Source of the DNA: Candidatus Saccharimonadota bacterium | GTDB lineage: Bacteria; Patescibacteriota; Gracilibacteria; UBA4473 | Length of the DNA stretch: 32,000 bases | Direction of reading: 5' to 3' | Assembly (NCBI GenBank): GCA_963677105.1 | Contig: OY781871.1 | Span: forward strand, 810,001 to 842,000 | Shown: positions 1 to 32,000 of the stretch, in pieces | How positions within the stretch are numbered: position 1 is the stretch's first letter | Layout of the letters: each line of letters begins with the position of its first letter | Program-made: the position numbers and the translations under genes | Notes under the pieces: generated by a model | The model's input: the letters and a program-made list of their open reading frames with translations, nothing else | Databases searched by the model: none | Told to the model about the DNA's origin: nothing

Positions 1-816
1 TCAAACGATTCAGTTCGTATGTATTTGAATGAGATTGGAAGAGTAAATCTTTTGACAGCGCAAGAAGAAGTTGATTTAGCAAAACGTATTGAGAAAGGAG
101 ATTTATCAGCAAAACAACGTTTGGCAGAGTGTAATCTTCGTTTGGTTGTTTCTATTGCAAAACGATATATAGGACGAGGACTTCCATTTTTGGATCTTAT
201 GCAAGAGGGAAATCTTGGATTGCTTCGTGCCGTTGAAAAATTTGATTATCGAAAAGGATTTAAATTTTCTACATATGCTACTTGGTGGATTCGTCAGGCA
301 ATTACACGAGCAATTGCAGATCAAGCACGAACAATTCGTATTCCTGTTCATATGGTAGAAACCATTAATAAATTGCGTTATACGCAACGTCGACTGCAAC
401 AAGAACTCGGACGAGATCCATTGTCAGAAGAAATTGCAGTAGAAATGAATTTGGATTTGAAAAAAGTGAATTATATTCTCAAGATTTCTCAAGACATTGT
501 GTCTCTGGAAGCGCCAGTGGGAACAGAAGAAGATTCGAAATTATCGGATTTTATTGAAGATGATAAAATGTTATCTCCATTTGAGGTGACACATCGACAA
601 CTGATTAAAGAAAATATTGAAGACTTGTTGACCTACTTATCAGCGCGTGAACAGAAAATTATAAAAATGCGTTTTGGATTGGACGATGGAGTTCCTCATA
701 CGTTGGAAGAAGTTGGAAAAGAGTTTAACGTTACACGAGAACGAATTCGTCAGATTGAAGGAAAAGTACTTGAAAAATTACGTACTCATCCAATGGCGAA
801 TAAAATTGAGATTTGA
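1..816 (+). CDS. rpoD: RNA polymerase sigma-70 family factor (primary-sigma-like), 5' end cut by window edge
   Basis: Frame 1 is open from base 1 ([13 protein letters not shown], region 1.2). [25 protein letters not shown] matches the region 2 RpoD box. The C-terminal [20 protein letters not shown] is a region 4.2 HTH. TGA stop at 814-816. Confidence 0.9.
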
Positions 817-877
817 TTTTTATTTCCTGGTCGCTAAACTGCGCCCGGGTTTCCTTACTATTTTACCCACTTGAACC

Positions 878-1360
878 ATGGCAAAAGCTGACGACAAGAA
901 CAAAAAAATACTGCTTACCGCAGCAGGATTACAAAAATTACAAGACGAACTTGAGGAATTAAAAACGACTGGACGACTAGAAGTTGCAGCACGTTTGAAA
1001 ACAGCGATTGAGTTCGGAGATTTATCTGAAAATGCAGAATATGATGAGGCGAAAAATCAACAAGCATTTGTTGAATCGCGTATTTCAGAACTGGAATCTC
1101 AGTTGAAAAATGTTGAAGTGGTTGAAGAATCAAAAACAGGTACAATTCAGATTGGTTCAGATGTTGTATTGAAAATGAAAGGAGAAAAAGAATCTCATAC
1201 ATACACAATTGTAGGTTCTACGGAAGCAGATTCTTTGGTTCACAAAATTTCAAATGAGTCTCCAGTTGGAGCAGCAATTTTGGGAAAGAAAAAAGGCGAA
1301 AAAGTAAAAGTAGCAGCACCTGGAGGAGAATTTGAATATGAAATCATTGAGGTAAAATAA
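878..1360 (+). CDS. greA: Transcription elongation factor GreA
   Basis: 160 aa. The N-terminal coiled coil carries FGDLSENAEYDEAK, the acidic-tip motif of the Gre family. The C-terminal globular domain contains ISNESPVGAAILGKKKGEKV. ATG start, TAA stop. Confidence 0.9.
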   Translation: MAKADDKNKKILLTAAGLQKLQDELEELKTTGRLEVAARLKTAIEFGDLSENAEYDEAKNQQAFVESRISELESQLKNVEVVEESKTGTIQIGSDVVLKMKGEKESHTYTIVGSTEADSLVHKISNESPVGAAILGKKKGEKVKVAAPGGEFEYEIIEVK

Positions 1361-1387
1361 TTGCAAAATAAAGAGCATTTAATAAAT

Positions 1388-1425
1388 GAAGGTGAAAATT
1401 GGAATTCTCACCTTCGTTGTATTGA
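1388..1425 (+). terminator. Hairpin downstream of greA
   Basis: GAAGGTGA (1388-1395) pairs with TCACCTTC (1408-1415). A weak T-rich tail (GTTGTATTG) follows. Confidence 0.45.
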
Positions 1426-1458
1426 TGTAATAAAATTTTTTATGATACACTTTTCATA

Positions 1459-1875
1459 ATGAAAAATTACAGACCTGTTGCGGCGATTTCAGTTGAGAGA
1501 GAAGGGAAGTGCTTGCTGGTGCGAAAGCCAAGAAAAGAAAATGCGTGGCAATTTCCTCAAGGTGGAGTTGACAAAGGAGAAACGTTTTTACAAGCAGCAG
1601 AACGAGAATTGAAAGAAGAATGTGGAGCAAATTTGAAAATAAAAATTTCACCAGAATGTATTACAGAATATAGATATGATTTTCCTGCAGATTTTTTACG
1701 TCATCATGGGGAATTTGCAGGAGCGAATGTAAAATTCTTCCACGCAAAATATATTTCTGGCGAACCAGAAGTTGATACGAAAGAAATTGTGGAAGCTCGT
1801 TGGTGTTTTCCGGAAGAAATACAAAAATTAGTAGAGAAGGAGTATTGGGAAGTTGTGAAAGAGATCGTGAAATAA
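1459..1875 (+). CDS. NUDIX hydrolase
   Basis: Complete Nudix box GX5EX7REUXEEXGU, seen as GGVDKGETFLQAAERELKEECGA. 138 aa, a typical single-domain size. Confidence 0.8.
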   Translation: MKNYRPVAAISVEREGKCLLVRKPRKENAWQFPQGGVDKGETFLQAAERELKEECGANLKIKISPECITEYRYDFPADFLRHHGEFAGANVKFFHAKYISGEPEVDTKEIVEARWCFPEEIQKLVEKEYWEVVKEIVK

Positions 1876-1879
1876 ATTT

Positions 1880-2761
1880 CTATTCCCACGAAAGGAATTT
1901 ATCTTTGTAAACGATTTTCGTATTTCCAATATTTTTAAAAGTATTTCCTCGAGGATTTTCTTTCAACCAACGCAAACAATCATCTATTTCAGAGGCACTT
2001 GGGGTTTTCTTCGAAATACGGCGTAAAAATTCAGTTTGGATAGTTGAGTCCAACTCAATGAAAAAATTAAGCTCTATTGGTTCAATATTTGGAAGATTTT
2101 TTTCAATAAAATTTGATGCGTCCTGAAATATTTTTGATTCACGAACAAACACTTGTTCGAGGTTTGGAGTAATTTTTCGGAGAACTGGAAGAACTTCTTG
2201 TCGAATTAAGTTTCGTTCAAAATTTGTGTTCAAGTTGCTCTCATCTTCGCTCCATTTAAGCTTATTATCAGTTGCATATTTTTCGATTTCACTTCGTGGA
2301 ACATTCCATAACGGTTTTTTCGAAACATCAAATGGAGCAAGTCCAGAAATTCCACATCCTTTCGTCAGTCGCCAAACCATCGTTTCCACCAAATCTGTTG
2401 CGTGATGTCCCGTGAGAATTCGATTAATATTATATGTTGTAACACATTTTTCGAAGATTTTTTTTCGTTCTTCTCTCCATGTAGCTTCCTGGTTTTTTTG
2501 CGGAACACTGGTAAGTTTTTTGCCGATAAAATGTGTATGAAGATTTTTGCACATTTCTTCAACCATATTCCATTCGATGTCGCATGTAGAGCGAGTCCCG
2601 TGATGAATGTGTAAAACAAAAATCTGTTCAGGATTCACACATTTTGCAATGAGATGCAAAAGAACAGTGGAATCAATTCCACCAGAAACAGCAATGCCAA
2701 CATTTTTATTTACGAGATTTTCTCGCTCTAGGAATTTTGTGACGATTTCCTTTAAATTCAT
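1880..2761 (-). CDS. tilS: tRNA(Ile)-lysidine synthetase
   Basis: N-terminal PP-loop GIAVSGGIDSTVLLHL. TGHHATDLVETMVWRL is typical of the TilS ATP-pyrophosphatase domain. 293 aa. Confidence 0.85.
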   Translation of the reverse strand: MNLKEIVTKFLERENLVNKNVGIAVSGGIDSTVLLHLIAKCVNPEQIFVLHIHHGTRSTCDIEWNMVEEMCKNLHTHFIGKKLTSVPQKNQEATWREERKKIFEKCVTTYNINRILTGHHATDLVETMVWRLTKGCGISGLAPFDVSKKPLWNVPRSEIEKYATDNKLKWSEDESNLNTNFERNLIRQEVLPVLRKITPNLEQVFVRESKIFQDASNFIEKNLPNIEPIELNFFIELDSTIQTEFLRRISKKTPSASEIDDCLRWLKENPRGNTFKNIGNTKIVYKDKFLSWE

Positions 2762-2769
2762 TTAAACGT

Positions 2770-2794
2770 TTGTAGTTTGAAGATTGAAAATTGA
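2770..2794. repeat. Dispersed intergenic word cluster, copy A
   Basis: Contains TTGTAGTTTGAA (2770-2781) and TTGAAAATTGA (2784-2794). Lies between the dut stop and the tilS start. Confidence 0.6.
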
Positions 2795-2801
2795 AGTTTG
2801 A

Positions 2802-3236
2802 TTATATGTGTCCAGTACTGCCAAATCCACCGCGAGAATCATGGTTTGGGTGATTTACTTCATTCCATTCCGCTTGATCTGAACGAACAAAGAGTCCTTG
2901 TGCAAGGCGTTCTCCTCGTTCAACAATTACAGGGTTATCATCAAAATTTAGAACTTGTATTTTTATTTCATCTTCTGGGCCACAATAATCACAATCGATC
3001 AGTCCTGGAGAATTTGGAATCAATAATGACTTTTTCCGAAATAACGAACTGCGCGGTAAAATGAGCAGAGAATGACCTTCGGGGACTTTTACAATAAGGT
3101 TTCCGGGAACAAACCCGACAGCATGTGCTTCAATTGTAATTGTTTCACGTGCAATAAAATCAAAAGCACAACTTCCTTTGGTTTGATATTTCGGGAGAGG
3201 AAGTGTCGAATCAACGCGGTATACATTTATTTTCAT
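2802..3236 (-). CDS. dut: dUTP diphosphatase (trimeric dUTPase/dCTP-deaminase superfamily)
   Basis: Motifs PRSSL, GLIDCDYCG and C-terminal SRGGFGSTG. The track ORF extends to a TTG at 3272. The ATG at 3236 (MKINVYRV) is preferred because it avoids overlap with the divergent gene. Confidence 0.8.
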   Translation of the reverse strand: MKINVYRVDSTLPLPKYQTKGSCAFDFIARETITIEAHAVGFVPGNLIVKVPEGHSLLILPRSSLFRKKSLLIPNSPGLIDCDYCGPEDEIKIQVLNFDDNPVIVERGERLAQGLFVRSDQAEWNEVNHPNHDSRGGFGSTGHI

Positions 3237-3283
3237 CCTCGAAAAAGTAGCATTTTTTTGAAATTTTGGCAAAATCTAAGAAG

Positions 3284-4789
3284 ATGAGGAAAATATTTTT
3301 GGCTTTCAGTATACTTGTTCTTACAAGTCTAAATTATACATACGCAGAAGAAAGTGCAGTTGAGATTGTAGAGCAGGTTTTACAACCAGTTATTACAGTT
3401 GATTCGTTTGTTCCAATAGGAGAAAAAGTTCTTTTTGATGCAACAAATTCAGGATTACTTGCGCCATCTGCAGGAGTACCAGTTTATGCATGGAATTTTG
3501 GTGATGGAAGTCGTATGAAATGGGGATCTCAAGTTGGATATCAATTTGATAAAGCAGGACGATACACAGTACGTTTACAATTACGACAAGGAAGACAGAG
3601 GGAAGTAATAGAGCGGACAATTTCAGTGTTTAATCGTCGAGCAGTATTAGTTGCAGATCCAGATTTTGATGCTTCAGGATTAATTGAACGTGCTGGAAAA
3701 TATGGAATTTGGCTTGATGTTATACCATTTTCACGTTCTGTTTCAGGAGTGACAGCAGATGAGCAATTTATGAAGAAACTGCAAATAAAACAATCGTTTA
3801 TTGAACAGGCAGATTTAATTATTTTTTACACAGAAAATTCAGGAGGAGTTCAGGGAGTTGCACAATGGTGGAAAGGGTTGCCAGAAGAAAATAGATTTAA
3901 TCCTACACATAAGTTTTGGGTTCAAGTCTCAACTGGATCACTTTCACAATTGCGGAAATTATCACAACCAGGATTTGGGATATTGCAACCAGAAAAAATA
4001 TTACTTACGCGACCAGAGGCGTTAGATGTCATTTTTGCTGCAGCAAAAATGGAATCAGTGGCAAATGAGTTGCGAGCAAGAGGTGTAGAATCTCAAATAT
4101 TAGATGATCGTGTGAGTGCATCATGGTTCTTGCCAATTTCTCGAACAATGACGTATTTCGTAACACATGGAGTAACGCAAAGTGTTCTCTTTTTATTGTT
4201 AGTAGTGCCTTTTATAACTTTTTTAATTGCGTTTGCTAGACAAGTTATTGGATTACGAACATTTGGTGTTTATGCCCCATTAATGCTGACTTTGTCGTTT
4301 ATTTTATTAGGATTTAGATTTGGTTTTGCCGTATTTTCTGTAGTATTGATTGTGAGTTATTTGATTCGATTATTATTCGATAAAGTTGAGTTGCTCTATA
4401 TTCCAAAAATTTCATTACTTTTGTCGGCATTAGCGCTTTCATTTTTTCTTGTTCTGGGAGTAGCAGTGCAATTTGATACACAAACAAATTTAGCATTAGC
4501 TGTTTTCCCGATGTTGGTAATGTCAACAATATCAGAGAAATTTTTGTCTGCACAATCTGAAGGAGGACTAAAATCAGCCGTACAAATAGCAGGAGAAACA
4601 GTAATCGTTTCATTATTGGCATTCATGTTTGTTCAGTGGAATTGGATGCAAAATTTAATACTTGCGTTTCCTGAAATAATGTTACTTCCAATTCTAGGAT
4701 GTATTTGGATTGGACGATGGACAGGATTGCGGTTGACTGAATATTTTCGGTTTTCAGCCTTATTTCGTGATGACTCCAGAGAAGAATGA
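3284..4789 (+). CDS. Secreted PKD-domain protein fused to a C-terminal 7TM module of the type usually fused to an inactive transglutaminase
   Basis: Signal peptide MRKIFLAFSILVLTSLNYTYAEE. PKD-like segment at nt 3386-3631 with WNFGDGS and GRYTVRL. About seven hydrophobic helices lie at nt 4172-4720, with RQVIGLRTFGVYAPLML and the terminal GRWTGLRLTEYFRF characteristic of that 7TM family. The track start at 3266 is TTG, so the ATG at 3284 is preferred. The stop overlaps the next start (ATGA). Confidence 0.75.
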   Translation: MRKIFLAFSILVLTSLNYTYAEESAVEIVEQVLQPVITVDSFVPIGEKVLFDATNSGLLAPSAGVPVYAWNFGDGSRMKWGSQVGYQFDKAGRYTVRLQLRQGRQREVIERTISVFNRRAVLVADPDFDASGLIERAGKYGIWLDVIPFSRSVSGVTADEQFMKKLQIKQSFIEQADLIIFYTENSGGVQGVAQWWKGLPEENRFNPTHKFWVQVSTGSLSQLRKLSQPGFGILQPEKILLTRPEALDVIFAAAKMESVANELRARGVESQILDDRVSASWFLPISRTMTYFVTHGVTQSVLFLLLVVPFITFLIAFARQVIGLRTFGVYAPLMLTLSFILLGFRFGFAVFSVVLIVSYLIRLLFDKVELLYIPKISLLLSALALSFFLVLGVAVQFDTQTNLALAVFPMLVMSTISEKFLSAQSEGGLKSAVQIAGETVIVSLLAFMFVQWNWMQNLILAFPEIMLLPILGCIWIGRWTGLRLTEYFRFSALFRDDSREE

Positions 4790-7089
4790 GTTTTTTTCAA
4801 CGAGCAAATCGGATATTAGGCATGAACGCGCGTAATCTAGAATACGTTGCTCGACACAATTCTTTTGCAGATAAAAAATTCGCAGATGATAAAATTTTTA
4901 CCAAAAATTTTTTGTCATCACGTGGTATTGGAGTGGCAAAATTATTTCATGTAATACGCTCTCATACACAAGTAACACCAGAGTTTATAAAATCTTTACC
5001 GAGTGCATTTGTTATAAAACCAAATCGTGGGTTTGGAGGAGGAGGAATTTATGTATTTTTGGAAAAACAAAATGAAAAATGGATCACTCCATCAGGAGAG
5101 AAGTTCGATGTAAATGATATTTTTCGTCATTGTATTGATATTTTAGAAGGAAAATATTCTATTTCGGGAGTACAAGACAGTGTTATTTTTGAAGAAGTAC
5201 TTGTGGCACATTCTGCATTTCGTTCTTTGACAGAAATAGGATTGCCAGATATTCGTGTAATTGTATTTAATCGTGTTCCAGTTTTAGCAATGTTACGAAT
5301 TCCGACAGAAGAATCTGAAGGAAAAGCGAATATGGAGCTTGGAGCATATGGAATGGGAATAGATTTATCTACCGGAAAAACTACTGGCGCAGCCTATCAT
5401 TCTAAATTTTTAAAAAAATTACCAAATGGAGAGCCTACAGTAGGATTTGAAGTTCCATTTTGGGACGAAATTTTATTAGCGGCAGCACGAGTACAACATA
5501 CAACAGGAATTGGGTTTTTAGGATGTGATTTTGTAGTGGTTCCATCAGGAGTAAAGGTGTTGGAAGTAAATGCTCGACCAGGATTAAAAATTCAAATAGC
5601 AAATAATACGCCGTTAAAACCTCGTTTGAAAAAAGTAGCAGATTTGAATATTGCGTCTCCAGAAGATGGAGCAAAAATAGCAAAACAATTATTTGCACAA
5701 ACTGTTTCAGTAGACTCATCAAAACCAAAACGAGAAGTAATCGGTGCGATTGAGTCAGTCGTATTAAATCTTTCTTCTCCAGAAATGGTATTAGCAAAAG
5801 TAGATTTAGGTGCCTCAGCGAACATTATTTCTGCTCGTTTTGCAACAGAGATAAAAGGTCTTTTGGACATAACAATTGGAGGACAACGTTTAAAATTACC
5901 AGTAAAAGAAGGGGAAACAGGGGAGTTTGACTTGCTCTTAGCTGGAAAATTTTTAACTGATTTTCTTATTGATGTGAACAAAAAAGTTGAACACTCTCCG
6001 GAGCTTATTGCTGCGGATTTAGATGAACGAAAATTAAAAAGTTTAGATGAAAAAGTATCAGAGATAGATGAGCAAATAAAACTTTTATCTGTTCTCAATC
6101 CGAGGAATTTATTGGAACAAAAAGAATTATTTTTTGCTCATAAAGATTATGTTCCTCGATTTCTTTATCGTGCTATTGAGTTAGACATTGATCGTTTTCG
6201 CAGAGAGTTAAAACGATTACCAACTAATATAGATCATATATTGGTTCCATTATTTAAAAATAAAATCCAAGAATTATCATATAAATTGGACTTAATTGAA
6301 GCACGAGAAACAGATCATTTTTCACAAGCCTCAGAAGTTTTATTTGGAAAAGTAACACAATCTCTGTATCGAGAAGCAGTAGATTTCATAAAGAAACATG
6401 CAAAAATTCTGGCAGACACGAGTTTAGTCGTTGATGCAAAGGGAGCGGCGGCGGTGGTTGAAAATTTTTGTAAGAAAAATAAATTGGGACATTGGACGGT
6501 TTCAATCATTAATGATTCTGTGGCAGATATGCAGGTTTCCAAAAAAGGGAAAGTGCTCATTCGGAAAGATGCGACCTTTACTGAAAACAGATTAACAGCG
6601 TTATTAGTACATGAAATTGGAACACATGTGTTTCGATTTGAAAATGGAAAACGACAAAAATTCCGATTATTTGAGCGTGGAACAGCTGGATATTTAGAAA
6701 CAGAAGAAGGATTGGCGATTTATAATCAAAACCAATTAGGACTTCCTTTAGGTGAAAAATTCCTTACGCCGGCATTATTGGTTGTTGCGATTTTCTTGGC
6801 GAAAAAGATGGGGTTTCGTGAGTTATTTGAAATTCTACAACAAACCTATTCTTTATCCGATGAAGTTGCATGGAAGCTGTGTGTAAAGGCAAAACGTGGA
6901 ACGGCGGATCAATCAAAACCAGGTTCATTTACTAAAGATTTGGCATATTTCAAGGGAGAACGTGCAATTGAAAAGTTCGTAGAAAATGGGGGAGATATTC
7001 AGAGTTTATACATTGGAAAAGTAACTATTGCTGATCTAAAAGCACTGAAAAAGTTTGATGACATGGTAAAGCCGAAATGGAGTTTATAA
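4786..7089 (+). CDS. Three-domain fusion: RimK-related (alpha-L-glutamate-ligase-like) ATP-grasp, retropepsin-like DUF785 domain, and DUF1704/QEGLA (MATCAP-like) metallopeptidase
   Basis: aa 1-290: ILGMNARNLEYVARHN..FADDKIFTKNFL, VIKPNRGFGGGGI and LEVNARPGL are ATP-grasp hallmarks. aa 317-399: MVLAKVDLGASANIISA ... DLLLAGKFLTDFLIDV resembles the DUF785 pattern AKIDTGA...LLGR..L..F.VD. aa 418-767: LNPRNLLEQKELFF..PRFLYR, HEIGTH (nt 6610-6627) and ETEEGLA (nt 6697-6717) match DUF1704/QEGLA. Confidence 0.8.
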   Translation: MSFFQRANRILGMNARNLEYVARHNSFADKKFADDKIFTKNFLSSRGIGVAKLFHVIRSHTQVTPEFIKSLPSAFVIKPNRGFGGGGIYVFLEKQNEKWITPSGEKFDVNDIFRHCIDILEGKYSISGVQDSVIFEEVLVAHSAFRSLTEIGLPDIRVIVFNRVPVLAMLRIPTEESEGKANMELGAYGMGIDLSTGKTTGAAYHSKFLKKLPNGEPTVGFEVPFWDEILLAAARVQHTTGIGFLGCDFVVVPSGVKVLEVNARPGLKIQIANNTPLKPRLKKVADLNIASPEDGAKIAKQLFAQTVSVDSSKPKREVIGAIESVVLNLSSPEMVLAKVDLGASANIISARFATEIKGLLDITIGGQRLKLPVKEGETGEFDLLLAGKFLTDFLIDVNKKVEHSPELIAADLDERKLKSLDEKVSEIDEQIKLLSVLNPRNLLEQKELFFAHKDYVPRFLYRAIELDIDRFRRELKRLPTNIDHILVPLFKNKIQELSYKLDLIEARETDHFSQASEVLFGKVTQSLYREAVDFIKKHAKILADTSLVVDAKGAAAVVENFCKKNKLGHWTVSIINDSVADMQVSKKGKVLIRKDATFTENRLTALLVHEIGTHVFRFENGKRQKFRLFERGTAGYLETEEGLAIYNQNQLGLPLGEKFLTPALLVVAIFLAKKMGFRELFEILQQTYSLSDEVAWKLCVKAKRGTADQSKPGSFTKDLAYFKGERAIEKFVENGGDIQSLYIGKVTIADLKALKKFDDMVKPKWSL

Positions 7090-7129
7090 TCGCTTCGCTT
7101 CAAAGCTCAAATTACAAAGTGCAAAGTGT

Positions 7130-7717
7130 TTATTCTGTAATTTTTTTATACCAACTTGCAGCGAGTTTTTTATCTCCAGCTTCATCTTCATAGTCAAAAA
7201 TTTTATCTTTTTCCCAACCATTCTTTTTGTGAGATCCATGTGATTTTTCATTGTCTTCGTCAATTTGACAACACATAAAAATTTGTTTTTTTGTTTGTTT
7301 GCAAATTGTGCGGAGTACATCTTCAGTTTTCATTTCTAGAGCAGAAGAAACTCCTTGGCGACGAAAATTTTCATCTACCCATAGTGAATGTAACCAGTGG
7401 GAGTCAGTAGATTTTCCATATGATTTTCCTGCATTGACAATGCGGGCACCTATTACTTTTTCTTCTGATTTTGCAAGAACGAAAATCATACCAGATTTTT
7501 TTAAATGTTCTTTAAAATCTGTGACTGAGGTGAGTCCTCGTGATTTCAAAAACTCATCAGATGATTTTTTTCGATTTTTATATAAATCAATTAAAGATTC
7601 TATAGTTGCATCGTCTCCAGGGTTGTTTGCAGAAAAAACATCTACAGGAAAAGTTTTTGGAGCTTGTTCAAAAGTTGCTGGTAATTCTGTGATTTTTTCC
7701 ATCTGTATATTATACAT
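7130..7717 (-). CDS. GNAT family N-acetyltransferase
   Basis: LHSLWVDENFRRQGVSSAL is the acetyl-CoA-binding motif A (R/Q-x-x-G-x-G/A). A downstream N..S....K.NGW segment resembles motif B. 195 aa. Confidence 0.7.
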   Translation of the reverse strand: MYNIQMEKITELPATFEQAPKTFPVDVFSANNPGDDATIESLIDLYKNRKKSSDEFLKSRGLTSVTDFKEHLKKSGMIFVLAKSEEKVIGARIVNAGKSYGKSTDSHWLHSLWVDENFRRQGVSSALEMKTEDVLRTICKQTKKQIFMCCQIDEDNEKSHGSHKKNGWEKDKIFDYEDEAGDKKLAASWYKKITE

Positions 7718-7803
7718 CTTTTTTATTTAAAAGTAAAGAGTGTGAGGCACTTAAAAGGAAGTCTAATTTGCATAAAATTACAAACCATAAAGTGCAAATA
7801 GTA

Positions 7804-7820
7804 TTGTAGTTTGAACTTTT
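7804..7820. repeat. Dispersed intergenic word cluster, copy B
   Basis: Contains TTGTAGTTTGAA (7804-7815) and TTTGAACTTTT (7810-7820). Adjacent to the GTCCCGC hairpin. Confidence 0.6.
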
Positions 7821-7822
7821 AA

Positions 7823-7839
7823 GTCCCGCAAAGCGGGAC
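7823..7839 (-). terminator. GC hairpin immediately after the argS stop
   Basis: GTCCCGC-AAA-GCGGGAC is a perfect 7-bp stem, 4 nt downstream of the argS stop codon. On the minus strand it is followed by TTAAAAGTTCAAA. Confidence 0.5.
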
Positions 7840-7843
7840 GCCT

Positions 7844-9514
7844 CTACATCCTTTCTGGAGCTTGAAATCCAAGTATTTCCATTCCTTTTTCAAGAACATT
7901 TAAAACCTTTTCGGCTAATGCAATACGAGCGCTTATGAGCTCAGGTGTTTCTGCTTTCAAAACAGAGTTTGCTGCATAATAACTCGACCAATCTTGTGCC
8001 AATTCTAAGAGATAAGTAGCGACATATGTAGGATTCAAGTTTTCAGCCGCGCGATTTAATACATCTGGAAATGCGAGAATTTTTGCACCAAGGTCCTTTT
8101 CTGCTTCGCCTAAATAGTTCTCAGCGTTAATATTTTTCTGTTTGCTGGCTTTTCGGAGAATAGATTGAATTCGTACTGCTGCGTATTGTAAATACGGTCC
8201 TGTGGCACCTTCAAACGCGATAGATTTTTTAGCATCAAACGTAATAGTTTTTTTCGGAGAAGTCTGTAACAAATAAAACTTCCACGCAGCATTTTGAATT
8301 TTCTCAGCAGTTTCGCGTATTTCTTCTTCGCTCCAATCTTCATGACGTTTTTTGATTTCTTCTGTTGCAAGAGAATGAAGTTCATCCATTAAATTATCTG
8401 CATCAACAACAGTTCCTTCACGTGATTTCATTCGTCCGTCGGGAAGGTTTACTAATCCATATCCGAGATGATGGAGATGTTTTGGATCAATGAGTCCTAA
8501 TTTATTAAGACATGTAAATAAAACTTTGAAGTGATAGTTCTGTTCATCAGCAACCACATACATCATTTGATCTGGTTCAAAATCTTTCATTCGAGCTGTT
8601 GCAACAGCCAAATCTTGCGTTAAATAAATAGAAGTTCCATCTGCACGAAGTATCACTTTTTCATCGAGTCCTTCGTCTGTTAAATCAATAACAATAGCGT
8701 TATCATCTCTCTTTTGGAAAACACCTTTTTCAAGTCCATTTTCAGCAAGAGTTCGTCCTTCTTGGTAATATTCAGATTCTTTATATTCTTTTTCAAAAGA
8801 AACTCCTTGACGCTTGTATGTTTCTGCGTGTCCATTAAGTGCCCAACTCGACATTTTTTTCCATAAATTTTTAATTTCTTCATCACCAGATTCCCATTTC
8901 ACGAGCATTGCTTTTGCTTCATCGATAAGTGTTTCGTCTTTTTTTGATTCTTCATTAAATTTCACGTACCAGTCTCCCACAAAGTGATCACTTTTTTTGT
9001 TCGGTTCTTCATTATTTCCCCATTTTTGGTAGGCGAGTATAGATTTACAAATATGAACGCCACGATCATTAATGATATTTACTCGATGAACTTTTGCATC
9101 TACGGATTCCAGTAAATTTGATACGGAAATTCCGAGCGCATGATTCCTCATGTGACCGAGATGAAGCGGTTTATTTGTGTTTGGTCCAGAAAATTCAATT
9201 ACGATATTTTGTCCTGCAGAACAAGTTCCGTTGAGGGGGGTTTTAAACACATTTTCAAAGAATTGTTTTGGTGCGAAATAAAGATTGAGATATGGACCAA
9301 CGAGTTCTGTTTTTTCTATAAAATCGCATTCTTGAAGTATTTCTGAAACGCGTGTTGCAATCTGAACAGGGGATTGTCCTTCACTTTTTGCCAGAAGAAA
9401 AAACTTCATTGCAAGATCGCCTGTTTGTCCACGAGGAACAGGTGCAAATTCTATCTTTGAACAAAATTCTTGATCAAAAGTTTTTTGTAGCCAAGTAAGT
9501 ACAAGGTTTTCCAT
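7844..9514 (-). CDS. argS: Arginine--tRNA ligase
   Basis: Class I HIGH motif NTNKPLHLGHMRNHALG. KMSKS-equivalent GRMKSREG. C-terminal anticodon-binding (DALR-like) helical domain. 556 aa. Confidence 0.92.
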   Translation of the reverse strand: MENLVLTWLQKTFDQEFCSKIEFAPVPRGQTGDLAMKFFLLAKSEGQSPVQIATRVSEILQECDFIEKTELVGPYLNLYFAPKQFFENVFKTPLNGTCSAGQNIVIEFSGPNTNKPLHLGHMRNHALGISVSNLLESVDAKVHRVNIINDRGVHICKSILAYQKWGNNEEPNKKSDHFVGDWYVKFNEESKKDETLIDEAKAMLVKWESGDEEIKNLWKKMSSWALNGHAETYKRQGVSFEKEYKESEYYQEGRTLAENGLEKGVFQKRDDNAIVIDLTDEGLDEKVILRADGTSIYLTQDLAVATARMKDFEPDQMMYVVADEQNYHFKVLFTCLNKLGLIDPKHLHHLGYGLVNLPDGRMKSREGTVVDADNLMDELHSLATEEIKKRHEDWSEEEIRETAEKIQNAAWKFYLLQTSPKKTITFDAKKSIAFEGATGPYLQYAAVRIQSILRKASKQKNINAENYLGEAEKDLGAKILAFPDVLNRAAENLNPTYVATYLLELAQDWSSYYAANSVLKAETPELISARIALAEKVLNVLEKGMEILGFQAPERM

Positions 9515-9564
9515 TGTTTATAGAGTAACAAATTAAGATATTTTGTCAGTTTTTCTTTTATTAA

Positions 9565-9600
9565 AATTAAAGAAAAGGGCGAGAAATATTTCCTCGCCCA
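9565..9600 (-). terminator. Rho-independent terminator between argG and argS
   Basis: On the minus strand, GGGCGAG-N9-CTCGCCC (9577-9599) is followed by TTTTCTTTAATTTT. Confidence 0.55.
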
Positions 9601-9609
9601 AGATAAGAA

Positions 9610-10884
9610 TCAGTTTTTATACAGATCTGATTCCCAGTCATGTAAATTAAACGCTATTTTTTGAGGAAGATTATAGATTTCTATAAATCCAGCAGAAGAG
9701 TTTTGGTTAAATGCCGTATTTTTATTAAATGTTGCGAGATTCTGATCGAAGAGAGAGTTTTGTGATGAAAGAGAAATGATAGAGATATTTCCTTTGTATA
9801 GTTTTATTTTCACCGTTCCAGTTACCTTTTTATTTTGACTATTGATAAAAGCGTGAATGTGATACATCACGGGATCACACCATTTTGAGGCATATGTTAA
9901 GTACGCCCATTTGTTATCAATAAAAGATTTTAATTCATTTTCTTCTCTCGTGGAGACAAGTTTTTCTAATTTCTTATGTGCTTCAATTAAAATACTTGCC
10001 GCGGGATTTTCATAGACACCTCTTACTTTTAATCCAACAATCCTGTCTTCAATTAAGTGAAAAATTCCTACGCCGTGTTTTCCTCCAATTTTATTTAATT
10101 CAGATATAAGAGTACTCAATTTTTTCTTTTTTCCATTTATCGCAATAGGTTTTCCTTTTTGAAATTCTATTTCTATAACTTCATTTTTATAACAAGCTTT
10201 TTCAGGAATAGAACACCATTTTAGAATTTTTTCATCAATAGTTATGTTTTCTGGATTTTCTATTTCTCCGCCTTCGCCCGTATTTCCCCACATATTTTCA
10301 TCATAAGAAAATGGCGAGTCTTTTTTTTGAATTACTGGAATATTGTGTTTTTTCGCGTATTCAATCTGCTCATCTCTTCCCATAGACCATTCTCTTACGG
10401 GTGCAATCGTTTTTAAATTTGGATCAAGCGTTGTTATATATCCTTCAAATCGAACTTGGTCATTTCCTTTTCCGGTACAGCCGTGAGCAATTACGGAGCA
10501 GTTATATTTTTGTGCCATTTTTACAGCAACTTTTGAAATCATAATTCTGCCAAGAGGACAACTAAGAGCATATCCACCTTGATAATCAGCATTTGCCATG
10601 ATCGCTTCACTAATAAATGTATTTGCAAACTCATCTTTTGCGTCATAAATAATTGCTTCTTTTGCTCCAAGAGAAAGTGCCTTTTCTTTAATTTCATTTA
10701 AATTGTCGACAGTTTGTCCAATATCAATTGTGAGAGTTATAACGTCACATTTATATTGTTCTTGAATCCATTTTAATAAAATACTGGTATCAAGTCCTCC
10801 AGAATAAAGGAGAAGACAAGTTTTAAATGTACCAGAATGCGCTTCATGAGAAGCGACTTTTTGATATGATGTTGTGGTTTTCAT
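9610..10884 (-). CDS. argG: Argininosuccinate synthase
   Basis: N-type ATP-pyrophosphatase motif LLYSGGLDTS. The signature AHGCTGKGNDQVRFE is present. 424 aa. Confidence 0.92.
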   Translation of the reverse strand: MKTTTSYQKVASHEAHSGTFKTCLLLYSGGLDTSILLKWIQEQYKCDVITLTIDIGQTVDNLNEIKEKALSLGAKEAIIYDAKDEFANTFISEAIMANADYQGGYALSCPLGRIMISKVAVKMAQKYNCSVIAHGCTGKGNDQVRFEGYITTLDPNLKTIAPVREWSMGRDEQIEYAKKHNIPVIQKKDSPFSYDENMWGNTGEGGEIENPENITIDEKILKWCSIPEKACYKNEVIEIEFQKGKPIAINGKKKKLSTLISELNKIGGKHGVGIFHLIEDRIVGLKVRGVYENPAASILIEAHKKLEKLVSTREENELKSFIDNKWAYLTYASKWCDPVMYHIHAFINSQNKKVTGTVKIKLYKGNISIISLSSQNSLFDQNLATFNKNTAFNQNSSAGFIEIYNLPQKIAFNLHDWESDLYKN

Positions 10885-10917
10885 ATTTATAAGGGTTTAA
10901 ATAATTTAATATGTAAT

Positions 10918-10952
10918 AAAAAAATTCCATCGCAGTGTAATACTGAGACGGA
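10918..10952 (-). terminator. Candidate attenuator terminator in the argG leader
   Basis: On the minus strand, CCGUCUCAG-UAUUACA-CUGCGAUGG (10951->10927; 5 bp, one mismatch, 3 bp) is followed by AA plus a U7 run (10924->10918). It lies about 33 nt before the argG ATG. Confidence 0.45.
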
Positions 10953-10986
10953 TCAAAAATTGCGTTTTGGTTCACAAAATCTCCGC

Positions 10987-11034
10987 CTATTGGCGGCGAC
11001 GACGAAGTTGTGAAACCAGAATCCAGACGTTCAT
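10987..11034 (-). CDS. Candidate Arg-rich leader peptide MNVWILVSQLRRRRQ
   Basis: ATG AAC GTC TGG ATT CTG GTT TCA CAA CTT CGT CGT CGC CGC CAA TAG, read directly from the minus strand. Four consecutive Arg codons sit two codons before the stop, and the ORF is embedded in alternative hairpins upstream of argG. Confidence 0.45.
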   Translation of the reverse strand: MNVWILVSQLRRRRQ

Positions 11035-11054
11035 TGCTGAGAGTCTGTCACGAG

Positions 11055-11082
11055 AGTATAGATTTTGTCAAATTTTTTACAA
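11055..11082 (-). promoter_or_regulatory. Possible sigma-70 promoter for the argG leader
   Basis: On the minus strand: TTGTAA (11082->11077), a 16-nt spacer, then TATACT (11060->11055). The leader hairpin starts about 8 nt downstream. Confidence 0.3.
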
Positions 11083-11141
11083 AAAATATCAAAATCAATA
11101 TTGTCTAAAAAACTTTTTTGAGTAGAATCTTTTTGTTCCTC

Positions 11142-11227
11142 GCTCGGGTGGTGGAACGGTAGACACAGGAGACTTAAAATCTCCCGCTCTCACGGGCGTG
11201 CGGGTTCGATTCCCGCCTCGAGCACCA
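11142..11227 (+). tRNA. tRNA-Leu (anticodon UAA), type II with long variable arm, CCA encoded
   Basis: Acceptor GCTCGGG/CTCGAGC. Anticodon arm GGAGA-CTTAAAA-TCTCC. T arm GCGGG-TTCGATT-CCCGC. Discriminator A followed by CCA. 86 nt. Confidence 0.9.
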
Positions 11228-11229
11228 CG

Positions 11230-11270
11230 AAAACATCTTTTATCCCTTGGGGTTGTGGATGTTTTTATCT
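11230..11270 (+). terminator. Hairpin after tRNA-Leu(UAA)
   Basis: AAAACATC (11230-11237) pairs with GATGTTTT (11258-11265). It is followed by TATCTT. Confidence 0.4.
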
Positions 11271-11335
11271 TACGGAATATATTTAAAAATAATTTGTTTT
11301 TTTCAGCTTTCTGATTACTATCTGACTACCAATTT

Positions 11336-11419
11336 GCGCGGGTGGTGAAATGGTAGACACGCTGGTCTTAGGAACCAGTGCCGCAAGGCGTGGAGGTTCG
11401 AGTCCTCTCCCGCGTACCA
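11336..11419 (+). tRNA. tRNA-Leu (anticodon UAG), type II, CCA encoded
   Basis: Acceptor GCGCGGG/CCCGCGT with a G1-U72 wobble. Anticodon arm CTGGT-CTTAGGA-ACCAG. T loop TTCGAGT. 84 nt. Confidence 0.88.
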
Positions 11420-11566
11420 CGTCGGAATAATCTGTGTTTGTTCCGTTTTTTGTTACACAAAAAAGCTTCACTGCTTCGCTATTCCTTCTCCTTAAATCAA
11501 AAAATCAAAACACATTTTGTCAGTTATTTTGGGAATTTTGATTTAATAAAAGAAAGGCAAAAAAGA

Positions 11567-11598
11567 TTTGAACTTTGTAGTTTGAAAATTGATATTTG
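11567..11598. repeat. Dispersed intergenic word cluster, copy C
   Basis: Contains TTTGAACTTTG (11567-11577), TTGTAGTTTGAA (11575-11586), TTGAAAATTGA (11582-11592) and TGATATTTG (11590-11598). Adjacent to the GTCCCGC hairpin. Confidence 0.6.
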
Positions 11599-11600
11599 GA

Positions 11601-11616
11601 GTCCCGCTAGCGGGAC
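11601..11616 (-). terminator. GC hairpin immediately after tRNA-Cys
   Basis: GTCCCGC-TAG-CGGGAC has the same stem sequence as the hairpin at 7823-7839. It lies 4 nt downstream of the tRNA-Cys 3' end on the minus strand. Confidence 0.45.
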
Positions 11617-11620
11617 GAAT

Positions 11621-11694
11621 TGGAGGCGCCATCCGGATTTGAACCGGAGTACAAGGCTTTGCAGGCCTCTGCGTAACCACTCCGCCATGGCGCC
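11621..11694 (-). tRNA. tRNA-Cys (anticodon GCA), CCA encoded
   Basis: The reverse complement is GGCGCCA...CTGCAAA...TTCAAAT...TGGCGCC-T-CCA. 74 nt cloverleaf with discriminator U. Confidence 0.9.
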
Positions 11695-11716
11695 ATCGCT
11701 CGCGAATACTATCTAA

Positions 11717-12211
11717 CTAATCTTTTTTGTCCAGAATTTTAAAGCTCTTTAATATTTCAGGACACGGACTATCAGAAGCGTTTATTTGTTCAGAACTACA
11801 GCTCAATAACAAAAAGTTTGTTGATTCGGATGTGTGAATAATTTTTTGCCAGAAACTTCGAGTGGGAGTGTTTGTAGATAAATTTCCATTAAAAAAGCAT
11901 TGATTTTCATCGACAAAATTTTGTGTGAAGTTTAAAAAACCCGTTTCTGCACCTTTGCTAAGTGCTTCTCCTGTTACGAGTTCATCACTGTATTCAAATG
12001 AAATGACAACATTATCAGACCCATTTTGTGCCATTAATACAATATTTTTTCCATCATCAGGCGTTTGAAGTTTTTTCCATGATTCAGGAATAAAAATTCC
12101 TACTTCGGCGTTTCCAAGCGGAATAATTGCGTTATAAGGATCATCATGAATTACAGGAGTAGAACATCCGGCAATAGTTAGAGCGAGAACGAGAATCAGA
12201 AAGTTTTTCAT
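11717..12211 (-). CDS. Hypothetical lipoprotein
   Basis: N-terminus MKNFLILVLALTIAGCSTP has a lipobox (L-T-I-A-G-C). 164 aa with no recognisable catalytic motif. Confidence 0.6.
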   Translation of the reverse strand: MKNFLILVLALTIAGCSTPVIHDDPYNAIIPLGNAEVGIFIPESWKKLQTPDDGKNIVLMAQNGSDNVVISFEYSDELVTGEALSKGAETGFLNFTQNFVDENQCFFNGNLSTNTPTRSFWQKIIHTSESTNFLLLSCSSEQINASDSPCPEILKSFKILDKKD

Positions 12212-12240
12212 TTTTCAGGAAAAATTGTACCGTGTGAGAG

Positions 12241-12696
12241 ATGAAAATCAAACTTTGGTTTTTCGGAAAGAAAAAAGAAATTACAGATTTTGAGAAAGAA
12301 ATGGCGAAACGTATTGGTTTTCGATGTGATTTTGAAATGAAAGCAATAGATCAGGCGGGAATAAATGATCCTTCTGTTGCAAAAAAACAAGAGGCGGAAA
12401 AAATATTGAATAAAATAAGTGATCAAGATTTCGTTGTTATTTTTGACGAAAGAGGACAGGAATTTGATTCGGTTGAGTTTTCTCAAAAATTGAAAAGTTG
12501 GATTGTTGCTCGTGGAACAATTCATTTTGTTATTGGAGGAGCTCACGGACATGATGAAAAAGTTCGTGAGAGAGCAGATATTTTATTAAGATTCGGAAAA
12601 ATGGTTTGGACAAGAAATTTGTTCAGGAAAATGGCTTGTGAGCAGATTTATAGAGCATTGGAGATAGATGCTGGATCTAATTTTCACAAAATATAG
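12241..12696 (+). CDS. rlmH: 23S rRNA (pseudouridine1915-N3)-methyltransferase, SPOUT family
   Basis: About 150 aa. VVIFDERGQEFDSVEFSQKL, FVIGGAHGHDE and the C-terminal RKMACEQIYRALEIDAGSNFHK match the RlmH pattern (IGGA.G, EQ.YRA, YHK). Confidence 0.85.
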   Translation: MKIKLWFFGKKKEITDFEKEMAKRIGFRCDFEMKAIDQAGINDPSVAKKQEAEKILNKISDQDFVVIFDERGQEFDSVEFSQKLKSWIVARGTIHFVIGGAHGHDEKVRERADILLRFGKMVWTRNLFRKMACEQIYRALEIDAGSNFHKI

Positions 12697-12749
12697 TATT
12701 TTTAGTATAAGCGAATTGACTTTTTCACAAAAAGAGTTATTTATGTATT

Positions 12750-13682
12750 ATGAAGAAATTTGAAGAATACGTTACAGATTCCTCTTTGGAATATGATTAT
12801 AAAAGTTTATGTAATTCAGAATTACAAGAAAATTCACCAGAAGTAGATAATATAATTATAAATTTTGTTATTAAGTATTTAGCAAAATACATGAATGTTC
12901 GACATATTACGCGAGCTAATTTATTTATTGTTATTCAAGAACATTTGCAACCAGATTTTGGATTGAGTTGTTTAGCGGATATTCGATCTACAGCAGCAAT
13001 CTTTAAACATATTATGTTTTCTCAAGATTATGATGCACACACACAGCATTTTCGAGGAATAGATTTAGGATGTGGAACAGGAATATTAATGGTTCCAATG
13101 ATTATTAATGCTGTAAGAAATAATATAAAAAAAATTACGTGTATTGGTTTGGATATTGATGATGATTCACTTAAAAAAGCAGAAAATGTGTTAGATTTTA
13201 CAGATGCGAATATTCAGTTTGAACAAGAAGATATTACGGCAGAGCTTCCATATGATTGGGTTGAAAAAAATAAACCAGAAATGATTGTGAGTGAAACGAT
13301 TAATAATTCTATTGCACCCTTTTCTGTTTCAAAGGATGGAGAAGTCATTTCGAAAAAACCAGAAAGTGCAATTTTTAAGGAATGGCATAGAGACATTGAT
13401 CCATATAGATTTGTTATTGAAAAACTTTTAGATATACCGGGGTTTTATCAGAGTATAAAAGAGAGAAAACAATTTTTATTTCCAGACATCATAAACAATC
13501 ATCTTGAATTTCAAGGTAATAAAATAGCGCTTCGATTAAGTGATACTGATTTTATTCAGTTACAAGAATTTAGGAATAAATTTTATCAAGAATATGAAGA
13601 TTTCTCGGTTGTTCGATGGCCAACAGATGAAATGATGGAAGAGAGTTCTTTCGAAATGGATTACTTACTTTCTTTGTTATAG
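12750..13682 (+). CDS. Class I SAM-dependent methyltransferase, substrate unknown
   Basis: Motif I GIDLGCGTGILMVP. Acidic end of beta-2 in CIGLDIDDDS. Motif III region FEQEDIT. 310 aa. Confidence 0.65.
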   Translation: MKKFEEYVTDSSLEYDYKSLCNSELQENSPEVDNIIINFVIKYLAKYMNVRHITRANLFIVIQEHLQPDFGLSCLADIRSTAAIFKHIMFSQDYDAHTQHFRGIDLGCGTGILMVPMIINAVRNNIKKITCIGLDIDDDSLKKAENVLDFTDANIQFEQEDITAELPYDWVEKNKPEMIVSETINNSIAPFSVSKDGEVISKKPESAIFKEWHRDIDPYRFVIEKLLDIPGFYQSIKERKQFLFPDIINNHLEFQGNKIALRLSDTDFIQLQEFRNKFYQEYEDFSVVRWPTDEMMEESSFEMDYLLSLL

Positions 13683-13690
13683 AACTAATT

Positions 13691-14614
13691 TTACGCCTCA
13701 CAAATTGCTCGTGCCATTTCAGCGCGAGTGATGGATCGATGTGGATCAATATCTCCAGAAGTAGGTAGAAGCATTTCTCGAGTTTGCGCTTCGTTTGTGT
13801 ATTTTTTAAACCACTGACTTCCAGCAATATCACTTAAATTTTCTTCTTTAGTAGCAAAAATAATTTTTACTGCTTCTGCTCGAGTTACTGGATTTGCAGG
13901 ACGAAAAGTTCCGTCTTCATATCCAGAAACAATTCCTTGAGAATACGCTGTTGTGACGTATTTTTCATACCATTCATTTGCTGGAATATCTAAAAAAGGG
14001 TGTATTGAAGAATTTGCAATTGATACCTGAAAAAATTCTAATACGATTTTCAAACATTCTGCTCGATTGAGCGTGTCATTTGGACGAAAATTTCCTGTCT
14101 GACTATCACCATTTACAACGCCTGATTCTTTGAGTTGTGCAATAAATTCATATTCCGGGTGATTGAGATCGACGTCTGGAAAACAGGAAGTTTCTGGGTT
14201 TATTAACTCACTAAACCATTCACCAGTTGTAGTAAAAACGCGTTTTGCTCCATACCATGCATTTTTCCAATAATCTGTGTTGAGAGAATCTTCTACGACT
14301 TTTTCATTGTACGAATTCGCATTTATAAATTTTCGATTTCCAATGTAGATTCCTACGTGATTTGGTTTTCGATCTGTCCAACCAGTATCAAAAAACACAA
14401 AATCTCCGATTTGTAAGTTTTCCTTCGAAACCTCTGTTCCAATAGAGTATTGATCAGTACTTGATCGAGGAATTTCTTTTGAAAAAATCTCATCACAAGC
14501 ACAACAAAGTAAACTTGAGCAATCATATTCATTTGGACCATTTGCGCCCAATACATACGGTTTCCCGAGACAATCTGTACAAAATGAAACTAAATCGGAG
14601 ATAGTTTTACTCAT
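13691..14614 (-). CDS. NlpC/P60 (C40) cell-wall peptidase with three C-terminal SLH domains
   Basis: GKPYVLGANGPNEYDCSSLL contains the catalytic Cys and NHVGIYIG the catalytic His. Three SLH-like repeats follow: F.DV....PEY.FI..L...GVV.G....FRPNDTLNRAE, FLDIPANEWYEKYV..A...GIVSGYEDGTFRPANPVTRAE and a third ending SITRAEMA. The ATG at 14614 is preferred over the ORF-track start at 14701, which would overlap prfB. Confidence 0.8.
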   Translation of the reverse strand: MSKTISDLVSFCTDCLGKPYVLGANGPNEYDCSSLLCCACDEIFSKEIPRSSTDQYSIGTEVSKENLQIGDFVFFDTGWTDRKPNHVGIYIGNRKFINANSYNEKVVEDSLNTDYWKNAWYGAKRVFTTTGEWFSELINPETSCFPDVDLNHPEYEFIAQLKESGVVNGDSQTGNFRPNDTLNRAECLKIVLEFFQVSIANSSIHPFLDIPANEWYEKYVTTAYSQGIVSGYEDGTFRPANPVTRAEAVKIIFATKEENLSDIAGSQWFKKYTNEAQTREMLLPTSGDIDPHRSITRAEMARAICEA

Positions 14615-14624
14615 AAAAAAAAGA

Positions 14625-15704
14625 TTATTTTTTTCGTAAAAATGCATCGACGAATGTATCAAGTTCTCCATCAAATACTTTATCTGGACTTCCCATTTCA
14701 CAATCAGTTCGATGATCTTTTACCAATTGATATGGTTGTAACGTGTAGGTTCGAATCTGACTTCCAAAAGAGTTTTCCATTTGTTCTCCACGCAGTTCAT
14801 CAATTCTTTCAGCATTTTGTTCCAGTTGCAATTGCAACAAACGAGATTTCAAAACTTTCATTGCTGCTTGCTTATTTTGCAATTGAGATTTTTCATTTTG
14901 ACAGGTTGCCACCAAGTTTAATGGCAAATAGGTAATTCGTACTGCCGAATCAGTTGTATTAACACTTTGTCCACCACATCCAGAAGCACGAAACACATCA
15001 ATCCTTAAATCAGAGTCTGCAATTTCAATATCAGTATCTTGTTCAATTGCAGGAAGAATTTCCACACGAGAAAAAGAAGTTTGTCGTAAATTTTTCGCAT
15101 TAAACGGAGACAATCGGATGAGTCGATGTACGCCATGTTCTGATTTCAAAAATCCATACGCATTCAATCCAGAAATTTCTAACATTGCCGATTTCAATCC
15201 TGCATCTGAGGTAGATTCTTCCATAATTTGCACTTTCCAATTTTTTCGTTCTGCATATCGCAAATACATTCGCAATAACATTTGACTAAAATCTTCTGCA
15301 TCTTGTCCGCCGTTTCCAGTAGAAATTTTCAAAATTGCATTATATCCATCGTATTCTCCAGAAAGAAGCGTCTCAATTTCTCCAGCAGCAAAGTTTTTTT
15401 CTGTCGTTTTTAGCTCACTCGCAATATCTTGTAATTCTTTATCGTCTGCCATTTCAGCAAGTTCTGGGAGATCGCGGAGATTCTCCGCAATTTGAGTCCA
15501 TATTTTGATGAATGTTTCAAGACCAGATGCTTTTTGTGAAACCTTCTGTGCATTTTCTGGATTATTCCAAAAATCAGAAGCACTCATTTGTGATTGTAAT
15601 TGCTCGAATTTCGTCTTTTTTTCTTCCAAGTCTAAGGTAGACTCAATTTCTTTATATCGAGTTGTAAGCGCGCTTAATCGTTCGAGAATTTCGGATTTTT
15701 GCAT
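14625..15704 (-). CDS. prfB: Peptide chain release factor 2
   Basis: SPF tripeptide (RLIRLSPFNA) and GGQ motif (SGCGGQSVN). The ORF is open to 15782. Alignment of the DFWNNPENAQ segment to canonical RF2 favours the Met at 15704 (MQKSEILERL), with 15740 as an alternative. Confidence 0.9.
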   Translation of the reverse strand: MQKSEILERLSALTTRYKEIESTLDLEEKKTKFEQLQSQMSASDFWNNPENAQKVSQKASGLETFIKIWTQIAENLRDLPELAEMADDKELQDIASELKTTEKNFAAGEIETLLSGEYDGYNAILKISTGNGGQDAEDFSQMLLRMYLRYAERKNWKVQIMEESTSDAGLKSAMLEISGLNAYGFLKSEHGVHRLIRLSPFNAKNLRQTSFSRVEILPAIEQDTDIEIADSDLRIDVFRASGCGGQSVNTTDSAVRITYLPLNLVATCQNEKSQLQNKQAAMKVLKSRLLQLQLEQNAERIDELRGEQMENSFGSQIRTYTLQPYQLVKDHRTDCEMGSPDKVFDGELDTFVDAFLRKK

Positions 15705-15754
15705 CGACGAAAGAATAGCATGATTTTTTGTATGTGTCATTCTCCCAGAAAAAA

Positions 15755-16066
15755 TTATTTTCCTGGCCAATATTGAGTCCATCCGCCTTCAGAAGTATTT
15801 CGAATATAATGATAAATATAGCCTTTTTCTTGAAGTGATTGTGGCATAACATAAAAATCTTCTCTTAAAAAAACAACATCATCTCTTGTTTTAACTAATT
15901 CAATTTGTGATATTTTCGTAGCATTTTTTAAACTTTCTGGAGTTTCCCAGCCCTTTCCATTTGTTACTATTCTTTCCCATCCTTCTTCGATTAAGAATTC
16001 TTCATCTTTTTCATTTTCTGTTTTTTCTTTATTTTCAACATCGTTAGCATCACGTTGTTCAAGCAT
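15755..16066 (-). CDS. Hypothetical small protein (103 aa, acidic N-terminus)
   Basis: ATG-initiated ORF directly upstream of prfB on the same strand, with coding-like composition. No recognisable motif. Confidence 0.5.
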   Translation of the reverse strand: MLEQRDANDVENKEKTENEKDEEFLIEEGWERIVTNGKGWETPESLKNATKISQIELVKTRDDVVFLREDFYVMPQSLQEKGYIYHYIRNTSEGGWTQYWPGK

Positions 16067-16218
16067 TTTTAATTGAATTACTTTTTAATAAGTCATTGGT
16101 ATAATGTGTTATTTACATAATTTGTCAAACTTGAAAAAATCAGGAATTTTAATATAAAACAAACTTGCGTTTTCAGGAAAACATACTAAAGTGTATTTAG
16201 TTTTTTAAATTATAAAAA

Positions 16219-17034
16219 ATGGTTGAAAAAATGGAATCGAGCGCGGGAGGAATAGCAATTTTAGATAAAAAGCTAAATTTTGGATATAAAGAAGAACTAA
16301 AAGAGATAGCGAAACTAGTAATACAAGGAGGGAATGTAGAAGAACTTTTGTCTAAAGCGAATATTGAAGAATTGGCGCCAGAAAAATTAACTCAGTTATT
16401 AGCAATTATTGGATTAGAAACTCTTCGTGAAATAGGACGACAACAAAAAATATTTACTATATTGACTTCAAATAAAGGCTATTCATCTTATGAAGAAGCG
16501 GGAATAGATAATATATTACAAGATTCAGAACAGTTTCCAATGACGATTTCCTATCAGGGAAAAGAATTCTTTTTTCCAACTAAAGATAAAAACGAATATC
16601 TTGCAATAGAACTCACGAATATAGAGCGTTTGAAATTAGGACAATTAGATGAAGATGACGTATTACAAGAAATAGAAACATTTCTTCAAAAACATAATCT
16701 CATTGAATCAGTAGAACAAGATTCTGTGGTTGAAGACACTTCTAATGAGACAAAAGGAGAGGTATTAGGTGTTATAGAAAACAATGATTGTCTTCATGCT
16801 TTTATAAAGAACAATAGAGGAAAAACTTTAACAAAAGAAGAATTTGTTCAAGAATATATAAAATTGTTCCCAGGAATTTCTGAGGAAGACATTTTAAAGA
16901 AGTTTCCTTTATTACAACCGGAAGATAGAGTTACTGTTATGCTAAAGTCTGATAGACATCCGTATTCTCTACAAATAGAGGTTCGTGATACAGATGGGAA
17001 GATTAAATATAGTCAGAGTAAAACCATAAATTAG
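16219..17034 (+). CDS. Hypothetical protein (271 aa)
   Basis: ATG ORF bounded by a divergent intergenic region and a strong downstream terminator. No motif recognised. Confidence 0.55.
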   Translation: MVEKMESSAGGIAILDKKLNFGYKEELKEIAKLVIQGGNVEELLSKANIEELAPEKLTQLLAIIGLETLREIGRQQKIFTILTSNKGYSSYEEAGIDNILQDSEQFPMTISYQGKEFFFPTKDKNEYLAIELTNIERLKLGQLDEDDVLQEIETFLQKHNLIESVEQDSVVEDTSNETKGEVLGVIENNDCLHAFIKNNRGKTLTKEEFVQEYIKLFPGISEEDILKKFPLLQPEDRVTVMLKSDRHPYSLQIEVRDTDGKIKYSQSKTIN

Positions 17035-17039
17035 TTATT

Positions 17040-17072
17040 AAAAAAACTCGTGAAATTCTCACGAGTTTTTTC
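17040..17072. terminator. Bidirectional rho-independent terminator between the convergent 271-aa gene and ftsZ
   Basis: An A6 run, then ACTCGTGA (17046-17053) pairing with TCACGAGT (17059-17066), then a T6 run. Confidence 0.65.
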
Positions 17073-17090
17073 TTTATCTGATAAATTTTC

Positions 17091-18233
17091 TTATCGAATC
17101 TTTCTTCGCATAAATGCTGGTGTTTCCAGTTCAGCTTCAAGTTCAGATTTATCGTCTCCTAATGTGAAAGCTTTTCTCATTAATGCAGAATGTCCAGCTG
17201 GTTTCTTTTTATCAGTGTCGGAAAATCCAGTTGCAATAACTGTAATTTTCATCTCACCAGTATAGTTTTCATTGATAACAGCACCGAAGATAATGTTTGC
17301 TTCAGGATCAGCAGCCTCAGTAATTGTTTTTGCCGCTTCATCAACTTCAAACATTGAAAGATCGCTTCCTCCAGTAATATTGAATAAAATTCCTTTTGCT
17401 CCATTGATTGACTGATCAAGAAGAGGAGATTCGATAGCTGCTTTTGCCGCTTCGATTGCTCGGTTTTCACCAGCTCCGTAACCAATTCCCATCAACGCAG
17501 TTCCTGCTCCACTCATGATTGAGCGAATATCTGCAAAGTCCACATTAATTAATCCGTGTAATGTAATTAAATCTGCAATTCCTTGCACTCCTTGTCGTAA
17601 TACTTCATCCACAACGCTAAATGCATCAGTGATTGGTGTTTGACGATCGATAATAGAAAGGATTCGGTCGTTTGGAATAGTAATTAATGTATCAACATTT
17701 TTTGCTAATTCCTCGTGACCCAGTGTCGCTTTTTTACTTCGAGATTGTCCTTCGAATGAAAATGGTTTTGTTACCACTCCTACAGTAAGTGCTCCGAGTT
17801 CTCGTGCAATTTGTGCTACAACTGGTGCAGCTCCTGTTCCAGTTCCTCCACCAAGTCCACAAGTGATAAATACCATATCTGCTCCCTTGAGTGCTGATTT
17901 TAATTCTTCAACAGATTCCTCAGCAGCATTTTTCCCAATATCAGGATTTGCTCCTGCTCCAAGTCCACGAGTTGCTTCCATTCCAATGTGTACCTTTGTT
18001 TCTGATTTTGAGTGATACAAAGATTGAGCATCAGTATTTATTGAAACAAATTCTACATTTGCAAAATCAGAGCTTGCCATACGATTTACAGCATTGCATC
18101 CACCACCACCGACACCAACAACTTTGATGTTTGCGATAGGAGAAATGGCTGGATCAACTCGCATTGATGCAGAAGAAGCTACAGCCGGACCTTTTCGGCT
18201 ATTATCGATTGCGGATTGGAGTAAGTCTTTCAT
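17091..18233 (-). CDS. ftsZ: Cell division GTPase FtsZ
   Basis: [15 protein letters not shown] and the tubulin signature [17 protein letters not shown]-terminal linker is followed by the conserved tail ETPAFMRRK. Confidence 0.95.
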
Positions 18234-18269
18234 TGTGTGTGGGGGAAAAGGGGAATACGTGAGGGAAAA

Positions 18270-19502
18270 TTAGGGAAGAAGTCGTTTAAAGAAATCTATA
18301 ACGGAATCTCCAATGTTACCAAAATTAAAATTTAGTAACGAAGAACGAGAAGTTCCGTATCGTTGAGCAAAGTGGAGAAGACCGATTACGGTAGCAAATC
18401 CAGGATCATCAACACGATCAATAATTCCCTCGATATCACGAGGACATCCAATTTGAACCGGAAGTTGCAATACTTCACGAGCTAGTTCTACTGTTCCTGG
18501 CATTTTTACAGTACTTCCACAAAGAACAACACCGGCTGGCAAAGCTCCCGCTCGATCAATTGATTCAAGTTCATCTCGAACCATTAAGAAAATTTCATGA
18601 TATCGTGCTTCAATAATTTGAGACATTTGTTTTTTTGAAACAGTGTGAGCATCAGTACGAGAAATTTGTGTAAGATCGATTTCTTCTCGATCAGAAATTT
18701 CTGATGGCTGACATGTTCCGTATTCAATTTTCAATTTTTCAGCAGTGTCAATCGCTGCTCGTGCTCCAATAGCAATATCGTTTGTGATGTGTTCTCCTCC
18801 AACCGGAATAACAGAAGAATAAATTACAGATCCTTCTTCAAAAACAGCTAAACTTGTTGATCCTGAACCAACTTCTACGACAACACTTCCGAGTTCTTTT
18901 TGTTTTCTTTCAAGAACAGATTCTGCTGCAGCAAGATGTGATGGAACAATTTCTTCAATATTAATTCCTGTTTGATATAGACATTTTTCAAGATTTCGAA
19001 TAGCGGCTCGCTGTCCAGTAATAATGTGTGTTTCAACCTCAAGTCGAATCCCAGACATACCAACAGGATATTTAACCTGATGCTGAGAATCTACAGAAAA
19101 ACTTCGTGGAATAGTACGTAATATTTCTCGATTTGCCGGAAGGCTTACTGCTCGTGCAGCATCAAGAACACGATCCACATCATCTTCGGTGATTTCTGCG
19201 CTATTTCCATTTATTGCAATTACTCCTCGAGAATCAAACGTTTCAATGCTTGACCCAGAAAAGCTTACAAACACTCTATGAATTGGTTCGCCGCTCATTC
19301 GTTCGGCCTCTTCAATAGCAGCAGAAATACATCCAACAGCTTCATCCATGTCAGAAATAATTCCACGACGAATTCCGGATGAAGGAGCTGATCCGACACC
19401 GATAATATTAACAAGAGGTTTTTTGTCTTCTACGACACCAACTACAACACGGATACGCGAAGATCCAATGTCGAGGGCTGTAAATATTTTTTGTTGTGAC
19501 AT
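18270..19502 (-). CDS. ftsA: Cell division protein FtsA (actin-like ATPase)
   Basis: Phosphate-1 ALDIGSSRIRVVVG. Phosphate-2 VVEVGSGSTSLAVFEEG. ADENOSINE-motif region GVVLCGSTVKMPG. Lies directly upstream of ftsZ. Confidence 0.92.
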   Translation of the reverse strand: MSQQKIFTALDIGSSRIRVVVGVVEDKKPLVNIIGVGSAPSSGIRRGIISDMDEAVGCISAAIEEAERMSGEPIHRVFVSFSGSSIETFDSRGVIAINGNSAEITEDDVDRVLDAARAVSLPANREILRTIPRSFSVDSQHQVKYPVGMSGIRLEVETHIITGQRAAIRNLEKCLYQTGINIEEIVPSHLAAAESVLERKQKELGSVVVEVGSGSTSLAVFEEGSVIYSSVIPVGGEHITNDIAIGARAAIDTAEKLKIEYGTCQPSEISDREEIDLTQISRTDAHTVSKKQMSQIIEARYHEIFLMVRDELESIDRAGALPAGVVLCGSTVKMPGTVELAREVLQLPVQIGCPRDIEGIIDRVDDPGFATVIGLLHFAQRYGTSRSSLLNFNFGNIGDSVIDFFKRLLP

Positions 19503-19774
19503 GTTTTTTATTCAGATTTGATTCACGGTAAATCCTAGCAGGACAAAATCTCTTGTGCAAGCATTTTCTTCACTTGTAGTGCGGATGAACTTATTTTTTG
19601 TCCAATGAAAAACATACAGGTAGAGGGTTGCAATATTTTAACTTCAGAAAAAAAAAGTCGAAAAAACAAAAAATGTGTTCAATGTTCTTGTTGCTTAAAT
19701 ATGAAAGAATCGTAATAAATTTCACAATAATTTATTTTTTAATATTTTCTTGGAAAGAAAGAGGATTTTTTTAT

Positions 19775-20731
19775 TTAAAAAAGCTGTAATTGTTCTTCTT
19801 GAATGCTTTTTTTTGACACATTTTTTTGTTCAATATTTTGTTGTTGTTCTAATTTTTTATTCAATCGAAAGAGTCGACCATTTAAACTTCTGAAGTTTAA
19901 TTTTTCAAAAAAGGATTGAAGAGAGTCATTTGGAATATCAAATTGAGAATCCCAATTAATTTCAACAGGGACGTCAGTTTTGATTTTTGCTAATACTTTA
20001 CACTGGCGCACGTACGACTCTTCAGTTTCAAGTTTTTCTCGCCACTTCATAGATAAATCTTGTGTATGATCAAAAATATTATCGAGTGTTTCCCATCGTT
20101 GGAGCCATTCAGCTGCTGTTTTAGGACCACATCCTCCGAGTCCTTTAAAATTATCAGAACTATCTCCTACAAGGGCTTTAAAATCAATCATTTGTTCTGG
20201 AGTAACTCCAAAGCGAGCTTTTACTTCTGCAGGAGTGTATATAGGAGATTGATCTATTTTTCCATTTAGTTTTACTAGATTTATTTTCGTACTCAGTAAT
20301 TGTGAATAATCAAGATCGCCGCTTACAATGCGAACATCCATATTTTTTTTTGCAGCTTGTACAGCAAGCGTTCCACAAATATCATCTGCTTCAAATCCTG
20401 GGACTTTTAAAAAAGGAATATTAAAGGCCCTGAGTAATTCTTCTACAAGAGGTATTTGTGCATAAAAATCGTTTGGAGTCGGAGTTCTATGCGCTTTGTA
20501 TTCCGTGTCCAGTTTATGTCGAAAAGTTTTTTCTTTGGTATCAAAAGCAACAATAATACGTTCTGGACGCAAGTGTTCAAGGACAGAAAGAAGTGTTGAA
20601 GCGAATCCATACACCATTCCAATAGGCATGTTATTCCAAACAGGAACAAATCCTCTATTAATTCCATGATACGCGCGATGCATCAGAGCATTTCCATCAA
20701 TAAGTACGAATGAATTTTTATTTTGCCACAT
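19775..20731 (-). CDS. Stand-alone 5'-3' exonuclease / flap endonuclease (Pol I N-terminal-domain-like)
   Basis: LIDGNALMHRAYH, VAFDTKEKTFRH..YKAHR, GFEADDICGTLA and SGDLDYSQL are present, as is the H3TH segment LVGDSSDNFKGLGGCGPKTAAEWL. No polymerase domain follows. Confidence 0.85.
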   Translation of the reverse strand: MWQNKNSFVLIDGNALMHRAYHGINRGFVPVWNNMPIGMVYGFASTLLSVLEHLRPERIIVAFDTKEKTFRHKLDTEYKAHRTPTPNDFYAQIPLVEELLRAFNIPFLKVPGFEADDICGTLAVQAAKKNMDVRIVSGDLDYSQLLSTKINLVKLNGKIDQSPIYTPAEVKARFGVTPEQMIDFKALVGDSSDNFKGLGGCGPKTAAEWLQRWETLDNIFDHTQDLSMKWREKLETEESYVRQCKVLAKIKTDVPVEINWDSQFDIPNDSLQSFFEKLNFRSLNGRLFRLNKKLEQQQNIEQKNVSKKSIQEEQLQLF

Positions 20732-20753
20732 TTTGAAGAGTGAGGAAGGTGAA

Positions 20754-21338
20754 ATGTTCGATTTTTTTCTTTTCTTCTGGTATTATATCTTGATTTACCT
20801 ACTTTACAAATCAATGACAACAACAAGTTCTGCTCTCACAAAAAAATCTACGAAGACAAAATTTCGTGTAGGTGTTGTGAGTGCGATTACAGAAACAGGT
20901 GATTCAACCTTACTCTGTTCAGCATTAGAAGCAATGTGTTCGTTGGGATTTAACGTCTCAGTTTTAGCTGAAGGTGATGCGTTAGCACAGAAACTTTGTT
21001 TTGAATATGCAGAGAAATTTCCACGAAAATTTTCCATGCTTGAGAGTATGCCGGATAATCGTGTGAAAATTTTAGAAAAAGCAGATGTGATTGTTTTTGC
21101 GACTTCTCCAACTAAAAAGGAGCTGAAAGAAATAATTGCAGCTGGAGTAATTCCTGTTTTACCGGAAGGATGTGGATTGGATAATTTTGATGCGCAAAAA
21201 GAAACTGGATGCGCGTTTACCTTTGAGGAAGGAAATATTTGGTCACTTGTGGCGGCACTTGTTCGTGCATCAGAAAATCGTAAATTTAGTTGGGATTGGA
21301 AAACAGTGAAACAAAATTTAGTTACATTTCACGGATAA
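20754..21338 (+). CDS. Glycogen/starch-synthase C-terminal-half-like protein (truncated GT-B fold) with N-terminal hydrophobic segment
   Basis: The pattern GD..........YAEKFP......ES.........ADV.VF.......LKEIIAAGVIPVLPEGCGLDNF.......GCAFTFEEGNIWSLVAALVRA.....FSWDW parallels the GlgA C-terminal Rossmann half. The track start at 20733 is TTG. The ATG at 20754 follows a GAGGAAGG sequence. Confidence 0.45.
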   Translation: MFDFFLFFWYYILIYLLYKSMTTTSSALTKKSTKTKFRVGVVSAITETGDSTLLCSALEAMCSLGFNVSVLAEGDALAQKLCFEYAEKFPRKFSMLESMPDNRVKILEKADVIVFATSPTKKELKEIIAAGVIPVLPEGCGLDNFDAQKETGCAFTFEEGNIWSLVAALVRASENRKFSWDWKTVKQNLVTFHG

Positions 21339-21363
21339 ATTTATATTTACATAGGTTGTAAGA

Positions 21364-21383
21364 GGCGTAAATACGCCTTTTGT
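21364..21383 (+). terminator. Rho-independent terminator after the GlgA-like gene
   Basis: AGGCGT-AAAT-ACGCCT followed by TTTTGTG. Confidence 0.5.
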
Positions 21384-21434
21384 GTAATATTTTGCAATAC
21401 ATTTATTCTCCGAAAAAATTTAGTATTTGTACTT

Positions 21435-21458
21435 TGATATTTGTGATTTGAAAATTGA
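21435..21458. repeat. Dispersed intergenic word cluster, copy D
   Basis: Contains TGATATTTG (21435-21443) and TTGAAAATTGA (21448-21458). Lies upstream of the small ORF and giant gene. Confidence 0.5.
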
Positions 21459-21466
21459 CATCAAAG

Positions 21467-21495
21467 TTGCTTTTTGTCCTCTGATAGTCTATAAT
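21467..21495 (+). promoter_or_regulatory. Possible sigma-70 promoter for the small ORF / giant gene
   Basis: TTGCTT (21467-21472), a 17-nt spacer, then a perfect TATAAT (21490-21495). Confidence 0.35.
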
Positions 21496-21514
21496 GAAAG
21501 GATAATGTCAACAG

Positions 21515-21706
21515 ATGAAATCGAAAAAAACAGCTCAAAAGATAAAAATGGAATTAAAAGGCCAGGATCGAATGATGTCTGCATTGAAAGATATTATGAA
21601 AAAATATGCAAAACAAACGGAAACTTTTATCCAAAAAGAAGACTCAGATACGGTAGAACATTTGCTTCAAGAATTTCCTAATACCGAAAACGATGTCTCG
21701 CTTTGA
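21515..21706 (+). CDS. Small hypothetical protein (63 aa), overlapping the start of the giant ORF
   Basis: The ATG ORF encodes a helical-looking Lys/Glu-rich peptide. Its TGA (21704-21706) lies 14 nt inside the next gene. A competing frame (ATG 21506..21681) has a less protein-like sequence. Confidence 0.35.
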   Translation: MKSKKTAQKIKMELKGQDRMMSALKDIMKKYAKQTETFIQKEDSDTVEHLLQEFPNTENDVSL

Positions 21707-24700
21707 TTCGGATGAGAGGGAATACGTTCAAGATAGATTGAAAGAAATTAAAAAATCTCTGGATGATTTGAAGGCAGAAGTGGAAGTTTCTAGAAGTGAT
21801 GAAAAAAAGATTGAACGGAGAAGAAAGGAAATGAAGAAGATGGTGAAAGCGTGTAAGAAATCTCTTGGGCTGCGCAGACGAGAGTCTCTTACACGAGAGC
21901 AAAAAGAAGACTTACATCTTTTGTCTACAGAATTTTATAGTGAAGAATATGAAGATTTAGACAGATTTAAAGAAGAGTTTCAGGAATTATCTTCCCAGCA
22001 ACAGATAGAGTTTGCTTATAATCAAGTATCAATGTCTTGGAGAGAAAAACGAAGGTTTTTTGAAAATATGGAATTGTATCAAGAGACAGGAGTTCCTGTG
22101 GCAGATATATTAAAATTAGTCGCGATAGAAGAATATGTAGAACAGGGAGAAGTGAAACTGGATATTTTTGGAAATCAACATGCTCCTTGGAATACACCGA
22201 ATGTTATAGAAATATTACCAGGTGGCTTAGAAAAGGCTCGTACGGAAATATCAGGATATTATGAAGTAGCGCTTTTAGTTGCACCTTTTACCAATCCTAC
22301 AGAAATTCTGTATAAAATAGATAATTTATCAAATGAAATTGATCGACCAGAAGTACAAAAAATTATAGAAATTGTTCATCAAAAAAATCCTGAAGGGATT
22401 ATGAATGAGTATTCAGAAAAAAATCCTCGAGCATATATTGATAAGAAGAAAAATGCAGCAGATGTATTACTTCTTCCGGCACAAAATCCACAGACAGCAA
22501 AAGATTTCTTTTCTTATTTTAATACAATAATTAAAAACTCATTTACAGAGAATGATTCAGAGAATAATAAACGATTAGAATCTGTTTTAAAGACGGCGAG
22601 TGAAAATGTATCAGAAGAAGATGAAGCAATAACAGAATTAATCAATATTGTTCTTTCAAATAAAGAATGGAATTCTGCAGAAGAGAAAACAAAACAAATA
22701 ATTGAATCAATTTCGAATTATGATTTATCAAAAATTAAGATATACACAGAAACAAAAGAAGTTGATGTCGAAGCAGCTCCATTTCCGTCACTCATTATTC
22801 CTCATTTAGGATTTCGTTTAGCGTTATCATTATTTCCAGAAGTTTATCCTCAAATAAAAGAAATTACTGGCAATGAATTAGGAAAAAAAATAACAACGCA
22901 GATCATACAACAAAATTTGCAGAATCGAGAACGTGTAGATGAAGTGTTGACTTCAAGTAACGTAGGTACAATGACGAAGGATTCAGAAGAAGTGTACAAA
23001 GACAACAATGTATTAAAAATGTTTGCAGAGACGGGTGATTTGGATGAAATATTAAATTATGTAGAAACAATAGACGATAGTTATTGGTGTAAAGCTGTTA
23101 TATTAGAAAATTTTTCTTCCGAAATGAAACGGAAAGATTTTCAGAAAATAGATGAAGATGGAAATGGGGAAGACACAGTTGCTGAACTTCTGTTTTCACA
23201 ACTTTCTTTTAATGAGGCACAAAAACATTTTCCAGCTTATTGTGAAAAATTAGGAATAGAAAAAGCTTCAGTATTGATGAAACCAATTTTTGAAAAAGCG
23301 TGGAAAAATAATACATATAATTCAAGAAACAGTTTTACATTTCTTCTTGCTTATTGTACGGAAGACGCTGGATACACCGACGAAATTTTTTCAAGTCTTG
23401 TAAAAGTTATGATTGATATAGATCGACCAAGAGTGATACAAGAATATCATTATTTTAAAGGAGAAAATGGGAATTGGCCACAAGATCACGAAAAGAGATT
23501 TTGTTCTTCCATACAGGAATTAATACCTTCTTTGTGTGCGAAAGAATATGGGGATTATTTTGAGCAACGTAAAATACAGGAAGATTTGGAAGCACCAAAA
23601 TTGAATATTGATGAAATTCATCGGAGTGATCTCTCTGAAAATTTATTAACATATTATGAAAATTTTACTGAAGAATTGGGAAAAGAGGAAGGAGAAGAAG
23701 CATTTCGTTTACTGTTGCAAGAATCCGGAAAAGTAACATCGTTATTTTATAATTTAAATTGGGAAAAGTTTTCACAAGACAAACAAGAATTTTTTGTAAA
23801 AACATGGATTAAATTCGATTCAGAGAAGCCAATTTATCGCTTAAATAAAATGCCTGATAGTTTGCAAGCATTTGTTGTGGAAATTTATTCAGATAAATAT
23901 ATAGACCGAGTTGGAAGTAAGGGTATTTGTTCGATCTTACCAAAATATTACAAAAAGATATCAGAAACAGAGGGGACAGGGGAAGCACAAAGAAAGGTTG
24001 TGGAATTACTACAAACAATGTCGGATGTAGAAAAGGTTCTTGATTATCATTATTGGAATTATGAAATGCCAAAGGACTTACAAAAACTCGTTATAAAAAC
24101 AGTGGTTCCATTGGCGCCGGAAAAGATAATATCTAATTATGATGATGTTGATTATCGTATGCGTGAAAAGGAAGTGCTTCCAATTTTATTACAGGGACAT
24201 AGAGAGCTCTGTATAAAACATTTTGATAAAATAGATTCTTACTTACATGGTGTTGACGATTTAGTTATAGATAAATTTTTTGGGAATGATCCTCAAAAGA
24301 CAATGAAAGAAATTCTTCTTACAAAGAGTGGAGTCGAGAAATCTAAATTAGAGAAAATATTTTCTCAGGCAGCAAAAAAAGAATTTTCATTTTTTCCAGA
24401 GACCTATGGAAATAGAGCGTATTTGAATATTTCAAATCGGAAAAAGCAAACAATTATTCATAAGCCAAATGAAGAAAAGTTTTTGCATGCGTGTTTGGTA
24501 GAAATGGTTGGAACAGGGGGAAAAGCAGGACTGATATTAGAACTTCTTGAGCGTCAAGGGTTTAATGTAAATATGTTTGATGATGGAGATCAAGTGTGGT
24601 TTGAGAATCAAGAATTTCATGTTCAAAGAGCAAAAGATGAGAGTATTGAAAGAGTGACATTGTATTGTGCTCGAGAAGACTTAAAAGGTTTAGGAGATTG

Positions 24701-26621
24701 GGATAAGGATAGCTGTTTGAGGTCACTAGGAGAAAAAGAAATAGTAAAAAGGGCGAAGAGAGGCGCAATGGAAGAAGTATTAGAGAATCTTCCAAATGTG
24801 GATGGATATTTTAAGAGAGATTTTATAAAAATATTTAATAAGCTTTCGTACTCTTTTGCACTAGAAACACTTCCTGATGATAATCTGCCGAATGGAACGC
24901 CCGAAATAGATATTAGTAAAAATCAATTAAGATGTTTGGCTAAAGTGTATCCTGATTTTATTTTGAAAAATATAGAAGTGTTATTAAACAATCACTTTAT
25001 TAAAGTGAATTGTATAGATTTGCTAACCGGACTTGGACCTTTTTCACCAGAGCTTTTTTGGGAAAAATTTGAGGTTATAAAAAAATATGCATTAGAGACA
25101 CCAACCAAGAAAAAACATGGAAATAATTCACCGGATTATTCATTGATGTCGGATATGTTTCTAAAATTGGCAAAGCAAAAAGAGGGAGGAAAAGAAATAT
25201 TTAAAAATATGGGAATAGTGAAAGCGTGTGTAAGTAATGAGGAGTATTTAACAGAAATATTTAAAGGAGCTGCTAAAACAGCGCCAGCAAATGCGTTGAA
25301 ACAGGAAATACTTTCTGAATACAAAGATTTTCTACAGGGAAAAGAAATCATAAACAGAGCCATAGAGTATGCTGAAAATGATGAGAAATTTATGTCGATT
25401 TTTGTATCTGCTCCAACGTATTATACCGAGTCGTATAAAGAAAAACTTACGTCAATTGCTATTAGACATTCGGAAAAGACAATGGCAATCCTTCAATCTC
25501 AGGAAGTGAAAAATGTATGGGAAGGAGCTGGACTTACAAATGTAAGAGAATATTTTGTGAAACAAGTTGAGCGTGAACTCATTAAAAATGAAGTTTATAC
25601 ATTTATTGAAAATAATCCTTCAAAACACCCTCAAGATTTAAAATCGGACCCAACATTAGAATATTATCCAGAAATCAGAGATACATGGATTACTTCGAAT
25701 GAACATTTCAAAAGTAGACCAAAATTAAAACTTCGTTTTGATCCTTCTTGTCGAAAAGAATTAAATTCACCAAAAGCTATTAAACGAAGAAAACTCTTAA
25801 TTGCTCGATATTTGGGGTTGAGAAATAAAGATTTGAATCCATCAGATATTACTCCAGAAATGGTACAAGAAGCAGATTATAAAATATTTGAGGCAAAGCA
25901 AAAGAAATACAATAAGCCTTTATTTCAAGGACGAAATGTAATAGGATATTTCCCATCAAGTGATTTAGGAATAAAATTTGAGAATTTAAAACAAGCGATT
26001 GGTGCGCAACAAACAAATAAAAACGGAGAGGTATCAGGATCGTATATTGACTTTCAAAAAGGAGAAAGATTGAGTGACGGAGCACGTGATCAAATTATCA
26101 ATGCCGATCCGCCTCTTACTTTTATAACGCATAAACATAGTGCAAGTTCAACAGTGCGTGAACTTCAAGATGCATTAATAAAACGATGGGAAAGATTGAC
26201 AGCTGAAGGAGTAGAACCTTCAGAAGAAAATAGAGATTTTCTTGTTGTTGGAGGTTGTGGCATAACGGATGACCTTAGAGATGATCTTTGTAGAGCGATG
26301 AAAAAGAGAGGATATCCTATTCCAGATATTGTTGTAGAAACAGAATATGGACAATATGGATATGCTTATTACAAAAAAGAAAAAAATACGGAATTTGGAT
26401 CATCATTTTTGGATAGAGTAGTTTTTAATAAAAATCCTCAAAAAATTTCTACATTTGGAACTATGTGGGAAAATCGAGATAAATATTATGAGATGAAAGA
26501 CTCGAAAGGAAAATCTGTTCTTCCCGGAAATGCAACATTTTTAAGTGAAGATGAACTTGGGGAATTATTACAAATTGCAATGAATGAAGAAGATGGAGTT
26601 GATGAGTTTGTGAATGTTTAA
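21693..26621 (+). CDS. Giant hypothetical protein (1642 aa), no signal peptide or TM segment, function unknown
   Basis: Uninterrupted 4.9-kb ATG ORF with uniform coding-like composition, flanked by a promoter-like site and a strong terminator. No known family motif recognised by eye, apart from a weak His/Cys dyad pattern near the C-terminus. Confidence 0.8.
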   Translation: MSRFDSDEREYVQDRLKEIKKSLDDLKAEVEVSRSDEKKIERRRKEMKKMVKACKKSLGLRRRESLTREQKEDLHLLSTEFYSEEYEDLDRFKEEFQELSSQQQIEFAYNQVSMSWREKRRFFENMELYQETGVPVADILKLVAIEEYVEQGEVKLDIFGNQHAPWNTPNVIEILPGGLEKARTEISGYYEVALLVAPFTNPTEILYKIDNLSNEIDRPEVQKIIEIVHQKNPEGIMNEYSEKNPRAYIDKKKNAADVLLLPAQNPQTAKDFFSYFNTIIKNSFTENDSENNKRLESVLKTASENVSEEDEAITELINIVLSNKEWNSAEEKTKQIIESISNYDLSKIKIYTETKEVDVEAAPFPSLIIPHLGFRLALSLFPEVYPQIKEITGNELGKKITTQIIQQNLQNRERVDEVLTSSNVGTMTKDSEEVYKDNNVLKMFAETGDLDEILNYVETIDDSYWCKAVILENFSSEMKRKDFQKIDEDGNGEDTVAELLFSQLSFNEAQKHFPAYCEKLGIEKASVLMKPIFEKAWKNNTYNSRNSFTFLLAYCTEDAGYTDEIFSSLVKVMIDIDRPRVIQEYHYFKGENGNWPQDHEKRFCSSIQELIPSLCAKEYGDYFEQRKIQEDLEAPKLNIDEIHRSDLSENLLTYYENFTEELGKEEGEEAFRLLLQESGKVTSLFYNLNWEKFSQDKQEFFVKTWIKFDSEKPIYRLNKMPDSLQAFVVEIYSDKYIDRVGSKGICSILPKYYKKISETEGTGEAQRKVVELLQTMSDVEKVLDYHYWNYEMPKDLQKLVIKTVVPLAPEKIISNYDDVDYRMREKEVLPILLQGHRELCIKHFDKIDSYLHGVDDLVIDKFFGNDPQKTMKEILLTKSGVEKSKLEKIFSQAAKKEFSFFPETYGNRAYLNISNRKKQTIIHKPNEEKFLHACLVEMVGTGGKAGLILELLERQGFNVNMFDDGDQVWFENQEFHVQRAKDESIERVTLYCAREDLKGLGDWDKDSCLRSLGEKEIVKRAKRGAMEEVLENLPNVDGYFKRDFIKIFNKLSYSFALETLPDDNLPNGTPEIDISKNQLRCLAKVYPDFILKNIEVLLNNHFIKVNCIDLLTGLGPFSPELFWEKFEVIKKYALETPTKKKHGNNSPDYSLMSDMFLKLAKQKEGGKEIFKNMGIVKACVSNEEYLTEIFKGAAKTAPANALKQEILSEYKDFLQGKEIINRAIEYAENDEKFMSIFVSAPTYYTESYKEKLTSIAIRHSEKTMAILQSQEVKNVWEGAGLTNVREYFVKQVERELIKNEVYTFIENNPSKHPQDLKSDPTLEYYPEIRDTWITSNEHFKSRPKLKLRFDPSCRKELNSPKAIKRRKLLIARYLGLRNKDLNPSDITPEMVQEADYKIFEAKQKKYNKPLFQGRNVIGYFPSSDLGIKFENLKQAIGAQQTNKNGEVSGSYIDFQKGERLSDGARDQIINADPPLTFITHKHSASSTVRELQDALIKRWERLTAEGVEPSEENRDFLVVGGCGITDDLRDDLCRAMKKRGYPIPDIVVETEYGQYGYAYYKKEKNTEFGSSFLDRVVFNKNPQKISTFGTMWENRDKYYEMKDSKGKSVLPGNATFLSEDELGELLQIAMNEEDGVDEFVNV

Positions 26622-26683
26622 AGTACAAATATTAAAGAACAAAATATTTTTAAAACAGATAGTCATACTTTGTTCGTAATAAT

Positions 26684-26712
26684 AAAAAAGAGCGGATTTT
26701 CCGCTCTTTTAA
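26684..26712. terminator. Bidirectional rho-independent terminator between convergent genes
   Basis: An A6 run, then GAGCGG (26690-26695), loop ATTTT, CCGCTC (26701-26706), then TTTTAAAAA. Confidence 0.65.
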
Positions 26713-26732
26713 AAATTAATTTTATGTATTTT

Positions 26733-27455
26733 TTATTCCATTGCTTGATTTACTCGCATAACAATACTTGGAAGTGCAGATCCTTGATCGTTGTATCCAT
26801 CTTTAAGAGAAAAGTTTTCTGTTTTTCCGTTTAATTCAAGTTGGAAAATATATGGATCATTGTCTCCGTCATAAGATTCTGGAGTGTGTCCAGCACCTTT
26901 TGCTTTTACAGGATCTGGATTCTTTGGAATATAAATTTTTCCCAATGTTCCAAGACCAATTTCATAACGACCATTTTTTAATGATGTGTTTGAAAAATCA
27001 ACATCACATTTTACTTGTTTTTTTAGATCGTCACAAAAGTCTTGAATATCAATTACTTCATTATTTTCTACATTTGCGGGGAGAGAGGTTCGTGCAACAT
27101 TCACAATTTCTTGACTATCAGTTACAGACAATGGATCCATTCCGAGCATATTTTCTGTTTGTCCGGCCTCCATTAAGTCTTCCATTAAATCAGTCCATTC
27201 ATCTTTTGTTGCTAATGCAGTTGCTAAGTCAGCTGCATCTTTCAGAATTGATTCATACATAAAGCGTATATTATCATTTTCTGATTCAGGGAGATTTGGT
27301 AAATCTGCTCCTCCATATTCAGCTTCTAATGAAAGAATGAAATTTGATTTTTCAAGAAATGCTTCTTTTGTTACATCCTCTAACCCAGCTACTCGAACGT
27401 ATTCATTTTCGAAGTTACTTTTTGAGGAAGCCGATAACGATTCACGATTATTCAT
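26733..27455 (-). CDS. Hypothetical acidic protein (240 aa)
   Basis: ATG ORF starting 13 nt after the stop of the upstream 568-aa gene. Asp/Glu-rich, with no signal peptide or known motif. Confidence 0.6.
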   Translation of the reverse strand: MNNRESLSASSKSNFENEYVRVAGLEDVTKEAFLEKSNFILSLEAEYGGADLPNLPESENDNIRFMYESILKDAADLATALATKDEWTDLMEDLMEAGQTENMLGMDPLSVTDSQEIVNVARTSLPANVENNEVIDIQDFCDDLKKQVKCDVDFSNTSLKNGRYEIGLGTLGKIYIPKNPDPVKAKGAGHTPESYDGDNDPYIFQLELNGKTENFSLKDGYNDQGSALPSIVMRVNQAME

Positions 27456-27468
27456 TATAAAAAAGGTT

Positions 27469-29175
27469 TTATTTGTTTCTTCGTGGTTTATTTCTCATTG
27501 CAGCTTGCATAATTTTTACATTAATTTTTGAAATATCTTTGGCTGCAATTATTTCTTTCTCTAAATATTGTCCTGTAACTTCTACATCTCCATTTTCTAA
27601 AACAGTACATTGATACTTATTTTTTCCTACTGTTTTTTCTACATTAGCCCCTCCTAAGAGTTCAACACTTTTTTTCTTTGTGCCAGTAGAAGTAACTTCC
27701 TTTTCTTCAGGTTTTTTTGGTTGTTCCTCCTTTTTAGCTGGTTTTTCTTCAGGTTTTTCGGGAATACTTTCTTTAGGTGATTCACTTCTATGAGCGCTTA
27801 AATGTCGTCTAATGCTTTCTTCTATAGATCCGGTATGAGGTCCCACAAGTATGAAATTTTGTTTGTCCTTCTCTTCTACTTTAATATTTCCACTTTCTAA
27901 AATTTCGCATTTAAATTTTTTACCATCAACTTTTTTGGTTTTCTTTTTTCCTTCCAAAAAGTCGATAGCTTCTTCACGTTTAATATAATTTTCTCGTTTT
28001 TCATTTGCAGTCTTTTTCATTTTTGCAATAACTTCTTCTGTTTTCTTCAAATAATTTGAAGCATCAGCCGCTGGGATAATAAGTTCATCCATTTTTCCCC
28101 ATGTTTTTTTGTCTTTCTTCTCTTTTTGCACTTCTACTTTTCCTGTTACTTGGATATCTCCATTTTTTAAAACTTCGTATTTTAAATTTCTATCAGGAGC
28201 CTCAACAGTCTTCTTTCTTGTTCCTAAGATATTAATACTTGCTTCCTTGCTTGGTTTGAATTCTTCCTTCGGTTTAGGCTCAGGTTTAGCAGCAGGTTTT
28301 GCTTCAGGATTTGCTTTCGGTTTAGGCTCAGGTTTAGCAGCAGGTTTTGCTTCAGGATTTGCTTTCGGTTTAGGCTCAGGTTTAGCAGCAGGTTTTGCTT
28401 CAGGATTTGCTTTCGGTTTAGGCTCAGGTTTAGCAGCAGGTTTTGCTTCAGGATTTGCTTTCGGTTTAGGCTCAGGTTTAGCAGCAGGTTTTGCTTCAGG
28501 ATTTGCTTTCGGTTTAGGCTCAGGTTTAGCAGCAGGTTTTGCTTCAGGATTTGCTTTTGGTTTAGGTTCAGGTTTAGCAGCAGCTTTATTTTGTGCTTCC
28601 ATAAATTTTTTTGCTCCGTCGCTTGTATAATCGTATTCTACATCAGCTGGATCTTGGATTTGAATTATAACGTCTTTTGTTGTGTCGTAATTTGGAGCTT
28701 TAGCAAACATTACTTTTTGTCCTGGGTGAATTAAATGTGCCCAGTTGTTTTCTTTTCCTCCAATAGTTCCTTGAATTCCTTCTTTTGCTGTTCCATTAGC
28801 ATTATAAAATTGAACAGTAGTTTTTGATGTAATATTAAATCGTCTTGCTTTCAGCATTTTTGCTCGATCTTTCCAAGATAAAGAAGAATCAATTCCTTTT
28901 ACACGAGCGGTTTCTGCTCTATCGAATCCATATGCAAGAGAAGCCAGGGTGTCTCCCTTTTTTACGGTTGTTGACATGGTATTAACTGCAAGATTTAGAT
29001 TAGTAAACTCTTTCAAATTATTAAGATCGGTTGAGATTTGATCTCTAATTTTGTTTTGTTCGGACGTTTCCCATTGTTTTGATGCATCAACTGCTGCATC
29101 TGTTCTTTTTTCTAAAATGAATAGAAAGGGGGAATGTCCTTTTTGTAAGCCGAAATCATGCGATAAATTTTTCAT
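27469..29175 (-). CDS. Modular repeat protein: LysM-like N-terminal region, Pro/Lys/Glu 16-aa tandem-repeat spacer, three C-terminal repeated modules
   Basis: TVKKGDTLASLAYGF ... IHPGQKVMF resembles the two ends of a LysM domain but carries a long insert. Then come six full copies plus one partial copy of AAKPEPKPKANPEAKP. Then three modules share K(Y/F)xCx(V/I)LE(N/S)G(D/N)(I/V)xV. Confidence 0.7.
   Translation of the reverse strand: MKNLSHDFGLQKGHSPFLFILEKRTDAAVDASKQWETSEQNKIRDQISTDLNNLKEFTNLNLAVNTMSTTVKKGDTLASLAYGFDRAETARVKGIDSSLSWKDRAKMLKARRFNITSKTTVQFYNANGTAKEGIQGTIGGKENNWAHLIHPGQKVMFAKAPNYDTTKDVIIQIQDPADVEYDYTSDGAKKFMEAQNKAAAKPEPKPKANPEAKPAAKPEPKPKANPEAKPAAKPEPKPKANPEAKPAAKPEPKPKANPEAKPAAKPEPKPKANPEAKPAAKPEPKPKANPEAKPAAKPEPKPKEEFKPSKEASINILGTRKKTVEAPDRNLKYEVLKNGDIQVTGKVEVQKEKKDKKTWGKMDELIIPAADASNYLKKTEEVIAKMKKTANEKRENYIKREEAIDFLEGKKKTKKVDGKKFKCEILESGNIKVEEKDKQNFILVGPHTGSIEESIRRHLSAHRSESPKESIPEKPEEKPAKKEEQPKKPEEKEVTSTGTKKKSVELLGGANVEKTVGKNKYQCTVLENGDVEVTGQYLEKEIIAAKDISKINVKIMQAAMRNKPRRNK
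28270..28585 (-). repeat. 48-bp tandem direct repeat, about 6.6 copies, in frame within the 568-aa CDS
   Basis: The unit CGGTTTAGGCTCAGGTTTAGCAGCAGGTTTTGCTTCAGGATTTGCTTT recurs at 28270, 28318, 28366, 28414, 28462 and 28510 with no differences seen by eye. The terminal copy at 28558 has two substitutions. Confidence 0.92.
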
Positions 29176-29274
29176 GTATTAAAATTACATTAGATTATTT
29201 TAACATAACCTTTTAAAAAACACAAACGTATTATATACCATTTTCTAAAAAAAAGAACAGTCATTTTCATTTAA

Positions 29275-29308
29275 AATAAAAAGTGGGAACAATATCCCAC
29301 TTTTTTAT
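29275..29308. terminator. Rho-independent terminator after the 239-aa gene
   Basis: An A-run, then AAGTGGGA (29281-29288), loop ACAATA, TCCCACTT (29295-29302), then TTTT. Confidence 0.55.
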
Positions 29309-29330
29309 AATTATTAGTAATGTGAATTAA

Positions 29331-30050
29331 TTATTCAATATCTCCTTCCAAACGTTCTCCTCGATAAAGACGACGAAGTGAAATTCCTTTATATACATAA
29401 GGTTTTTTAACTCGGCGTTTATATGTAGAAGAAACTTGTTGGCGATTTGATAAATGATTTTTCCAGCCATCTGTTGTTTCTTGAGCTTCTAATCTTTTGG
29501 TTCGACTATTAGCCTCTGTGCTCCAAAATTCTCCCGATAGTTGTCCAGAACGATCCATTTCTGTCGCAGAACCGCTTTTTATTCCGCTTCGTGCATTTCG
29601 ACGACGACTCCAGTCTTCTTTATCTTTTGTTAGGCGACGAGAGTCTTGTAACAGGAATTTTTTTGTTGTTCCAAACGACATTGTTGTAGTAGTTCGTGTT
29701 GCGCGTTTTTCTTTTCCTAGACTTTTTTCTCTATCAGAGCCTCCTCGAGTAAGGGTTCCACTTCCAATACGTCGTCTTCCGAGCACAGAAGGTTTTTCAG
29801 TATTTTTCGTTGCTGGACGTGATTTTATTCGGCGTTGCCAACGACGTTTTAATACTTCCTCAGGACTTGCACCAGTTTTTTCTGATGAGTAATTTTTACA
29901 TGAATCAACAATTTTCCAGTCACTTGGAATTTCCTTAGTATCTGTGAAAACCTTACAAGTTCCGTGAGAATCAATTGCAGATTGTTTTACATCAACTGCA
30001 AGAGTTATTGTGGGCAACATGAGAGCTGTAATCAATAATAATTTTTTCAT
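29331..30050 (-). CDS. Secreted Arg/Lys/Ser/Thr-rich polycationic protein (239 aa)
   Basis: Signal peptide MKKLLLITALMLPTITLA-VD. A short two-Cys region is followed by low-complexity basic sequence (KRRWQRRIKSR, GRRRIG, SRRRNARS, KRRVKK). Confidence 0.6.
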   Translation of the reverse strand: MKKLLLITALMLPTITLAVDVKQSAIDSHGTCKVFTDTKEIPSDWKIVDSCKNYSSEKTGASPEEVLKRRWQRRIKSRPATKNTEKPSVLGRRRIGSGTLTRGGSDREKSLGKEKRATRTTTTMSFGTTKKFLLQDSRRLTKDKEDWSRRRNARSGIKSGSATEMDRSGQLSGEFWSTEANSRTKRLEAQETTDGWKNHLSNRQQVSSTYKRRVKKPYVYKGISLRRLYRGERLEGDIE

Positions 30051-30059
30051 AATTAATAA

Positions 30060-30914
30060 TTATTTTAAGGTTTCTTCTATCACGTCATCTTCATATCCAT
30101 TTACAGGAATATTTGTAGGAAGTGGGCGTTTTGTATATTTTTTCATAGACATTGGCCGTTGAAGTTTTATTTTTTTAGTAGCAGGATTTTCTTTTTTAAA
30201 ACGATTTAAAGATCGCACTGACCGATAAGTCGATAATTTTTTTATAGCTTCCTTTTGTGATGCGTCGGTAGTATTTAGTGAAACTTTTTTTTGTGAAATT
30301 TGTTTCGGTGTTTCATATCGTCTTTTTGTATTTGCTCGAATTGTCTTTGAGGTTGAAATATTGATTTTTGATGTAGGAGAAATGAGTTTTGCTTTACGTG
30401 ACTTTCTTATAGAGATTGTTCGTTTTGATTTTACTGGAACGAATCTTTTCGATTGGATTTGGATTTTCTTTTTGAATTCTTCTGGTTCTACTTTTTTTAC
30501 ATTAGAATTCGTAGAAGACTTAATAAGAGTAGGTTTTATTGATAATTCTTTCTTTTTTTCAGTCTCCATTAAATACTGTTTCTTTTCCATTTCTTTTTTC
30601 TCCTTCCAATCAATTTTTGTTTCTTCAGGAGTTTTATTTTCTGTTAAATATGGAATATTAATTTTCCGTGTTTTTCTTTCTTGATGTCTTATAGATGTTA
30701 CAACTGGTTTTTTTATCACAGTTTTCTGTTCTTGCATTTCTTCTTGTTCTTCGCTTATAGGCATTATTGTCATTGGATCACATATTTCCTGTTCCATAGA
30801 ATCATCACATATATGTTCTATCATTTCCTCAACAGAGATAGAGGCAGGTACATCATTTGTTGCAAACGCAAAAGTGGGGAAAATGATTACTGAAGCCAAA
30901 AGTATTTTATTCAT
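30060..30914 (-). CDS. Secreted Lys-rich polycationic protein (284 aa)
   Basis: Signal peptide MNKILLASVIIFPTFAFA-TN. An acidic two-Cys segment is followed by a long Lys-rich tract (KEKKEMEKKQ, FKKKIQIQSKR, IRKSRKAK). The stop lies 9 nt before the next start. Confidence 0.6.
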   Translation of the reverse strand: MNKILLASVIIFPTFAFATNDVPASISVEEMIEHICDDSMEQEICDPMTIMPISEEQEEMQEQKTVIKKPVVTSIRHQERKTRKINIPYLTENKTPEETKIDWKEKKEMEKKQYLMETEKKKELSIKPTLIKSSTNSNVKKVEPEEFKKKIQIQSKRFVPVKSKRTISIRKSRKAKLISPTSKINISTSKTIRANTKRRYETPKQISQKKVSLNTTDASQKEAIKKLSTYRSVRSLNRFKKENPATKKIKLQRPMSMKKYTKRPLPTNIPVNGYEDDVIEETLK

Positions 30915-30916
30915 GA

Positions 30917-31987
30917 TTAATTACGGTTACGGTTTAGTAGTCGATTTCGTAGTGCTTGGAGACGAGAAGCTCGTGTATTAGAACTTGATGAAGAAGTAGA
31001 TGTACTACTTTTTCGTTCTAATGAACGAAGTTCTTTTTGATATTGTTTAATTAAATTTTTTAATTCAGTTATTCGTGCCTTAATTTCACTACTTGTCTCA
31101 GGAGTAGCGGAAGTGGTTGTAGCACTTGTTGAATTCGAAGTGGTGGTGTCAGGAGTCGTTGTTCCACCAACATTGTAACGAATTCCTAAATTTCCACGCT
31201 TTAATACACGACGATTATAATTTGATTTTTGACGAGATGTAAATGCTGCTAGTGTTTTTGTGTTGATCGTTTCACTTTTTCCAAAGCGGGTAGTTCCTTT
31301 TTTGAAATATCCAGTAGCGTAATATTGTGTAGTTGGAGTTAATCCTTCAATGAAAGCAGTTGTAATATTTCTTGGTATAACAACTTCTGCAACAGGAGAA
31401 GAGAGATCATCATTTTCAGATAAAACAATTACAAATCCATCATAATCGTTCGAACTAATACTAGGTGTGGACCATTTAAAATGAATAGATGTATCAAATT
31501 TTTCAGCTCGTAATTTTCCAAAATTAAAAGCCATATCATCTGAAGAAGAATTATCAACAATAACAGGATCATTTGCTGCAATAAATTCAGAAGTGACATC
31601 TCCATTTGTTGCCCATTCCCATTTTAATATCTTAGATCCATTGTTTAGATATTTTTTTCGTCCATCAGTTTTCAACGAATATACACGGAAATAATATGTT
31701 TGGTTTCTATCAAATCCTGCTGATCGAAGTGTCAATGTGTTTTGATTTTTAGAGGCCTGATTTCGGTATAATTTGTCATTTCGAATGTCATTTTGTACGG
31801 TACTATATTGCAGAACATATCCGCCATTTTCATCAAACATTTCACTGTCAGTGAGTTTGTCCCATTCAATCAAAAGCTGATTACCAGCAGGTGTTACATC
31901 GAGATTTTCAATCTGTCCTGCAAAAACAATGGGAGAAACTAAGAAAGCAAACCCAAATACGAAAGCCATAGGAAAGAATCTTTTCAT
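30917..31987 (-). CDS. Secreted protein with two FN3-like domains, Thr/Ser-rich linker and basic coiled-coil tail
   Basis: Signal peptide MKRFFPMAFVFGFAFLVSPIVFA-GQ. FN3-like patterns LLIEWDKL...YVLQYS...YYFRVYSL and IHFKWSTP...FVIVLSEN...TTQYYATGYF. Then TTTPDTTTSNSTSATTTSATPETSS, followed by heptad-like EIKARITELKNLIKQYQKELRSLERK. Confidence 0.55.
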   Translation of the reverse strand: MKRFFPMAFVFGFAFLVSPIVFAGQIENLDVTPAGNQLLIEWDKLTDSEMFDENGGYVLQYSTVQNDIRNDKLYRNQASKNQNTLTLRSAGFDRNQTYYFRVYSLKTDGRKKYLNNGSKILKWEWATNGDVTSEFIAANDPVIVDNSSSDDMAFNFGKLRAEKFDTSIHFKWSTPSISSNDYDGFVIVLSENDDLSSPVAEVVIPRNITTAFIEGLTPTTQYYATGYFKKGTTRFGKSETINTKTLAAFTSRQKSNYNRRVLKRGNLGIRYNVGGTTTPDTTTSNSTSATTTSATPETSSEIKARITELKNLIKQYQKELRSLERKSSTSTSSSSSNTRASRLQALRNRLLNRNRN

Positions 31988-32000
31988 TTTTATATATATT

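Follow-up and report, generated by a model that had tools for sequence, protein, structure and literature searches.

Two coupled Patescibacteria genes pair an ATP-grasp/MATCAP-type fusion protein with a membrane protein that ends in glutamate

What would a ligase fused to a peptidase act upon in a genome-reduced bacterium, and what is the membrane protein encoded next to it? The question is raised by two genes in the window (the whole stretch of DNA analysed, 32,000 nt; Table 1). The first-pass annotation had described them as translationally coupled and as a compact form, with every module present, of an uncharacterised triad comprising an ATP-grasp ligase, a 7TM protein and a retropepsin-like protease, to which a MATCAP-like peptidase had been added. 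Both reading frames and their coupling are present: the stop of ORF1 overlaps the start of ORF2 (GAAGAATGAGT, ATGA). ORF1 starts with the ATG at 3284, with a further open TTG upstream at 3266. Translation follows the standard genetic code: TGA is a stop and never occurs in frame within the long genes. "Uncharacterised" describes the triad only in part. It was named rloABC in 2025 (Lormand et al., mBio; PMC12239564), with an activity for RloA and deletion genetics for rloB and rloC.

Table 1. Features of the gene pair, in positions of the window
Feature	Position	Strand	Description and basis
ORF1	3284..4789	+	501-aa membrane protein; ORF list, Pfam/NCBIfam matches, homologues
Predicted signal peptide, MRKIFLAFSILVLTSLNYTYA	3284..3346	+	Inferred from sequence: hydrophobic N-terminus, then extracellular-type PKD domain
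PKD domain, extracellular, residues 36-104	3389..3595	+	PF18911 (PKD_4) E 7e-10; PF00801 E 8e-6
Conserved extracellular domain, ~180 aa, residues 109-290	3608..4153	+	Conserved in CPR homologues
7TM domain, 7TM_transglut/RloB type, residues 298-493	4175..4762	+	PF14402 E 1.9e-29
Juxtamembrane motif GLRLTEYFRF	4724-4753	+	Counted within the 7TM domain
Acidic cytoplasmic C-terminal tail, FRDDSREE-COOH	4763..4786	+	Candidate acceptor/substrate; Glu end in homologues
ATGA stop/start overlap ORF1/ORF2	4786..4789	+	Read from sequence
ORF2	4786..7089	+	767-aa cytoplasmic fusion enzyme; ORF list, homologues, AF2 model
RloC-type (TIGR02291) ATP-grasp amino-acid ligase domain, residues 6-303	4801..5694	+	Profile matches, invariant columns, RloC identity, Foldseek
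Flap-less retropepsin-like (DUF785/RloA-fold) domain, residues 317-396	5734..5973	+	AF2 and Foldseek, hhalign
Degenerate "DTG" site, reads VDLGAS	5800-5817	+	
MATCAP/DUF1704/QEGLA gluzincin carboxypeptidase domain, residues 421-757	6046..7056	+	PF08014, phmmer, Foldseek
HEIGTH motif, MATCAP domain	6610-6627	+	
EEGLA motif, MATCAP domain	6703-6717	+	

The ligase module of ORF2 had been called a RimK-related, glutamate-ligase-like ATP-grasp, and profile searches bear this out. PF14397 (ATPgrasp_ST) matches residues 16-284 (E 2.3e-54), and the best NCBIfam match is TIGR02291 (rimK_rel_E_lig; E 5e-71 over 298 residues), at a score of 239 bits that lies under the equivalog cut-off of 314. The module is 38-39% identical to RloC of the Legionella and Aeromonas rloABC operons, and K78, D248, E260 and N262 are among the residues invariant in 50 homologues. 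When the AF2 model of ORF2 (pLDDT 87.8) was searched with Foldseek, the ligase matched RimK, cyanophycin synthetase and LysX/ArgX; PDB 5zk6, cited in connection with RimK/RimB, is among the matches. Membership in the RimK family proper (TIGR00768) was rejected (37 bits vs. a cut-off of 143), the likeness being at the level of the fold only (Foldseek E about 7e-8).

The peptidase said to have been added is equally well placed. PF08014 (MATCAP) covers residues 449-757 with 153 bits against a gathering cut-off of 27 (E 1.4e-44), and TIGR02421 (QEGLA) matches with E 2e-49. Assignment to the proteobacterial QEGLA equivalog was tried and rejected: the TIGR02421 score is 168.8 bits (cut-off 338.65), and proteobacterial QEGLA proteins match at 26-29% identity. 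Human MATCAP (7z5g) is found by phmmer (E 7e-17), with HEIGTH and EEGLA aligned to its motifs, and its fold is shared by the model (Foldseek E 8e-12; target TM 0.62-0.68). The gluzincin HExxxH and the downstream Glu in (Q/E)EGLA are kept, H609, E610, H614, E640 and E641 being invariant in 50 homologues. Within the MATCAP family, carboxypeptidase activity on acidic C-terminal tails is known for eukaryotic enzymes only (PMC10499314). ORF2 is, by its profile and structural matches, an ATP-grasp ligase fused to a MATCAP-type zinc carboxypeptidase, both activities being predicted.

The domain between these two had been taken for a DUF785 module and a second peptidase. The retropepsin fold holds up. 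The AF2 model of the domain (pLDDT 93.6) has as its top Foldseek matches RloA (9g58, TM 0.76), the DUF785 protein Lpg0085 (2pma, TM 0.75) and RloA2 (9g59), with Ddi1 and HIV proteases lower down, and hhalign against a DUF785 alignment gives a probability of 78% (E 1.8e-5). The segment (about residues 317-396) gave no Pfam match up to E = 10, to DUF785 (PF05618) or any other model, and a PDB profile search with the segment returned no RloA or DUF785 entry. The catalytic D-[TS]-G is kept in only five of 197 relatives and the Asp itself in 62%; the window protein reads D-L-G, and in relatives 83% identical to it the Asp is replaced by E or N. More canonical ...IGRRDL..FLIDPSK motifs are seen in relatives, one of which reads RIDTGA. 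Because D-T/S-G is so rarely retained and the flap region is absent, this cytoplasmic domain is probably a dead protease, which probably leaves ORF2 with one peptidase rather than two.

The membrane gene encodes the 7TM domain that had been assigned to it, and a PKD domain, as the matches to PF14402 and PKD_4 attest. The 7TM domain aligns to that of gammaproteobacterial RloB (hhalign 99%, E 4.6e-18, 195 columns); judged by this alignment, ORF1 carries an RloB-type 7TM domain homologous across the CPR and Proteobacteria. The NCBIfam RloB model NF052267 matches only the C-terminal half of ORF1 (E 2e-20; 72.8 bits vs. a cut-off of 900). It is in the ectodomain that the claim of a full set of modules fails. 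The inactive transglutaminase domain (PF14400) has no match on ORF1 in the Pfam profile search; it is replaced by the PKD domain and, in the place that it occupies in RloB, by a domain of about 180 aa. This latter domain has no match in Pfam or by PDB sequence search and is unrelated to the RloB N-domain (hhalign probability 0.4%). All 246 homologues of ORF1 are in the CPR. Hydropathy and the positive-inside pattern place its C-terminus in the cytoplasm.

The two-gene unit is not peculiar to the window. It is a widespread, conserved family of Patescibacteria (CPR), present in hundreds of these ultra-small bacteria. Species genomes contain at least 518 relatives of the fusion, and full-length homologues of ORF2, at 45-83% identity, number more than 120. 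Among the best 80 of the 518 or more, the fused architecture recurs in 74 loci. In 59 of the 65 testable loci, the gene immediately upstream, on the same strand, encodes the 7TM protein; the other six have no adjacent 7TM gene. The pairing is also seen in all three contigs looked up. The gap between the two genes ranges from -4 to +1693 nt. Since this architecture and pairing are found again in dozens of independent genomes, these features are far beyond chance. Automated pipelines already label relatives of the fusion "DUF1704 domain-containing protein". In one lineage, the fusion gene is overlapped at its 3' end by a DUF4015 gene.

Because the domains and the 7TM family can be assigned and the two genes are conserved neighbours, the core of the first-pass annotation stands, minus the active protease and the transglutaminase of the triad. 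On sequence evidence, the CPR unit is a compact relative of rloABC to which a MATCAP-type peptidase has been added. The CPR unit and rloABC share an RloC-type ligase (by identity and TIGR02291 top match), the homologous 7TM domain, a retropepsin-fold module and the order 7TM to ligase with stop and start often overlapping (by 4 nt in Legionella rloB/rloC). They differ in that the CPR unit has PKD and a second ectodomain where RloB has the inactive transglutaminase, and has the MATCAP carboxypeptidase as an extra. The CPR retropepsin module is fused, cytoplasmic, flap-less and without D-T/S-G, whereas RloA is separate, secreted and active. Finally, the CPR 7TM tail has an -EE end, which RloB tails do not.

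This end is nearly invariant. The last residue is Glu in 182 of 183 CPR 7TM partners, in terminal runs of one (40 proteins), two (87), three (46), four (8) or five (1), i.e., from -E to -EEEEE. In the homologue set, 118 of 120 have a terminal E and the remaining two are fragments; in the genomic loci, all but one have it. As background, 3.4% of the other ORFs of the same loci (n = 612) have a terminal E and 1.0% a terminal EE. The tail is specific to the CPR 7TM/fusion system: gammaproteobacterial RloB has a terminal E in 1 of 115 cases, the others ending in K, S, D and so on, and the two gammaproteobacterial rlo operons examined have no MATCAP gene. The Glu end is not a by-product of a ribosome binding site or of gene overlap, as it is kept at every gap between the genes. 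In an archaeal fusion, a single ORF joins the 7TM and ATP-grasp parts, which supports both the cytoplasmic placement of the tail and direct contact of the two parts. The tail cannot be the general acceptor of the RloC family, since neither the archaeal fusion nor proteobacterial RloB has a free -EE end. It is a concrete candidate substrate for ORF2.

The reading that we prefer, held at slightly less than even confidence, is that ORF2, as a fused writer/eraser, lengthens and trims the -EE tail of its 7TM partner, the pair making up a membrane-anchored tail module. ORF1 would be a sensor- or transporter-like protein with PKD and the second ectodomain outside and a Glu-ended tail in the cytoplasm. 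The RloC/RimK-like ATP-grasp would add amino acids, most likely L-Glu, onto a C-terminal carboxylate, and the MATCAP-type zinc carboxypeptidase would take C-terminal residues off acidic tails. The degenerate retropepsin-like domain may provide a dimerisation, tail-binding or regulatory scaffold, in a partnership like that of RimB with RimK. We infer that the 7TM partner itself, through its -EE tail, is the likeliest acceptor. How far ligation outweighs trimming would then determine how long and how charged the tail is, and in this way what state the membrane protein is in. If rloABC is a guide, the unit probably serves envelope or osmotic homeostasis; for rlo genes, phenotypes under hypo-osmotic conditions, with antibiotics and in biofilms are known from Pseudomonas only (PMC12239564).

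A ligase-peptidase fusion could fit chain-length control of a free polymer equally, and the -EE end could be merely a docking motif or pseudo-substrate. The ATP-grasp would then polymerise a free acidic peptide (e.g., poly-alpha-Glu) that the 7TM protein exports or presents on the surface, while MATCAP limits chain length or clears the cytoplasm and -EE serves as dock, pseudo-substrate or primer mimic. We consider this unlikely, but it draws on several lines of evidence. RimK makes free poly-Glu in vitro (PMC11957791), and RloA is a secreted retropepsin that cleaves poly-Glu of at least 8 residues (PMC12239564). Deletion of rloB or rloC suppresses the rloA1-3 phenotypes, which implies an extracytoplasmic product (PMC12239564). 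The Pseudomonas genetics are a better fit to a periplasmic poly-Glu product than to modification of RloB. The 7TM homology between CPR and Proteobacteria points the same way, as does the archaeal single chain, which positions the ligase at the 7TM mouth. However, the secreted retropepsin is absent from the CPR loci, transport has never been demonstrated for this 7TM family, and joining a degradative carboxypeptidase to the synthase would waste a product meant for export. Pure docking also explains poorly a Glu run that varies from one to five with an invariant terminal Glu.

The tail-module reading has a precedent in RimK, which lengthens the C-terminal Glu of RpsF and has RimB as its partner (PMC11957791). 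It also draws on rloB and rloC, which share a pathway with a protease that cleaves poly-Glu (PMC12239564). Both cases have an ATP-grasp that extends a Glu-Glu protein C-terminus (predicted for the CPR), a retropepsin-fold partner and an add/remove logic. This likeness also invites the view that ORF2 modifies another cytoplasmic protein, S6 or some other -EE protein, with the 7TM protein sensing at the membrane and either recruiting the enzyme or regulating it. The RimK-type fold, the sensor-like ectodomain and the fact that RpsF is the sole known bacterial target of C-terminal polyglutamylation (PMC11957791) are in its favour. We nevertheless find it quite improbable: the ligase is of RloC and not RimK type by its scores, the operon ties the fusion gene closely to the 7TM gene, whose product has the sole conserved -EE end seen in the operon, and FtsZ within the window has a basic tail. 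The CPR system would differ from RimK/RimB/RpsF further in that its eraser would be a zinc exopeptidase, not an aspartic endopeptidase, its candidate acceptor is a membrane protein, not ribosomal protein S6, and its predicted activities all reside in one polypeptide.

Envelope precursor chemistry has also to be considered. Here the ATP-grasp would ligate an amino acid to a peptidoglycan stem peptide, glycopolymer or lipid-linked intermediate, MATCAP would trim it and the 7TM protein would flip or position it. PF14397 is called "sugar-transfer associated ATP-grasp" in Pfam, mutations in rlo genes affect cell shape and have beta-lactam phenotypes (PMC12239564), and the DUF4015 overlap of one lineage would fit. 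Yet glycosyltransferase or murein genes are not conserved beside the pair in the loci examined, every characterised activity of the MATCAP family is on protein tails (PMC10499314), and the invariant -EE tail of a protein is left unexplained. We regard this chemistry as quite improbable, too.

Modification of the 7TM tail would resemble the tubulin tail cycle (TTL/TTLL vs. MATCAP/TMCP and CCP), in which MATCAP/TMCP remove C-terminal Tyr, Glu and posttranslational polyglutamylation from acidic tails (PMC10499314). In both, an ATP-grasp ligase is paired with a MATCAP-family carboxypeptidase and the substrates are acidic C-terminal tails ending ...EE(Y), the CPR substrate being a candidate only. 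The CPR system differs in being bacterial, in having a ligase of RloC/RimK and not TTL type, in the fusion of writer and eraser, and in having a 7TM protein as candidate substrate, the FtsZ tail being basic. In another known system, a MATCAP-family peptidase is likewise genetically linked to an ATP-grasp ligase, the pair being induced at low salinity in Photobacterium; its ATP-grasp is glutathione-synthetase-like, an N-formylglutamate-amidohydrolase-like module is present, and it has neither a 7TM partner nor a retropepsin domain. The CPR unit has the look of a bacterial equivalent to the code on tubulin tails. A bolder proposal, which we put forward as possible rather than probable, is that the 7TM partner is the second known bacterial protein after S6, and the first membrane protein, with a reversibly extended gene-encoded -EE end. 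This would be a prokaryotic ATP-grasp/MATCAP "tail code" drawn from the same two superfamilies as the tubulin code, and if true, operons of this bacterial kind would be hinted at as the ancestors of the eukaryotic partnership.

In the CPR version, a ligase, a relic protease and a carboxypeptidase are brought together in one soluble protein beside a membrane protein ending in -EE. The pair is a reconstitutable two-protein system with a defined and synthesisable candidate substrate. Were the tail not modified, the system would still be the simplest available handle on the products of RloC-type ligases. If the tail is modified, bacterial C-terminal polyglutamylation would reach beyond ribosomal protein S6, the writer-eraser logic of ATP-grasp and MATCAP on tubulin would have a bacterial precedent, and a highly conserved function in the genome-reduced Patescibacteria would gain an explanation.

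The two genes form a closely linked pair, and the first-pass annotation had them right: both ORFs, their coordinates (see table) and the ATGA that serves at once as the stop of ORF1 and the start of ORF2 are borne out by the sequence. On either side the opposite strand encodes housekeeping functions: dUTPase and TilS lie upstream of the pair, a GNAT acetyltransferase and ArgS downstream of it. The pair is therefore an operon standing alone. Promoter and terminator scans gave signals no better than chance, and PADLOC returned zero matches to anti-phage defence. The genetic code is standard: TGA terminates three of 20 long ORFs and interrupts none in frame, which excludes the alternative code 25 of Gracilibacteria. 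Elsewhere in the window, a 1642-aa ORF has no Pfam family at E <= 1e-4, and a 112-aa ORF that overlaps a tRNA cluster is probably spurious.

Coordinates of the gene pair, its domains and the other features discussed (window positions unless residues or another locus are named)
Feature	Location	Strand	Details
ORF1	3284-4789	+	501 aa; ATG start; in-frame TTG at 3266 likewise open
ORF2	4786-7089	+	767 aa; same strand as ORF1
PKD_4	ORF1 residues 36-104		profile match, E 7e-10
Extracellular domain, ~180 aa	ORF1 residues 109-290; 3608-4153		conserved
7TM_transglut (PF14402)	ORF1 residues 298-493		profile match, E 1.9e-29
ATPgrasp_ST (PF14397)	ORF2 residues 16-284		profile match, E 2e-54
TIGR02291, 'alpha-L-glutamate ligase-like'	ORF2 residues 6-303		E 5e-71, under the equivalog cut-off
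MATCAP (PF08014)	ORF2 residues 449-757		profile match, E 1.4e-44
TIGR02421, QEGLA	ORF2		profile match, E 2e-49
tRNA cluster	11142-11694		tRNA-Leu(taa), tRNA-Leu(tag), tRNA-Cys(gca)
112-aa ORF	11378-11716
FtsA-FtsZ gene pair	17091-19502	-
1642-aa ORF	21693-26621	+
Proteobacterial QEGLA locus L086	6110-8101
Proteobacterial QEGLA locus L087	5496-9193
Proteobacterial QEGLA locus L088	5448-9210
Buchananbacteria locus L002	8343-9428		7TM partner
Exceptional locus L041	4953-9071		MAG CSMAG_1200
Archaeal fusion locus L089	5149-6915		Halobacterium sp. DL1 plasmid CP007061

The pair had been read as containing every module of a bacterial triad, namely an ATP-grasp ligase, a 7TM protein that usually has an inactive transglutaminase and a retropepsin-like protease of the DUF785 family, with a MATCAP-like peptidase added. 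Profile matches support the ATP-grasp, 7TM and MATCAP modules, but the transglutaminase is absent. The triad is now named rloABC (mBio 2025; PMC12239564), and the NCBIfam RloB model covers ORF1 in its C-terminal 7TM half only. There the homology to RloB is clear (hhalign 99%, 195 columns), whereas the ectodomain, which found no match in Pfam and PDB sequence searches, is unrelated to the transglutaminase ectodomain of RloB (hhalign 0.4%). Canonical rloABC loci for comparison came from Legionella and Aeromonas. The PLSDB record L005 (NZ_AP026896.1, 'Aeromonas caviae plasmid pKAM479_3') has a length of 4.94 Mb and a canonical chromosomal rloABC locus, so the plasmid entry seems in fact to be a chromosome.

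The AF2 model of ORF2, made with 50 homologues, is confident (pLDDT 87.8) apart from disordered linkers at residues 306-315 and 404-407, and its Foldseek matches are human MATCAP (E 8e-12), cyanophycin synthetases, RimK and LysX/ArgX. Human MATCAP is also matched directly by the MATCAP domain (phmmer E 7e-17), with HEIGTH and TEEGLA aligned; phmmer of the ATP-grasp domain against the PDB found no match. K78, D248, E260 and N262 of the ATP-grasp and H609, E610, H614, E640 and E641 of the gluzincin site are invariant in the 50 homologues.

The middle domain of ORF2 matched nothing in a Pfam search up to E = 10 or in a PDB profile search, and its identity is based on structure prediction with Foldseek and on hhalign. 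Modelled alone (pLDDT 93.6), it has as its top Foldseek match RloA of P. fluorescens (9g58, TM 0.76), with the DUF785 protein Lpg0085 (2pma, TM 0.75), RloA2 of P. aeruginosa (9g59), and then Ddi1 and retroviral proteases also found. Its match to a small DUF785 alignment spans G-x-x-E...AK-x-D-x-x-A (hhalign 78% probability, E 1.8e-5), and more distant relatives in Patescibacteria (CPR) have near-canonical C-terminal motifs (...IGRRDL.GFLIDPSK). By the predicted fold and these alignments, the domain is a retropepsin-fold homologue, as the DUF785 assignment had it, but the Pfam match and the active site are wanting. Compared with RloA it lacks the flap and hairpin region and so falls short by about 45 residues. 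The catalytic position is Asp in 62% of 197 CPR fusions, D-[TS]-G is found in five of the 197, and the position is E or N even in proteins 83% identical to ORF2. Nearly all members thus probably carry a pseudo-protease, and of the two peptidases first proposed one is degenerate. When the poly-Glu contacts of RloA (K46, R92, R114 and R137) were mapped, only the equivalent of K46 (K338) was clearly conserved. The flap residues are deleted and R114 and R137 are without conserved counterparts, so we make no claim that the domain still binds poly-Glu.

The arrangement is not peculiar to the window; it belongs to a widespread family. The 767-aa architecture occurs in more than 120 full-length proteins (760-790 aa, 45-83% identity), with named sources in Gracilibacteria, Peregrinibacteria, Buchananbacteria and the 'Patescibacteria group', and the 246 homologues of ORF1 have the same taxonomic range. 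When each species was scanned through a single genome, with domains at the loci called by local HMMs, at least 518 relatives came up, the best 80 loci of which are all from Patescibacteria. ATP-grasp and MATCAP share a single ORF at 74 of these 80; the other six are cut by contig ends, bar one split gene. At 59 of the 65 loci with enough upstream sequence, a 7TM gene precedes the fusion gene in the same orientation, almost always no more than 600 nt away, and three contig look-ups agree with the pairing. Both the fusion and the pairing, for which a neighbourhood survey had been proposed, hence recur. No 7TM gene was found within up to 8 kb on each side at L035, L036, L043, L053, L057 and L069; at L035 a LeuD-like gene is upstream of the fusion gene. 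In L002 the 7TM partner is a 269-aa protein made of the 7TM domain only, without the ectodomain, and the fusion gene shares its 3' end with an overlapping DUF4015 gene. The two genes lie anywhere from -4 (the ATGA overlap) to +1693 nt apart; translational coupling is thus frequent, though not a requirement. Our literature search found no description of this CPR fusion.

The most telling feature of the 7TM partner is its C-terminus. ORF1 ends in ...GLRLTEYFRFSALFRDDSREE (tail peptide ...FRFSALFRDDSREE), and 118 of the 120 homologues listed have a terminal Glu, the two exceptions being truncated fragments. In an independent genomic set, all 7TM partners but one end in -EE, -EEE or -EEEE. The terminal run in 183 proteins is of no Glu in 1, one in 40, two in 87, three in 46, four in 8 and five in 1, and the tail that bears it, 9-14 residues long, is variable elsewhere. 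As a control, 612 other ORFs from these loci, each 250 aa or longer, were compared: E is the last residue in 3.4% of them and EE the ending in 1.0%. Nor is the ending a general trait of 7TM_transglut proteins: 115 full-length gammaproteobacterial RloB proteins end in K, S, D, R and the like, and in E once, and the mean net charge of the last eight residues is +0.15 in them vs. -2.9 in CPR. As -EE is kept at every intergenic distance, up to 1693 nt, it is not imposed by a downstream ribosome-binding site or by the ATGA overlap.

Hydropathy and the positive-inside rule predict seven helices, starting from an N-terminus outside the cell and leaving the tail in the cytoplasm. At L089 a single 589-aa ORF joins a 7TM_transglut-type domain (residues 61-249) to an RloC-type ATP-grasp (residues 283-582). 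This archaeal 'Rosetta-stone' fusion supports the cytoplasmic topology of the tail and a direct contact of the 7TM protein with the ligase. The PLSDB table lists no CDS at this ORF.

The sole 7TM partner without a terminal Glu is that of L041, whose tail is basic (..RRLIKTRK). There the ATP-grasp shares an ORF with a full-length retropepsin domain, which has a canonical RIDTGA and a long insert, and MATCAP is a separate 371-aa ORF. L041 has the look of a form midway between rloABC and the usual CPR arrangement, and this one locus is a hint that losing the protease site is linked with gaining the -EE tail.

The MATCAP family comprises 2653 clusters at 50% identity, mostly standalone proteins of about 350 aa; the 'standalone' representatives we chose traced back to CPR loci, mostly fusions. 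In Alpha- and Betaproteobacteria an operon encodes an N-formylglutamate-amidohydrolase-like protein (FGase), a QEGLA/MATCAP protein (617-631 aa) and a GshB-like ATP-grasp; the proteobacterial setting is either this operon or an FGase fusion, such as the 663-aa FGase-MATCAP protein of Vibrio sp. HDW18. In a published Photobacterium transcriptome, low salinity induces a QEGLA gene and its ATP-grasp neighbour 27- to 38-fold (PMC10308900). ATP-grasp ligases and MATCAP-type peptidases are thus genetically linked time and again in bacteria, and in the CPR system this link is built on an Rlo chassis.

Both enzyme families have known substrates of the same acidic kind as the -EE tail. RimK lengthens ribosomal protein S6 at its Glu-Glu C-terminus, which the RimB paper calls the one instance of protein C-terminal poly-alpha-glutamylation known to date (PMC11957791). 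On the acidic tails of tubulin, MATCAP/TMCP strip Tyr and Glu from the C-terminus and cut back polyglutamate chains (PMC10499314). That the CPR enzyme modifies another protein, S6 for example, seems to us improbable. FtsZ, the tubulin homologue encoded in the window, was dropped as a MATCAP substrate for its basic tail, which is not an -EE type acceptor.

Two antagonistic activities in one enzyme are typical of regulated modification cycles. The reading we favour, tentatively and by analogy, is that ORF2 may be a fused writer and eraser: its ATP-grasp and MATCAP activities would lengthen and trim an acidic extension of the -EE tail that ORF1 exposes to the cytoplasm. The dead retropepsin domain would bind the tail or act as a scaffold, much as RimK has RimB for a partner, and the input signal would come from the ORF1 ectodomain. 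A possible but more doubtful alternative is that free poly-Glu is synthesized and exported, the -EE tail being a dock or pseudo-substrate. RloA is a secreted retropepsin that cuts runs of at least eight Glu, and the defects of the rloA1-3 mutant (hypo-osmotic, antibiotic, biofilm and shape) are suppressed once rloB or the ATP-grasp gene rloC is deleted (PMC12239564). Export fits these Pseudomonas genetics, and the archaeal fusion, better than a writer and eraser does; the varying length of the encoded Glu run, we infer, suits a tail length set post-translationally better than a fixed docking motif. Envelope-precursor chemistry, the remaining alternative, we hold to have little likelihood.

In sum, the first-pass interpretation was right at its core, with four corrections: the triad called uncharacterised is partly characterised, there is no transglutaminase, one peptidase is degenerate and the family is widespread. 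The -EE tail turns a substrate then given as unknown into a specific, cheaply addressed candidate, and C-terminal polyglutamylation may extend to a membrane protein in CPR bacteria.

Follow-up and report, generated by a model that had tools for sequence, protein, structure and literature searches.

The 32,000-nucleotide stretch of DNA analysed here (the window) carries a two-gene module, which we read as the Patescibacterial version of a Rlo/Rim ligase-protease system. With a probability of about one half, its ligase domain extends the C-terminal Glu-Glu (-EE) tail of a 7TM membrane protein and its MATCAP domain trims this tail again; both the substrate and the added residue are ones we infer. 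The domains follow one another in a single 767-aa product as an ATP-grasp ligase, a retropepsin-fold domain of ~86 aa and a MATCAP/DUF1704 zinc carboxypeptidase. A first-pass annotation of the DNA had proposed this order for one polypeptide, and Pfam, NCBIfam and Foldseek bear it out; the motifs it had quoted also lie where it placed them, with VDLGAS at aa 339-344, HEIGTH at aa 609-614 (nt 6610-6627) and ETEEGLA at aa 638-644. The features of the module are:

3266..4789, + strand: gene of the RloB-type membrane protein, the upstream partner (mechanical start TTG at 3266)
4712..4786, + strand: predicted cytoplasmic C-terminal tail of the 7TM protein (…GLRLTEYFRFSALFRDDSREE), the proposed acceptor/substrate
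4786..7089, + strand: three-domain gene, 767 aa, an intact ORF with ATG start and TAA stop
4831..5637, + strand: RloC-type ATP-grasp amidoligase domain, predicted active (aa 16-284; PF14397)
5734..5982, + strand: degenerate, flap-less retropepsin domain of the DUF785/RloA/RimB type, predicted pseudo-protease (aa 317-399)
5803..5811, + strand: putative relic of the catalytic triad, D340-L341-G342, where D-T/S-G is expected (orthologue alignment)
6046..7056, + strand: MATCAP/DUF1704 (TIGR02421-like) zinc carboxypeptidase domain, predicted active (aa 421-757)
6610..6627, + strand: HEIGTH, the HExxxH zinc-binding/catalytic motif (H609, E610, H614), aligned with human MATCAP
6703..6711, + strand: E640-E641-G642 of TEEGLA, the EEG motif with the putative third metal ligand, aligned with human MATCAP

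The upstream gene more likely starts with the ATG at 3284. Its product consists of a signal peptide, an extracellular PKD domain (aa 42-110, Pfam), a region of ~190 aa without Pfam match, 7 TM helices and a tail. The 7TM_transglut model PF14402 matches aa 304-499 (2e-29, Pfam), and the RloB model NF052267 matches over the 7TM part only, with 72.7 bits against a cutoff of 900; the inactive transglutaminase domain PF14400 was not found in this protein, the extracellular part being made up of the PKD domain and the region without Pfam match. The hydropathy profile shows 7 TM segments between aa 306 and 482, preceded by an N-terminal signal-like segment; hence, the tail is predicted to be cytoplasmic. 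It ends in …FRFSALFRDDSREE, the terminal Glu-Glu being encoded by GAAGAA at 4781-4786, directly before the TGA stop at 4787-4789. The ATG of the three-domain gene runs into this stop with a 4-nt overlap (ATGA), which makes co-transcription and translational coupling of the two genes probable.

Of 156 related loci, nearly all have a 7TM_transglut (RloB-type) gene as the immediate upstream neighbour; the same holds for nearly all of 80 GTDB loci and, as in the window, for five further loci with called genes. The two-gene module of 7TM gene and three-domain gene is conserved in Patescibacteria, which are very small, uncultured bacteria, and belongs to the RloB/RloC system. The 7TM partner terminates in -EE at 29 of the 34 loci with a fused MATCAP domain, and in -QE at three more, against 2 of 111 other loci. 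Its last two positions have an entropy of 0.46-0.75 bits, compared with 2.4-3.4 bits at positions -3 to -10, and the -EE is unaffected by the length of the intergenic gap, which varies from -4 to +161 nt. The presence of MATCAP alone does not predict -EE, as the tail is missing both where MATCAP is a gene of its own and in L019 and L022, two fused lineages that keep D-T-G in the retropepsin domain. The -EE and the apparently dead retropepsin domain mark essentially one clade and hence represent one evolutionary event followed by long conservation, not many independent co-occurrences. An -EE-tailed partner beside such an enzyme suggests that residues are added to and trimmed from this tail.

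It is possible, if rather unlikely, that the ATP-grasp domain instead makes a free peptide or polymer, e.g. poly-alpha-glutamate, whose length is set by MATCAP and which is exported or sensed by the 7TM protein, the -EE being only a docking site or primer. RimK does make free poly-alpha-L-glutamate and is stimulated by RimB (PMC11957791), the secreted RloA of Pseudomonas cleaves polyglutamate, implying an extracytoplasmic substrate (PMC12239564), and outside the fused clade an acidic C-terminus is missing from most of the 7TM partners. However, a free product leaves unexplained why the 7TM partner conserves precisely its terminal EE but not the eight residues before it, and why the -EE arose with the switch to a carboxypeptidase, which needs a free C-terminus.

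The N-terminal domain matches ATPgrasp_ST (PF14397, Pfam) over aa 16-284 with an E-value of 2e-54 and 184.9 bits, the gathering threshold being 31.4. Its best NCBIfam model is TIGR02291 with 239 bits, which misses the curated cutoff of 314 bits; a classical RloB-adjacent ligase (L083) reaches 435 bits with this model. The score for the RimK family TIGR00768 is 37.1 bits, below the subfamily cutoff of 143.4 bits, and RimK structures are resembled at the fold level only, among Foldseek matches that also include cyanophycin synthetase, ArgX/LysX and PsnB. A sequence profile search found no solved structure for this domain. In the orthologue alignment, K78, E136, E137, D248, E260 and N262 are invariant, including the LEVNARPG motif; from general knowledge of the ATP-grasp fold we take these residues to be the ATP/Mg-binding sites. 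With its site intact, the domain is predicted to be active.

The C-terminal domain is matched by PF08014 over aa 449-757 (E 1e-44, 153 bits, cutoff 27; Pfam) and by TIGR02421 over aa 421-756 (168.8 bits, E 2e-49; NCBIfam). As the latter score misses the QEGLA equivalog cutoff of 338.65 bits, the domain is classified by its sequence as a relative, not an equivalog, of the TIGR02421 QEGLA proteins. Human MATCAP (7z5g) is matched both by phmmer (E 9e-16) and by Foldseek (E 2e-12, target-normalised TM 0.62), which agrees with the MATCAP-like fold expected beforehand. The first-pass annotation had also described the HExxxH as intact: HEIGTH and TEEGLA align with the same motifs of human MATCAP, and none of H609, E610, H614, E640, E641 and G642 varies among 42 orthologues. 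In MATCAP-type enzymes the EEG motif has been assigned the role of carrying a third metal ligand (PMC10499314). The domain, already suspected to be the remaining active peptidase, has the only intact peptidase site in the protein and is predicted to be active.

MATCAP/TMCP enzymes shorten polyglutamate chains and take off both Tyr and Glu from C-termini (PMC10499314). A cycle in which the ligase adds one residue other than Glu, e.g. Tyr/Phe, to the -EE and MATCAP removes it would resemble the tubulin TTL/MATCAP cycle, in which alpha-tubulin loses its C-terminal Tyr to MATCAP (PMC10499314). Both enzyme folds and the -EE acceptor end match this tyrosination cycle, and some members of the family are named 'tyrosine/phenylalanine carboxypeptidase domain-containing protein' by NCBI. 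The ligase domain, however, is by its sequence closest to the RloC/RimK-type glutamate-ligase-like families, not to TTL, and TMCP/MATCAP enzymes remove Glu as well; we consider a single-residue cycle distinctly improbable.

The middle segment (aa ~317-399) gave no Pfam match even at E<=10 and no PDB sequence match, and the PF05618 domain was found in none of the best 120 of 827 homologues. Its AlphaFold (AF2) model has a pLDDT of 94, and the best Foldseek matches are RloA (9g58), DUF785 (2pma) and RloA2 (9g59), with query-normalised TM values of 0.73-0.76; Ddi1 and HIV protease come next. Searched against 1.8 billion representatives, a profile built from the segment recovers proteins above the Pfam PF05618 threshold. 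Model and profile thus indicate that the segment is a retropepsin domain derived from DUF785/RloA/RimB, as the first-pass annotation had supposed, and fold and profile search establish this relationship in spite of the missing Pfam match.

The annotation had further suspected an altered triad, and among the 42 orthologues the triad is not even conserved. Position 1 is D in 29, N in 6, S in 3, E in 2 and A in 2 of them, position 2 is L in 25 and P in 12, and position 3 is G in only 3. D[TS]G is intact in 112 of 112 genes having ATP-grasp and DUF785 domains only, a sign of selection wherever the site is present, while D-T/S-G is kept in 3 of 37 MATCAP-fused genes. With 86 aa compared with 109-112 aa in active domains, the middle domain lacks ~23-25 residues; the flap hairpin is absent, and the DR and GRxD motifs are degraded to EGE and AGK, respectively. 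Because the triad is unconserved and flap, DR and GRxD are missing, the domain is, as far as its sequence can tell, a catalytically dead pseudo-protease, and the earlier suggestion of a substrate-binding or dimerisation module points in the right direction. That it is still an active aspartic peptidase with a non-canonical D-L-G triad, giving a protein with two working peptidases, is very improbable: the window protein does have Asp and Gly at positions 1 and 3 (VDLGAS) on a retropepsin fold, but the Asp is replaced in 13 of the 42 orthologues, and in RimB even the conservative substitution D31E abolishes activity (PMC11957791).

A protein database search found 827 homologues of the 767-aa protein. 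Nearly all of the best 120 are collinear, with 754-792 aa and 98-100% query coverage, only three being shorter and partial (P0090, P0107 and one other). These best 120 come from many independent assemblies and sources, with identities down to 45%; the domain junctions are kept across the orthologue alignment, and some homologues are already auto-annotated as an ATP-grasp/TIGR02421 fusion. The three-domain protein is a real enzyme that is common across Patescibacteria. Literature searches found no characterised protein with this ligase-retropepsin-MATCAP architecture. Among related loci, Halarcobacter has a classical pair of RloB and TIGR02291 ligase, separate MATCAP genes adjoin two-domain genes in at least five subclades, and in L023, L098 and L101 a single in-frame stop is all that divides the MATCAP from the DUF785 domain; the evolutionary series runs from separate genes to fusion. 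Loci in which MATCAP is a gene of its own or split off by a stop might suggest that the ORF at 4786-7089 was joined by frameshift or misassembly, a possibility raised at the outset, but the full-length homologues from independent assemblies rule this out.

In Pseudomonas aeruginosa, rloABC encodes a secreted DUF785 retropepsin (RloA), a 7TM protein with an inactive transglutaminase (RloB) and an ATP-grasp protein (RloC), and the rloA triple mutant is suppressed by loss of rloB or rloC (PMC12239564). In both systems a 7TM_transglut gene is directly followed by a gene for an ATPgrasp_ST/TIGR02291-type ligase, and a DUF785 retropepsin is the third component; the ligase domain of the window scores best with TIGR02291, the upstream protein matches the RloB model and the middle domain is nearest to an RloA structure, although the window proteins remain below the TIGR02291 and NF052267 equivalog cutoffs. 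Whereas RloA is separate, secreted and active, the window retropepsin is fused to the ligase C-terminus, which places it in the cytoplasm, has no signal peptide and is predicted to be dead. A MATCAP carboxypeptidase has been added, PKD and the region without Pfam match take the place of RloB's extracellular inactive transglutaminase, and the 7TM tail ends in -EE. Since RloA is located in the periplasm in Pseudomonas (PMC12239564), the target of the ancestral system may be an exported product and not RloB itself.

The RimK/RimB/RpsF system likewise pairs an ATP-grasp ligase with a retropepsin-like partner (PMC11957791, PMC7343187). The C-terminus of RpsF, which ends in Glu-Glu like the 7TM tail, is glutamylated by RimK, and the added glutamates are cleaved by RimB, which also stimulates RimK (PMC11957791). 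Fusion of ligase and protease occurs in RimBK hybrids as well (PMC11957791, PMC7343187), but in the order protease-ligase instead of ligase-protease. The window ligase falls outside the RimK family (TIGR00768), its attached protease is probably inactive, and a membrane protein takes the place of RpsF as the proposed substrate. The eukaryotic MATCAP/TMCP enzymes (KIAA0895L, KIAA0895; PDB 7z5g, 7z6s; PMC10499314) share fold, HExxxH and TEEGLA with the C-terminal domain, and together with TTL/TTLL they too set a carboxypeptidase against an ATP-grasp ligase on an acidic -EE tail. The window protein differs in carrying the predicted writer and eraser in one polypeptide; it is bacterial and has neither a tubulin substrate nor the microtubule-binding N-terminal extension. 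The gammaproteobacterial TIGR02421 'QEGLA motif' DUF1704 proteins belong to the same domain family, but they are free-standing and have QEGLA, while the window domain is fused to a ligase and has TEEGLA, as human MATCAP.

In our preferred reading, extension and trimming of the 7TM tail, the ligase would use ATP to attach amino acids to the terminal -EE of the 7TM protein. Glutamate is the likeliest of these, in analogy to RimK, whose target RpsF likewise ends in -EE. The MATCAP domain would take residues off the same C-terminus one by one. The dead retropepsin may have been kept for a non-catalytic task such as dimerisation via its conserved terminal strands. It may also hold the acidic tail, or stimulate the ligase as RimB does RimK; this second, non-proteolytic role of RimB provides a reason for keeping a dead domain. 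The balance between writer and eraser would then set the length of the tail, tuning the membrane protein.

The ORF at 4786-7089 was read in the first-pass annotation as one polypeptide joining an ATP-grasp ligase, a retropepsin-like segment and a DUF1704 peptidase. This reading holds, with the outer domains assigned by Pfam and the middle one by fold and profile searches, and the motif positions quoted for it are borne out by the translation. The gene and its upstream neighbour comprise the following features.

4786..7089, + strand: three-domain gene, 767 aa, intact from ATG start to TAA stop
aa 16-284 of this gene: ATPgrasp_ST, PF14397 (Pfam, E 2e-54)
aa 449-757 of this gene: MATCAP, PF08014, formerly DUF1704 (Pfam, E 1e-44)
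3266..4789, + strand: 7TM partner with signal peptide, PKD, a ~190-aa region, 7TM_transglut PF14402 and a 25-aa tail

A database search yielded 827 homologues of the three-domain protein. The best 120 of these are nearly all collinear, 754-792 aa long and from many assemblies, with Gracilibacteria, Peregrinibacteria, Buchananbacteria and 'Patescibacteria group' among the named sources, which rules out that an assembly or frameshift artefact joined separate genes. The best NCBIfam models are TIGR02291 'alpha-L-glutamate ligase-like protein' for the N-terminal domain (239 bits) and TIGR02421 'QEGLA motif protein' for the C-terminal domain (169 bits), both under the equivalog cutoff; JGI automatically labels some homologues as a fusion of the type 'alpha-L-glutamate ligase-like protein / TIGR02421 family'. 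The genetic code of the window is the standard one. Code 25 (UGA = Gly), used in some Gracilibacteria, was rejected because TGA terminates 5 of 32 long ORFs and its readthrough gives many overlapping ORFs.

In agreement with the proposed peptidase assignment, HEIGTH and TEEGLA align directly with the same motifs of human MATCAP (PDB 7z5g, E 9e-16). In the full-length structure prediction (pLDDT 89), Foldseek likewise matches the C-terminal domain to the human MATCAP fold (E 2e-12) and the N-terminal domain to cyanophycin synthetase, RimK, ArgX/LysX and PsnB; a profile of the ATP-grasp domain found no match among PDB sequences. Residues H609, E610, H614, E640, E641 and G642, which make up the HExxxH and EEG motifs, are invariant among orthologues, consistent with an intact peptidase site, as are K78, E136, E137, D248, E260 and N262 of the ATP-grasp domain, including the LEVNARPG motif. 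By these predictions both domains look active.

The identity of the middle segment was revealed only by a fold search and a profile search of a very large library. The segment alone had no match in Pfam, neither its single sequence nor its profile matched PDB sequences, and PF05618 was found on none of the best 120 of the 827 homologues. An AlphaFold model with 42 orthologues as input (pLDDT 94) had RloA of P. fluorescens (9g58) as its best Foldseek match, then the DUF785 protein Lpg0085 (2pma) and RloA2 (9g59), with query-normalised TM scores of 0.73-0.76, ahead of Ddi1 and retroviral proteases. The middle-domain profile, searched against 1.8 billion representatives, retrieved small proteins above the Pfam PF05618 threshold that carry AKIDTGA. 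By these two independent tests, of modelled fold and of profile, the domain is DUF785-derived, as the first-pass annotation had suggested. The profile also matched five stretches (E 2e-11) of P0130, a 1698-aa protein with repeat units such as …VEFxIAGKxYYAPVENGKA…, probably a spurious similarity to beta-hairpin repeats. Another protein from this search (P0152, 454 aa) has an N-terminal DUF785 followed by a RimK-type ATP-grasp, the order of the RimBK hybrid architecture (PMC11957791) and the reverse of the Patescibacterial fusions.

The middle domain nevertheless lacks the defining catalytic features of the DUF785 family. Among the 42 orthologues, the first position of the active-site triad holds D 29 times and one of N, S, E and A 13 times, and the second is L or P; in RimB, a conservative D31E change suffices for inactivation (PMC11957791). 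In an alignment, active DUF785 domains span 109-112 aa and that of the window just 86 aa, with no flap hairpin and neither the DR nor the GRxD motif. These losses uphold the suspected catalytic alteration of VDLGAS, and from its sequence the domain is a predicted pseudo-protease. That it is an active protease with a DLG site is very improbable, as the triad glycine is kept in just 3 of 42 orthologues and flap, DR and GRxD are lost. Still conserved are G320, E323, R368 and D396, together with the first (IG..E.V) and last (FLID) strands. The interface of retropepsin dimers is formed by the first and last strands, and by analogy we infer that the conserved terminal strands are the expected dimer interface here. 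With active site and flap lost but fold and terminal strands retained, the domain would be a natural case of a pseudo-enzyme. Taken together, we hold the three-domain anatomy and the pseudo-protease assignment with high confidence.

The ATG of the three-domain gene overlaps the stop of the 7TM gene (ATGA). Comparison of the genomic context of the homologues places a 7TM gene immediately upstream in every locus inspected; among 80 loci of GTDB species representatives, nearly all have it upstream as well. The 7TM_transglut part of the window partner is also matched by the RloB model NF052267, and since a signal peptide is followed by seven TM segments, the tail is predicted to be cytoplasmic. 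In Halarcobacter and Ectothiorhodospiraceae, the pair includes a classical RloB (PF14400 + PF14402), and the ATP-grasp protein of Halarcobacter (L083), the one ligase scanned, exceeds the TIGR02291 cutoff; this pairing ties the window module to Pseudomonas rloABC. As every curated cutoff was missed, the module is an equivalog of none of RloC, RloB, RimK and TIGR02421. Classical RloB has an inactive transglutaminase (PF14400) where the window partner, at aa ~110-300 (3593-4165), has PKD and then ~190 aa without Pfam match; a Buchananbacteria partner (L003) consists of the 7TM module alone (269 aa).

With the TTG start at 3266, the 7TM gene would run into the 5' end of a dUTPase ORF in divergent orientation (2802-3272, - strand; confirmed as dut), and the ATG at 3284 (MRKIFLAF…, signal-peptide-like) is the more plausible start. 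Between 3100 and 7400, a scan gave no more promoter and terminator sites than shuffled sequence did. The convergent GNAT gene (7130-7717, - strand) was excluded from the module because it is absent at other loci. Two SLH proteins, one fused to NlpC/P60 in the window (13691-14701, - strand) and one just downstream of the three-domain gene in the related locus L001 (8502-9497, - strand), may be envelope proteins of an S-layer-bearing Patescibacterium. After a housekeeping run (ftsZ, ftsA, 5'-3' exonuclease), six long ORFs at 21693-31987 have no Pfam match at E<=0.01, the last with a weak sub-threshold V-SNARE match.

21693..26621, + strand: 1642-aa ORF, first of the six-ORF block
26733..31987, - strand: five ORFs, rest of the block

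Among 156 non-identical loci, three architectures were found downstream of the 7TM gene.

Type (a): ATP-grasp + DUF785 + MATCAP, ~770-800 aa, Patescibacteria, including the window
Type (b): ATP-grasp + DUF785, ~430-500 aa, many Patescibacteria
Type (c): ATP-grasp alone, ~310 aa, Proteobacteria, Campylobacterota, Omnitrophota

The D[TS]G triad is intact in 112/112 type (b) proteins versus 3/37 of type (a), the exceptions (L019, L022 and L093) having D-T-G-E. At least five subclades have a separate MATCAP gene next to the type (b) gene, and two loci (L044, L050) have the order MATCAP, 7TM, ligase-DUF785. In three further loci, a single in-frame stop, TAG or TAA and never TGA, divides an ATP-grasp-DUF785 ORF with intact DTGA from the MATCAP ORF that continues its frame.

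L023, 4776-4778: in-frame stop
L098, 3845-3847: in-frame stop
L101, 3809-3811: in-frame stop

These could be neighbouring genes that a single mutation would fuse, or the stops may be read through, whether programmed or in error. In a neighbour-joining tree of the ligase domain, the main fused clade forms one contiguous group, with L093 basal to it and L019 and L022 placed elsewhere. Probably MATCAP began as a neighbour and was fused later, and endopeptidase site and flap decayed afterwards in the main fused clade; this would date a peptidase displacement, in which the main clade with a fused carboxypeptidase gave up the active site and flap of the endopeptidase. Several fused or two-domain genes (L011, L013, L015, L021, L027 and others) lie on contigs of 'binchicken' MAGs titled 'uncultured Gammaproteobacteria', 'Bdellovibrionales' or 'Saccharibacteria', and one locus with a Patescibacteria-type gene bears the title 'Pacearchaeota archaeon'. 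Such titles seem untrustworthy, so that any range of the fusion outside Patescibacteria is putative.

The window 7TM protein ends …FRFSALFRDDSREE (C-terminal peptide LTEYFRFSALFRDDSREE). The partner ends -EE in 29 of 34 fused-MATCAP loci and -QE in three more, versus -EE in 2/111 of all other loci (Fisher p 4e-23, phylogeny ignored); of these two, L155 groups with the fused clade and has a truncated gene. The fused loci without -EE, L019 and L022, both belong to the trio with D-T-G; its remaining member, L093, is excluded from the tail comparison. Entropy across 27 distinct tails is 0.46 and 0.75 bits at the final two positions versus 2.4-3.4 bits at -3 to -10. The co-variation of -EE and dead triad essentially marks one clade, and counts as one change with strong later conservation, not as many independent events. 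A by-product of the purine-rich ribosome-binding site of the downstream gene was rejected as the origin of -EE, because it is kept from a 4-nt overlap up to a spacing of 161 nt (gaps -4 to +161 nt). One two-domain locus labelled 'uncultured Gammaproteobacteria' (L072; KIDTGAQ, no MATCAP) has a partner ending …REEDEEE; it is the sole complete locus with an active-looking retropepsin, no MATCAP and an acidic-run partner tail, which may be an independent gain.

The -EE end of tubulin is a substrate of TTL/TTLL ligases and of MATCAP/TMCP carboxypeptidases. TMCPs cut Tyr and Glu off the C-terminus and make polyglutamate chains shorter (PMC10499314), and RimK lengthens the free C-terminal -EE of RpsF (PMC11957791). 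From these precedents we propose that the window protein works like the Rim/Rlo ligase-protease systems and the tubulin TTL(L)/MATCAP pair: the ligase would add residues, probably Glu, to the cytoplasmic tail of the 7TM partner, which the MATCAP domain would trim back. The dead retropepsin domain may be kept for dimerisation, ligase stimulation or tail binding, with the second role of RimB, stimulation of RimK (PMC11957791), as precedent. That the tail is the substrate has somewhat less than an even chance. The whole reading is that the fused ligase and MATCAP reversibly lengthen and shorten an encoded -EE, as a bacterial counterpart of the tubulin 'tail code' and possibly its evolutionary antecedent; it is tentative, with a probability of roughly 0.35. 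A free-polymer, export or sensing model is unlikely, and a TTL-like cycle of a single residue distinctly more so.

In Pseudomonas, the DUF785 retropepsin RloA is secreted and cuts polyglutamate, and the rloA triple mutant is suppressed by loss of rloB or rloC; the system matters in stress tolerance, antibiotic resistance and biofilm, and its physiological substrate is unknown (PMC12239564). Literature searches, with the survey by Iyer et al. 2009 outside their scope, found no paper on an ATP-grasp-MATCAP fusion or on bacterial MATCAP function beyond annotation; that foundational survey reportedly gave the first description of these gene neighbourhoods. If true, the tail reading would give the first case of a bacterial membrane protein whose C-terminus is reversibly ligated to amino acids, and the RloB tail, or peptides built on it, would be the missing substrate class of Rlo-type systems, for which the conserved -EE is a concrete, testable candidate. 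The fusion gives MATCAP a prokaryotic context and would allow proper annotation of hundreds of Patescibacterial proteins labelled merely 'DUF1704 domain-containing'. Its linkage to a RimK/RloC-like ligase suggests that the original job of the family was to reverse ATP-grasp C-terminal ligation, which would fit the position of eukaryotic MATCAP opposite TTL/TTLL on tubulin.

Follow-up and report, generated by a model that had tools for sequence, protein, structure and literature searches.

The argininosuccinate synthase gene argG in the window (by which we mean the whole 32,000-nt stretch analysed here) is preceded by an RNA element that is very probably, with a probability of about 0.85, a ribosome-mediated leader-peptide transcription attenuator, which would sense the supply of charged tRNA-Arg and control argG. 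This assignment is made from folding and sequence comparison, and the element displays all the in-silico features of the trpL/hisL class: a short ORF with codons for the cognate amino acid, a terminator, a mutually exclusive 2:3 helix, a 1:2 helix that overlaps the regulatory codons, and the spacing between them. A CM search returned one single copy of the element in the window.

The argG gene encodes a 424 aa protein (9610..10884, minus strand; NCBIfam NF001770, E 1e-148, above the curated cutoff), and the 257-nt intergenic region upstream of it is common to a divergent plus-strand tRNA-Leu/tRNA-Leu operon. Downstream of argG lies argS, encoding arginine--tRNA ligase (7844..9514, minus strand; TIGR00456, E 9e-132), and the two genes are separated by a strong intrinsic terminator (9577..9599, minus strand; 10-bp stem with 6 GC pairs, then UUUUCUUU) and by AT-rich DNA with a possible separate promoter, so that control of argS by the proposed attenuator is no more than a possibility. 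In most relatives argH follows argG, while in the lineage of the window (the window, L001 and L007) argS is found in that place; argS is located downstream of argG in L008, L021 and L052 as well. Neither argH nor argF was found in the window. The closest ArgG relatives (75–87% identity) come from MAGs labelled Candidatus Peribacteria, Gracilibacteria or Peregrinibacteria, and remoter ones from other Patescibacteria (Magasanik-, Uhr-, Moran- and Saccharibacteria), Francisella, Calditrichia and others. The window thus belongs to a genome of the Patescibacteria (CPR), of Peribacteria/Gracilibacteria type.

Leader ORF, alternative hairpins and candidate promoter

The leader ORF is located on the minus strand (10987..11034), about 100 nt upstream of argG, and encodes the peptide MNVWILVSQLRRRRQ in 15 codons followed by a stop. 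It reads ATG AAC GUC UGG AUU CUG GUU UCA CAA CUU CGU CGU CGC CGC CAA UAG (11034->10987), with the ATG at 11034-11032 and the TAG at 10989-10987, directly after CAA. Four consecutive codons, CGU CGU CGC CGC (10993..11004, minus strand, read from 11004 to 10993), specify arginine, which is the cognate amino acid of the downstream gene. A 15-codon minus-strand ORF with four Arg codons had been proposed by an earlier, sequence-only reading of this DNA, and its coordinates hold base for base. Homologous ORFs ending in LRRR(R)x and a stop are present in L001-L008, and no further leader-type mini-ORF was found in the window besides low-complexity KKK/SSS ORFs.

The surrounding RNA can form the three helices of a classical attenuator, all on the minus strand. 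Segment 1 (10992..11018) comprises the 5' arms of the 1:2 hairpin as seen in MFE folds, with an outer arm UGGUUUCACAA (11018-11008) and an inner arm within 10999-10992, which overlaps Arg codons 2-4 and the first base of CAA, 10999 being the last base of codon 2. Segment 2 (10968..10988) contains AGGCGGAGA (10988-10980), which can pair either with segment 1 or with segment 3, and UUGUGAACCA (10977-10968), which closes the outer 1:2 helix. In this outer helix, GGUUUCACAA (11017-11008) is paired with UUGUGAACC (10977-10969). The inner helix had been described as CCGCC (10996-10992) paired with GGCGG (10987-10983), and together with the outer helix it is indeed present at these positions; our folds refine it in that two inner registers are possible, RNAfold favouring the one in which UCGCC (10999-10995) and GGCGG enclose a loop of 7 nt. 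GGCGG overlaps the UAG stop by one base, its first G being the final letter of the stop codon. In the alternative 2:3 helix, AGGCGGA pairs with UCCGUCU (10952-10946) through 7 bp including one G-U, with two further pairs past a bulge. Segment 3 (10942..10952) is the 5' arm of the terminator (UCCGUCUCAGU) and contributes its first 7 nt to the antiterminator, while segment 4 (10926..10935) forms the 3' arm (ACUGCGAUGGA region). The terminator thus consists of a hairpin (10952-10926) followed by a U7 tract (10918..10924) and ends 33 nt before the argG ATG (10884), as previously proposed.

Folding of 10885-11050(-) with RNAfold gives an MFE structure of -41.4 kcal/mol that is exactly 1:2 plus 3:4, with a z-score of -4.16, and none of 200 dinucleotide shuffles is as stable. 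Taken separately, the 1:2 hairpin has an energy of -19.6 kcal/mol, the 2:3 alternative -13.2 kcal/mol (a nascent-RNA fold that includes a small nested hairpin and in which 7 of the 11 segment 3 nucleotides are paired upstream) and the 3:4 hairpin -11.4 kcal/mol. It had been considered that 3:4 might prove too weak to terminate; at this energy, and with the U7 tract behind it, the hairpin has the strength of an ordinary terminator. The 2:3 duplex alone amounts to -10.4 kcal/mol (z -1.6, p ~0.09 against shuffles). The predicted 2:3 helix is therefore present but modest when the window is considered by itself, and it becomes convincing through its conservation in relatives. The Rfam 15 leader families (Trp, His, Leu, Thr, Phe) gave no match in the window at gathering score, nor at E<=10 on 9400-11200.

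A candidate promoter for the leader begins with an exact -35 hexamer TTGACA (11066..11071, minus strand). Exact TTGACA is also found in relatives, 29-32 nt upstream of the leader ATG in the window, L001, L002, L003, L006, L007, L008 and L028. In the window the -10 at the conserved spacing is poor (ACAGAC/CAGACT, 11048-11042, 17-18 nt after TTGACA and ending 7 nt before the ATG), a point that counts against the attenuator reading. Across the family, TAnnnT hexamers peak 6-9 nt before the leader ATG in 16 of 31 leaders. A consensus scan also picked out a promoter-like TTGTAA-16-TATACT (11055..11082, minus strand), from which the 5' UTR would be ~14 nt; its position is not kept in the relatives. 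Judging from this promoter geometry, the leader transcript is probably leaderless, with transcription starting at or just before the AUG. A Shine-Dalgarno-like motif precedes 1 of 25 window genes, so that the missing one before the leader ORF in a genome that does not use them is no objection to its translation. The G+C content of the window is 32–37%, RF2 is encoded, and TGA serves as the stop of 4 of 26 ORFs.

Conservation and covariation of the leaders

In order to follow the element beyond the window, we surveyed 400 nt upstream of argG in 73 related loci. In 31 of them there is a short ORF, 14-29 codons long, that includes 2-4 consecutive Arg codons, and in 30 of these 31 it is followed by a hairpin and a U-run, the exception being L014, which has the ORF without a detectable terminator. 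The peptides, such as MNIWNLVSQLRRRRL (L007), MKVYIFVSQLRRRSR (L001), MNFVYLVSQLRRRP (L002), MNFKVLFTNLRRRP (L008), MIIYNYINTNLRRRLWA (L011), MDYTKLYLHARRRRYRCAG (L021), MSNYSIQANTRRRSPRISGGCPCNC (L034) and MLNNISIIRRRRLVRNSH (L038), vary in sequence, length, flanks and C-terminal tail, and the Arg run is the one feature conserved across the 31 leaders, several of which have merely two Arg codons. The codons used are mostly CGN; AGR codons retain the arginine in AT-rich genomes, as seen with AGG AGA AGA AGA in L038, AGG AGG AGA in L047 and CGC AGA CGC in L011, and likewise in L051 and L054. That arginine is kept despite the change from CGN to AGR points to selection on codon meaning and not on the nucleotides.

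Mini-ORFs with RRR account for 21 of 184 small ORFs upstream of argG versus 53 of 6073 elsewhere in the same loci, a 13-fold enrichment obtained against a background in which several of the RRR matches are themselves further genuine copies of the element at arginine operons. Enrichment of runs upstream of argG is seen for arginine and for no other amino acid; runs of Ala or Pro, as encoded by a CGN repeat in its two remaining frames, were not found there. At least six additional copies are located at arginine-operon genes (L009, L010, L015, L021, L047 and L052), each with its own terminator and 2:3 complementarity. In L009 and L052 the copy lies upstream of a gene for a 137-aa unknown protein followed by argG-argH; in L010 it precedes a gene of the same 137-aa family, then a gene judged by eye to be ornithine carbamoyltransferase-like, then argG; in L015 it stands before another gene that precedes argG; L021 carries a second, upstream copy before an 81-aa ORF, and the copy of L047 is found 3' of argG. 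In the loci examined, the element is confined to arginine-pathway operons. The prediction that relatives would share the Arg-codon mini-ORF is thus borne out, with ORF and terminator together in 30 of 73 argG loci in addition to the operon-level copies.

The structure was then analysed across leaders. Plain MAFFT and RNAalifold of 8 leaders yielded nearly no consensus structure, the arms being misaligned by 1-2 columns, and this alignment was set aside. A CM was built from the window and L007 with the 1:2 and 3:4 structure, and it recovered the leaders of L001-L008, L011, L019, L021 (twice), L028 and L037; a CM-guided alignment of 12 sequences (A4) was derived from it. Since the CM fitted A4 to the structure under test, its values are to be read with that caveat: 90.1% of cells are standard pairs, versus 61% in shuffles and 36–51% when the partners are slid by 1-3 columns. 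Compensatory changes on both sides are seen in 22 of the 25 pairs of helices 1:2 and 3:4, with 13 of 15 in 1:2 (helices 1 and 2) and 9 of 10 in terminator helix 3, where 95% of cells are paired. None of 500 shuffles reaches any of the five measures, so the covariation that had been anticipated for the two helices is found. A linker, CAAAAYGYAAUUUU, is conserved in the close relatives.

A column-wise test of 2:3 on A4 was dropped, as fitting the alignment to 1:2 and 3:4 leaves the 2:3 register of different subgroups offset by one column. Instead, 2:3 was scored per sequence with RNAduplex, the exposed region being paired with the 5' arm of the terminator and compared with shuffles and with cross-locus pairings. 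The native duplex beats the shuffles in 29 of 30 leaders (mean z -3.4), including 13 leaders in which none of 300 shuffles is as good, and when set against cross-locus pairings it takes one of the first three ranks in most leaders. The pairing partners differ between lineages, with GGCGGA/UCCGUC in the window, GCGGGUUAAA/UUUUGACCCGU in L002, GCGGGCA/UGCCCGC in L008 and GGGCGUA/UACGCCC in L011, and the helix reaches 11-12 bp in the Saccharibacteria type. The helix of the window is among the weakest in the family (z -1.6), and this weak antiterminator is among the remaining doubts on the attenuator reading.

Switch geometry, other arginine sensors and rival explanations

The footprint of a ribosome extends roughly 12-13 nt beyond the first A-site base in the 3' direction. 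Counted from the first base of the Arg1 codon, segment 2 begins after 14-25 nt in 27 of 30 leaders (16 nt in the window), so that a ribosome stalled on Arg1 or Arg2 would leave segment 2 free while holding segment 1. The position at which segment 2 begins ranges from 36 nt upstream to 5 nt downstream of the first stop-codon base, and a terminating ribosome would thus cover the segment. A stall on the third or fourth Arg codon would cover part of segment 2, which counts against the attenuator reading. In constrained ensembles, the terminator is highly probable when the RNA is free or when a ribosome sits at the stop; in 14 leaders, placing the ribosome on Arg1 brings its probability down to ~0. 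In the window, the terminator still dominates at equilibrium when the ribosome is placed on Arg1 (P = 0.98). We accordingly rejected a thermodynamic switch for the window, in which equilibrium masking does not flip the terminator, and claim a kinetic one: read-through would have to rely on 2:3 forming before segment 4 is transcribed. In the E. coli trp leader the 3:4 helix is reportedly also more stable than 2:3. The trp-style logic put forward in the sequence-only reading is therefore supported by the geometry of the family and by the recurrence of the antiterminator, while for the window copy it stands as kinetically plausible.

We propose that transcription would start at or just before the leader AUG and that a ribosome would translate the 15-codon ORF as RNA polymerase proceeds. 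When Arg-tRNA is plentiful, the ribosome would reach UAG and mask segment 2 (AGGCGGAGA); if it has been released, or if translation does not take place, the stable 1:2 hairpin would instead lock segment 2. By either route segment 3 would pair with segment 4, and transcription would terminate at U7, 33 nt short of argG. When Arg-tRNA is scarce, the ribosome would stall once its A site is occupied by the first or second CGU, holding segment 1 inside and leaving segment 2 exposed; the latter would pair with segment 3 once this is made, the terminator would be blocked and argG would be transcribed.

Other arginine regulators are found before orthologous argG genes. In L012, L018 and L058, which are Uhrbacteria-type MAGs, Rfam in E-value mode detects a T-box before argG (E 4e-14 to 4e-8, below the Rfam gathering score), whose specifier GAA-CGC-G presents the Arg codon CGC. 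L069 displays a similar T-box sequence and specifier, recognised by eye only; at gathering score no T-box was matched in any of these four loci. Exact ARG boxes (TGAATWWWWATTCA) occur 13-90 nt upstream of the Francisella argG orthologues and at no other locus. In the window itself, the T-box family (RF00230) was not matched, whether the gathering score was applied or, on 9400-11200, a limit of E<=10; no TGAATWWWWATTCA-like ARG box with up to 2 mismatches was found in 10885-11141, and the window-wide count of such boxes is that expected by chance. The occurrence of unrelated arginine sensors at orthologous argG genes makes an arginine-responsive role of the leader element very likely.

These data also bear on other explanations of the element. 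The leader might be a general sensor of translation stress, or a coupling or reinitiation leader with no arginine specificity, as segment 2 would be freed by a ribosome halting anywhere in the last third of the ORF and several leaders have just two Arg codons. We regard this as very unlikely, given that runs of Arg alone are enriched (13-fold) upstream of argG, that the element is limited to arginine-pathway operons in the loci examined, and that an Arg-specific T-box or ArgR boxes substitute for it in other lineages. A nascent peptide acting as an arrest sensor of free arginine, in the manner of AAP, TnaC or SpeFL, and stalling at high arginine, would fit a short peptide with an Arg-rich C terminus upstream of an arginine gene. 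It is highly improbable, however, since such peptides need a defined sequence, whereas here the Arg run alone is conserved and the length (14-29 aa), flanks and tail are free; moreover, a ribosome stalled at high arginine would leave segment 2 exposed and switch argG ON, the reverse of what would suit a biosynthetic gene.

It is less probable still that the RNA binds a protein or a metabolite like a riboswitch and that the small ORF is incidental. An alternative structure that is conserved and covaries would agree with such a role, as would the linker kept in close relatives; but no Rfam family matches even at E<=10, there is neither a conserved unpaired pocket nor a multi-helix junction, and an in-frame ATG, Arg run and stop are maintained in all members despite nucleotide divergence that includes the change from CGN to AGR. 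As for a coincidence, with a constitutive terminator or a small-RNA gene located by chance upstream of argG, the one observation in its favour is that the 2:3 helix of the window taken alone does not rise significantly above shuffles (p ~0.09); with a fold z-score of -4.16 and the whole architecture kept in >35 loci of several CPR classes, this explanation is effectively refuted by the comparative data. The reading we retain is that of an attenuator which would respond to charged tRNA-Arg.

Significance and comparison with known systems

The recognised specificities of leader-peptide attenuators are Trp, His, Phe, Leu, Thr and Ile/Val, with isolated Lys and Cys cases, and arginine control is ascribed to ArgR or to T-boxes. 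Mycobacteria possess leaderless Cys-rich short ORF attenuators, and a lysine leader peptide exists in Thermus. A survey of RNA regulons lists His, Leu, Thr, Trp, Ile/Val and Phe as the specificities of amino-acid attenuators (PMC3766115), an earlier comparative study gives T-boxes as the RNA-level control of arginine (PMC1262725), and there is no mention of arginine in Naville & Gautheret 2010. An arginine leader-peptide attenuator was found neither in Rfam 15 nor in the searchable full texts, a corpus that mostly leaves out subscription journals, so that an earlier description is possible. It is likely that the leaders described here form an uncatalogued family of Arg leader-peptide attenuators, probably leaderless, which would be the main control of arginine operons in Peribacteria/Gracilibacteria, Magasanikbacteria, Moranbacteria and Saccharibacteria and could be exchanged in evolution, at the same gene, for Arg T-boxes and ArgR operators.

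Such an attenuator would add a further amino acid to leader-peptide attenuation, and would do so in a poorly understood phylum-level group. It would offer a rare way of studying how uncultured CPR bacteria regulate their genes, as it predicts the sensing of tRNA-Arg charging together with coupling of translation to transcription; if true, this coupling would be at work in ultra-small CPR cells, despite the lack of Shine-Dalgarno use and the apparent lack of 5' UTRs at these leaders. Searching CPR genomes for the element could also help to find arginine-related genes, and its regulon would mark unannotated genes of the arginine pathway, namely the 137-aa family (L009, L010, L017, L021 and L052) and the 81-aa ORF of L021. 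Besides, the argG loci would represent a clean natural case in which three unrelated sensors, the leader peptide, the T-box and ArgR, have been swapped before one orthologous gene.

The Arg T-box resembles the proposed attenuator in that it senses tRNA-Arg charging, sits before orthologous argG in other CPR lineages and acts through a choice between terminator and antiterminator, but it works independently of translation, with Stem I and the T-box sequence binding uncharged tRNA directly. ArgR with its ARG boxes controls the same gene in response to arginine, yet it is a protein that binds DNA, acts at transcription initiation and has free arginine as its signal. The fungal AAP (arg-2/CPA1 uORF) is likewise an arginine-responsive uORF before an arginine-biosynthesis gene; in contrast to the window leader, it encodes a conserved peptide (~24 aa) by which the ribosome is arrested at high free arginine and downstream translation is blocked, with no Arg-codon run, no terminator and the opposite logic. 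The mycobacterial Cys and Thermus Lys leaders share with the window leader-peptide control by a "non-classical" amino acid outside Proteobacteria, and the mycobacterial mini-ORFs are leaderless, a status that for the window leader is derived from promoter geometry; the amino acid, the phylum and the RNA all differ.

A close parallel in architecture is with the classical attenuators of Proteobacteria, trpL, hisL, pheL, leuL, thrL and ilvL, although the window leader has arginine as its amino acid, resembles no Rfam leader in sequence or by CM, and is carried by a Patescibacteria/CPR host that makes no use of Shine-Dalgarno motifs and probably produces a leaderless transcript. What they have in common with the window are tandem cognate codons in a short ORF, the alternative 1:2, 2:3 and 3:4 helices, an intrinsic terminator just before a biosynthetic gene, and a default OFF state when translation does not occur. 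The order of stabilities in the trp leader, with 3:4 and 1:2 at least as stable as 2:3, matches the window as well.

Predicted promoters and surroundings of the argG leader

We compared the window region 11035-11082 (minus strand) with the DNA upstream of the leader ATG at the related argG loci L001-L008, L023 and L028, and further at L033, L036, L039, L043, L049 and L057. In the close relatives TTGACA is found at a constant 29-32 nt 5' of the leader ATG, and TAnnnT hexamers reach their maximum at 6-9 nt 5' of this codon (16 of the 31 leaders with a short ORF and an Arg run). The positions of these two elements make it probable, as judged from sequence, that the leader ORFs lie on leaderless or near-leaderless transcripts. 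In the window itself, a poor -10 (CAGACT) occupies the spacing conserved in the relatives, and a second promoter-like site (TTGTAA-16-TATACT) is present, from which the predicted UTR would be 14 nt. Across all window genes, a Shine-Dalgarno-like motif was observed at 1 of 25 predicted starts; Arg codons are CGA (37%), CGT (27%), AGA (21%) and CGC (8%), with TAA (17), TAG (5) and TGA (4) as stops.

The window leader has its promoter region in common with a divergent two-gene tRNA-Leu unit (UAA, UAG; 11142-11445, plus strand), which ends in a terminator of its own (11423-11445, plus strand); a tRNA-Cys gene (11621-11694, minus strand) lies just past this unit. Downstream of argS, a GNAT acetyltransferase gene (7130-7717) adjoins the gene of a 767-aa protein (4786-7089, plus strand), in which a RimK-related alpha-L-glutamate ligase-like domain is fused with a QEGLA-motif domain, both matches being below the curated cutoffs.

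Altered or absent leaders in relatives

The leader of L022, located at 2891-2983 of a Melioribacteraceae chromosome, displays clear kinship with that of L011 in RNA sequence and architecture, with GGUGUAG...CAUACACC followed by the terminator CCCUCUUC...GGAGAGGG. The L022 mini-ORF has lost its Arg codons and reads ..KYKICIIAFWC..; this leader may be an attenuator that decayed or was re-specified following horizontal transfer of argG. At L047 (3001-4310), argG has no open frame with table 11, so that UGA is probably read as a sense codon (code 25) in this genome. Its Arg leader is located 3' of argG, with AGG AGG AGA as Arg codons, and the leader ORF would extend past a UGA into segment 2, the RNA stretch able to pair with segment 1 or with the terminator 5' arm. 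L002 and L004 carry about 120 nt of additional DNA between the attenuator terminator and argG, a distance of 167 nt as compared to 41-47 nt in other close relatives, while L005 has the same leader without this extra DNA.

The Arg leader is absent before argG at three Saccharimonadales loci (L059, L060 and L061). In the region some 60-120 nt 5' of argG, all three have a conserved promoter, TTGACAC-N17-TACACT, and, 3' of this promoter, an inverted repeat GTACACTTTTG...CAAAATGTAC flanking the hairpin UUUGUGAGG...CACAAA, which together form a predicted control element different from the Arg leader.

Tandem leaders and a recurrent operon gene

At L021, two Arg leaders stand in tandem on the same contig (2398-2512 and 2855-2981). 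The first, with its own TTGACA promoter, encodes the peptide MNTSTFVPAPRRPLN before a stop and precedes an 81-aa ORF for which a Pfam match was not found; the second is followed by argG-argH. A family of ~137-aa proteins, likewise with no Pfam match found, recurs within argG/argH operons under Arg leaders at five loci: L021 (5599-6012), L009 (2183-2605), L052 (about 2547-2966), L010 (about 1565-1951) and L017 (about 2504-2899). We propose this family as a candidate for an unrecognised arginine-pathway gene.

What the first reader, a model, noticed from the sequence alone, without database searches (positions are those of the whole stretch)
21693..26621. Orphan 1642-aa cytoplasmic giant protein dominating an accessory-looking block
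This single 4.9-kb ORF is about 15% of the window. It has no signal peptide or TM helix, and I could not find a Walker A, HExxH or other classical catalytic motif.

The sequence looks largely helical, with a charged coiled-coil-like N-terminus (residues 1-110, rich in K/E/R). It has its own promoter-like site and a strong bidirectional terminator, and it sits next to a cluster of secreted proteins.

Very large lineage-specific proteins in small genomes are costly, so they are probably functionally important. Candidate roles include scaffolds, effectors or host-interaction factors. I cannot assign a function.
Basis: partly seen in the sequence, partly recalled or inferred. Interest (0 to 1): 0.7.

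Follow-up and report, generated by a model that had tools for sequence, protein, structure and literature searches.

The report
Giant protein ending in caspase-fold domain
The 1642-residue gene is real and very rare, and it is not featureless: its last ~240 residues are predicted to fold like a caspase-type cysteine protease with the catalytic histidine and cysteine kept, so it is most likely a large scaffold-tethered protease from an uncultured, small-genome (Peregrinibacteria-like) bacterium.

Summary
The ORF at 21693..26621 (+) is confirmed as read: 1642 aa, with no signal peptide, TM helix, Walker A or HExxH. It is not a mis-assembly. An independent assembly (FLOH01000292.1) carries a colinear 2062-aa homologue flanked by the same two small genes.

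It is nearly an orphan, but not fully. An exhaustive HMMER search of residues 470-1642 found 9 clusters including the protein itself. They share only the C-terminal ~330-390 aa. Members named in genome records are all Candidatus Peregrinibacteria/Peribacteria.

No Pfam, NCBIfam, PADLOC or PDB sequence match exists. AlphaFold models are confident (pLDDT 80-83). For a canonical short relative, the top 13 Foldseek PDB hits are caspases (E down to 8e-5, prob 1.00). The window's own model hits a clostripain-related C11 protease and a metacaspase-like protein (prob 0.96 and 0.90).

An invariant His1482 and Cys1522 follow consecutive strands 40 residues apart, which is the clan CD dyad. In the giant protein the usual GHG motif reads HKHS, and the hairpin after it is missing.

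Best reading: a cytoplasmic protease on a lineage-specific scaffold, with a new sequence family inside a known fold. Activity is unproven. A conserved 63-aa ORF overlaps its start, so the gene is probably second in a bicistron.

The parts
21490..21495 (+). Perfect -10 hexamer TATAAT. The best -35 candidate is TTGCTT at 21467-21472 with a 17-nt spacer. Candidate promoter of the small-ORF/giant-ORF unit.
   Evidence: Read from the sequence. It was not called by the consensus scan because the -35 hexamer matches only 3 of 6. It lies between the upstream terminator-like hairpin (21357-21384) and the small ORF.
21515..21706 (+). Conserved 63-aa ORF in a different frame, overlapping the giant ORF's ATG by 14 nt. 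Probable co-transcribed, translationally coupled small partner protein.
   Evidence: One search gives the ORF. A 53-aa homologue (43% identity, E 2e-7) sits 2 nt upstream of the 2062-aa homologue in L009. No significant Pfam match.
21693..26621 (+). Giant ORF of 1642 aa, including the stop codon.
21693..22022 (+). Residues 1-110: highly charged, Pro-free, coiled-coil-like N-terminus.
   Evidence: Composition. Sub-threshold coiled-coil Pfam matches. Conserved with P0002 residues 10-120. The first ~300 aa module is duplicated inside P0002 (third alignment).
22023..25436 (+). Residues 111-1248: lineage-specific scaffold region. No known domain was found and no structure was predicted here.
   Evidence: No Pfam, NCBIfam or PDB hits. 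Alignable only to P0002, at 33% identity N-terminally and 49% from residue 797. No internal repeats detected by BLAST.
24075..24722 (+). Residues ~795-1010: mid-protein block weakly conserved in other long family members. It includes the motif GFNVNMFDDGDQVWF.
   Evidence: BLASTP to P0003 gives E 2.8e-4. Alignment A7 columns ~960-1090. No family match.
25437..26618 (+). Residues 1249-1642: C-terminal module conserved across the whole family. It consists of a helical lead-in followed by an alpha/beta core.
   Evidence: hits P0002-P0009 all map here. (alignment A1). (AF2 model of residues 1310-1642: pLDDT 83.4, pTM 0.85).
25905..26618 (+). Residues 1405-1642: caspase-hemoglobinase (clan CD)-like alpha/beta core.
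   Evidence: Strands and helices. Foldseek results.
26136..26138 (+). His1482, the putative catalytic histidine, two residues after the end of strand beta3. Context is THKHS, against GHG in most relatives.
   Evidence: Invariant in A1. Present in all 10 sequences that cover the column in A4. Position relative to strand 166-171 of the model. Coordinates.
26256..26258 (+). Cys1522, the putative catalytic nucleophile, directly after strand beta4 (LVVGGC).
   Evidence: Invariant in A1, A3, A4, A5 and A6. Strand 207-212 of the model. Coordinates.
26343..26345 (+). Glu1551, an invariant acidic residue on the loop right after strand beta5 (motif SEYGQ). Candidate S1-pocket residue.
   Evidence: Invariant. 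The role is inferred by analogy with MALT1 Glu500 on loop L5 (PMC4357240). Geometry was not checked.
26686..26710 (.). Bidirectional intrinsic-terminator-like hairpin between the convergent giant ORF and the 240-aa ORF.
26733..27455 (-). Convergent 240-aa ORF with no signal peptide. It co-occurs with the giant gene in both genomes. Possible partner, or merely syntenic.
   Evidence: 50% identical to the 241-aa ORF directly downstream of the 2062-aa homologue. Found only in those two genomes. No Pfam family.

Best explanation
The gene encodes a ~190-kDa cytoplasmic multidomain protein. A long N-terminal region (residues 1-~1250: a charged coiled-coil followed by a lineage-specific scaffold) carries a C-terminal module (residues ~1250-1642). 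That module defines a small, previously unannotated protein family found in Candidatus Peregrinibacteria.

The core of the module (residues 1405-1642) adopts the caspase-hemoglobinase fold of clan CD cysteine peptidases. His1482 follows strand beta3 and Cys1522 follows strand beta4.

The most likely mechanism is regulated endoproteolysis. The Cys thiolate, activated by the His, attacks a substrate peptide bond. The invariant Glu1551 on the loop after beta5 may favour a basic P1 residue. The N-terminal scaffold would recruit or position substrates or partners, following the logic of separase or TPR-CHAT proteases. Self-cleavage is an alternative.

The gene is probably expressed as the second cistron behind a conserved 63-aa protein, which may regulate it.

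Shown: the gene is real; its homologues; the conserved residues; the predicted fold.
Inferred: catalytic activity, specificity, the scaffold's role, and the role of the small ORF.
For: 1. The gene is real and colinear in two assemblies. P0002 (2062 aa) aligns from the N-terminus (33% identity, E 1e-51) to the C-terminus (49% over 851 aa). The flanking 63/53-aa and 240/241-aa genes are also conserved.
2. An exhaustive HMMER search found 9 clusters including the protein itself, and all hits map to the C-terminal module.
3. In alignment A1, His1482, Cys1522, Asp1515, Glu1551, Arg1498 and three prolines are invariant despite 23-34% identity. Cys and Glu remain invariant with 12 sequences.
4. AF2 models are confident: pLDDT 83.4 / pTM 0.85 for the window's residues 1310-1642, and 79.6 / 0.82 for relative P0009.
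5. The order of secondary-structure elements is beta1-alpha-beta2-alpha-beta3-[His]-alpha-beta4-[Cys]-alpha-beta5. In P0009 a small beta-section sits between beta3 and alpha3. This matches the description of caspases in PMC4357240.
6. Foldseek PDB search with the P0009 core: ranks 1-13 are all caspases (E 8e-5 to 9e-3, prob 0.90-1.00, TM 0.38-0.46). GPI transamidase, legumain (C13) and RTX CPD (C80) follow.
7. Foldseek BFVD search with the window's own model: the highest-probability hits are a clostripain-related C11 protease (0.96) and a metacaspase-like protein (0.90, TMt 0.44). The PDB search also lists MARTX CPD, clostripain and caspase-6.
8. The His-to-Cys spacing of 40 residues with one helix between matches caspase-7 His144/Cys186, PmC11 His133/Cys179 and MARTX CPD His91/Cys140.
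9. Native codon usage, and no relatives in phage, plasmid or viral collections, argue for a resident chromosomal gene.
Against: 1. There is no sequence-level match to any clan CD family: Pfam at E<=1, PDB profile search, and hhalign against caspase-3 at prob 0.3%.
2. TM-scores are modest (0.3-0.46). With the window's own model no PDB hit reaches E<=1e-3, and generic flavodoxin-like or B12-binding folds rank first.
3. In the giant protein and P0002 the GHG motif reads HKHS, and the beta-section after the His is deleted. The domain could therefore be a pseudo-protease.
5. The N-terminal 1250 aa were neither modelled nor matched to anything, so 'scaffold' is an assumption.
6. Synteny of the three genes rests on only two related genomes.
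Confidence: 0.55

Rival explanations
1. Pseudo-protease scaffold. The caspase-like domain of the giant protein has lost catalysis and serves only as a binding or structural module. The whole protein would be an architectural or cytoskeletal scaffold, possibly linked to the nearby ftsA/ftsZ genes.
For: - The His-flanking glycines are replaced (THKHS against GHG), and the beta-section after the His is deleted in the three long proteins P0001, P0002 and P0003.
- The coiled-coil N-terminus and the very long non-enzymatic region fit a structural role.
- ftsZ and ftsA lie 2-4.6 kb upstream on the opposite strand.
- Non-catalytic caspase-like domains are known in other proteins (established knowledge: Raptor, and the separase pseudo-protease domain).
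Against: - His1482 and Cys1522 are strictly retained in every member, including the giants. That is not expected after loss of catalysis.
- P0005, which is 1389 aa, keeps GHG and the insert, so large size and an intact motif coexist.
- In L009 the homologue is not next to ftsA/ftsZ, so that proximity is not conserved.
Confidence: 0.25
2. Self-processing exported effector or toxin. Like MARTX or large clostridial toxins, the clan CD domain would cleave the giant protein itself after delivery to a host cell of this presumably episymbiotic bacterium, releasing N-terminal effector modules.
For: - Foldseek lists the MARTX/RTX cysteine protease domains (7d5y at rank 13; 3eeb at ranks 29 and 47).
- The genome is small (962 kb contig) and Peregrinibacteria-like, consistent with a host-dependent lifestyle.
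- Secreted-looking proteins lie 2.7-5.4 kb downstream.
- The N-terminal region evolves fast and by module duplication, as effectors often do.
Against: - There is no signal peptide, TM segment or recognisable secretion signal.
- Caspases, not C80 domains, are the best structural matches.
- Short 390-550-aa family members sit among housekeeping genes with no secretion genes conserved nearby.
- No toxin or effector domain was detected.
Confidence: 0.1
3. Effector of an anti-phage or conflict system: a CHAT-like or caspase-like protease fused to a large sensor, triggered by infection.
For: - Caspase-fold proteases fused to large helical sensors are common in bacterial immunity (established knowledge: TPR-CHAT/Csx29, and the proteases that activate bacterial gasdermins).
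- One short family member (L006) lies next to NYN and Schlafen/AlbA_2 genes.
- The family has a lineage-restricted, patchy distribution.
Against: - There are no significant PADLOC hits; the best is Csx21 at E 0.011 with no stretch passing on its own.
- There is no NTPase motif.
- The neighbourhoods of family members are not conserved and are mostly housekeeping genes.
- There are no relatives on phages, plasmids or viral contigs.
- Codon usage is native.
Confidence: 0.07
4. Artefact: a chimeric or mis-assembled ORF, or several genes fused by sequencing error.
For: None found. Only the unusual length and the lack of annotation could suggest it.
Against: - A colinear full-length homologue exists in an independent assembly, with the same flanking genes.
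- Composition and codon usage are uniform.
- The chance of such an ORF arising at random is about 1e-66.
Confidence: 0.01

Closest known systems
Clan CD cysteine peptidases in general: caspases and metacaspases C14, clostripain C11, legumain and GPI transamidase C13, gingipain C25, separase C50, MARTX CPD C80 (as reviewed in PMC4357240)
   Same: - The predicted alpha/beta fold and the order of secondary-structure elements.
- His after beta3 and Cys after beta4, about 40 residues apart.
- A GHG-type motif and a small beta-section after the His in most family members.
- Structural hits to C14, C11, C13 and C80.
   Different: - There is no detectable sequence similarity to any of these families.
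- The family has its own signature: LFxGRNV on beta1, PPLTF-x2-GHG, RD-x4-GGC, P-x-P, SEYGQYGY.
- A conserved ~150-aa helical lead-in is part of the module.
- In the window protein the motif reads HKHS and the beta-section is missing.
Separase (family C50)
   Same: The overall architecture and size class: more than 1000 aa of N-terminal non-catalytic region followed by a C-terminal caspase-fold domain, in a cytoplasmic protein (PMC4626109 abstract). In addition, a small protein is encoded immediately upstream, which loosely recalls a securin-type partner.
   Different: - No sequence homology was found, and separase is eukaryotic.
- Separase did not appear among the Foldseek hits listed.
- The helical-repeat nature of the window protein's N-terminus was not demonstrated.
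- The role of the small ORF is unknown.
CHAT-domain proteases with TPR or other helical sensors (for example Csx29 of type III-E CRISPR systems)
   Same: A bacterial caspase-fold protease fused to a large N-terminal non-catalytic region. This is resemblance by architecture only, from established knowledge.
   Different: - There is no Pfam CHAT (PF12770) hit at E<=1.
- There are no TPR hits.
- There is no CRISPR or defence context.
MARTX / TcdA-TcdB cysteine protease domain (C80)
   Same: A clan CD domain embedded in a giant protein. Weak structural hits were found.
   Different: - The C80 domain is activated by InsP6 and has a beta-flap. Neither feature could be tested.
- Those toxins are secreted, whereas this protein has no export signal.
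- Caspases are the better structural matches.

Membership tests
Clan CD (caspase-hemoglobinase fold) cysteine peptidases | [quoted passage not shown] | tested here: met
   Family representative P0009 core (AF2 pLDDT 79.6): the top 13 Foldseek PDB hits are all caspases, with E 8e-5 to 9e-3 and prob 0.90-1.00. Legumain, GPI transamidase and RTX CPD follow. Window's own model (pLDDT 83.4): BFVD hits to a C11 protease (prob 0.96) and a metacaspase-like protein (prob 0.90). In the PDB search the clan CD hits are only weak, at ranks 13, 21 and 26.
Clan CD (caspase-hemoglobinase fold) cysteine peptidases | Catalytic His on the loop after beta3 and catalytic Cys on the loop after beta4, with His preceding Cys in the sequence | tested here: met
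   Invariant His1482 lies two residues after model strand 166-171. Invariant Cys1522 lies directly after strand 207-212. The two are 40 residues apart. The definition comes from PMC4357240.
Clan CD (caspase-hemoglobinase fold) cysteine peptidases | His-Gly dipeptide, and a small beta-section between beta3 and alpha3 | tested here: not met
   The window protein has H-S (THKHSASS) and lacks the insert. Most relatives (P0005, P0006, P0007, P0009, P0010, and the L006 and L008 ORFs) have GHG and the insert. In P0009 the insert forms strands 81-85 and 88-91.
Clan CD (caspase-hemoglobinase fold) cysteine peptidases | Central sheet order 2-1-3-4-5-6 with beta6 antiparallel, and the His and Cys side chains adjacent in space | not testable with these tools
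   Model coordinates are not exposed. Only the linear order of the secondary-structure elements and the Foldseek scores are available.
Clan CD (caspase-hemoglobinase fold) cysteine peptidases | Cysteine-dependent peptidase activity | not testable with these tools
   This needs biochemistry.
Named clan CD sequence families in Pfam (Peptidase_C14, CHAT, C11, C13, C25, C50, C80) | A match to the family HMM at or near the gathering threshold | tested here: not met
   No such family appears even at E<=1 for the window protein, or at E<=0.5 for seven relatives. The PDB profile search is empty of peptidases. hhalign against caspase-3 gives prob 0.3%.
Separase-like architecture | A long helical-repeat N-terminal region plus a C-terminal caspase-fold domain | tested here: inconclusive
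   The C-terminal caspase fold is supported. No repeats were detected by BLAST.
P-loop NTPase-coupled giant proteins (STAND, AAA+, dynamin-like) | Walker A motif GxxxxGK[ST] | tested here: not met
   The regex search found none. The GTGGKAG stretch at residues 940-946 is not a Walker A and is not conserved in P0003.
Known anti-phage defence proteins (PADLOC-DB) | A match to a PADLOC model | tested here: not met
   The only match is Csx21 at E 0.011, with no stretch passing on its own.

The most novel reading that the evidence does not exclude
A bacterial analogue of the separase/securin arrangement. A giant cytoplasmic scaffold would hold a caspase-fold protease that is kept in check by a co-translated 63-aa partner and cleaves a specific structural target, for example in cell division or host attachment. 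If so, this Peregrinibacteria-specific family would be a new, independently evolved branch of clan CD with a dedicated small-protein regulator.
Probability: 0.08. Interest if true: 0.85.

Novelty: new variant of a known kind. Interest (0 to 1): 0.5.

Why it matters
[quoted passage not shown] A gene taking 0.5% of a 962-kb genome is a large investment.

This work turns an unannotated ORF into testable hypotheses. The protein ends in a caspase-fold domain with an intact His-Cys dyad, and that domain defines a family seen so far only in Peregrinibacteria. The hypotheses cover protease activity, substrate identity, and regulation by the small upstream protein.

It also adds a sequence family to clan CD that current Pfam, NCBIfam and PADLOC profiles miss. 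If the protein is active, it would be one of the few candidate regulatory proteases in these organisms, and a possible handle on their cell biology or host interaction.

Tried and rejected
- Sequence-family searches on the whole protein returned nothing significant: Pfam, NCBIfam, PADLOC and PDB sequences. The same was true for seven relatives and the neighbouring ORFs, and for a profile of the C-terminal module against PDB sequences.
- The word-indexed protein search with the full protein returned only the protein itself. With alignment A1 it returned only P0009 and P0010.
- Looking up the protein's own contig by exact match failed.
- hhalign of the family profile against human caspase-3 gave no signal, with prob 0.3%. 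The caspase-3 sequence was recalled from memory and verified.
- The first genome contigs attempt failed for lack of conserved columns. The second found nothing. The third, with short-member patterns, found 4 loci.
- The metagenome scan found only the already known FLOH01 contig.
- No relatives were found in viral contigs, plasmids or phages.
- Internal repeats by self-BLAST: none.
- Literature look-ups for the assembly accession and for the contig length found nothing.
- A Walker A reading of GTGGKAG (residues 940-946) was rejected: it does not fit the motif and is not conserved.
- A frameshift fusion of the 63-aa ORF with the giant ORF was rejected. In both genomes the two are in different frames and each has its own stop and start.
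- Recent horizontal acquisition was rejected on codon usage.
Full report
**1.
The ORF listing and translation give one uninterrupted ORF at 21693..26621 (+), with an ATG start and 1642 aa. Given the ORF's own base composition (39% A, 28% T), a stop is expected every ~11 codons. The chance of 1642 stop-free codons is about 1e-66.

The protein has no hydrophobic segment above Kyte-Doolittle 1.31 over 19 residues. It has no Walker A, HExxH, GxGxxG or CxxC. Residues 1-100 are 53% charged, with no proline. Only sub-threshold coiled-coil Pfam families touch them.

The hairpin at 26686-26710 is a good bidirectional terminator, and another terminator-like hairpin at 21357-21384 closes the upstream gene. 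GC3 (0.21) and RSCU correlation with ftsZ, ftsA, argS and similar genes (0.75) are in the range of the neighbours. The gene therefore looks native.

**2. Genomic setting.**
The window carries ftsZ, ftsA, a stand-alone 5'-3' exonuclease, argS, argG, prfA, a PP-loop (TilS-like) protein, an NlpC/P60-SLH protein and three tRNAs. GC is about 34%. The protein is recorded on a single 962,416-bp contig.

Every family member that could be placed in a named genome is from Candidatus Peregrinibacteria or Peribacteria. The source is therefore most likely a small-genome bacterium of the candidate phyla radiation related to Peregrinibacteria. This is an inference; the window's own genome was not found in the species-representative collection.

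**3. Not a mis-assembly, and not a strict orphan.**
An exhaustive HMMER scan of residues 470-1642 against 1.84 billion representatives found 9 proteins including the protein itself.

P0002 (2062 aa) comes from assembly GCA_900089805.1, contig FLOH01000292.1. It is colinear with the window protein from end to end:
- 33% identity over residues 12-437;
- 25% over residues 451-635;
- 49% over residues 797-1639.

Its extra length comes partly from a duplication of the first ~300-aa module (third alignment).

The flanking genes are conserved too:
- A 63-aa ORF (21515..21706) overlaps the giant ORF's ATG by 14 nt. It has a 53-aa homologue 2 nt upstream of P0002's gene (43% identity).
- The convergent 240-aa ORF (26733..27455) has a 241-aa homologue at the same position (50% identity). 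It is found nowhere else.

Genes further out differ between the two genomes. A perfect TATAAT at 21490-21495 precedes the small ORF. The giant gene is therefore probably the second cistron of a two-gene transcript.

**4. The conserved part is the C-terminus.**
All other hits align only to residues ~1250-1642. These are P0003 (1514 aa), P0005 (1389 aa), P0007 (710 aa), P0009 and P0010 (531 and 549 aa), P0006 (390 aa), two fragments, and ORFs of 540 and 972 aa in L006 and L008.

The family is thus a C-terminal module behind N-terminal regions that vary from ~60 to ~1700 aa. Despite 23-34% identity, the alignment has invariant positions: His1482, Cys1522, Asp1515, Glu1551, Arg1498, Pro1474, Pro1542 and Pro1544. 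Cys and Glu stay invariant with 12 sequences.

Family signatures are:
- LFxGRNV;
- PPLTF-xx-GHG;
- RD-x4-GGC;
- P-x-P;
- SEYGQYGY.

**5. Fold.**
Two AlphaFold2 models were made:
- The window's residues 1310-1642, with the 7-sequence alignment: pLDDT 83.4, pTM 0.85.
- The alpha/beta core of the short relative P0009, with 10 sequences: pLDDT 79.6, pTM 0.82.

Both show the same order of elements: beta1-alpha-beta2-alpha-beta3-alpha-beta4-alpha-beta5, then a beta-hairpin. The invariant His comes just after beta3 and the invariant Cys directly after beta4. P0009 also has a small beta-section between beta3 and the next helix.

This is the description of the caspase fold and its dyad in the clan CD review PMC4357240. 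That review describes a six-stranded sheet, His on L3, Cys on L4, and a small beta-section between beta3 and alpha3. It gives His/Cys spacings of 42-49 residues in caspase-7, PmC11 and MARTX CPD. The spacing here is 40.

Foldseek results:
- For P0009, ranks 1-13 are caspase-7, -3, -11, -4, -1, -6 and -9 (E 8e-5 to 9e-3, prob 0.90-1.00, TM ~0.4). GPI transamidase, legumains and the V. cholerae RTX protease domain follow.
- For the window's own model, the PDB search is dominated by generic three-layer alpha/beta folds. Clan CD members appear only at ranks 13 (MARTX CPD), 21 (clostripain) and 26-27 (caspase-6).
- Against the viral structure library, the two highest-probability hits for the window's own model are a clostripain-related C11 protease (0.96) and a metacaspase-like protein (0.90).

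I take the fold assignment as well supported for the family. For the window protein it follows by homology, with weaker direct structural evidence.

**6. What is not met.**
No clan CD sequence family is detected by any profile method. This is membership of the fold, or clan, and not of a named family.

In the window protein and P0002, the glycines flanking the His are replaced (THKHS). In P0003 only the following Gly is replaced (GHA). In all three the beta-section after the His is deleted. The catalytic pair is nevertheless strictly kept. Whether the giant version is active or a pseudo-enzyme cannot be decided here.

**7. The mechanism I commit to.**
I read this as a cytoplasmic cysteine endopeptidase tethered to a scaffold (confidence ~0.55).
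- The His1482/Cys1522 dyad performs the catalysis.
- The invariant Glu1551 sits on the loop after beta5. In MALT1, Glu500 occupies that loop and sets Arg specificity. This suggests a basic P1 preference. It is an inference, and the geometry was not checked.
- The N-terminal ~1250 aa would provide substrate or partner recruitment, or oligomerisation through the coiled-coil.
- The co-encoded 63-aa protein is a candidate regulator.

Rivals are:
- a pseudo-protease scaffold (0.25);
- a self-processing exported effector of the MARTX type (0.10);
- a defence-system protease (0.07);
- an artefact (0.01).

Arguments against the defence and mobile-element readings:
- no significant PADLOC hit;
- no NTPase motif;
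- non-conserved, mostly housekeeping neighbourhoods around family members;
- no relatives in phage, plasmid or viral collections.

Arguments against export:
- there is no signal or TM segment;
- caspases are better structural matches than C80 domains.

**8. Comparison with what is known, and novelty.**
It works like clan CD peptidases. In architecture it resembles separase and TPR-CHAT proteases, which have a very long non-catalytic N-terminus and a C-terminal caspase-fold domain. It is not a sequence member of any of them.

I rate it a new variant of a known kind: a new, narrowly distributed sequence family within a known fold, in an unusual giant form. Divergent caspase-fold families are found regularly, so a specialist would be interested but not astonished. 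The size of the protein in a 0.96-Mb genome, the degenerate His motif and the conserved small upstream ORF add some interest. Interest: 0.5.

**9. Limits.**
- Model coordinates could not be inspected.
- The N-terminal 469 residues were not covered by the exhaustive search.
- Synteny rests on two genomes.
- The source organism's name was not recovered.

Noticed in passing
window 3266-7089 (+): Two overlapping genes. The first is a PKD plus 7TM_transglut membrane protein (3266..4789). The second is a 767-aa fusion of a 'sugar-transfer associated' ATP-grasp domain with a MATCAP-type domain (microtubule-associated tyrosine carboxypeptidase family, E 1e-44) (4786..7089). An ATP-grasp ligase fused to a MATCAP-like peptidase suggests a cycle that adds and removes peptide or amino-acid tags.
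   Followed up: no
window 28268-28587, inside ORF 27469..29175 (-): A near-perfect 48-bp tandem repeat of 6.7 copies (98% matches). It encodes PEPKPKANPEAKPAAK repeats in a 568-aa protein that has a sub-threshold LysM-like N-terminal motif and no clear signal peptide.
   Followed up: partly
window 29331-31987 (-): Three consecutive ORFs of 239, 284 and 356 aa. All have signal-peptide-like N-termini and very basic, low-complexity, Ser/Thr/Lys/Arg-rich C-terminal halves. None has a Pfam family.
   Followed up: no
L009 11480-12200 (P0002 residues ~493-735): The 2062-aa homologue contains an internal duplication of the N-terminal ~300-aa module (coiled-coil plus the 'QQIEF...EEYVExGEVKLD' region). 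This accounts for part of its extra 420 aa.
   Followed up: partly
window 24480-24640 (protein residues ~930-985): A short block (GKAGLILELLERQGFNVNMFDDGDQVWFENQEFHVQR) is recognisably conserved in all four long family members (P0001, P0002, P0003, P0005), but not in the short ones. It may mark a second small domain specific to the giant forms.
   Followed up: partly
window 11142-11694: A cluster of tRNA-Leu(TAA), tRNA-Leu(TAG) and, on the opposite strand, tRNA-Cys(GCA). It sits in the window's most GC-rich kilobase.
   Followed up: no
window 13691-15782 (-): The NlpC/P60 + SLH ORF, as listed from its GTG start, overlaps the 3' end of prfA by 77 nt (14625-14701). The true start is probably further downstream.
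   Followed up: no
L006 6355-8656: In one Peribacteria MAG, the 540-aa family member is preceded by a Schlafen/AlbA_2-HATPase_c_4 protein and a NYN-domain nuclease. That pair is reminiscent of conflict systems. The arrangement is not seen at the other loci.
   Followed up: no
L001, L003 and L004, genes upstream of P0009 and P0010: In these MAGs the family member directly follows a PLP-dependent decarboxylase gene, and overlaps it by 50 nt in L003 and L004. Two FG-GAP genes follow it: one with a polysaccharide-deacetylase domain, then one with a YkuD domain. This local synteny differs from that of the giant forms.
   Followed up: no

What the first reader, a model, noticed from the sequence alone, without database searches (positions are those of the whole stretch)
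26733..31987. Five-gene minus-strand cluster of surface/secreted, low-complexity and repeat proteins convergent with the giant gene
In transcription order the cluster has two units.

**First unit (gaps of 2 and 9 nt between genes, ending at the terminator at 29275-29308).**
- An FN3-like, coiled-coil secreted protein.
- A Lys-rich secreted protein.
- An Arg-rich secreted protein.

**Second unit (13-nt gap).**
- A LysM-like repeat protein.
- An acidic 240-aa protein.

Three of the five have clean signal peptides, and none has a recognisable enzyme motif. The mix of adhesion-type folds (FN3), a possible peptidoglycan-binding module, a proline-rich spacer and polycationic tails reads like a cell-envelope or attachment apparatus rather than metabolism. 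Together with the adjacent giant protein, this is the most lineage-specific part of the window.
Basis: partly seen in the sequence, partly recalled or inferred. Interest (0 to 1): 0.65.

Follow-up and report, generated by a model that had tools for sequence, protein, structure and literature searches.

The report
Composite secreted-protein cluster, not one apparatus
The five genes are real, but they are not one machine: two belong to a secreted-protein pair that sits beside the signal peptidase gene in every sampled Peribacteria-type relative, one is a young diverged duplicate, and two belong with the giant gene to a rare island of unknown function whose proteins lack export signals.

Summary
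All five minus-strand ORFs, the 2/9/13-nt gaps, both terminator hairpins, the three signal peptides and the 48-nt repeat are confirmed.

The cluster is a composite of three things:
- **Module A (P1 and P3).** P1 (30917-31987) is a tandem-FN3, coiled-coil protein. P3 (29331-30050) is Arg-rich. This pair is conserved in that order, directly downstream of signal peptidase I (lepB), in all 13 independent related loci examined (Peribacteria/Gracilibacteria, CPR), down to 32% P1 identity.
- **P2 (30060-30914).** It is absent from all relatives. It shares only the duplicated gene junction and the first ~48 residues with P3, so it looks like a diverged tandem duplicate.
- **Module B (P4, P5 and the giant gene).** P4 (27469-29175), P5 (26733-27455) and the convergent giant gene (21693-26621) form a separate block of about 8 kb. 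It sits between the 3' ends of P3 and a conserved neighbour gene, and it is missing from that position in all close relatives. It was found in only one other contig, in a different context. None of its proteins has a signal peptide or a transmembrane segment.

The FN3 call is supported. The LysM call is not. No protein matches any characterised family. The "envelope/attachment" reading is plausible for P1-P3 only and is untested. Interest is modest.

The parts
30917..31987 (-). P1: secreted protein with a signal peptide (1-23), two FN3 beta-sandwich domains (~24-140 and ~155-245), a basic helix, a Thr/Ser-rich linker, a coiled-coil helix (299-330), a Ser-rich stretch and a basic C-terminal helix (340-355). 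Module A.
   Evidence: There are 29 homologues, all 350-430 aa with the same architecture. PF00041 hits 9 of 29 members, best E = 3.7e-15. The family profile hits fibronectin in the PDB at 2e-5. The AF2 model has pLDDT 76.6, and 80-94 in the two sandwiches. Foldseek gives 604 PDB hits at E<=1e-3, all tandem FN3.
30060..30914 (-). P2: Lys-rich secreted protein found only in this genome. It is a diverged tandem duplicate of the 5' part of P3.
   Evidence: It starts 2 nt after the P1 stop, where P3 starts in relatives. Its first 66 nt are 76% identical to the L005 P3 5' end, E = 8e-9. The junction motif TAATTAAT(C/T)ATG occurs before both P2 and P3. The N-terminal 48-64 aa are 33-44% identical to the L005 and L014 P3 orthologues. 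hhalign against the P3 family aligns only columns 1-23. No orthologue exists in the 13 related loci. It is a singleton at 90% clustering. The ORF is real.
29331..30050 (-). P3: Arg-rich secreted protein. It has a signal peptide, a small Cys-framed N-terminal module and a polybasic region with conserved motif islands (R-x-GSG-x-LTR, SAT-x-M-x-R-x-G-x-LS, LRR-x-YRG-x-RLEG). It is the conserved partner of P1. Module A.
   Evidence: An orthologue lies immediately downstream of the FN3 gene in all 13 independent loci, at 25-59% identity. Alignment A2 shows 11 invariant columns, including 2 Cys. There is no Pfam or PDB match.
29278..29305 (-). Intrinsic-terminator-like hairpin that ends the P1-P2-P3 unit. 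It is ancestral: in relatives it is the shared terminator between P3 and the convergent o201 gene.
   Evidence: It is homologous in position and sequence to the hairpins in L005 and L014 (AAAAGTGGAGCAATGCTTCACTTTTTTTT), which abut the o201 stop codon.
29230..29240 (-). Extended -10-like element TGGTATATAAT, 55 nt upstream of the P4 start. It is a possible promoter for the P4-P5 unit.
   Evidence: Read directly from the sequence. It was not called by the two-hexamer scan, so this is inference only.
27469..29175 (-). P4: basic protein with no signal peptide. It has an N-terminal ~190-aa region with a 13-residue LysM-like motif, 6.7 copies of a 16-aa Pro/Lys/Glu repeat, and three ~60-aa modules with the core KY-x-C-x-VLENGD-x-VTG. 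Module B.
   Evidence: All database hits except the self-hit are low-complexity repeat matches. The truncated ORF upstream of the P5 homologue in L015 has the same 16-aa-period repeat plus one such module.
28268..28587 (-). Tandem repeat inside P4: 48 nt x 6.7 copies, four of them 100% identical.
26733..27455 (-). P5: acidic protein with no signal peptide. It has a variable helical N-terminal half and a conserved C-terminal alpha+beta domain (~124-240). Module B.
   Evidence: An exhaustive phmmer search of 1.84 billion representatives finds only itself and P0121 at 60% identity. Alignment A4. The AF2 model is poor, pLDDT 51, and there is no fold match.
26686..26710 (.). Bidirectional terminator hairpin between the convergent 3' ends of the giant gene and P5.
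21693..26621 (+). Giant gene: 1642 aa, acidic, with no signal peptide or transmembrane segment. It is convergent with P5. Module B.
   Evidence: It is homologous to the 2062-aa gene convergent with the P5 homologue in L015: 49% over the C-terminal 851 aa and 33% over the N-terminal ~430 aa. No other relative was found in the metagenome or viral scans. No Pfam, PDB or PADLOC match.
21357..21384 (+). Terminator of the conserved neighbour gene o201 (20733-21338). It marks the left edge of the module B insertion, which spans ~21385-29277.
   Evidence: In L001, L005 and L014, o201 and P3 are directly convergent with nothing between them.

Best explanation
The region is a mosaic of two unrelated gene modules plus one young duplicate.

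**Module A (shown).** P1 and P3 form a lineage-wide pair of Sec-exported proteins. They are encoded directly downstream of the P-type signal peptidase I gene, lepB, throughout Peribacteria-type CPR bacteria. lepB lies just beyond the window's end.

**Module A, how it works (inferred).** Both proteins are exported by Sec and cleaved by the neighbouring peptidase. They lack an LPxTG sorting signal, SLH domains, a lipobox and any membrane anchor. I therefore propose that they stay on the cell surface non-covalently. P1 would oligomerise through its conserved coiled coil and display two FN3 domains on a Thr/Ser-rich stalk that may be glycosylated. The polybasic C-terminus of P1 and the polybasic body of P3 would bind anionic envelope polymers. 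Together they would form a surface or attachment layer.

**P2 (shown).** P2 arose in this lineage by tandem duplication of the P1/P3 junction and the 5' end of P3. The rest of the gene has diverged beyond recognition into a Lys-rich sequence.

**P2 (inferred).** It acts as an extra, variant polycationic surface protein.

**Module B (shown).** P4 -> P5, convergent with the giant gene, is a separate and very rare three-gene block. It occupies a variable slot between the 3' ends of P3 and o201. It is absent from that slot in all relatives examined and was found once elsewhere, where the flank that can be seen is different.

**Module B (inferred).** Its proteins have no export signals, so they probably act inside the cell. 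The strongly basic P4 and the acidic P5 may work as partners of the acidic giant protein. Their activity is unknown.
For: Module A:
- lepB -> FN3 -> P3 is found in every locus that has the relevant flank. These are L001, L003/L010, L004-L009, L011-L013 and L017, plus a JGI contig, L014 and L002, which cover only part of the block.
- P1 identity in these loci ranges from 32 to 73%. The genes further out differ (FtsA/FtsZ side in 7 loci, unrelated genes in L003, L007, L009 and L012).
- FN3 fold.
- Coiled coil and family-wide architecture.
- Signal peptides present and no anchor motifs.
- P3 has conserved Cys residues and motif islands, so it is not mere low complexity.
- lepB is P-type (GPSMCPTL and KRVIGIPGD boxes): sequence.
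- P1 and P3 evolve faster than housekeeping neighbours, as surface proteins often do. In L005 they are 62% and 59% identical, against 92% for FtsZ.

P2.

Module B:
- Absent between P3 and o201 in L001, L005 and L014, where FtsZ is 92-93% identical.
- P5 has a single homologue among 1.84e9 representatives.
- That homologue is flanked by a P4-like ORF and a convergent homologous giant gene.
- Scans of metagenome and viral contigs add nothing.
- No signal peptide or transmembrane segment.
Against: - No expression, localisation or interaction data exist, so co-transcription and surface retention are inferred from sequence only.
- lepB is a housekeeping-type enzyme, so its adjacency could be conserved gene order without functional coupling.
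- The window ends 13 nt upstream of P1, so lepB was not seen in this genome itself.
- P2 was never searched against the large protein database. Its uniqueness rests on 13 related loci and a 90% cluster look-up.
- In L015 the contig ends inside the P4-like gene. It therefore cannot be excluded that FN3-P3 lies upstream there too. Only the giant-gene flank is demonstrably different.
- Module B has host-like codon usage (GC3 0.18-0.21) and no integrase, flanking repeats or adjacent tRNA. 'Insertion' cannot therefore be told apart from 'ancestral block lost in the relatives'.
- Proteins without a signal peptide can still be exported by other routes.
Confidence: 0.55

Rival explanations
1. One reading: all five genes, together with the giant gene, form one cell-envelope or attachment apparatus that is specific to this lineage.
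For: The genes are physically contiguous, with short gaps and two terminators. Three have signal peptides. P1 has an adhesion-type FN3 fold. Charges are complementary: P2, P3 and P4 are basic, while P5 and the giant protein are acidic. The P4-side flank in L015 is unknown because the contig ends there.
Against: No related locus carries the two halves together. Thirteen loci have P1-P3 without P2, P4, P5 or the giant gene. One contig has P4-P5-giant with a different flank on the giant-gene side. P4, P5 and the giant protein lack signal peptides and transmembrane segments. A terminator conserved in relatives separates the two units.
Confidence: 0.08
2. Module A is conserved gene order only. P1 and P3 are independent secreted proteins that happen to sit next to the housekeeping lepB gene. 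There is no dedicated processing and no joint structure.
For: lepB here has the ordinary P-type catalytic boxes. lepB-to-FN3 spacers vary from about 30 to about 230 nt. The divergent ~250-aa gene upstream is conserved as well, which suggests a generally stable neighbourhood.
Against: P1-P3 spacing is 1-4 nt in close relatives. Their order survives to 32% P1 identity while both outer flanks have been rearranged. Every P1 homologue with context has P3 after it.
Confidence: 0.22
3. P3, and its derivative P2, are secreted nucleic-acid-binding proteins rather than wall-anchoring proteins. They would capture extracellular DNA or RNA for a nucleotide-scavenging, competence-dependent lifestyle.
For: They carry extreme positive charge (+25 and +26) behind a signal peptide and have long, probably disordered basic regions. 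That CPR bacteria commonly encode DNA-uptake machinery is my own background knowledge and was not tested here.
Against: No nucleic-acid-binding domain was detected. No competence genes are linked in any locus. According to PMC4736985, Peribacteria, unlike most CPR, can synthesise nucleotides.
Confidence: 0.12
4. Module B (P4, P5 and the giant gene) is a horizontally mobile accessory island, for example a defence, toxin or selfish element, that integrated between the convergent P3 and o201 genes.
For: It has an extremely patchy distribution, with two occurrences in all collections searched. It occupies a slot that varies among relatives and holds a tRNA gene in L013 and L006. The flank differs in the second genome. 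GC is slightly lower than the rest of the window, 0.326 against 0.353.
Against: There is no integrase, transposase, flanking direct or inverted repeats, or adjacent tRNA in the window. There are no PADLOC, PHROG or viral-contig matches. Codon usage is host-like.
Confidence: 0.25
5. P2 is a non-functional remnant of a duplication, a decaying pseudogene-like ORF.
For: It has no orthologues. It has the lowest coding score of the five, 0.246 bits/codon. Its body has no detectable similarity to P3.
Against: It is an intact 284-codon frame in AT-rich DNA, with 0 of 20,000 shuffles reaching that length and P ~ 5e-11. It keeps a canonical signal peptide. Its coding score is within the housekeeping range. 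It sits tightly packed between P1 and P3, with gaps of 2 and 9 nt.
Confidence: 0.12

Closest known systems
Bacterial secreted FN3-domain surface proteins (Pfam PF00041 fn3)
   Same: P1 has two confidently modelled FN3 beta-sandwiches behind a Sec signal peptide. Family members hit PF00041, and the model matches tandem FN3 ectodomains.
   Different: The window's own sequence does not reach the Pfam threshold. The FN3 pair is fused to a conserved coiled coil and a polybasic tail. There is no enzyme domain, SLH domain, LPxTG signal or membrane anchor. The family is a closed set of 29 proteins from one CPR lineage.
tapA-sipW-tasA operon of Bacillus subtilis, in which a signal peptidase gene is co-located with its secreted matrix-fibre substrates (comparison from my own knowledge)
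   Same: A type I signal peptidase gene lies immediately upstream of two Sec-exported, non-enzymatic structural proteins, in a conserved order.
   Different: The peptidase here has P-type Ser/Lys boxes typical of housekeeping LepB, not the ER-type SipW (sequence). P1 and P3 have no similarity to TasA or TapA. Dedicated processing has not been shown.
LysM peptidoglycan-binding proteins (Pfam PF01476)
   Same: P4 residues 70-82 (TVKKGDTLASLAY) resemble the first strand and helix of LysM.
   Different: Only profile positions 2-14 of 43 align, at 17.1 bits against a cut-off of 20.9. No LysM structure is retrieved. P4 has no signal peptide. It is not a member on present evidence.
Large exported Cys-rich proteins of Peribacteria (PMC4736985)
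   Same: They come from the same lineage, which invests heavily in exported proteins of unknown function that are proposed to mediate attachment.
   Different: Those proteins average ~1,655 aa, contain ~7% Cys and mostly have signal peptides. P1-P3 are small (239-356 aa) and Cys-poor (0-0.8%). The giant protein here has 1% Cys and no signal peptide.

Membership tests
Fibronectin type III domain (PF00041), for P1 | Significant match to the fn3 profile | tested here: met
   The window sequence alone matches only the FN3-like Pur_ac_phosph_N family, at E = 0.012. At family level, 9 of 29 homologues hit PF00041, best E = 3.7e-15, and the family profile hits fibronectin 6xay at 2.1e-5.
Fibronectin type III domain (PF00041), for P1 | Seven-strand beta-sandwich fold, here in tandem | tested here: met
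   The AF2 model has two sandwiches at pLDDT 80-94. Foldseek gives 604 PDB hits at E<=1e-3, and the top hits are all tandem FN3.
Sec/SPase I-dependent secreted proteins, for P1, P2 and P3 | N-terminal basic n-region, hydrophobic h-region and a small-x-small cleavage site, with no lipobox | tested here: met
   A rule-based check is met for P1-P3 and fails for P4, P5 and the giant protein. Signal peptides are conserved across both families. SignalP/DeepTMHMM were not available.
LysM domain (PF01476), for P4 | Full ~43-residue beta-alpha-alpha-beta domain scoring above the gathering threshold | tested here: not met
   17.1 bits against a cut-off of 20.9, with only profile positions 2-14 aligned. 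No LysM chain appears among PDB sequence hits at E<=10.
Single conserved operon or gene cluster (the five genes as a unit) | Linkage of the member genes conserved across related genomes | tested here: not met
   Only P1-P3 (plus lepB) are linked, in 13 independent loci. P2, P4 and P5 are absent from all of them. P4-P5-giant recur together once, on another contig.
Dedicated signal peptidase/substrate operon (SipW-TasA type) | ER-type (Ser/His) accessory signal peptidase next to its substrates | tested here: not met
   The adjacent peptidase has P-type boxes, SM-x-PTL and KRVIG-x-PGD (sequence). The adjacency itself is met.
Cell-wall-anchored surface proteins (sortase, SLH or lipoprotein types) | LPxTG sorting signal, SLH domains or a lipobox | tested here: not met
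   There is no LPxTG motif or lipobox in any of the six proteins. There are no SLH hits, although an SLH-bearing NlpC/P60 protein is encoded elsewhere in the window.
Integrative mobile element or genomic island, for module B | Integrase or transposase, flanking direct repeats, or insertion at a tRNA gene | tested here: not met
   No such genes or repeats occur in 20700-29400. The tRNAs lie only at 11.1-11.7 kb. The patchy distribution alone is compatible with an island.
Phage-derived or defence-system genes, for module B and P1 | Match to PHROG or PADLOC models, or to viral contigs | tested here: not met
   The BFVD fold hits for P1 are generic FN3 only, with TM 0.2-0.25.

The most novel reading that the evidence does not exclude
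The lepB-FN3-polybasic-protein block is a dedicated envelope structure specific to Peribacteria. It would be a non-covalently, electrostatically anchored surface or attachment layer, made of a coiled-coil FN3 'stalk' (P1) and a polycationic 'glue' protein (P3), and processed by the co-encoded signal peptidase. P2 would then be a caught-in-the-act case of a new secreted protein born by duplicating a signal peptide and re-inventing the mature part. Separately, P4-P5-giant could be a new, very rare intracellular system built around a giant protein with a possible His/Cys active site.
Probability: 0.2. Interest if true: 0.55.

Novelty: new variant of a known kind. Interest (0 to 1): 0.33.

Why it matters
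CPR bacteria such as Peribacteria are uncultivated and are thought to depend on other cells, so their surface proteins are the likeliest mediators of that dependence. A secreted FN3/polybasic pair that is conserved in all 13 sampled relatives and tied to the signal peptidase gene is a concrete, testable candidate for a core envelope or attachment component of the group. P2 is a small, clean example of how a new secreted protein can arise from a duplicated signal peptide.

The negative result matters for annotation. Contiguity and shared 'odd' composition made six unrelated genes look like one system, and comparative synteny splits them. None of this touches a long-standing open question, and the functions remain inferred.

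Tried and rejected
- **Exact-sequence contig look-up** of P1 and of its shorter database form found nothing, so the window's own contig beyond position 32000 could not be read.
- **Frameshift hypothesis for P2.** I tested whether P2 is a frameshifted copy of P3 (Arg AGA read as Lys AAG). Translating P2 in all three frames against P3 orthologues gave no out-of-frame similarity. Rejected.
- **Profile comparison of P2 with the P3 family** aligns only the signal peptide.
- **Word-indexed homology searches.** The P4 search returned only low-complexity repeat matches. The giant-protein search returned only the self-hit and missed even the known L015 homologue, because the candidate cap was filled by common words. 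The giant-protein result is therefore not evidence of absence.
- **P5 structure prediction** with two sequences was too poor (pLDDT 51) for a meaningful fold search.
- **Permissive Pfam scans** of domain-sized segments of the giant protein, P4 and P5, and PDB profile searches for the giant protein's C-terminus, P5, the P3 family and the P4 module, gave nothing.
- **Search for flanking repeats or inverted repeats** at the module B borders found only short chance-level matches.
- **Literature search** for the FLOH01/GCA_900089805 assembly found nothing.
- **Phage origin** was considered and rejected.
- **Defence system** was considered and rejected.

Full report

Yes. They are convergent with a 1642-aa plus-strand gene at 21693-26621.

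- The gaps of 2, 9 and 13 nt follow from the coordinates and the sequence.
- A terminator-like hairpin at 29278-29305 separates P3 from P4. A bidirectional hairpin at 26686-26710 separates P5 from the giant gene.
- Each annotated frame is the best of its six frames by a codon-usage score trained on the window's housekeeping genes. The scores are 0.25-0.54 bits/codon, against 0.21-0.60 for the training genes.
- For P2, which has no homologues, none of 20,000 shuffles gave an open frame of 284 codons.
- P1, P2 and P3 have canonical Sec-type signal peptides. P4, P5 and the giant protein have neither a signal peptide nor a hydrophobic segment long enough to span a membrane.
- The charge and composition claims hold.
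- The proline-rich spacer in P4 is 6.7 copies of a 48-nt unit at 28268-28587.
- No Pfam, NCBIfam, PHROG or PADLOC model reaches its threshold on any of the proteins.

**2. Which organism?**

The window carries rpoD, greA, argS, argG, prfB, ftsA and ftsZ at about 34.5% GC. The database copy of P1 sits on a 962,416-bp contig. Genomes holding P1 relatives are labelled Candidatus Peribacteria, Gracilibacteria or Altimarinota. This is a small-genome CPR bacterium of the Peribacteria type that uses the standard genetic code.

**3. Module A: P1 and P3 with the signal peptidase**

P1 has 29 homologues. All are 350-430 aa long and share one architecture: a signal peptide, two beta-sandwich domains, a Thr/Ser-rich linker, a conserved helix (I-x-ELK-x-LIKKYQ-x-EL) and a Ser-rich basic tail.

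The FN3 call is supported at family level:
- PF00041 hits 9 of 29 members, best E = 3.7e-15.
- The family profile hits fibronectin in the PDB.
- The AlphaFold model, built on the 29-sequence alignment, shows two sandwiches at pLDDT 80-94 and helices at 299-330 and 340-355.
- Foldseek returns 604 PDB matches at E<=1e-3, all tandem FN3.

I fetched the genomic context of P1 homologues at 32-73% identity and ran tblastn with all window proteins against them. In every locus the gene immediately after the FN3 gene is the orthologue of P3, not of P2. In every locus with upstream sequence, the gene immediately before it is signal peptidase I, usually preceded by a divergent ~250-aa gene. Further out the neighbours differ: the FtsA/FtsZ side in 7 loci and unrelated genes in L003, L007, L009 and L012.

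P3 is not just low complexity. Its family alignment shows a Cys-framed N-terminal module and conserved islands in the basic region, including a C-terminal LRR-x-YRG-x-RLEG motif. It has no Pfam or PDB relatives.

**4. P2 is a local invention**

P2 has no orthologue in any of the 13 independent loci, and its 90% cluster is a singleton. It starts 2 nt after the P1 stop codon, where P3 starts in relatives.

- Its first 66 nt are 76% identical to the 5' end of the L005 P3 gene, E = 8e-9.
- The junction motif TAATTAAT(C/T)ATG is present before both P2 and P3.
- Its first 48-64 residues align with the L005 and L014 P3 orthologues at 33-44% identity.
- Beyond that point there is no similarity in any frame.

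The simplest reading is a tandem duplication of the junction and the 5' part of P3, followed by divergence of the upstream copy.

**5. Module B: P4, P5 and the giant gene**

In the close relatives L001, L005 and L014, where FtsZ is 92-93% identical, P3 is followed directly by the convergent o201 gene. The two share one hairpin that is homologous to the window's 29278-29305 hairpin. In the window, about 8 kb (roughly 21385-29277) lies between them, and o201 has its own terminator at 21357-21384.

- P4 matches nothing except through its repeat.
- P5 matches only one other protein among 1.84 billion representatives.
- That protein, P0121, lies on contig FLOH01000292.1. There it is preceded by a truncated ORF with the same 16-residue-period Pro/Lys/Glu repeat and the same VL-x-NG-x-V-x-VTG module as P4.
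- It is followed, in convergent orientation, by a 2062-aa gene homologous to the window's giant gene: 49% over 851 aa and 33% over the N-terminal ~430 aa.
- The genes beyond that giant gene are unrelated to those in the window.
- Scans of metagenome and viral contigs with the giant protein's C-terminal alignment and with P5 found nothing further.

P4 -> P5, convergent with the giant gene, is therefore a coherent but very rare block, separate from module A.

It has no integrase, flanking repeats or adjacent tRNA, and its codon usage is host-like. The slot it occupies is variable in relatives: empty in some, a tRNA gene in L013, and a tRNA plus pdxS/T and other genes in L006. I cannot tell an insertion here from loss elsewhere. 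Because the FLOH contig ends inside the P4-like gene, I also cannot exclude that P3 lies upstream there.

The LysM label for P4 is not supported. P5's predicted structure was too poor to interpret.

**6. How it most likely works**

Shown:
- The gene structures, the export signals and the FN3 fold.
- The conserved lepB-P1-P3 order.
- The duplication origin of P2's 5' end.
- The separate, rare P4-P5-giant block.

Inferred:
- P1 and P3 are exported, cleaved by the adjacent peptidase and retained at the surface without covalent or SLH anchoring, through their polybasic parts.
- P1 oligomerises through its coiled coil to present FN3 domains.
- P2 adds a variant polycation.
- Module B acts in the cytoplasm, with basic P4 and acidic P5 as possible partners of the acidic giant protein.

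The paper on complete Peribacteria genomes notes a strong investment in exported surface proteins and sugar polymers (PMC4736985). That fits a surface role for module A, but the paper does not mention these genes.

**7. Comparison with known systems, and novelty**

P1 is a new, lineage-restricted architecture built on the well-known FN3 domain. The peptidase-plus-substrates layout recalls tapA-sipW-tasA, but the peptidase here is the ordinary P-type enzyme and the substrates are unrelated. P3, P2, P4, P5 and the giant protein belong to no described family.

This makes the region a new variant of a familiar kind, a secreted surface-protein locus, sitting beside an orphan island. It is not a new kind of system on present evidence.

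**8. Verdict**

The 'five-gene apparatus' dissolves into a conserved two-gene secreted module, one young paralogue and a rare non-secreted block. Interest is modest at 0.33. The best lead for follow-up is the lineage-wide lepB-FN3-polybasic block.

Noticed in passing
window 25443-26618 (giant protein residues ~1480-1525) and L015 1385-2560: The C-terminal region of the giant protein has a conserved pattern, 'DPPLTFITHKHSA', then about 40 residues, then 'F(L/I)(V/I)(V/I)GGC'. The His, His and Cys are invariant between the only two known homologues. A strand-His followed by a strand-Cys resembles caspase-like (clan CD) catalytic dyads. No Pfam or PDB sequence match supports this.
   Followed up: partly
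window 3266-7089 (+): A PKD + 7TM_transglut membrane protein (3266-4789) overlaps by 4 nt a fusion of a sugar-transfer-associated ATP-grasp domain with a MATCAP-type carboxypeptidase domain (4786-7089). This looks like a conserved two-gene system unrelated to the finding.
   Followed up: no
window 13691-14701 (-): This gene encodes an NlpC/P60 cell-wall hydrolase with SLH domains. The organism therefore uses SLH-type wall anchoring, which makes the lack of SLH in P1-P3 informative.
   Followed up: partly
window 31214-31243 (-), inside the P1 coding sequence: The best sigma-70-like match in the region (TTTACA-18 nt-TATAAT, 11 of 12) lies inside P1, about 300 nt upstream of the P2 start. It might give P2-P3 an internal promoter. 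Overall, promoter-like sites are fewer than in shuffles, so it may be chance.
   Followed up: no
L013 ~12009-12233, L006 ~2979-3194 and L008 12242-12886: The slot between P3 and the o201 gene varies among relatives. It is empty in L001, L005 and L014. It holds a tRNA gene in L013, a tRNA plus pdxS/pdxT and an 837-aa gene in L006, and two small ORFs in L008. This is the slot where module B sits in the window.
   Followed up: partly
L003/L010 16598-21167: In the 1.02-Mb genome GCA_030429505.1, a gene of at least 1886 aa with SpvB, TcdB_toxin_midN and RHS-repeat domains lies about 5 kb downstream of the FN3-P3 pair.
   Followed up: no
window 28268-28587: Four of the 48-nt repeat copies in P4 are 100% identical. 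This suggests recent expansion and probably length variation between strains. The plus-strand ORF at 28109-28630 and the six 'terminators' called inside the repeat are artefacts of it.
   Followed up: partly
window 20733-21338 (+): The o201 ORF probably starts at its internal Met28. Orthologues begin at the equivalent MTTT... position and are 182 aa long. It has no Pfam match, but it is conserved next to the 5'-3' exonuclease gene.
   Followed up: no
L015 7791-9734 (+): Next to the second copy of the giant gene lies a 647-aa protein with an N-terminal hydrophobic segment and no Pfam hit on record. It has no counterpart in the window.
   Followed up: no
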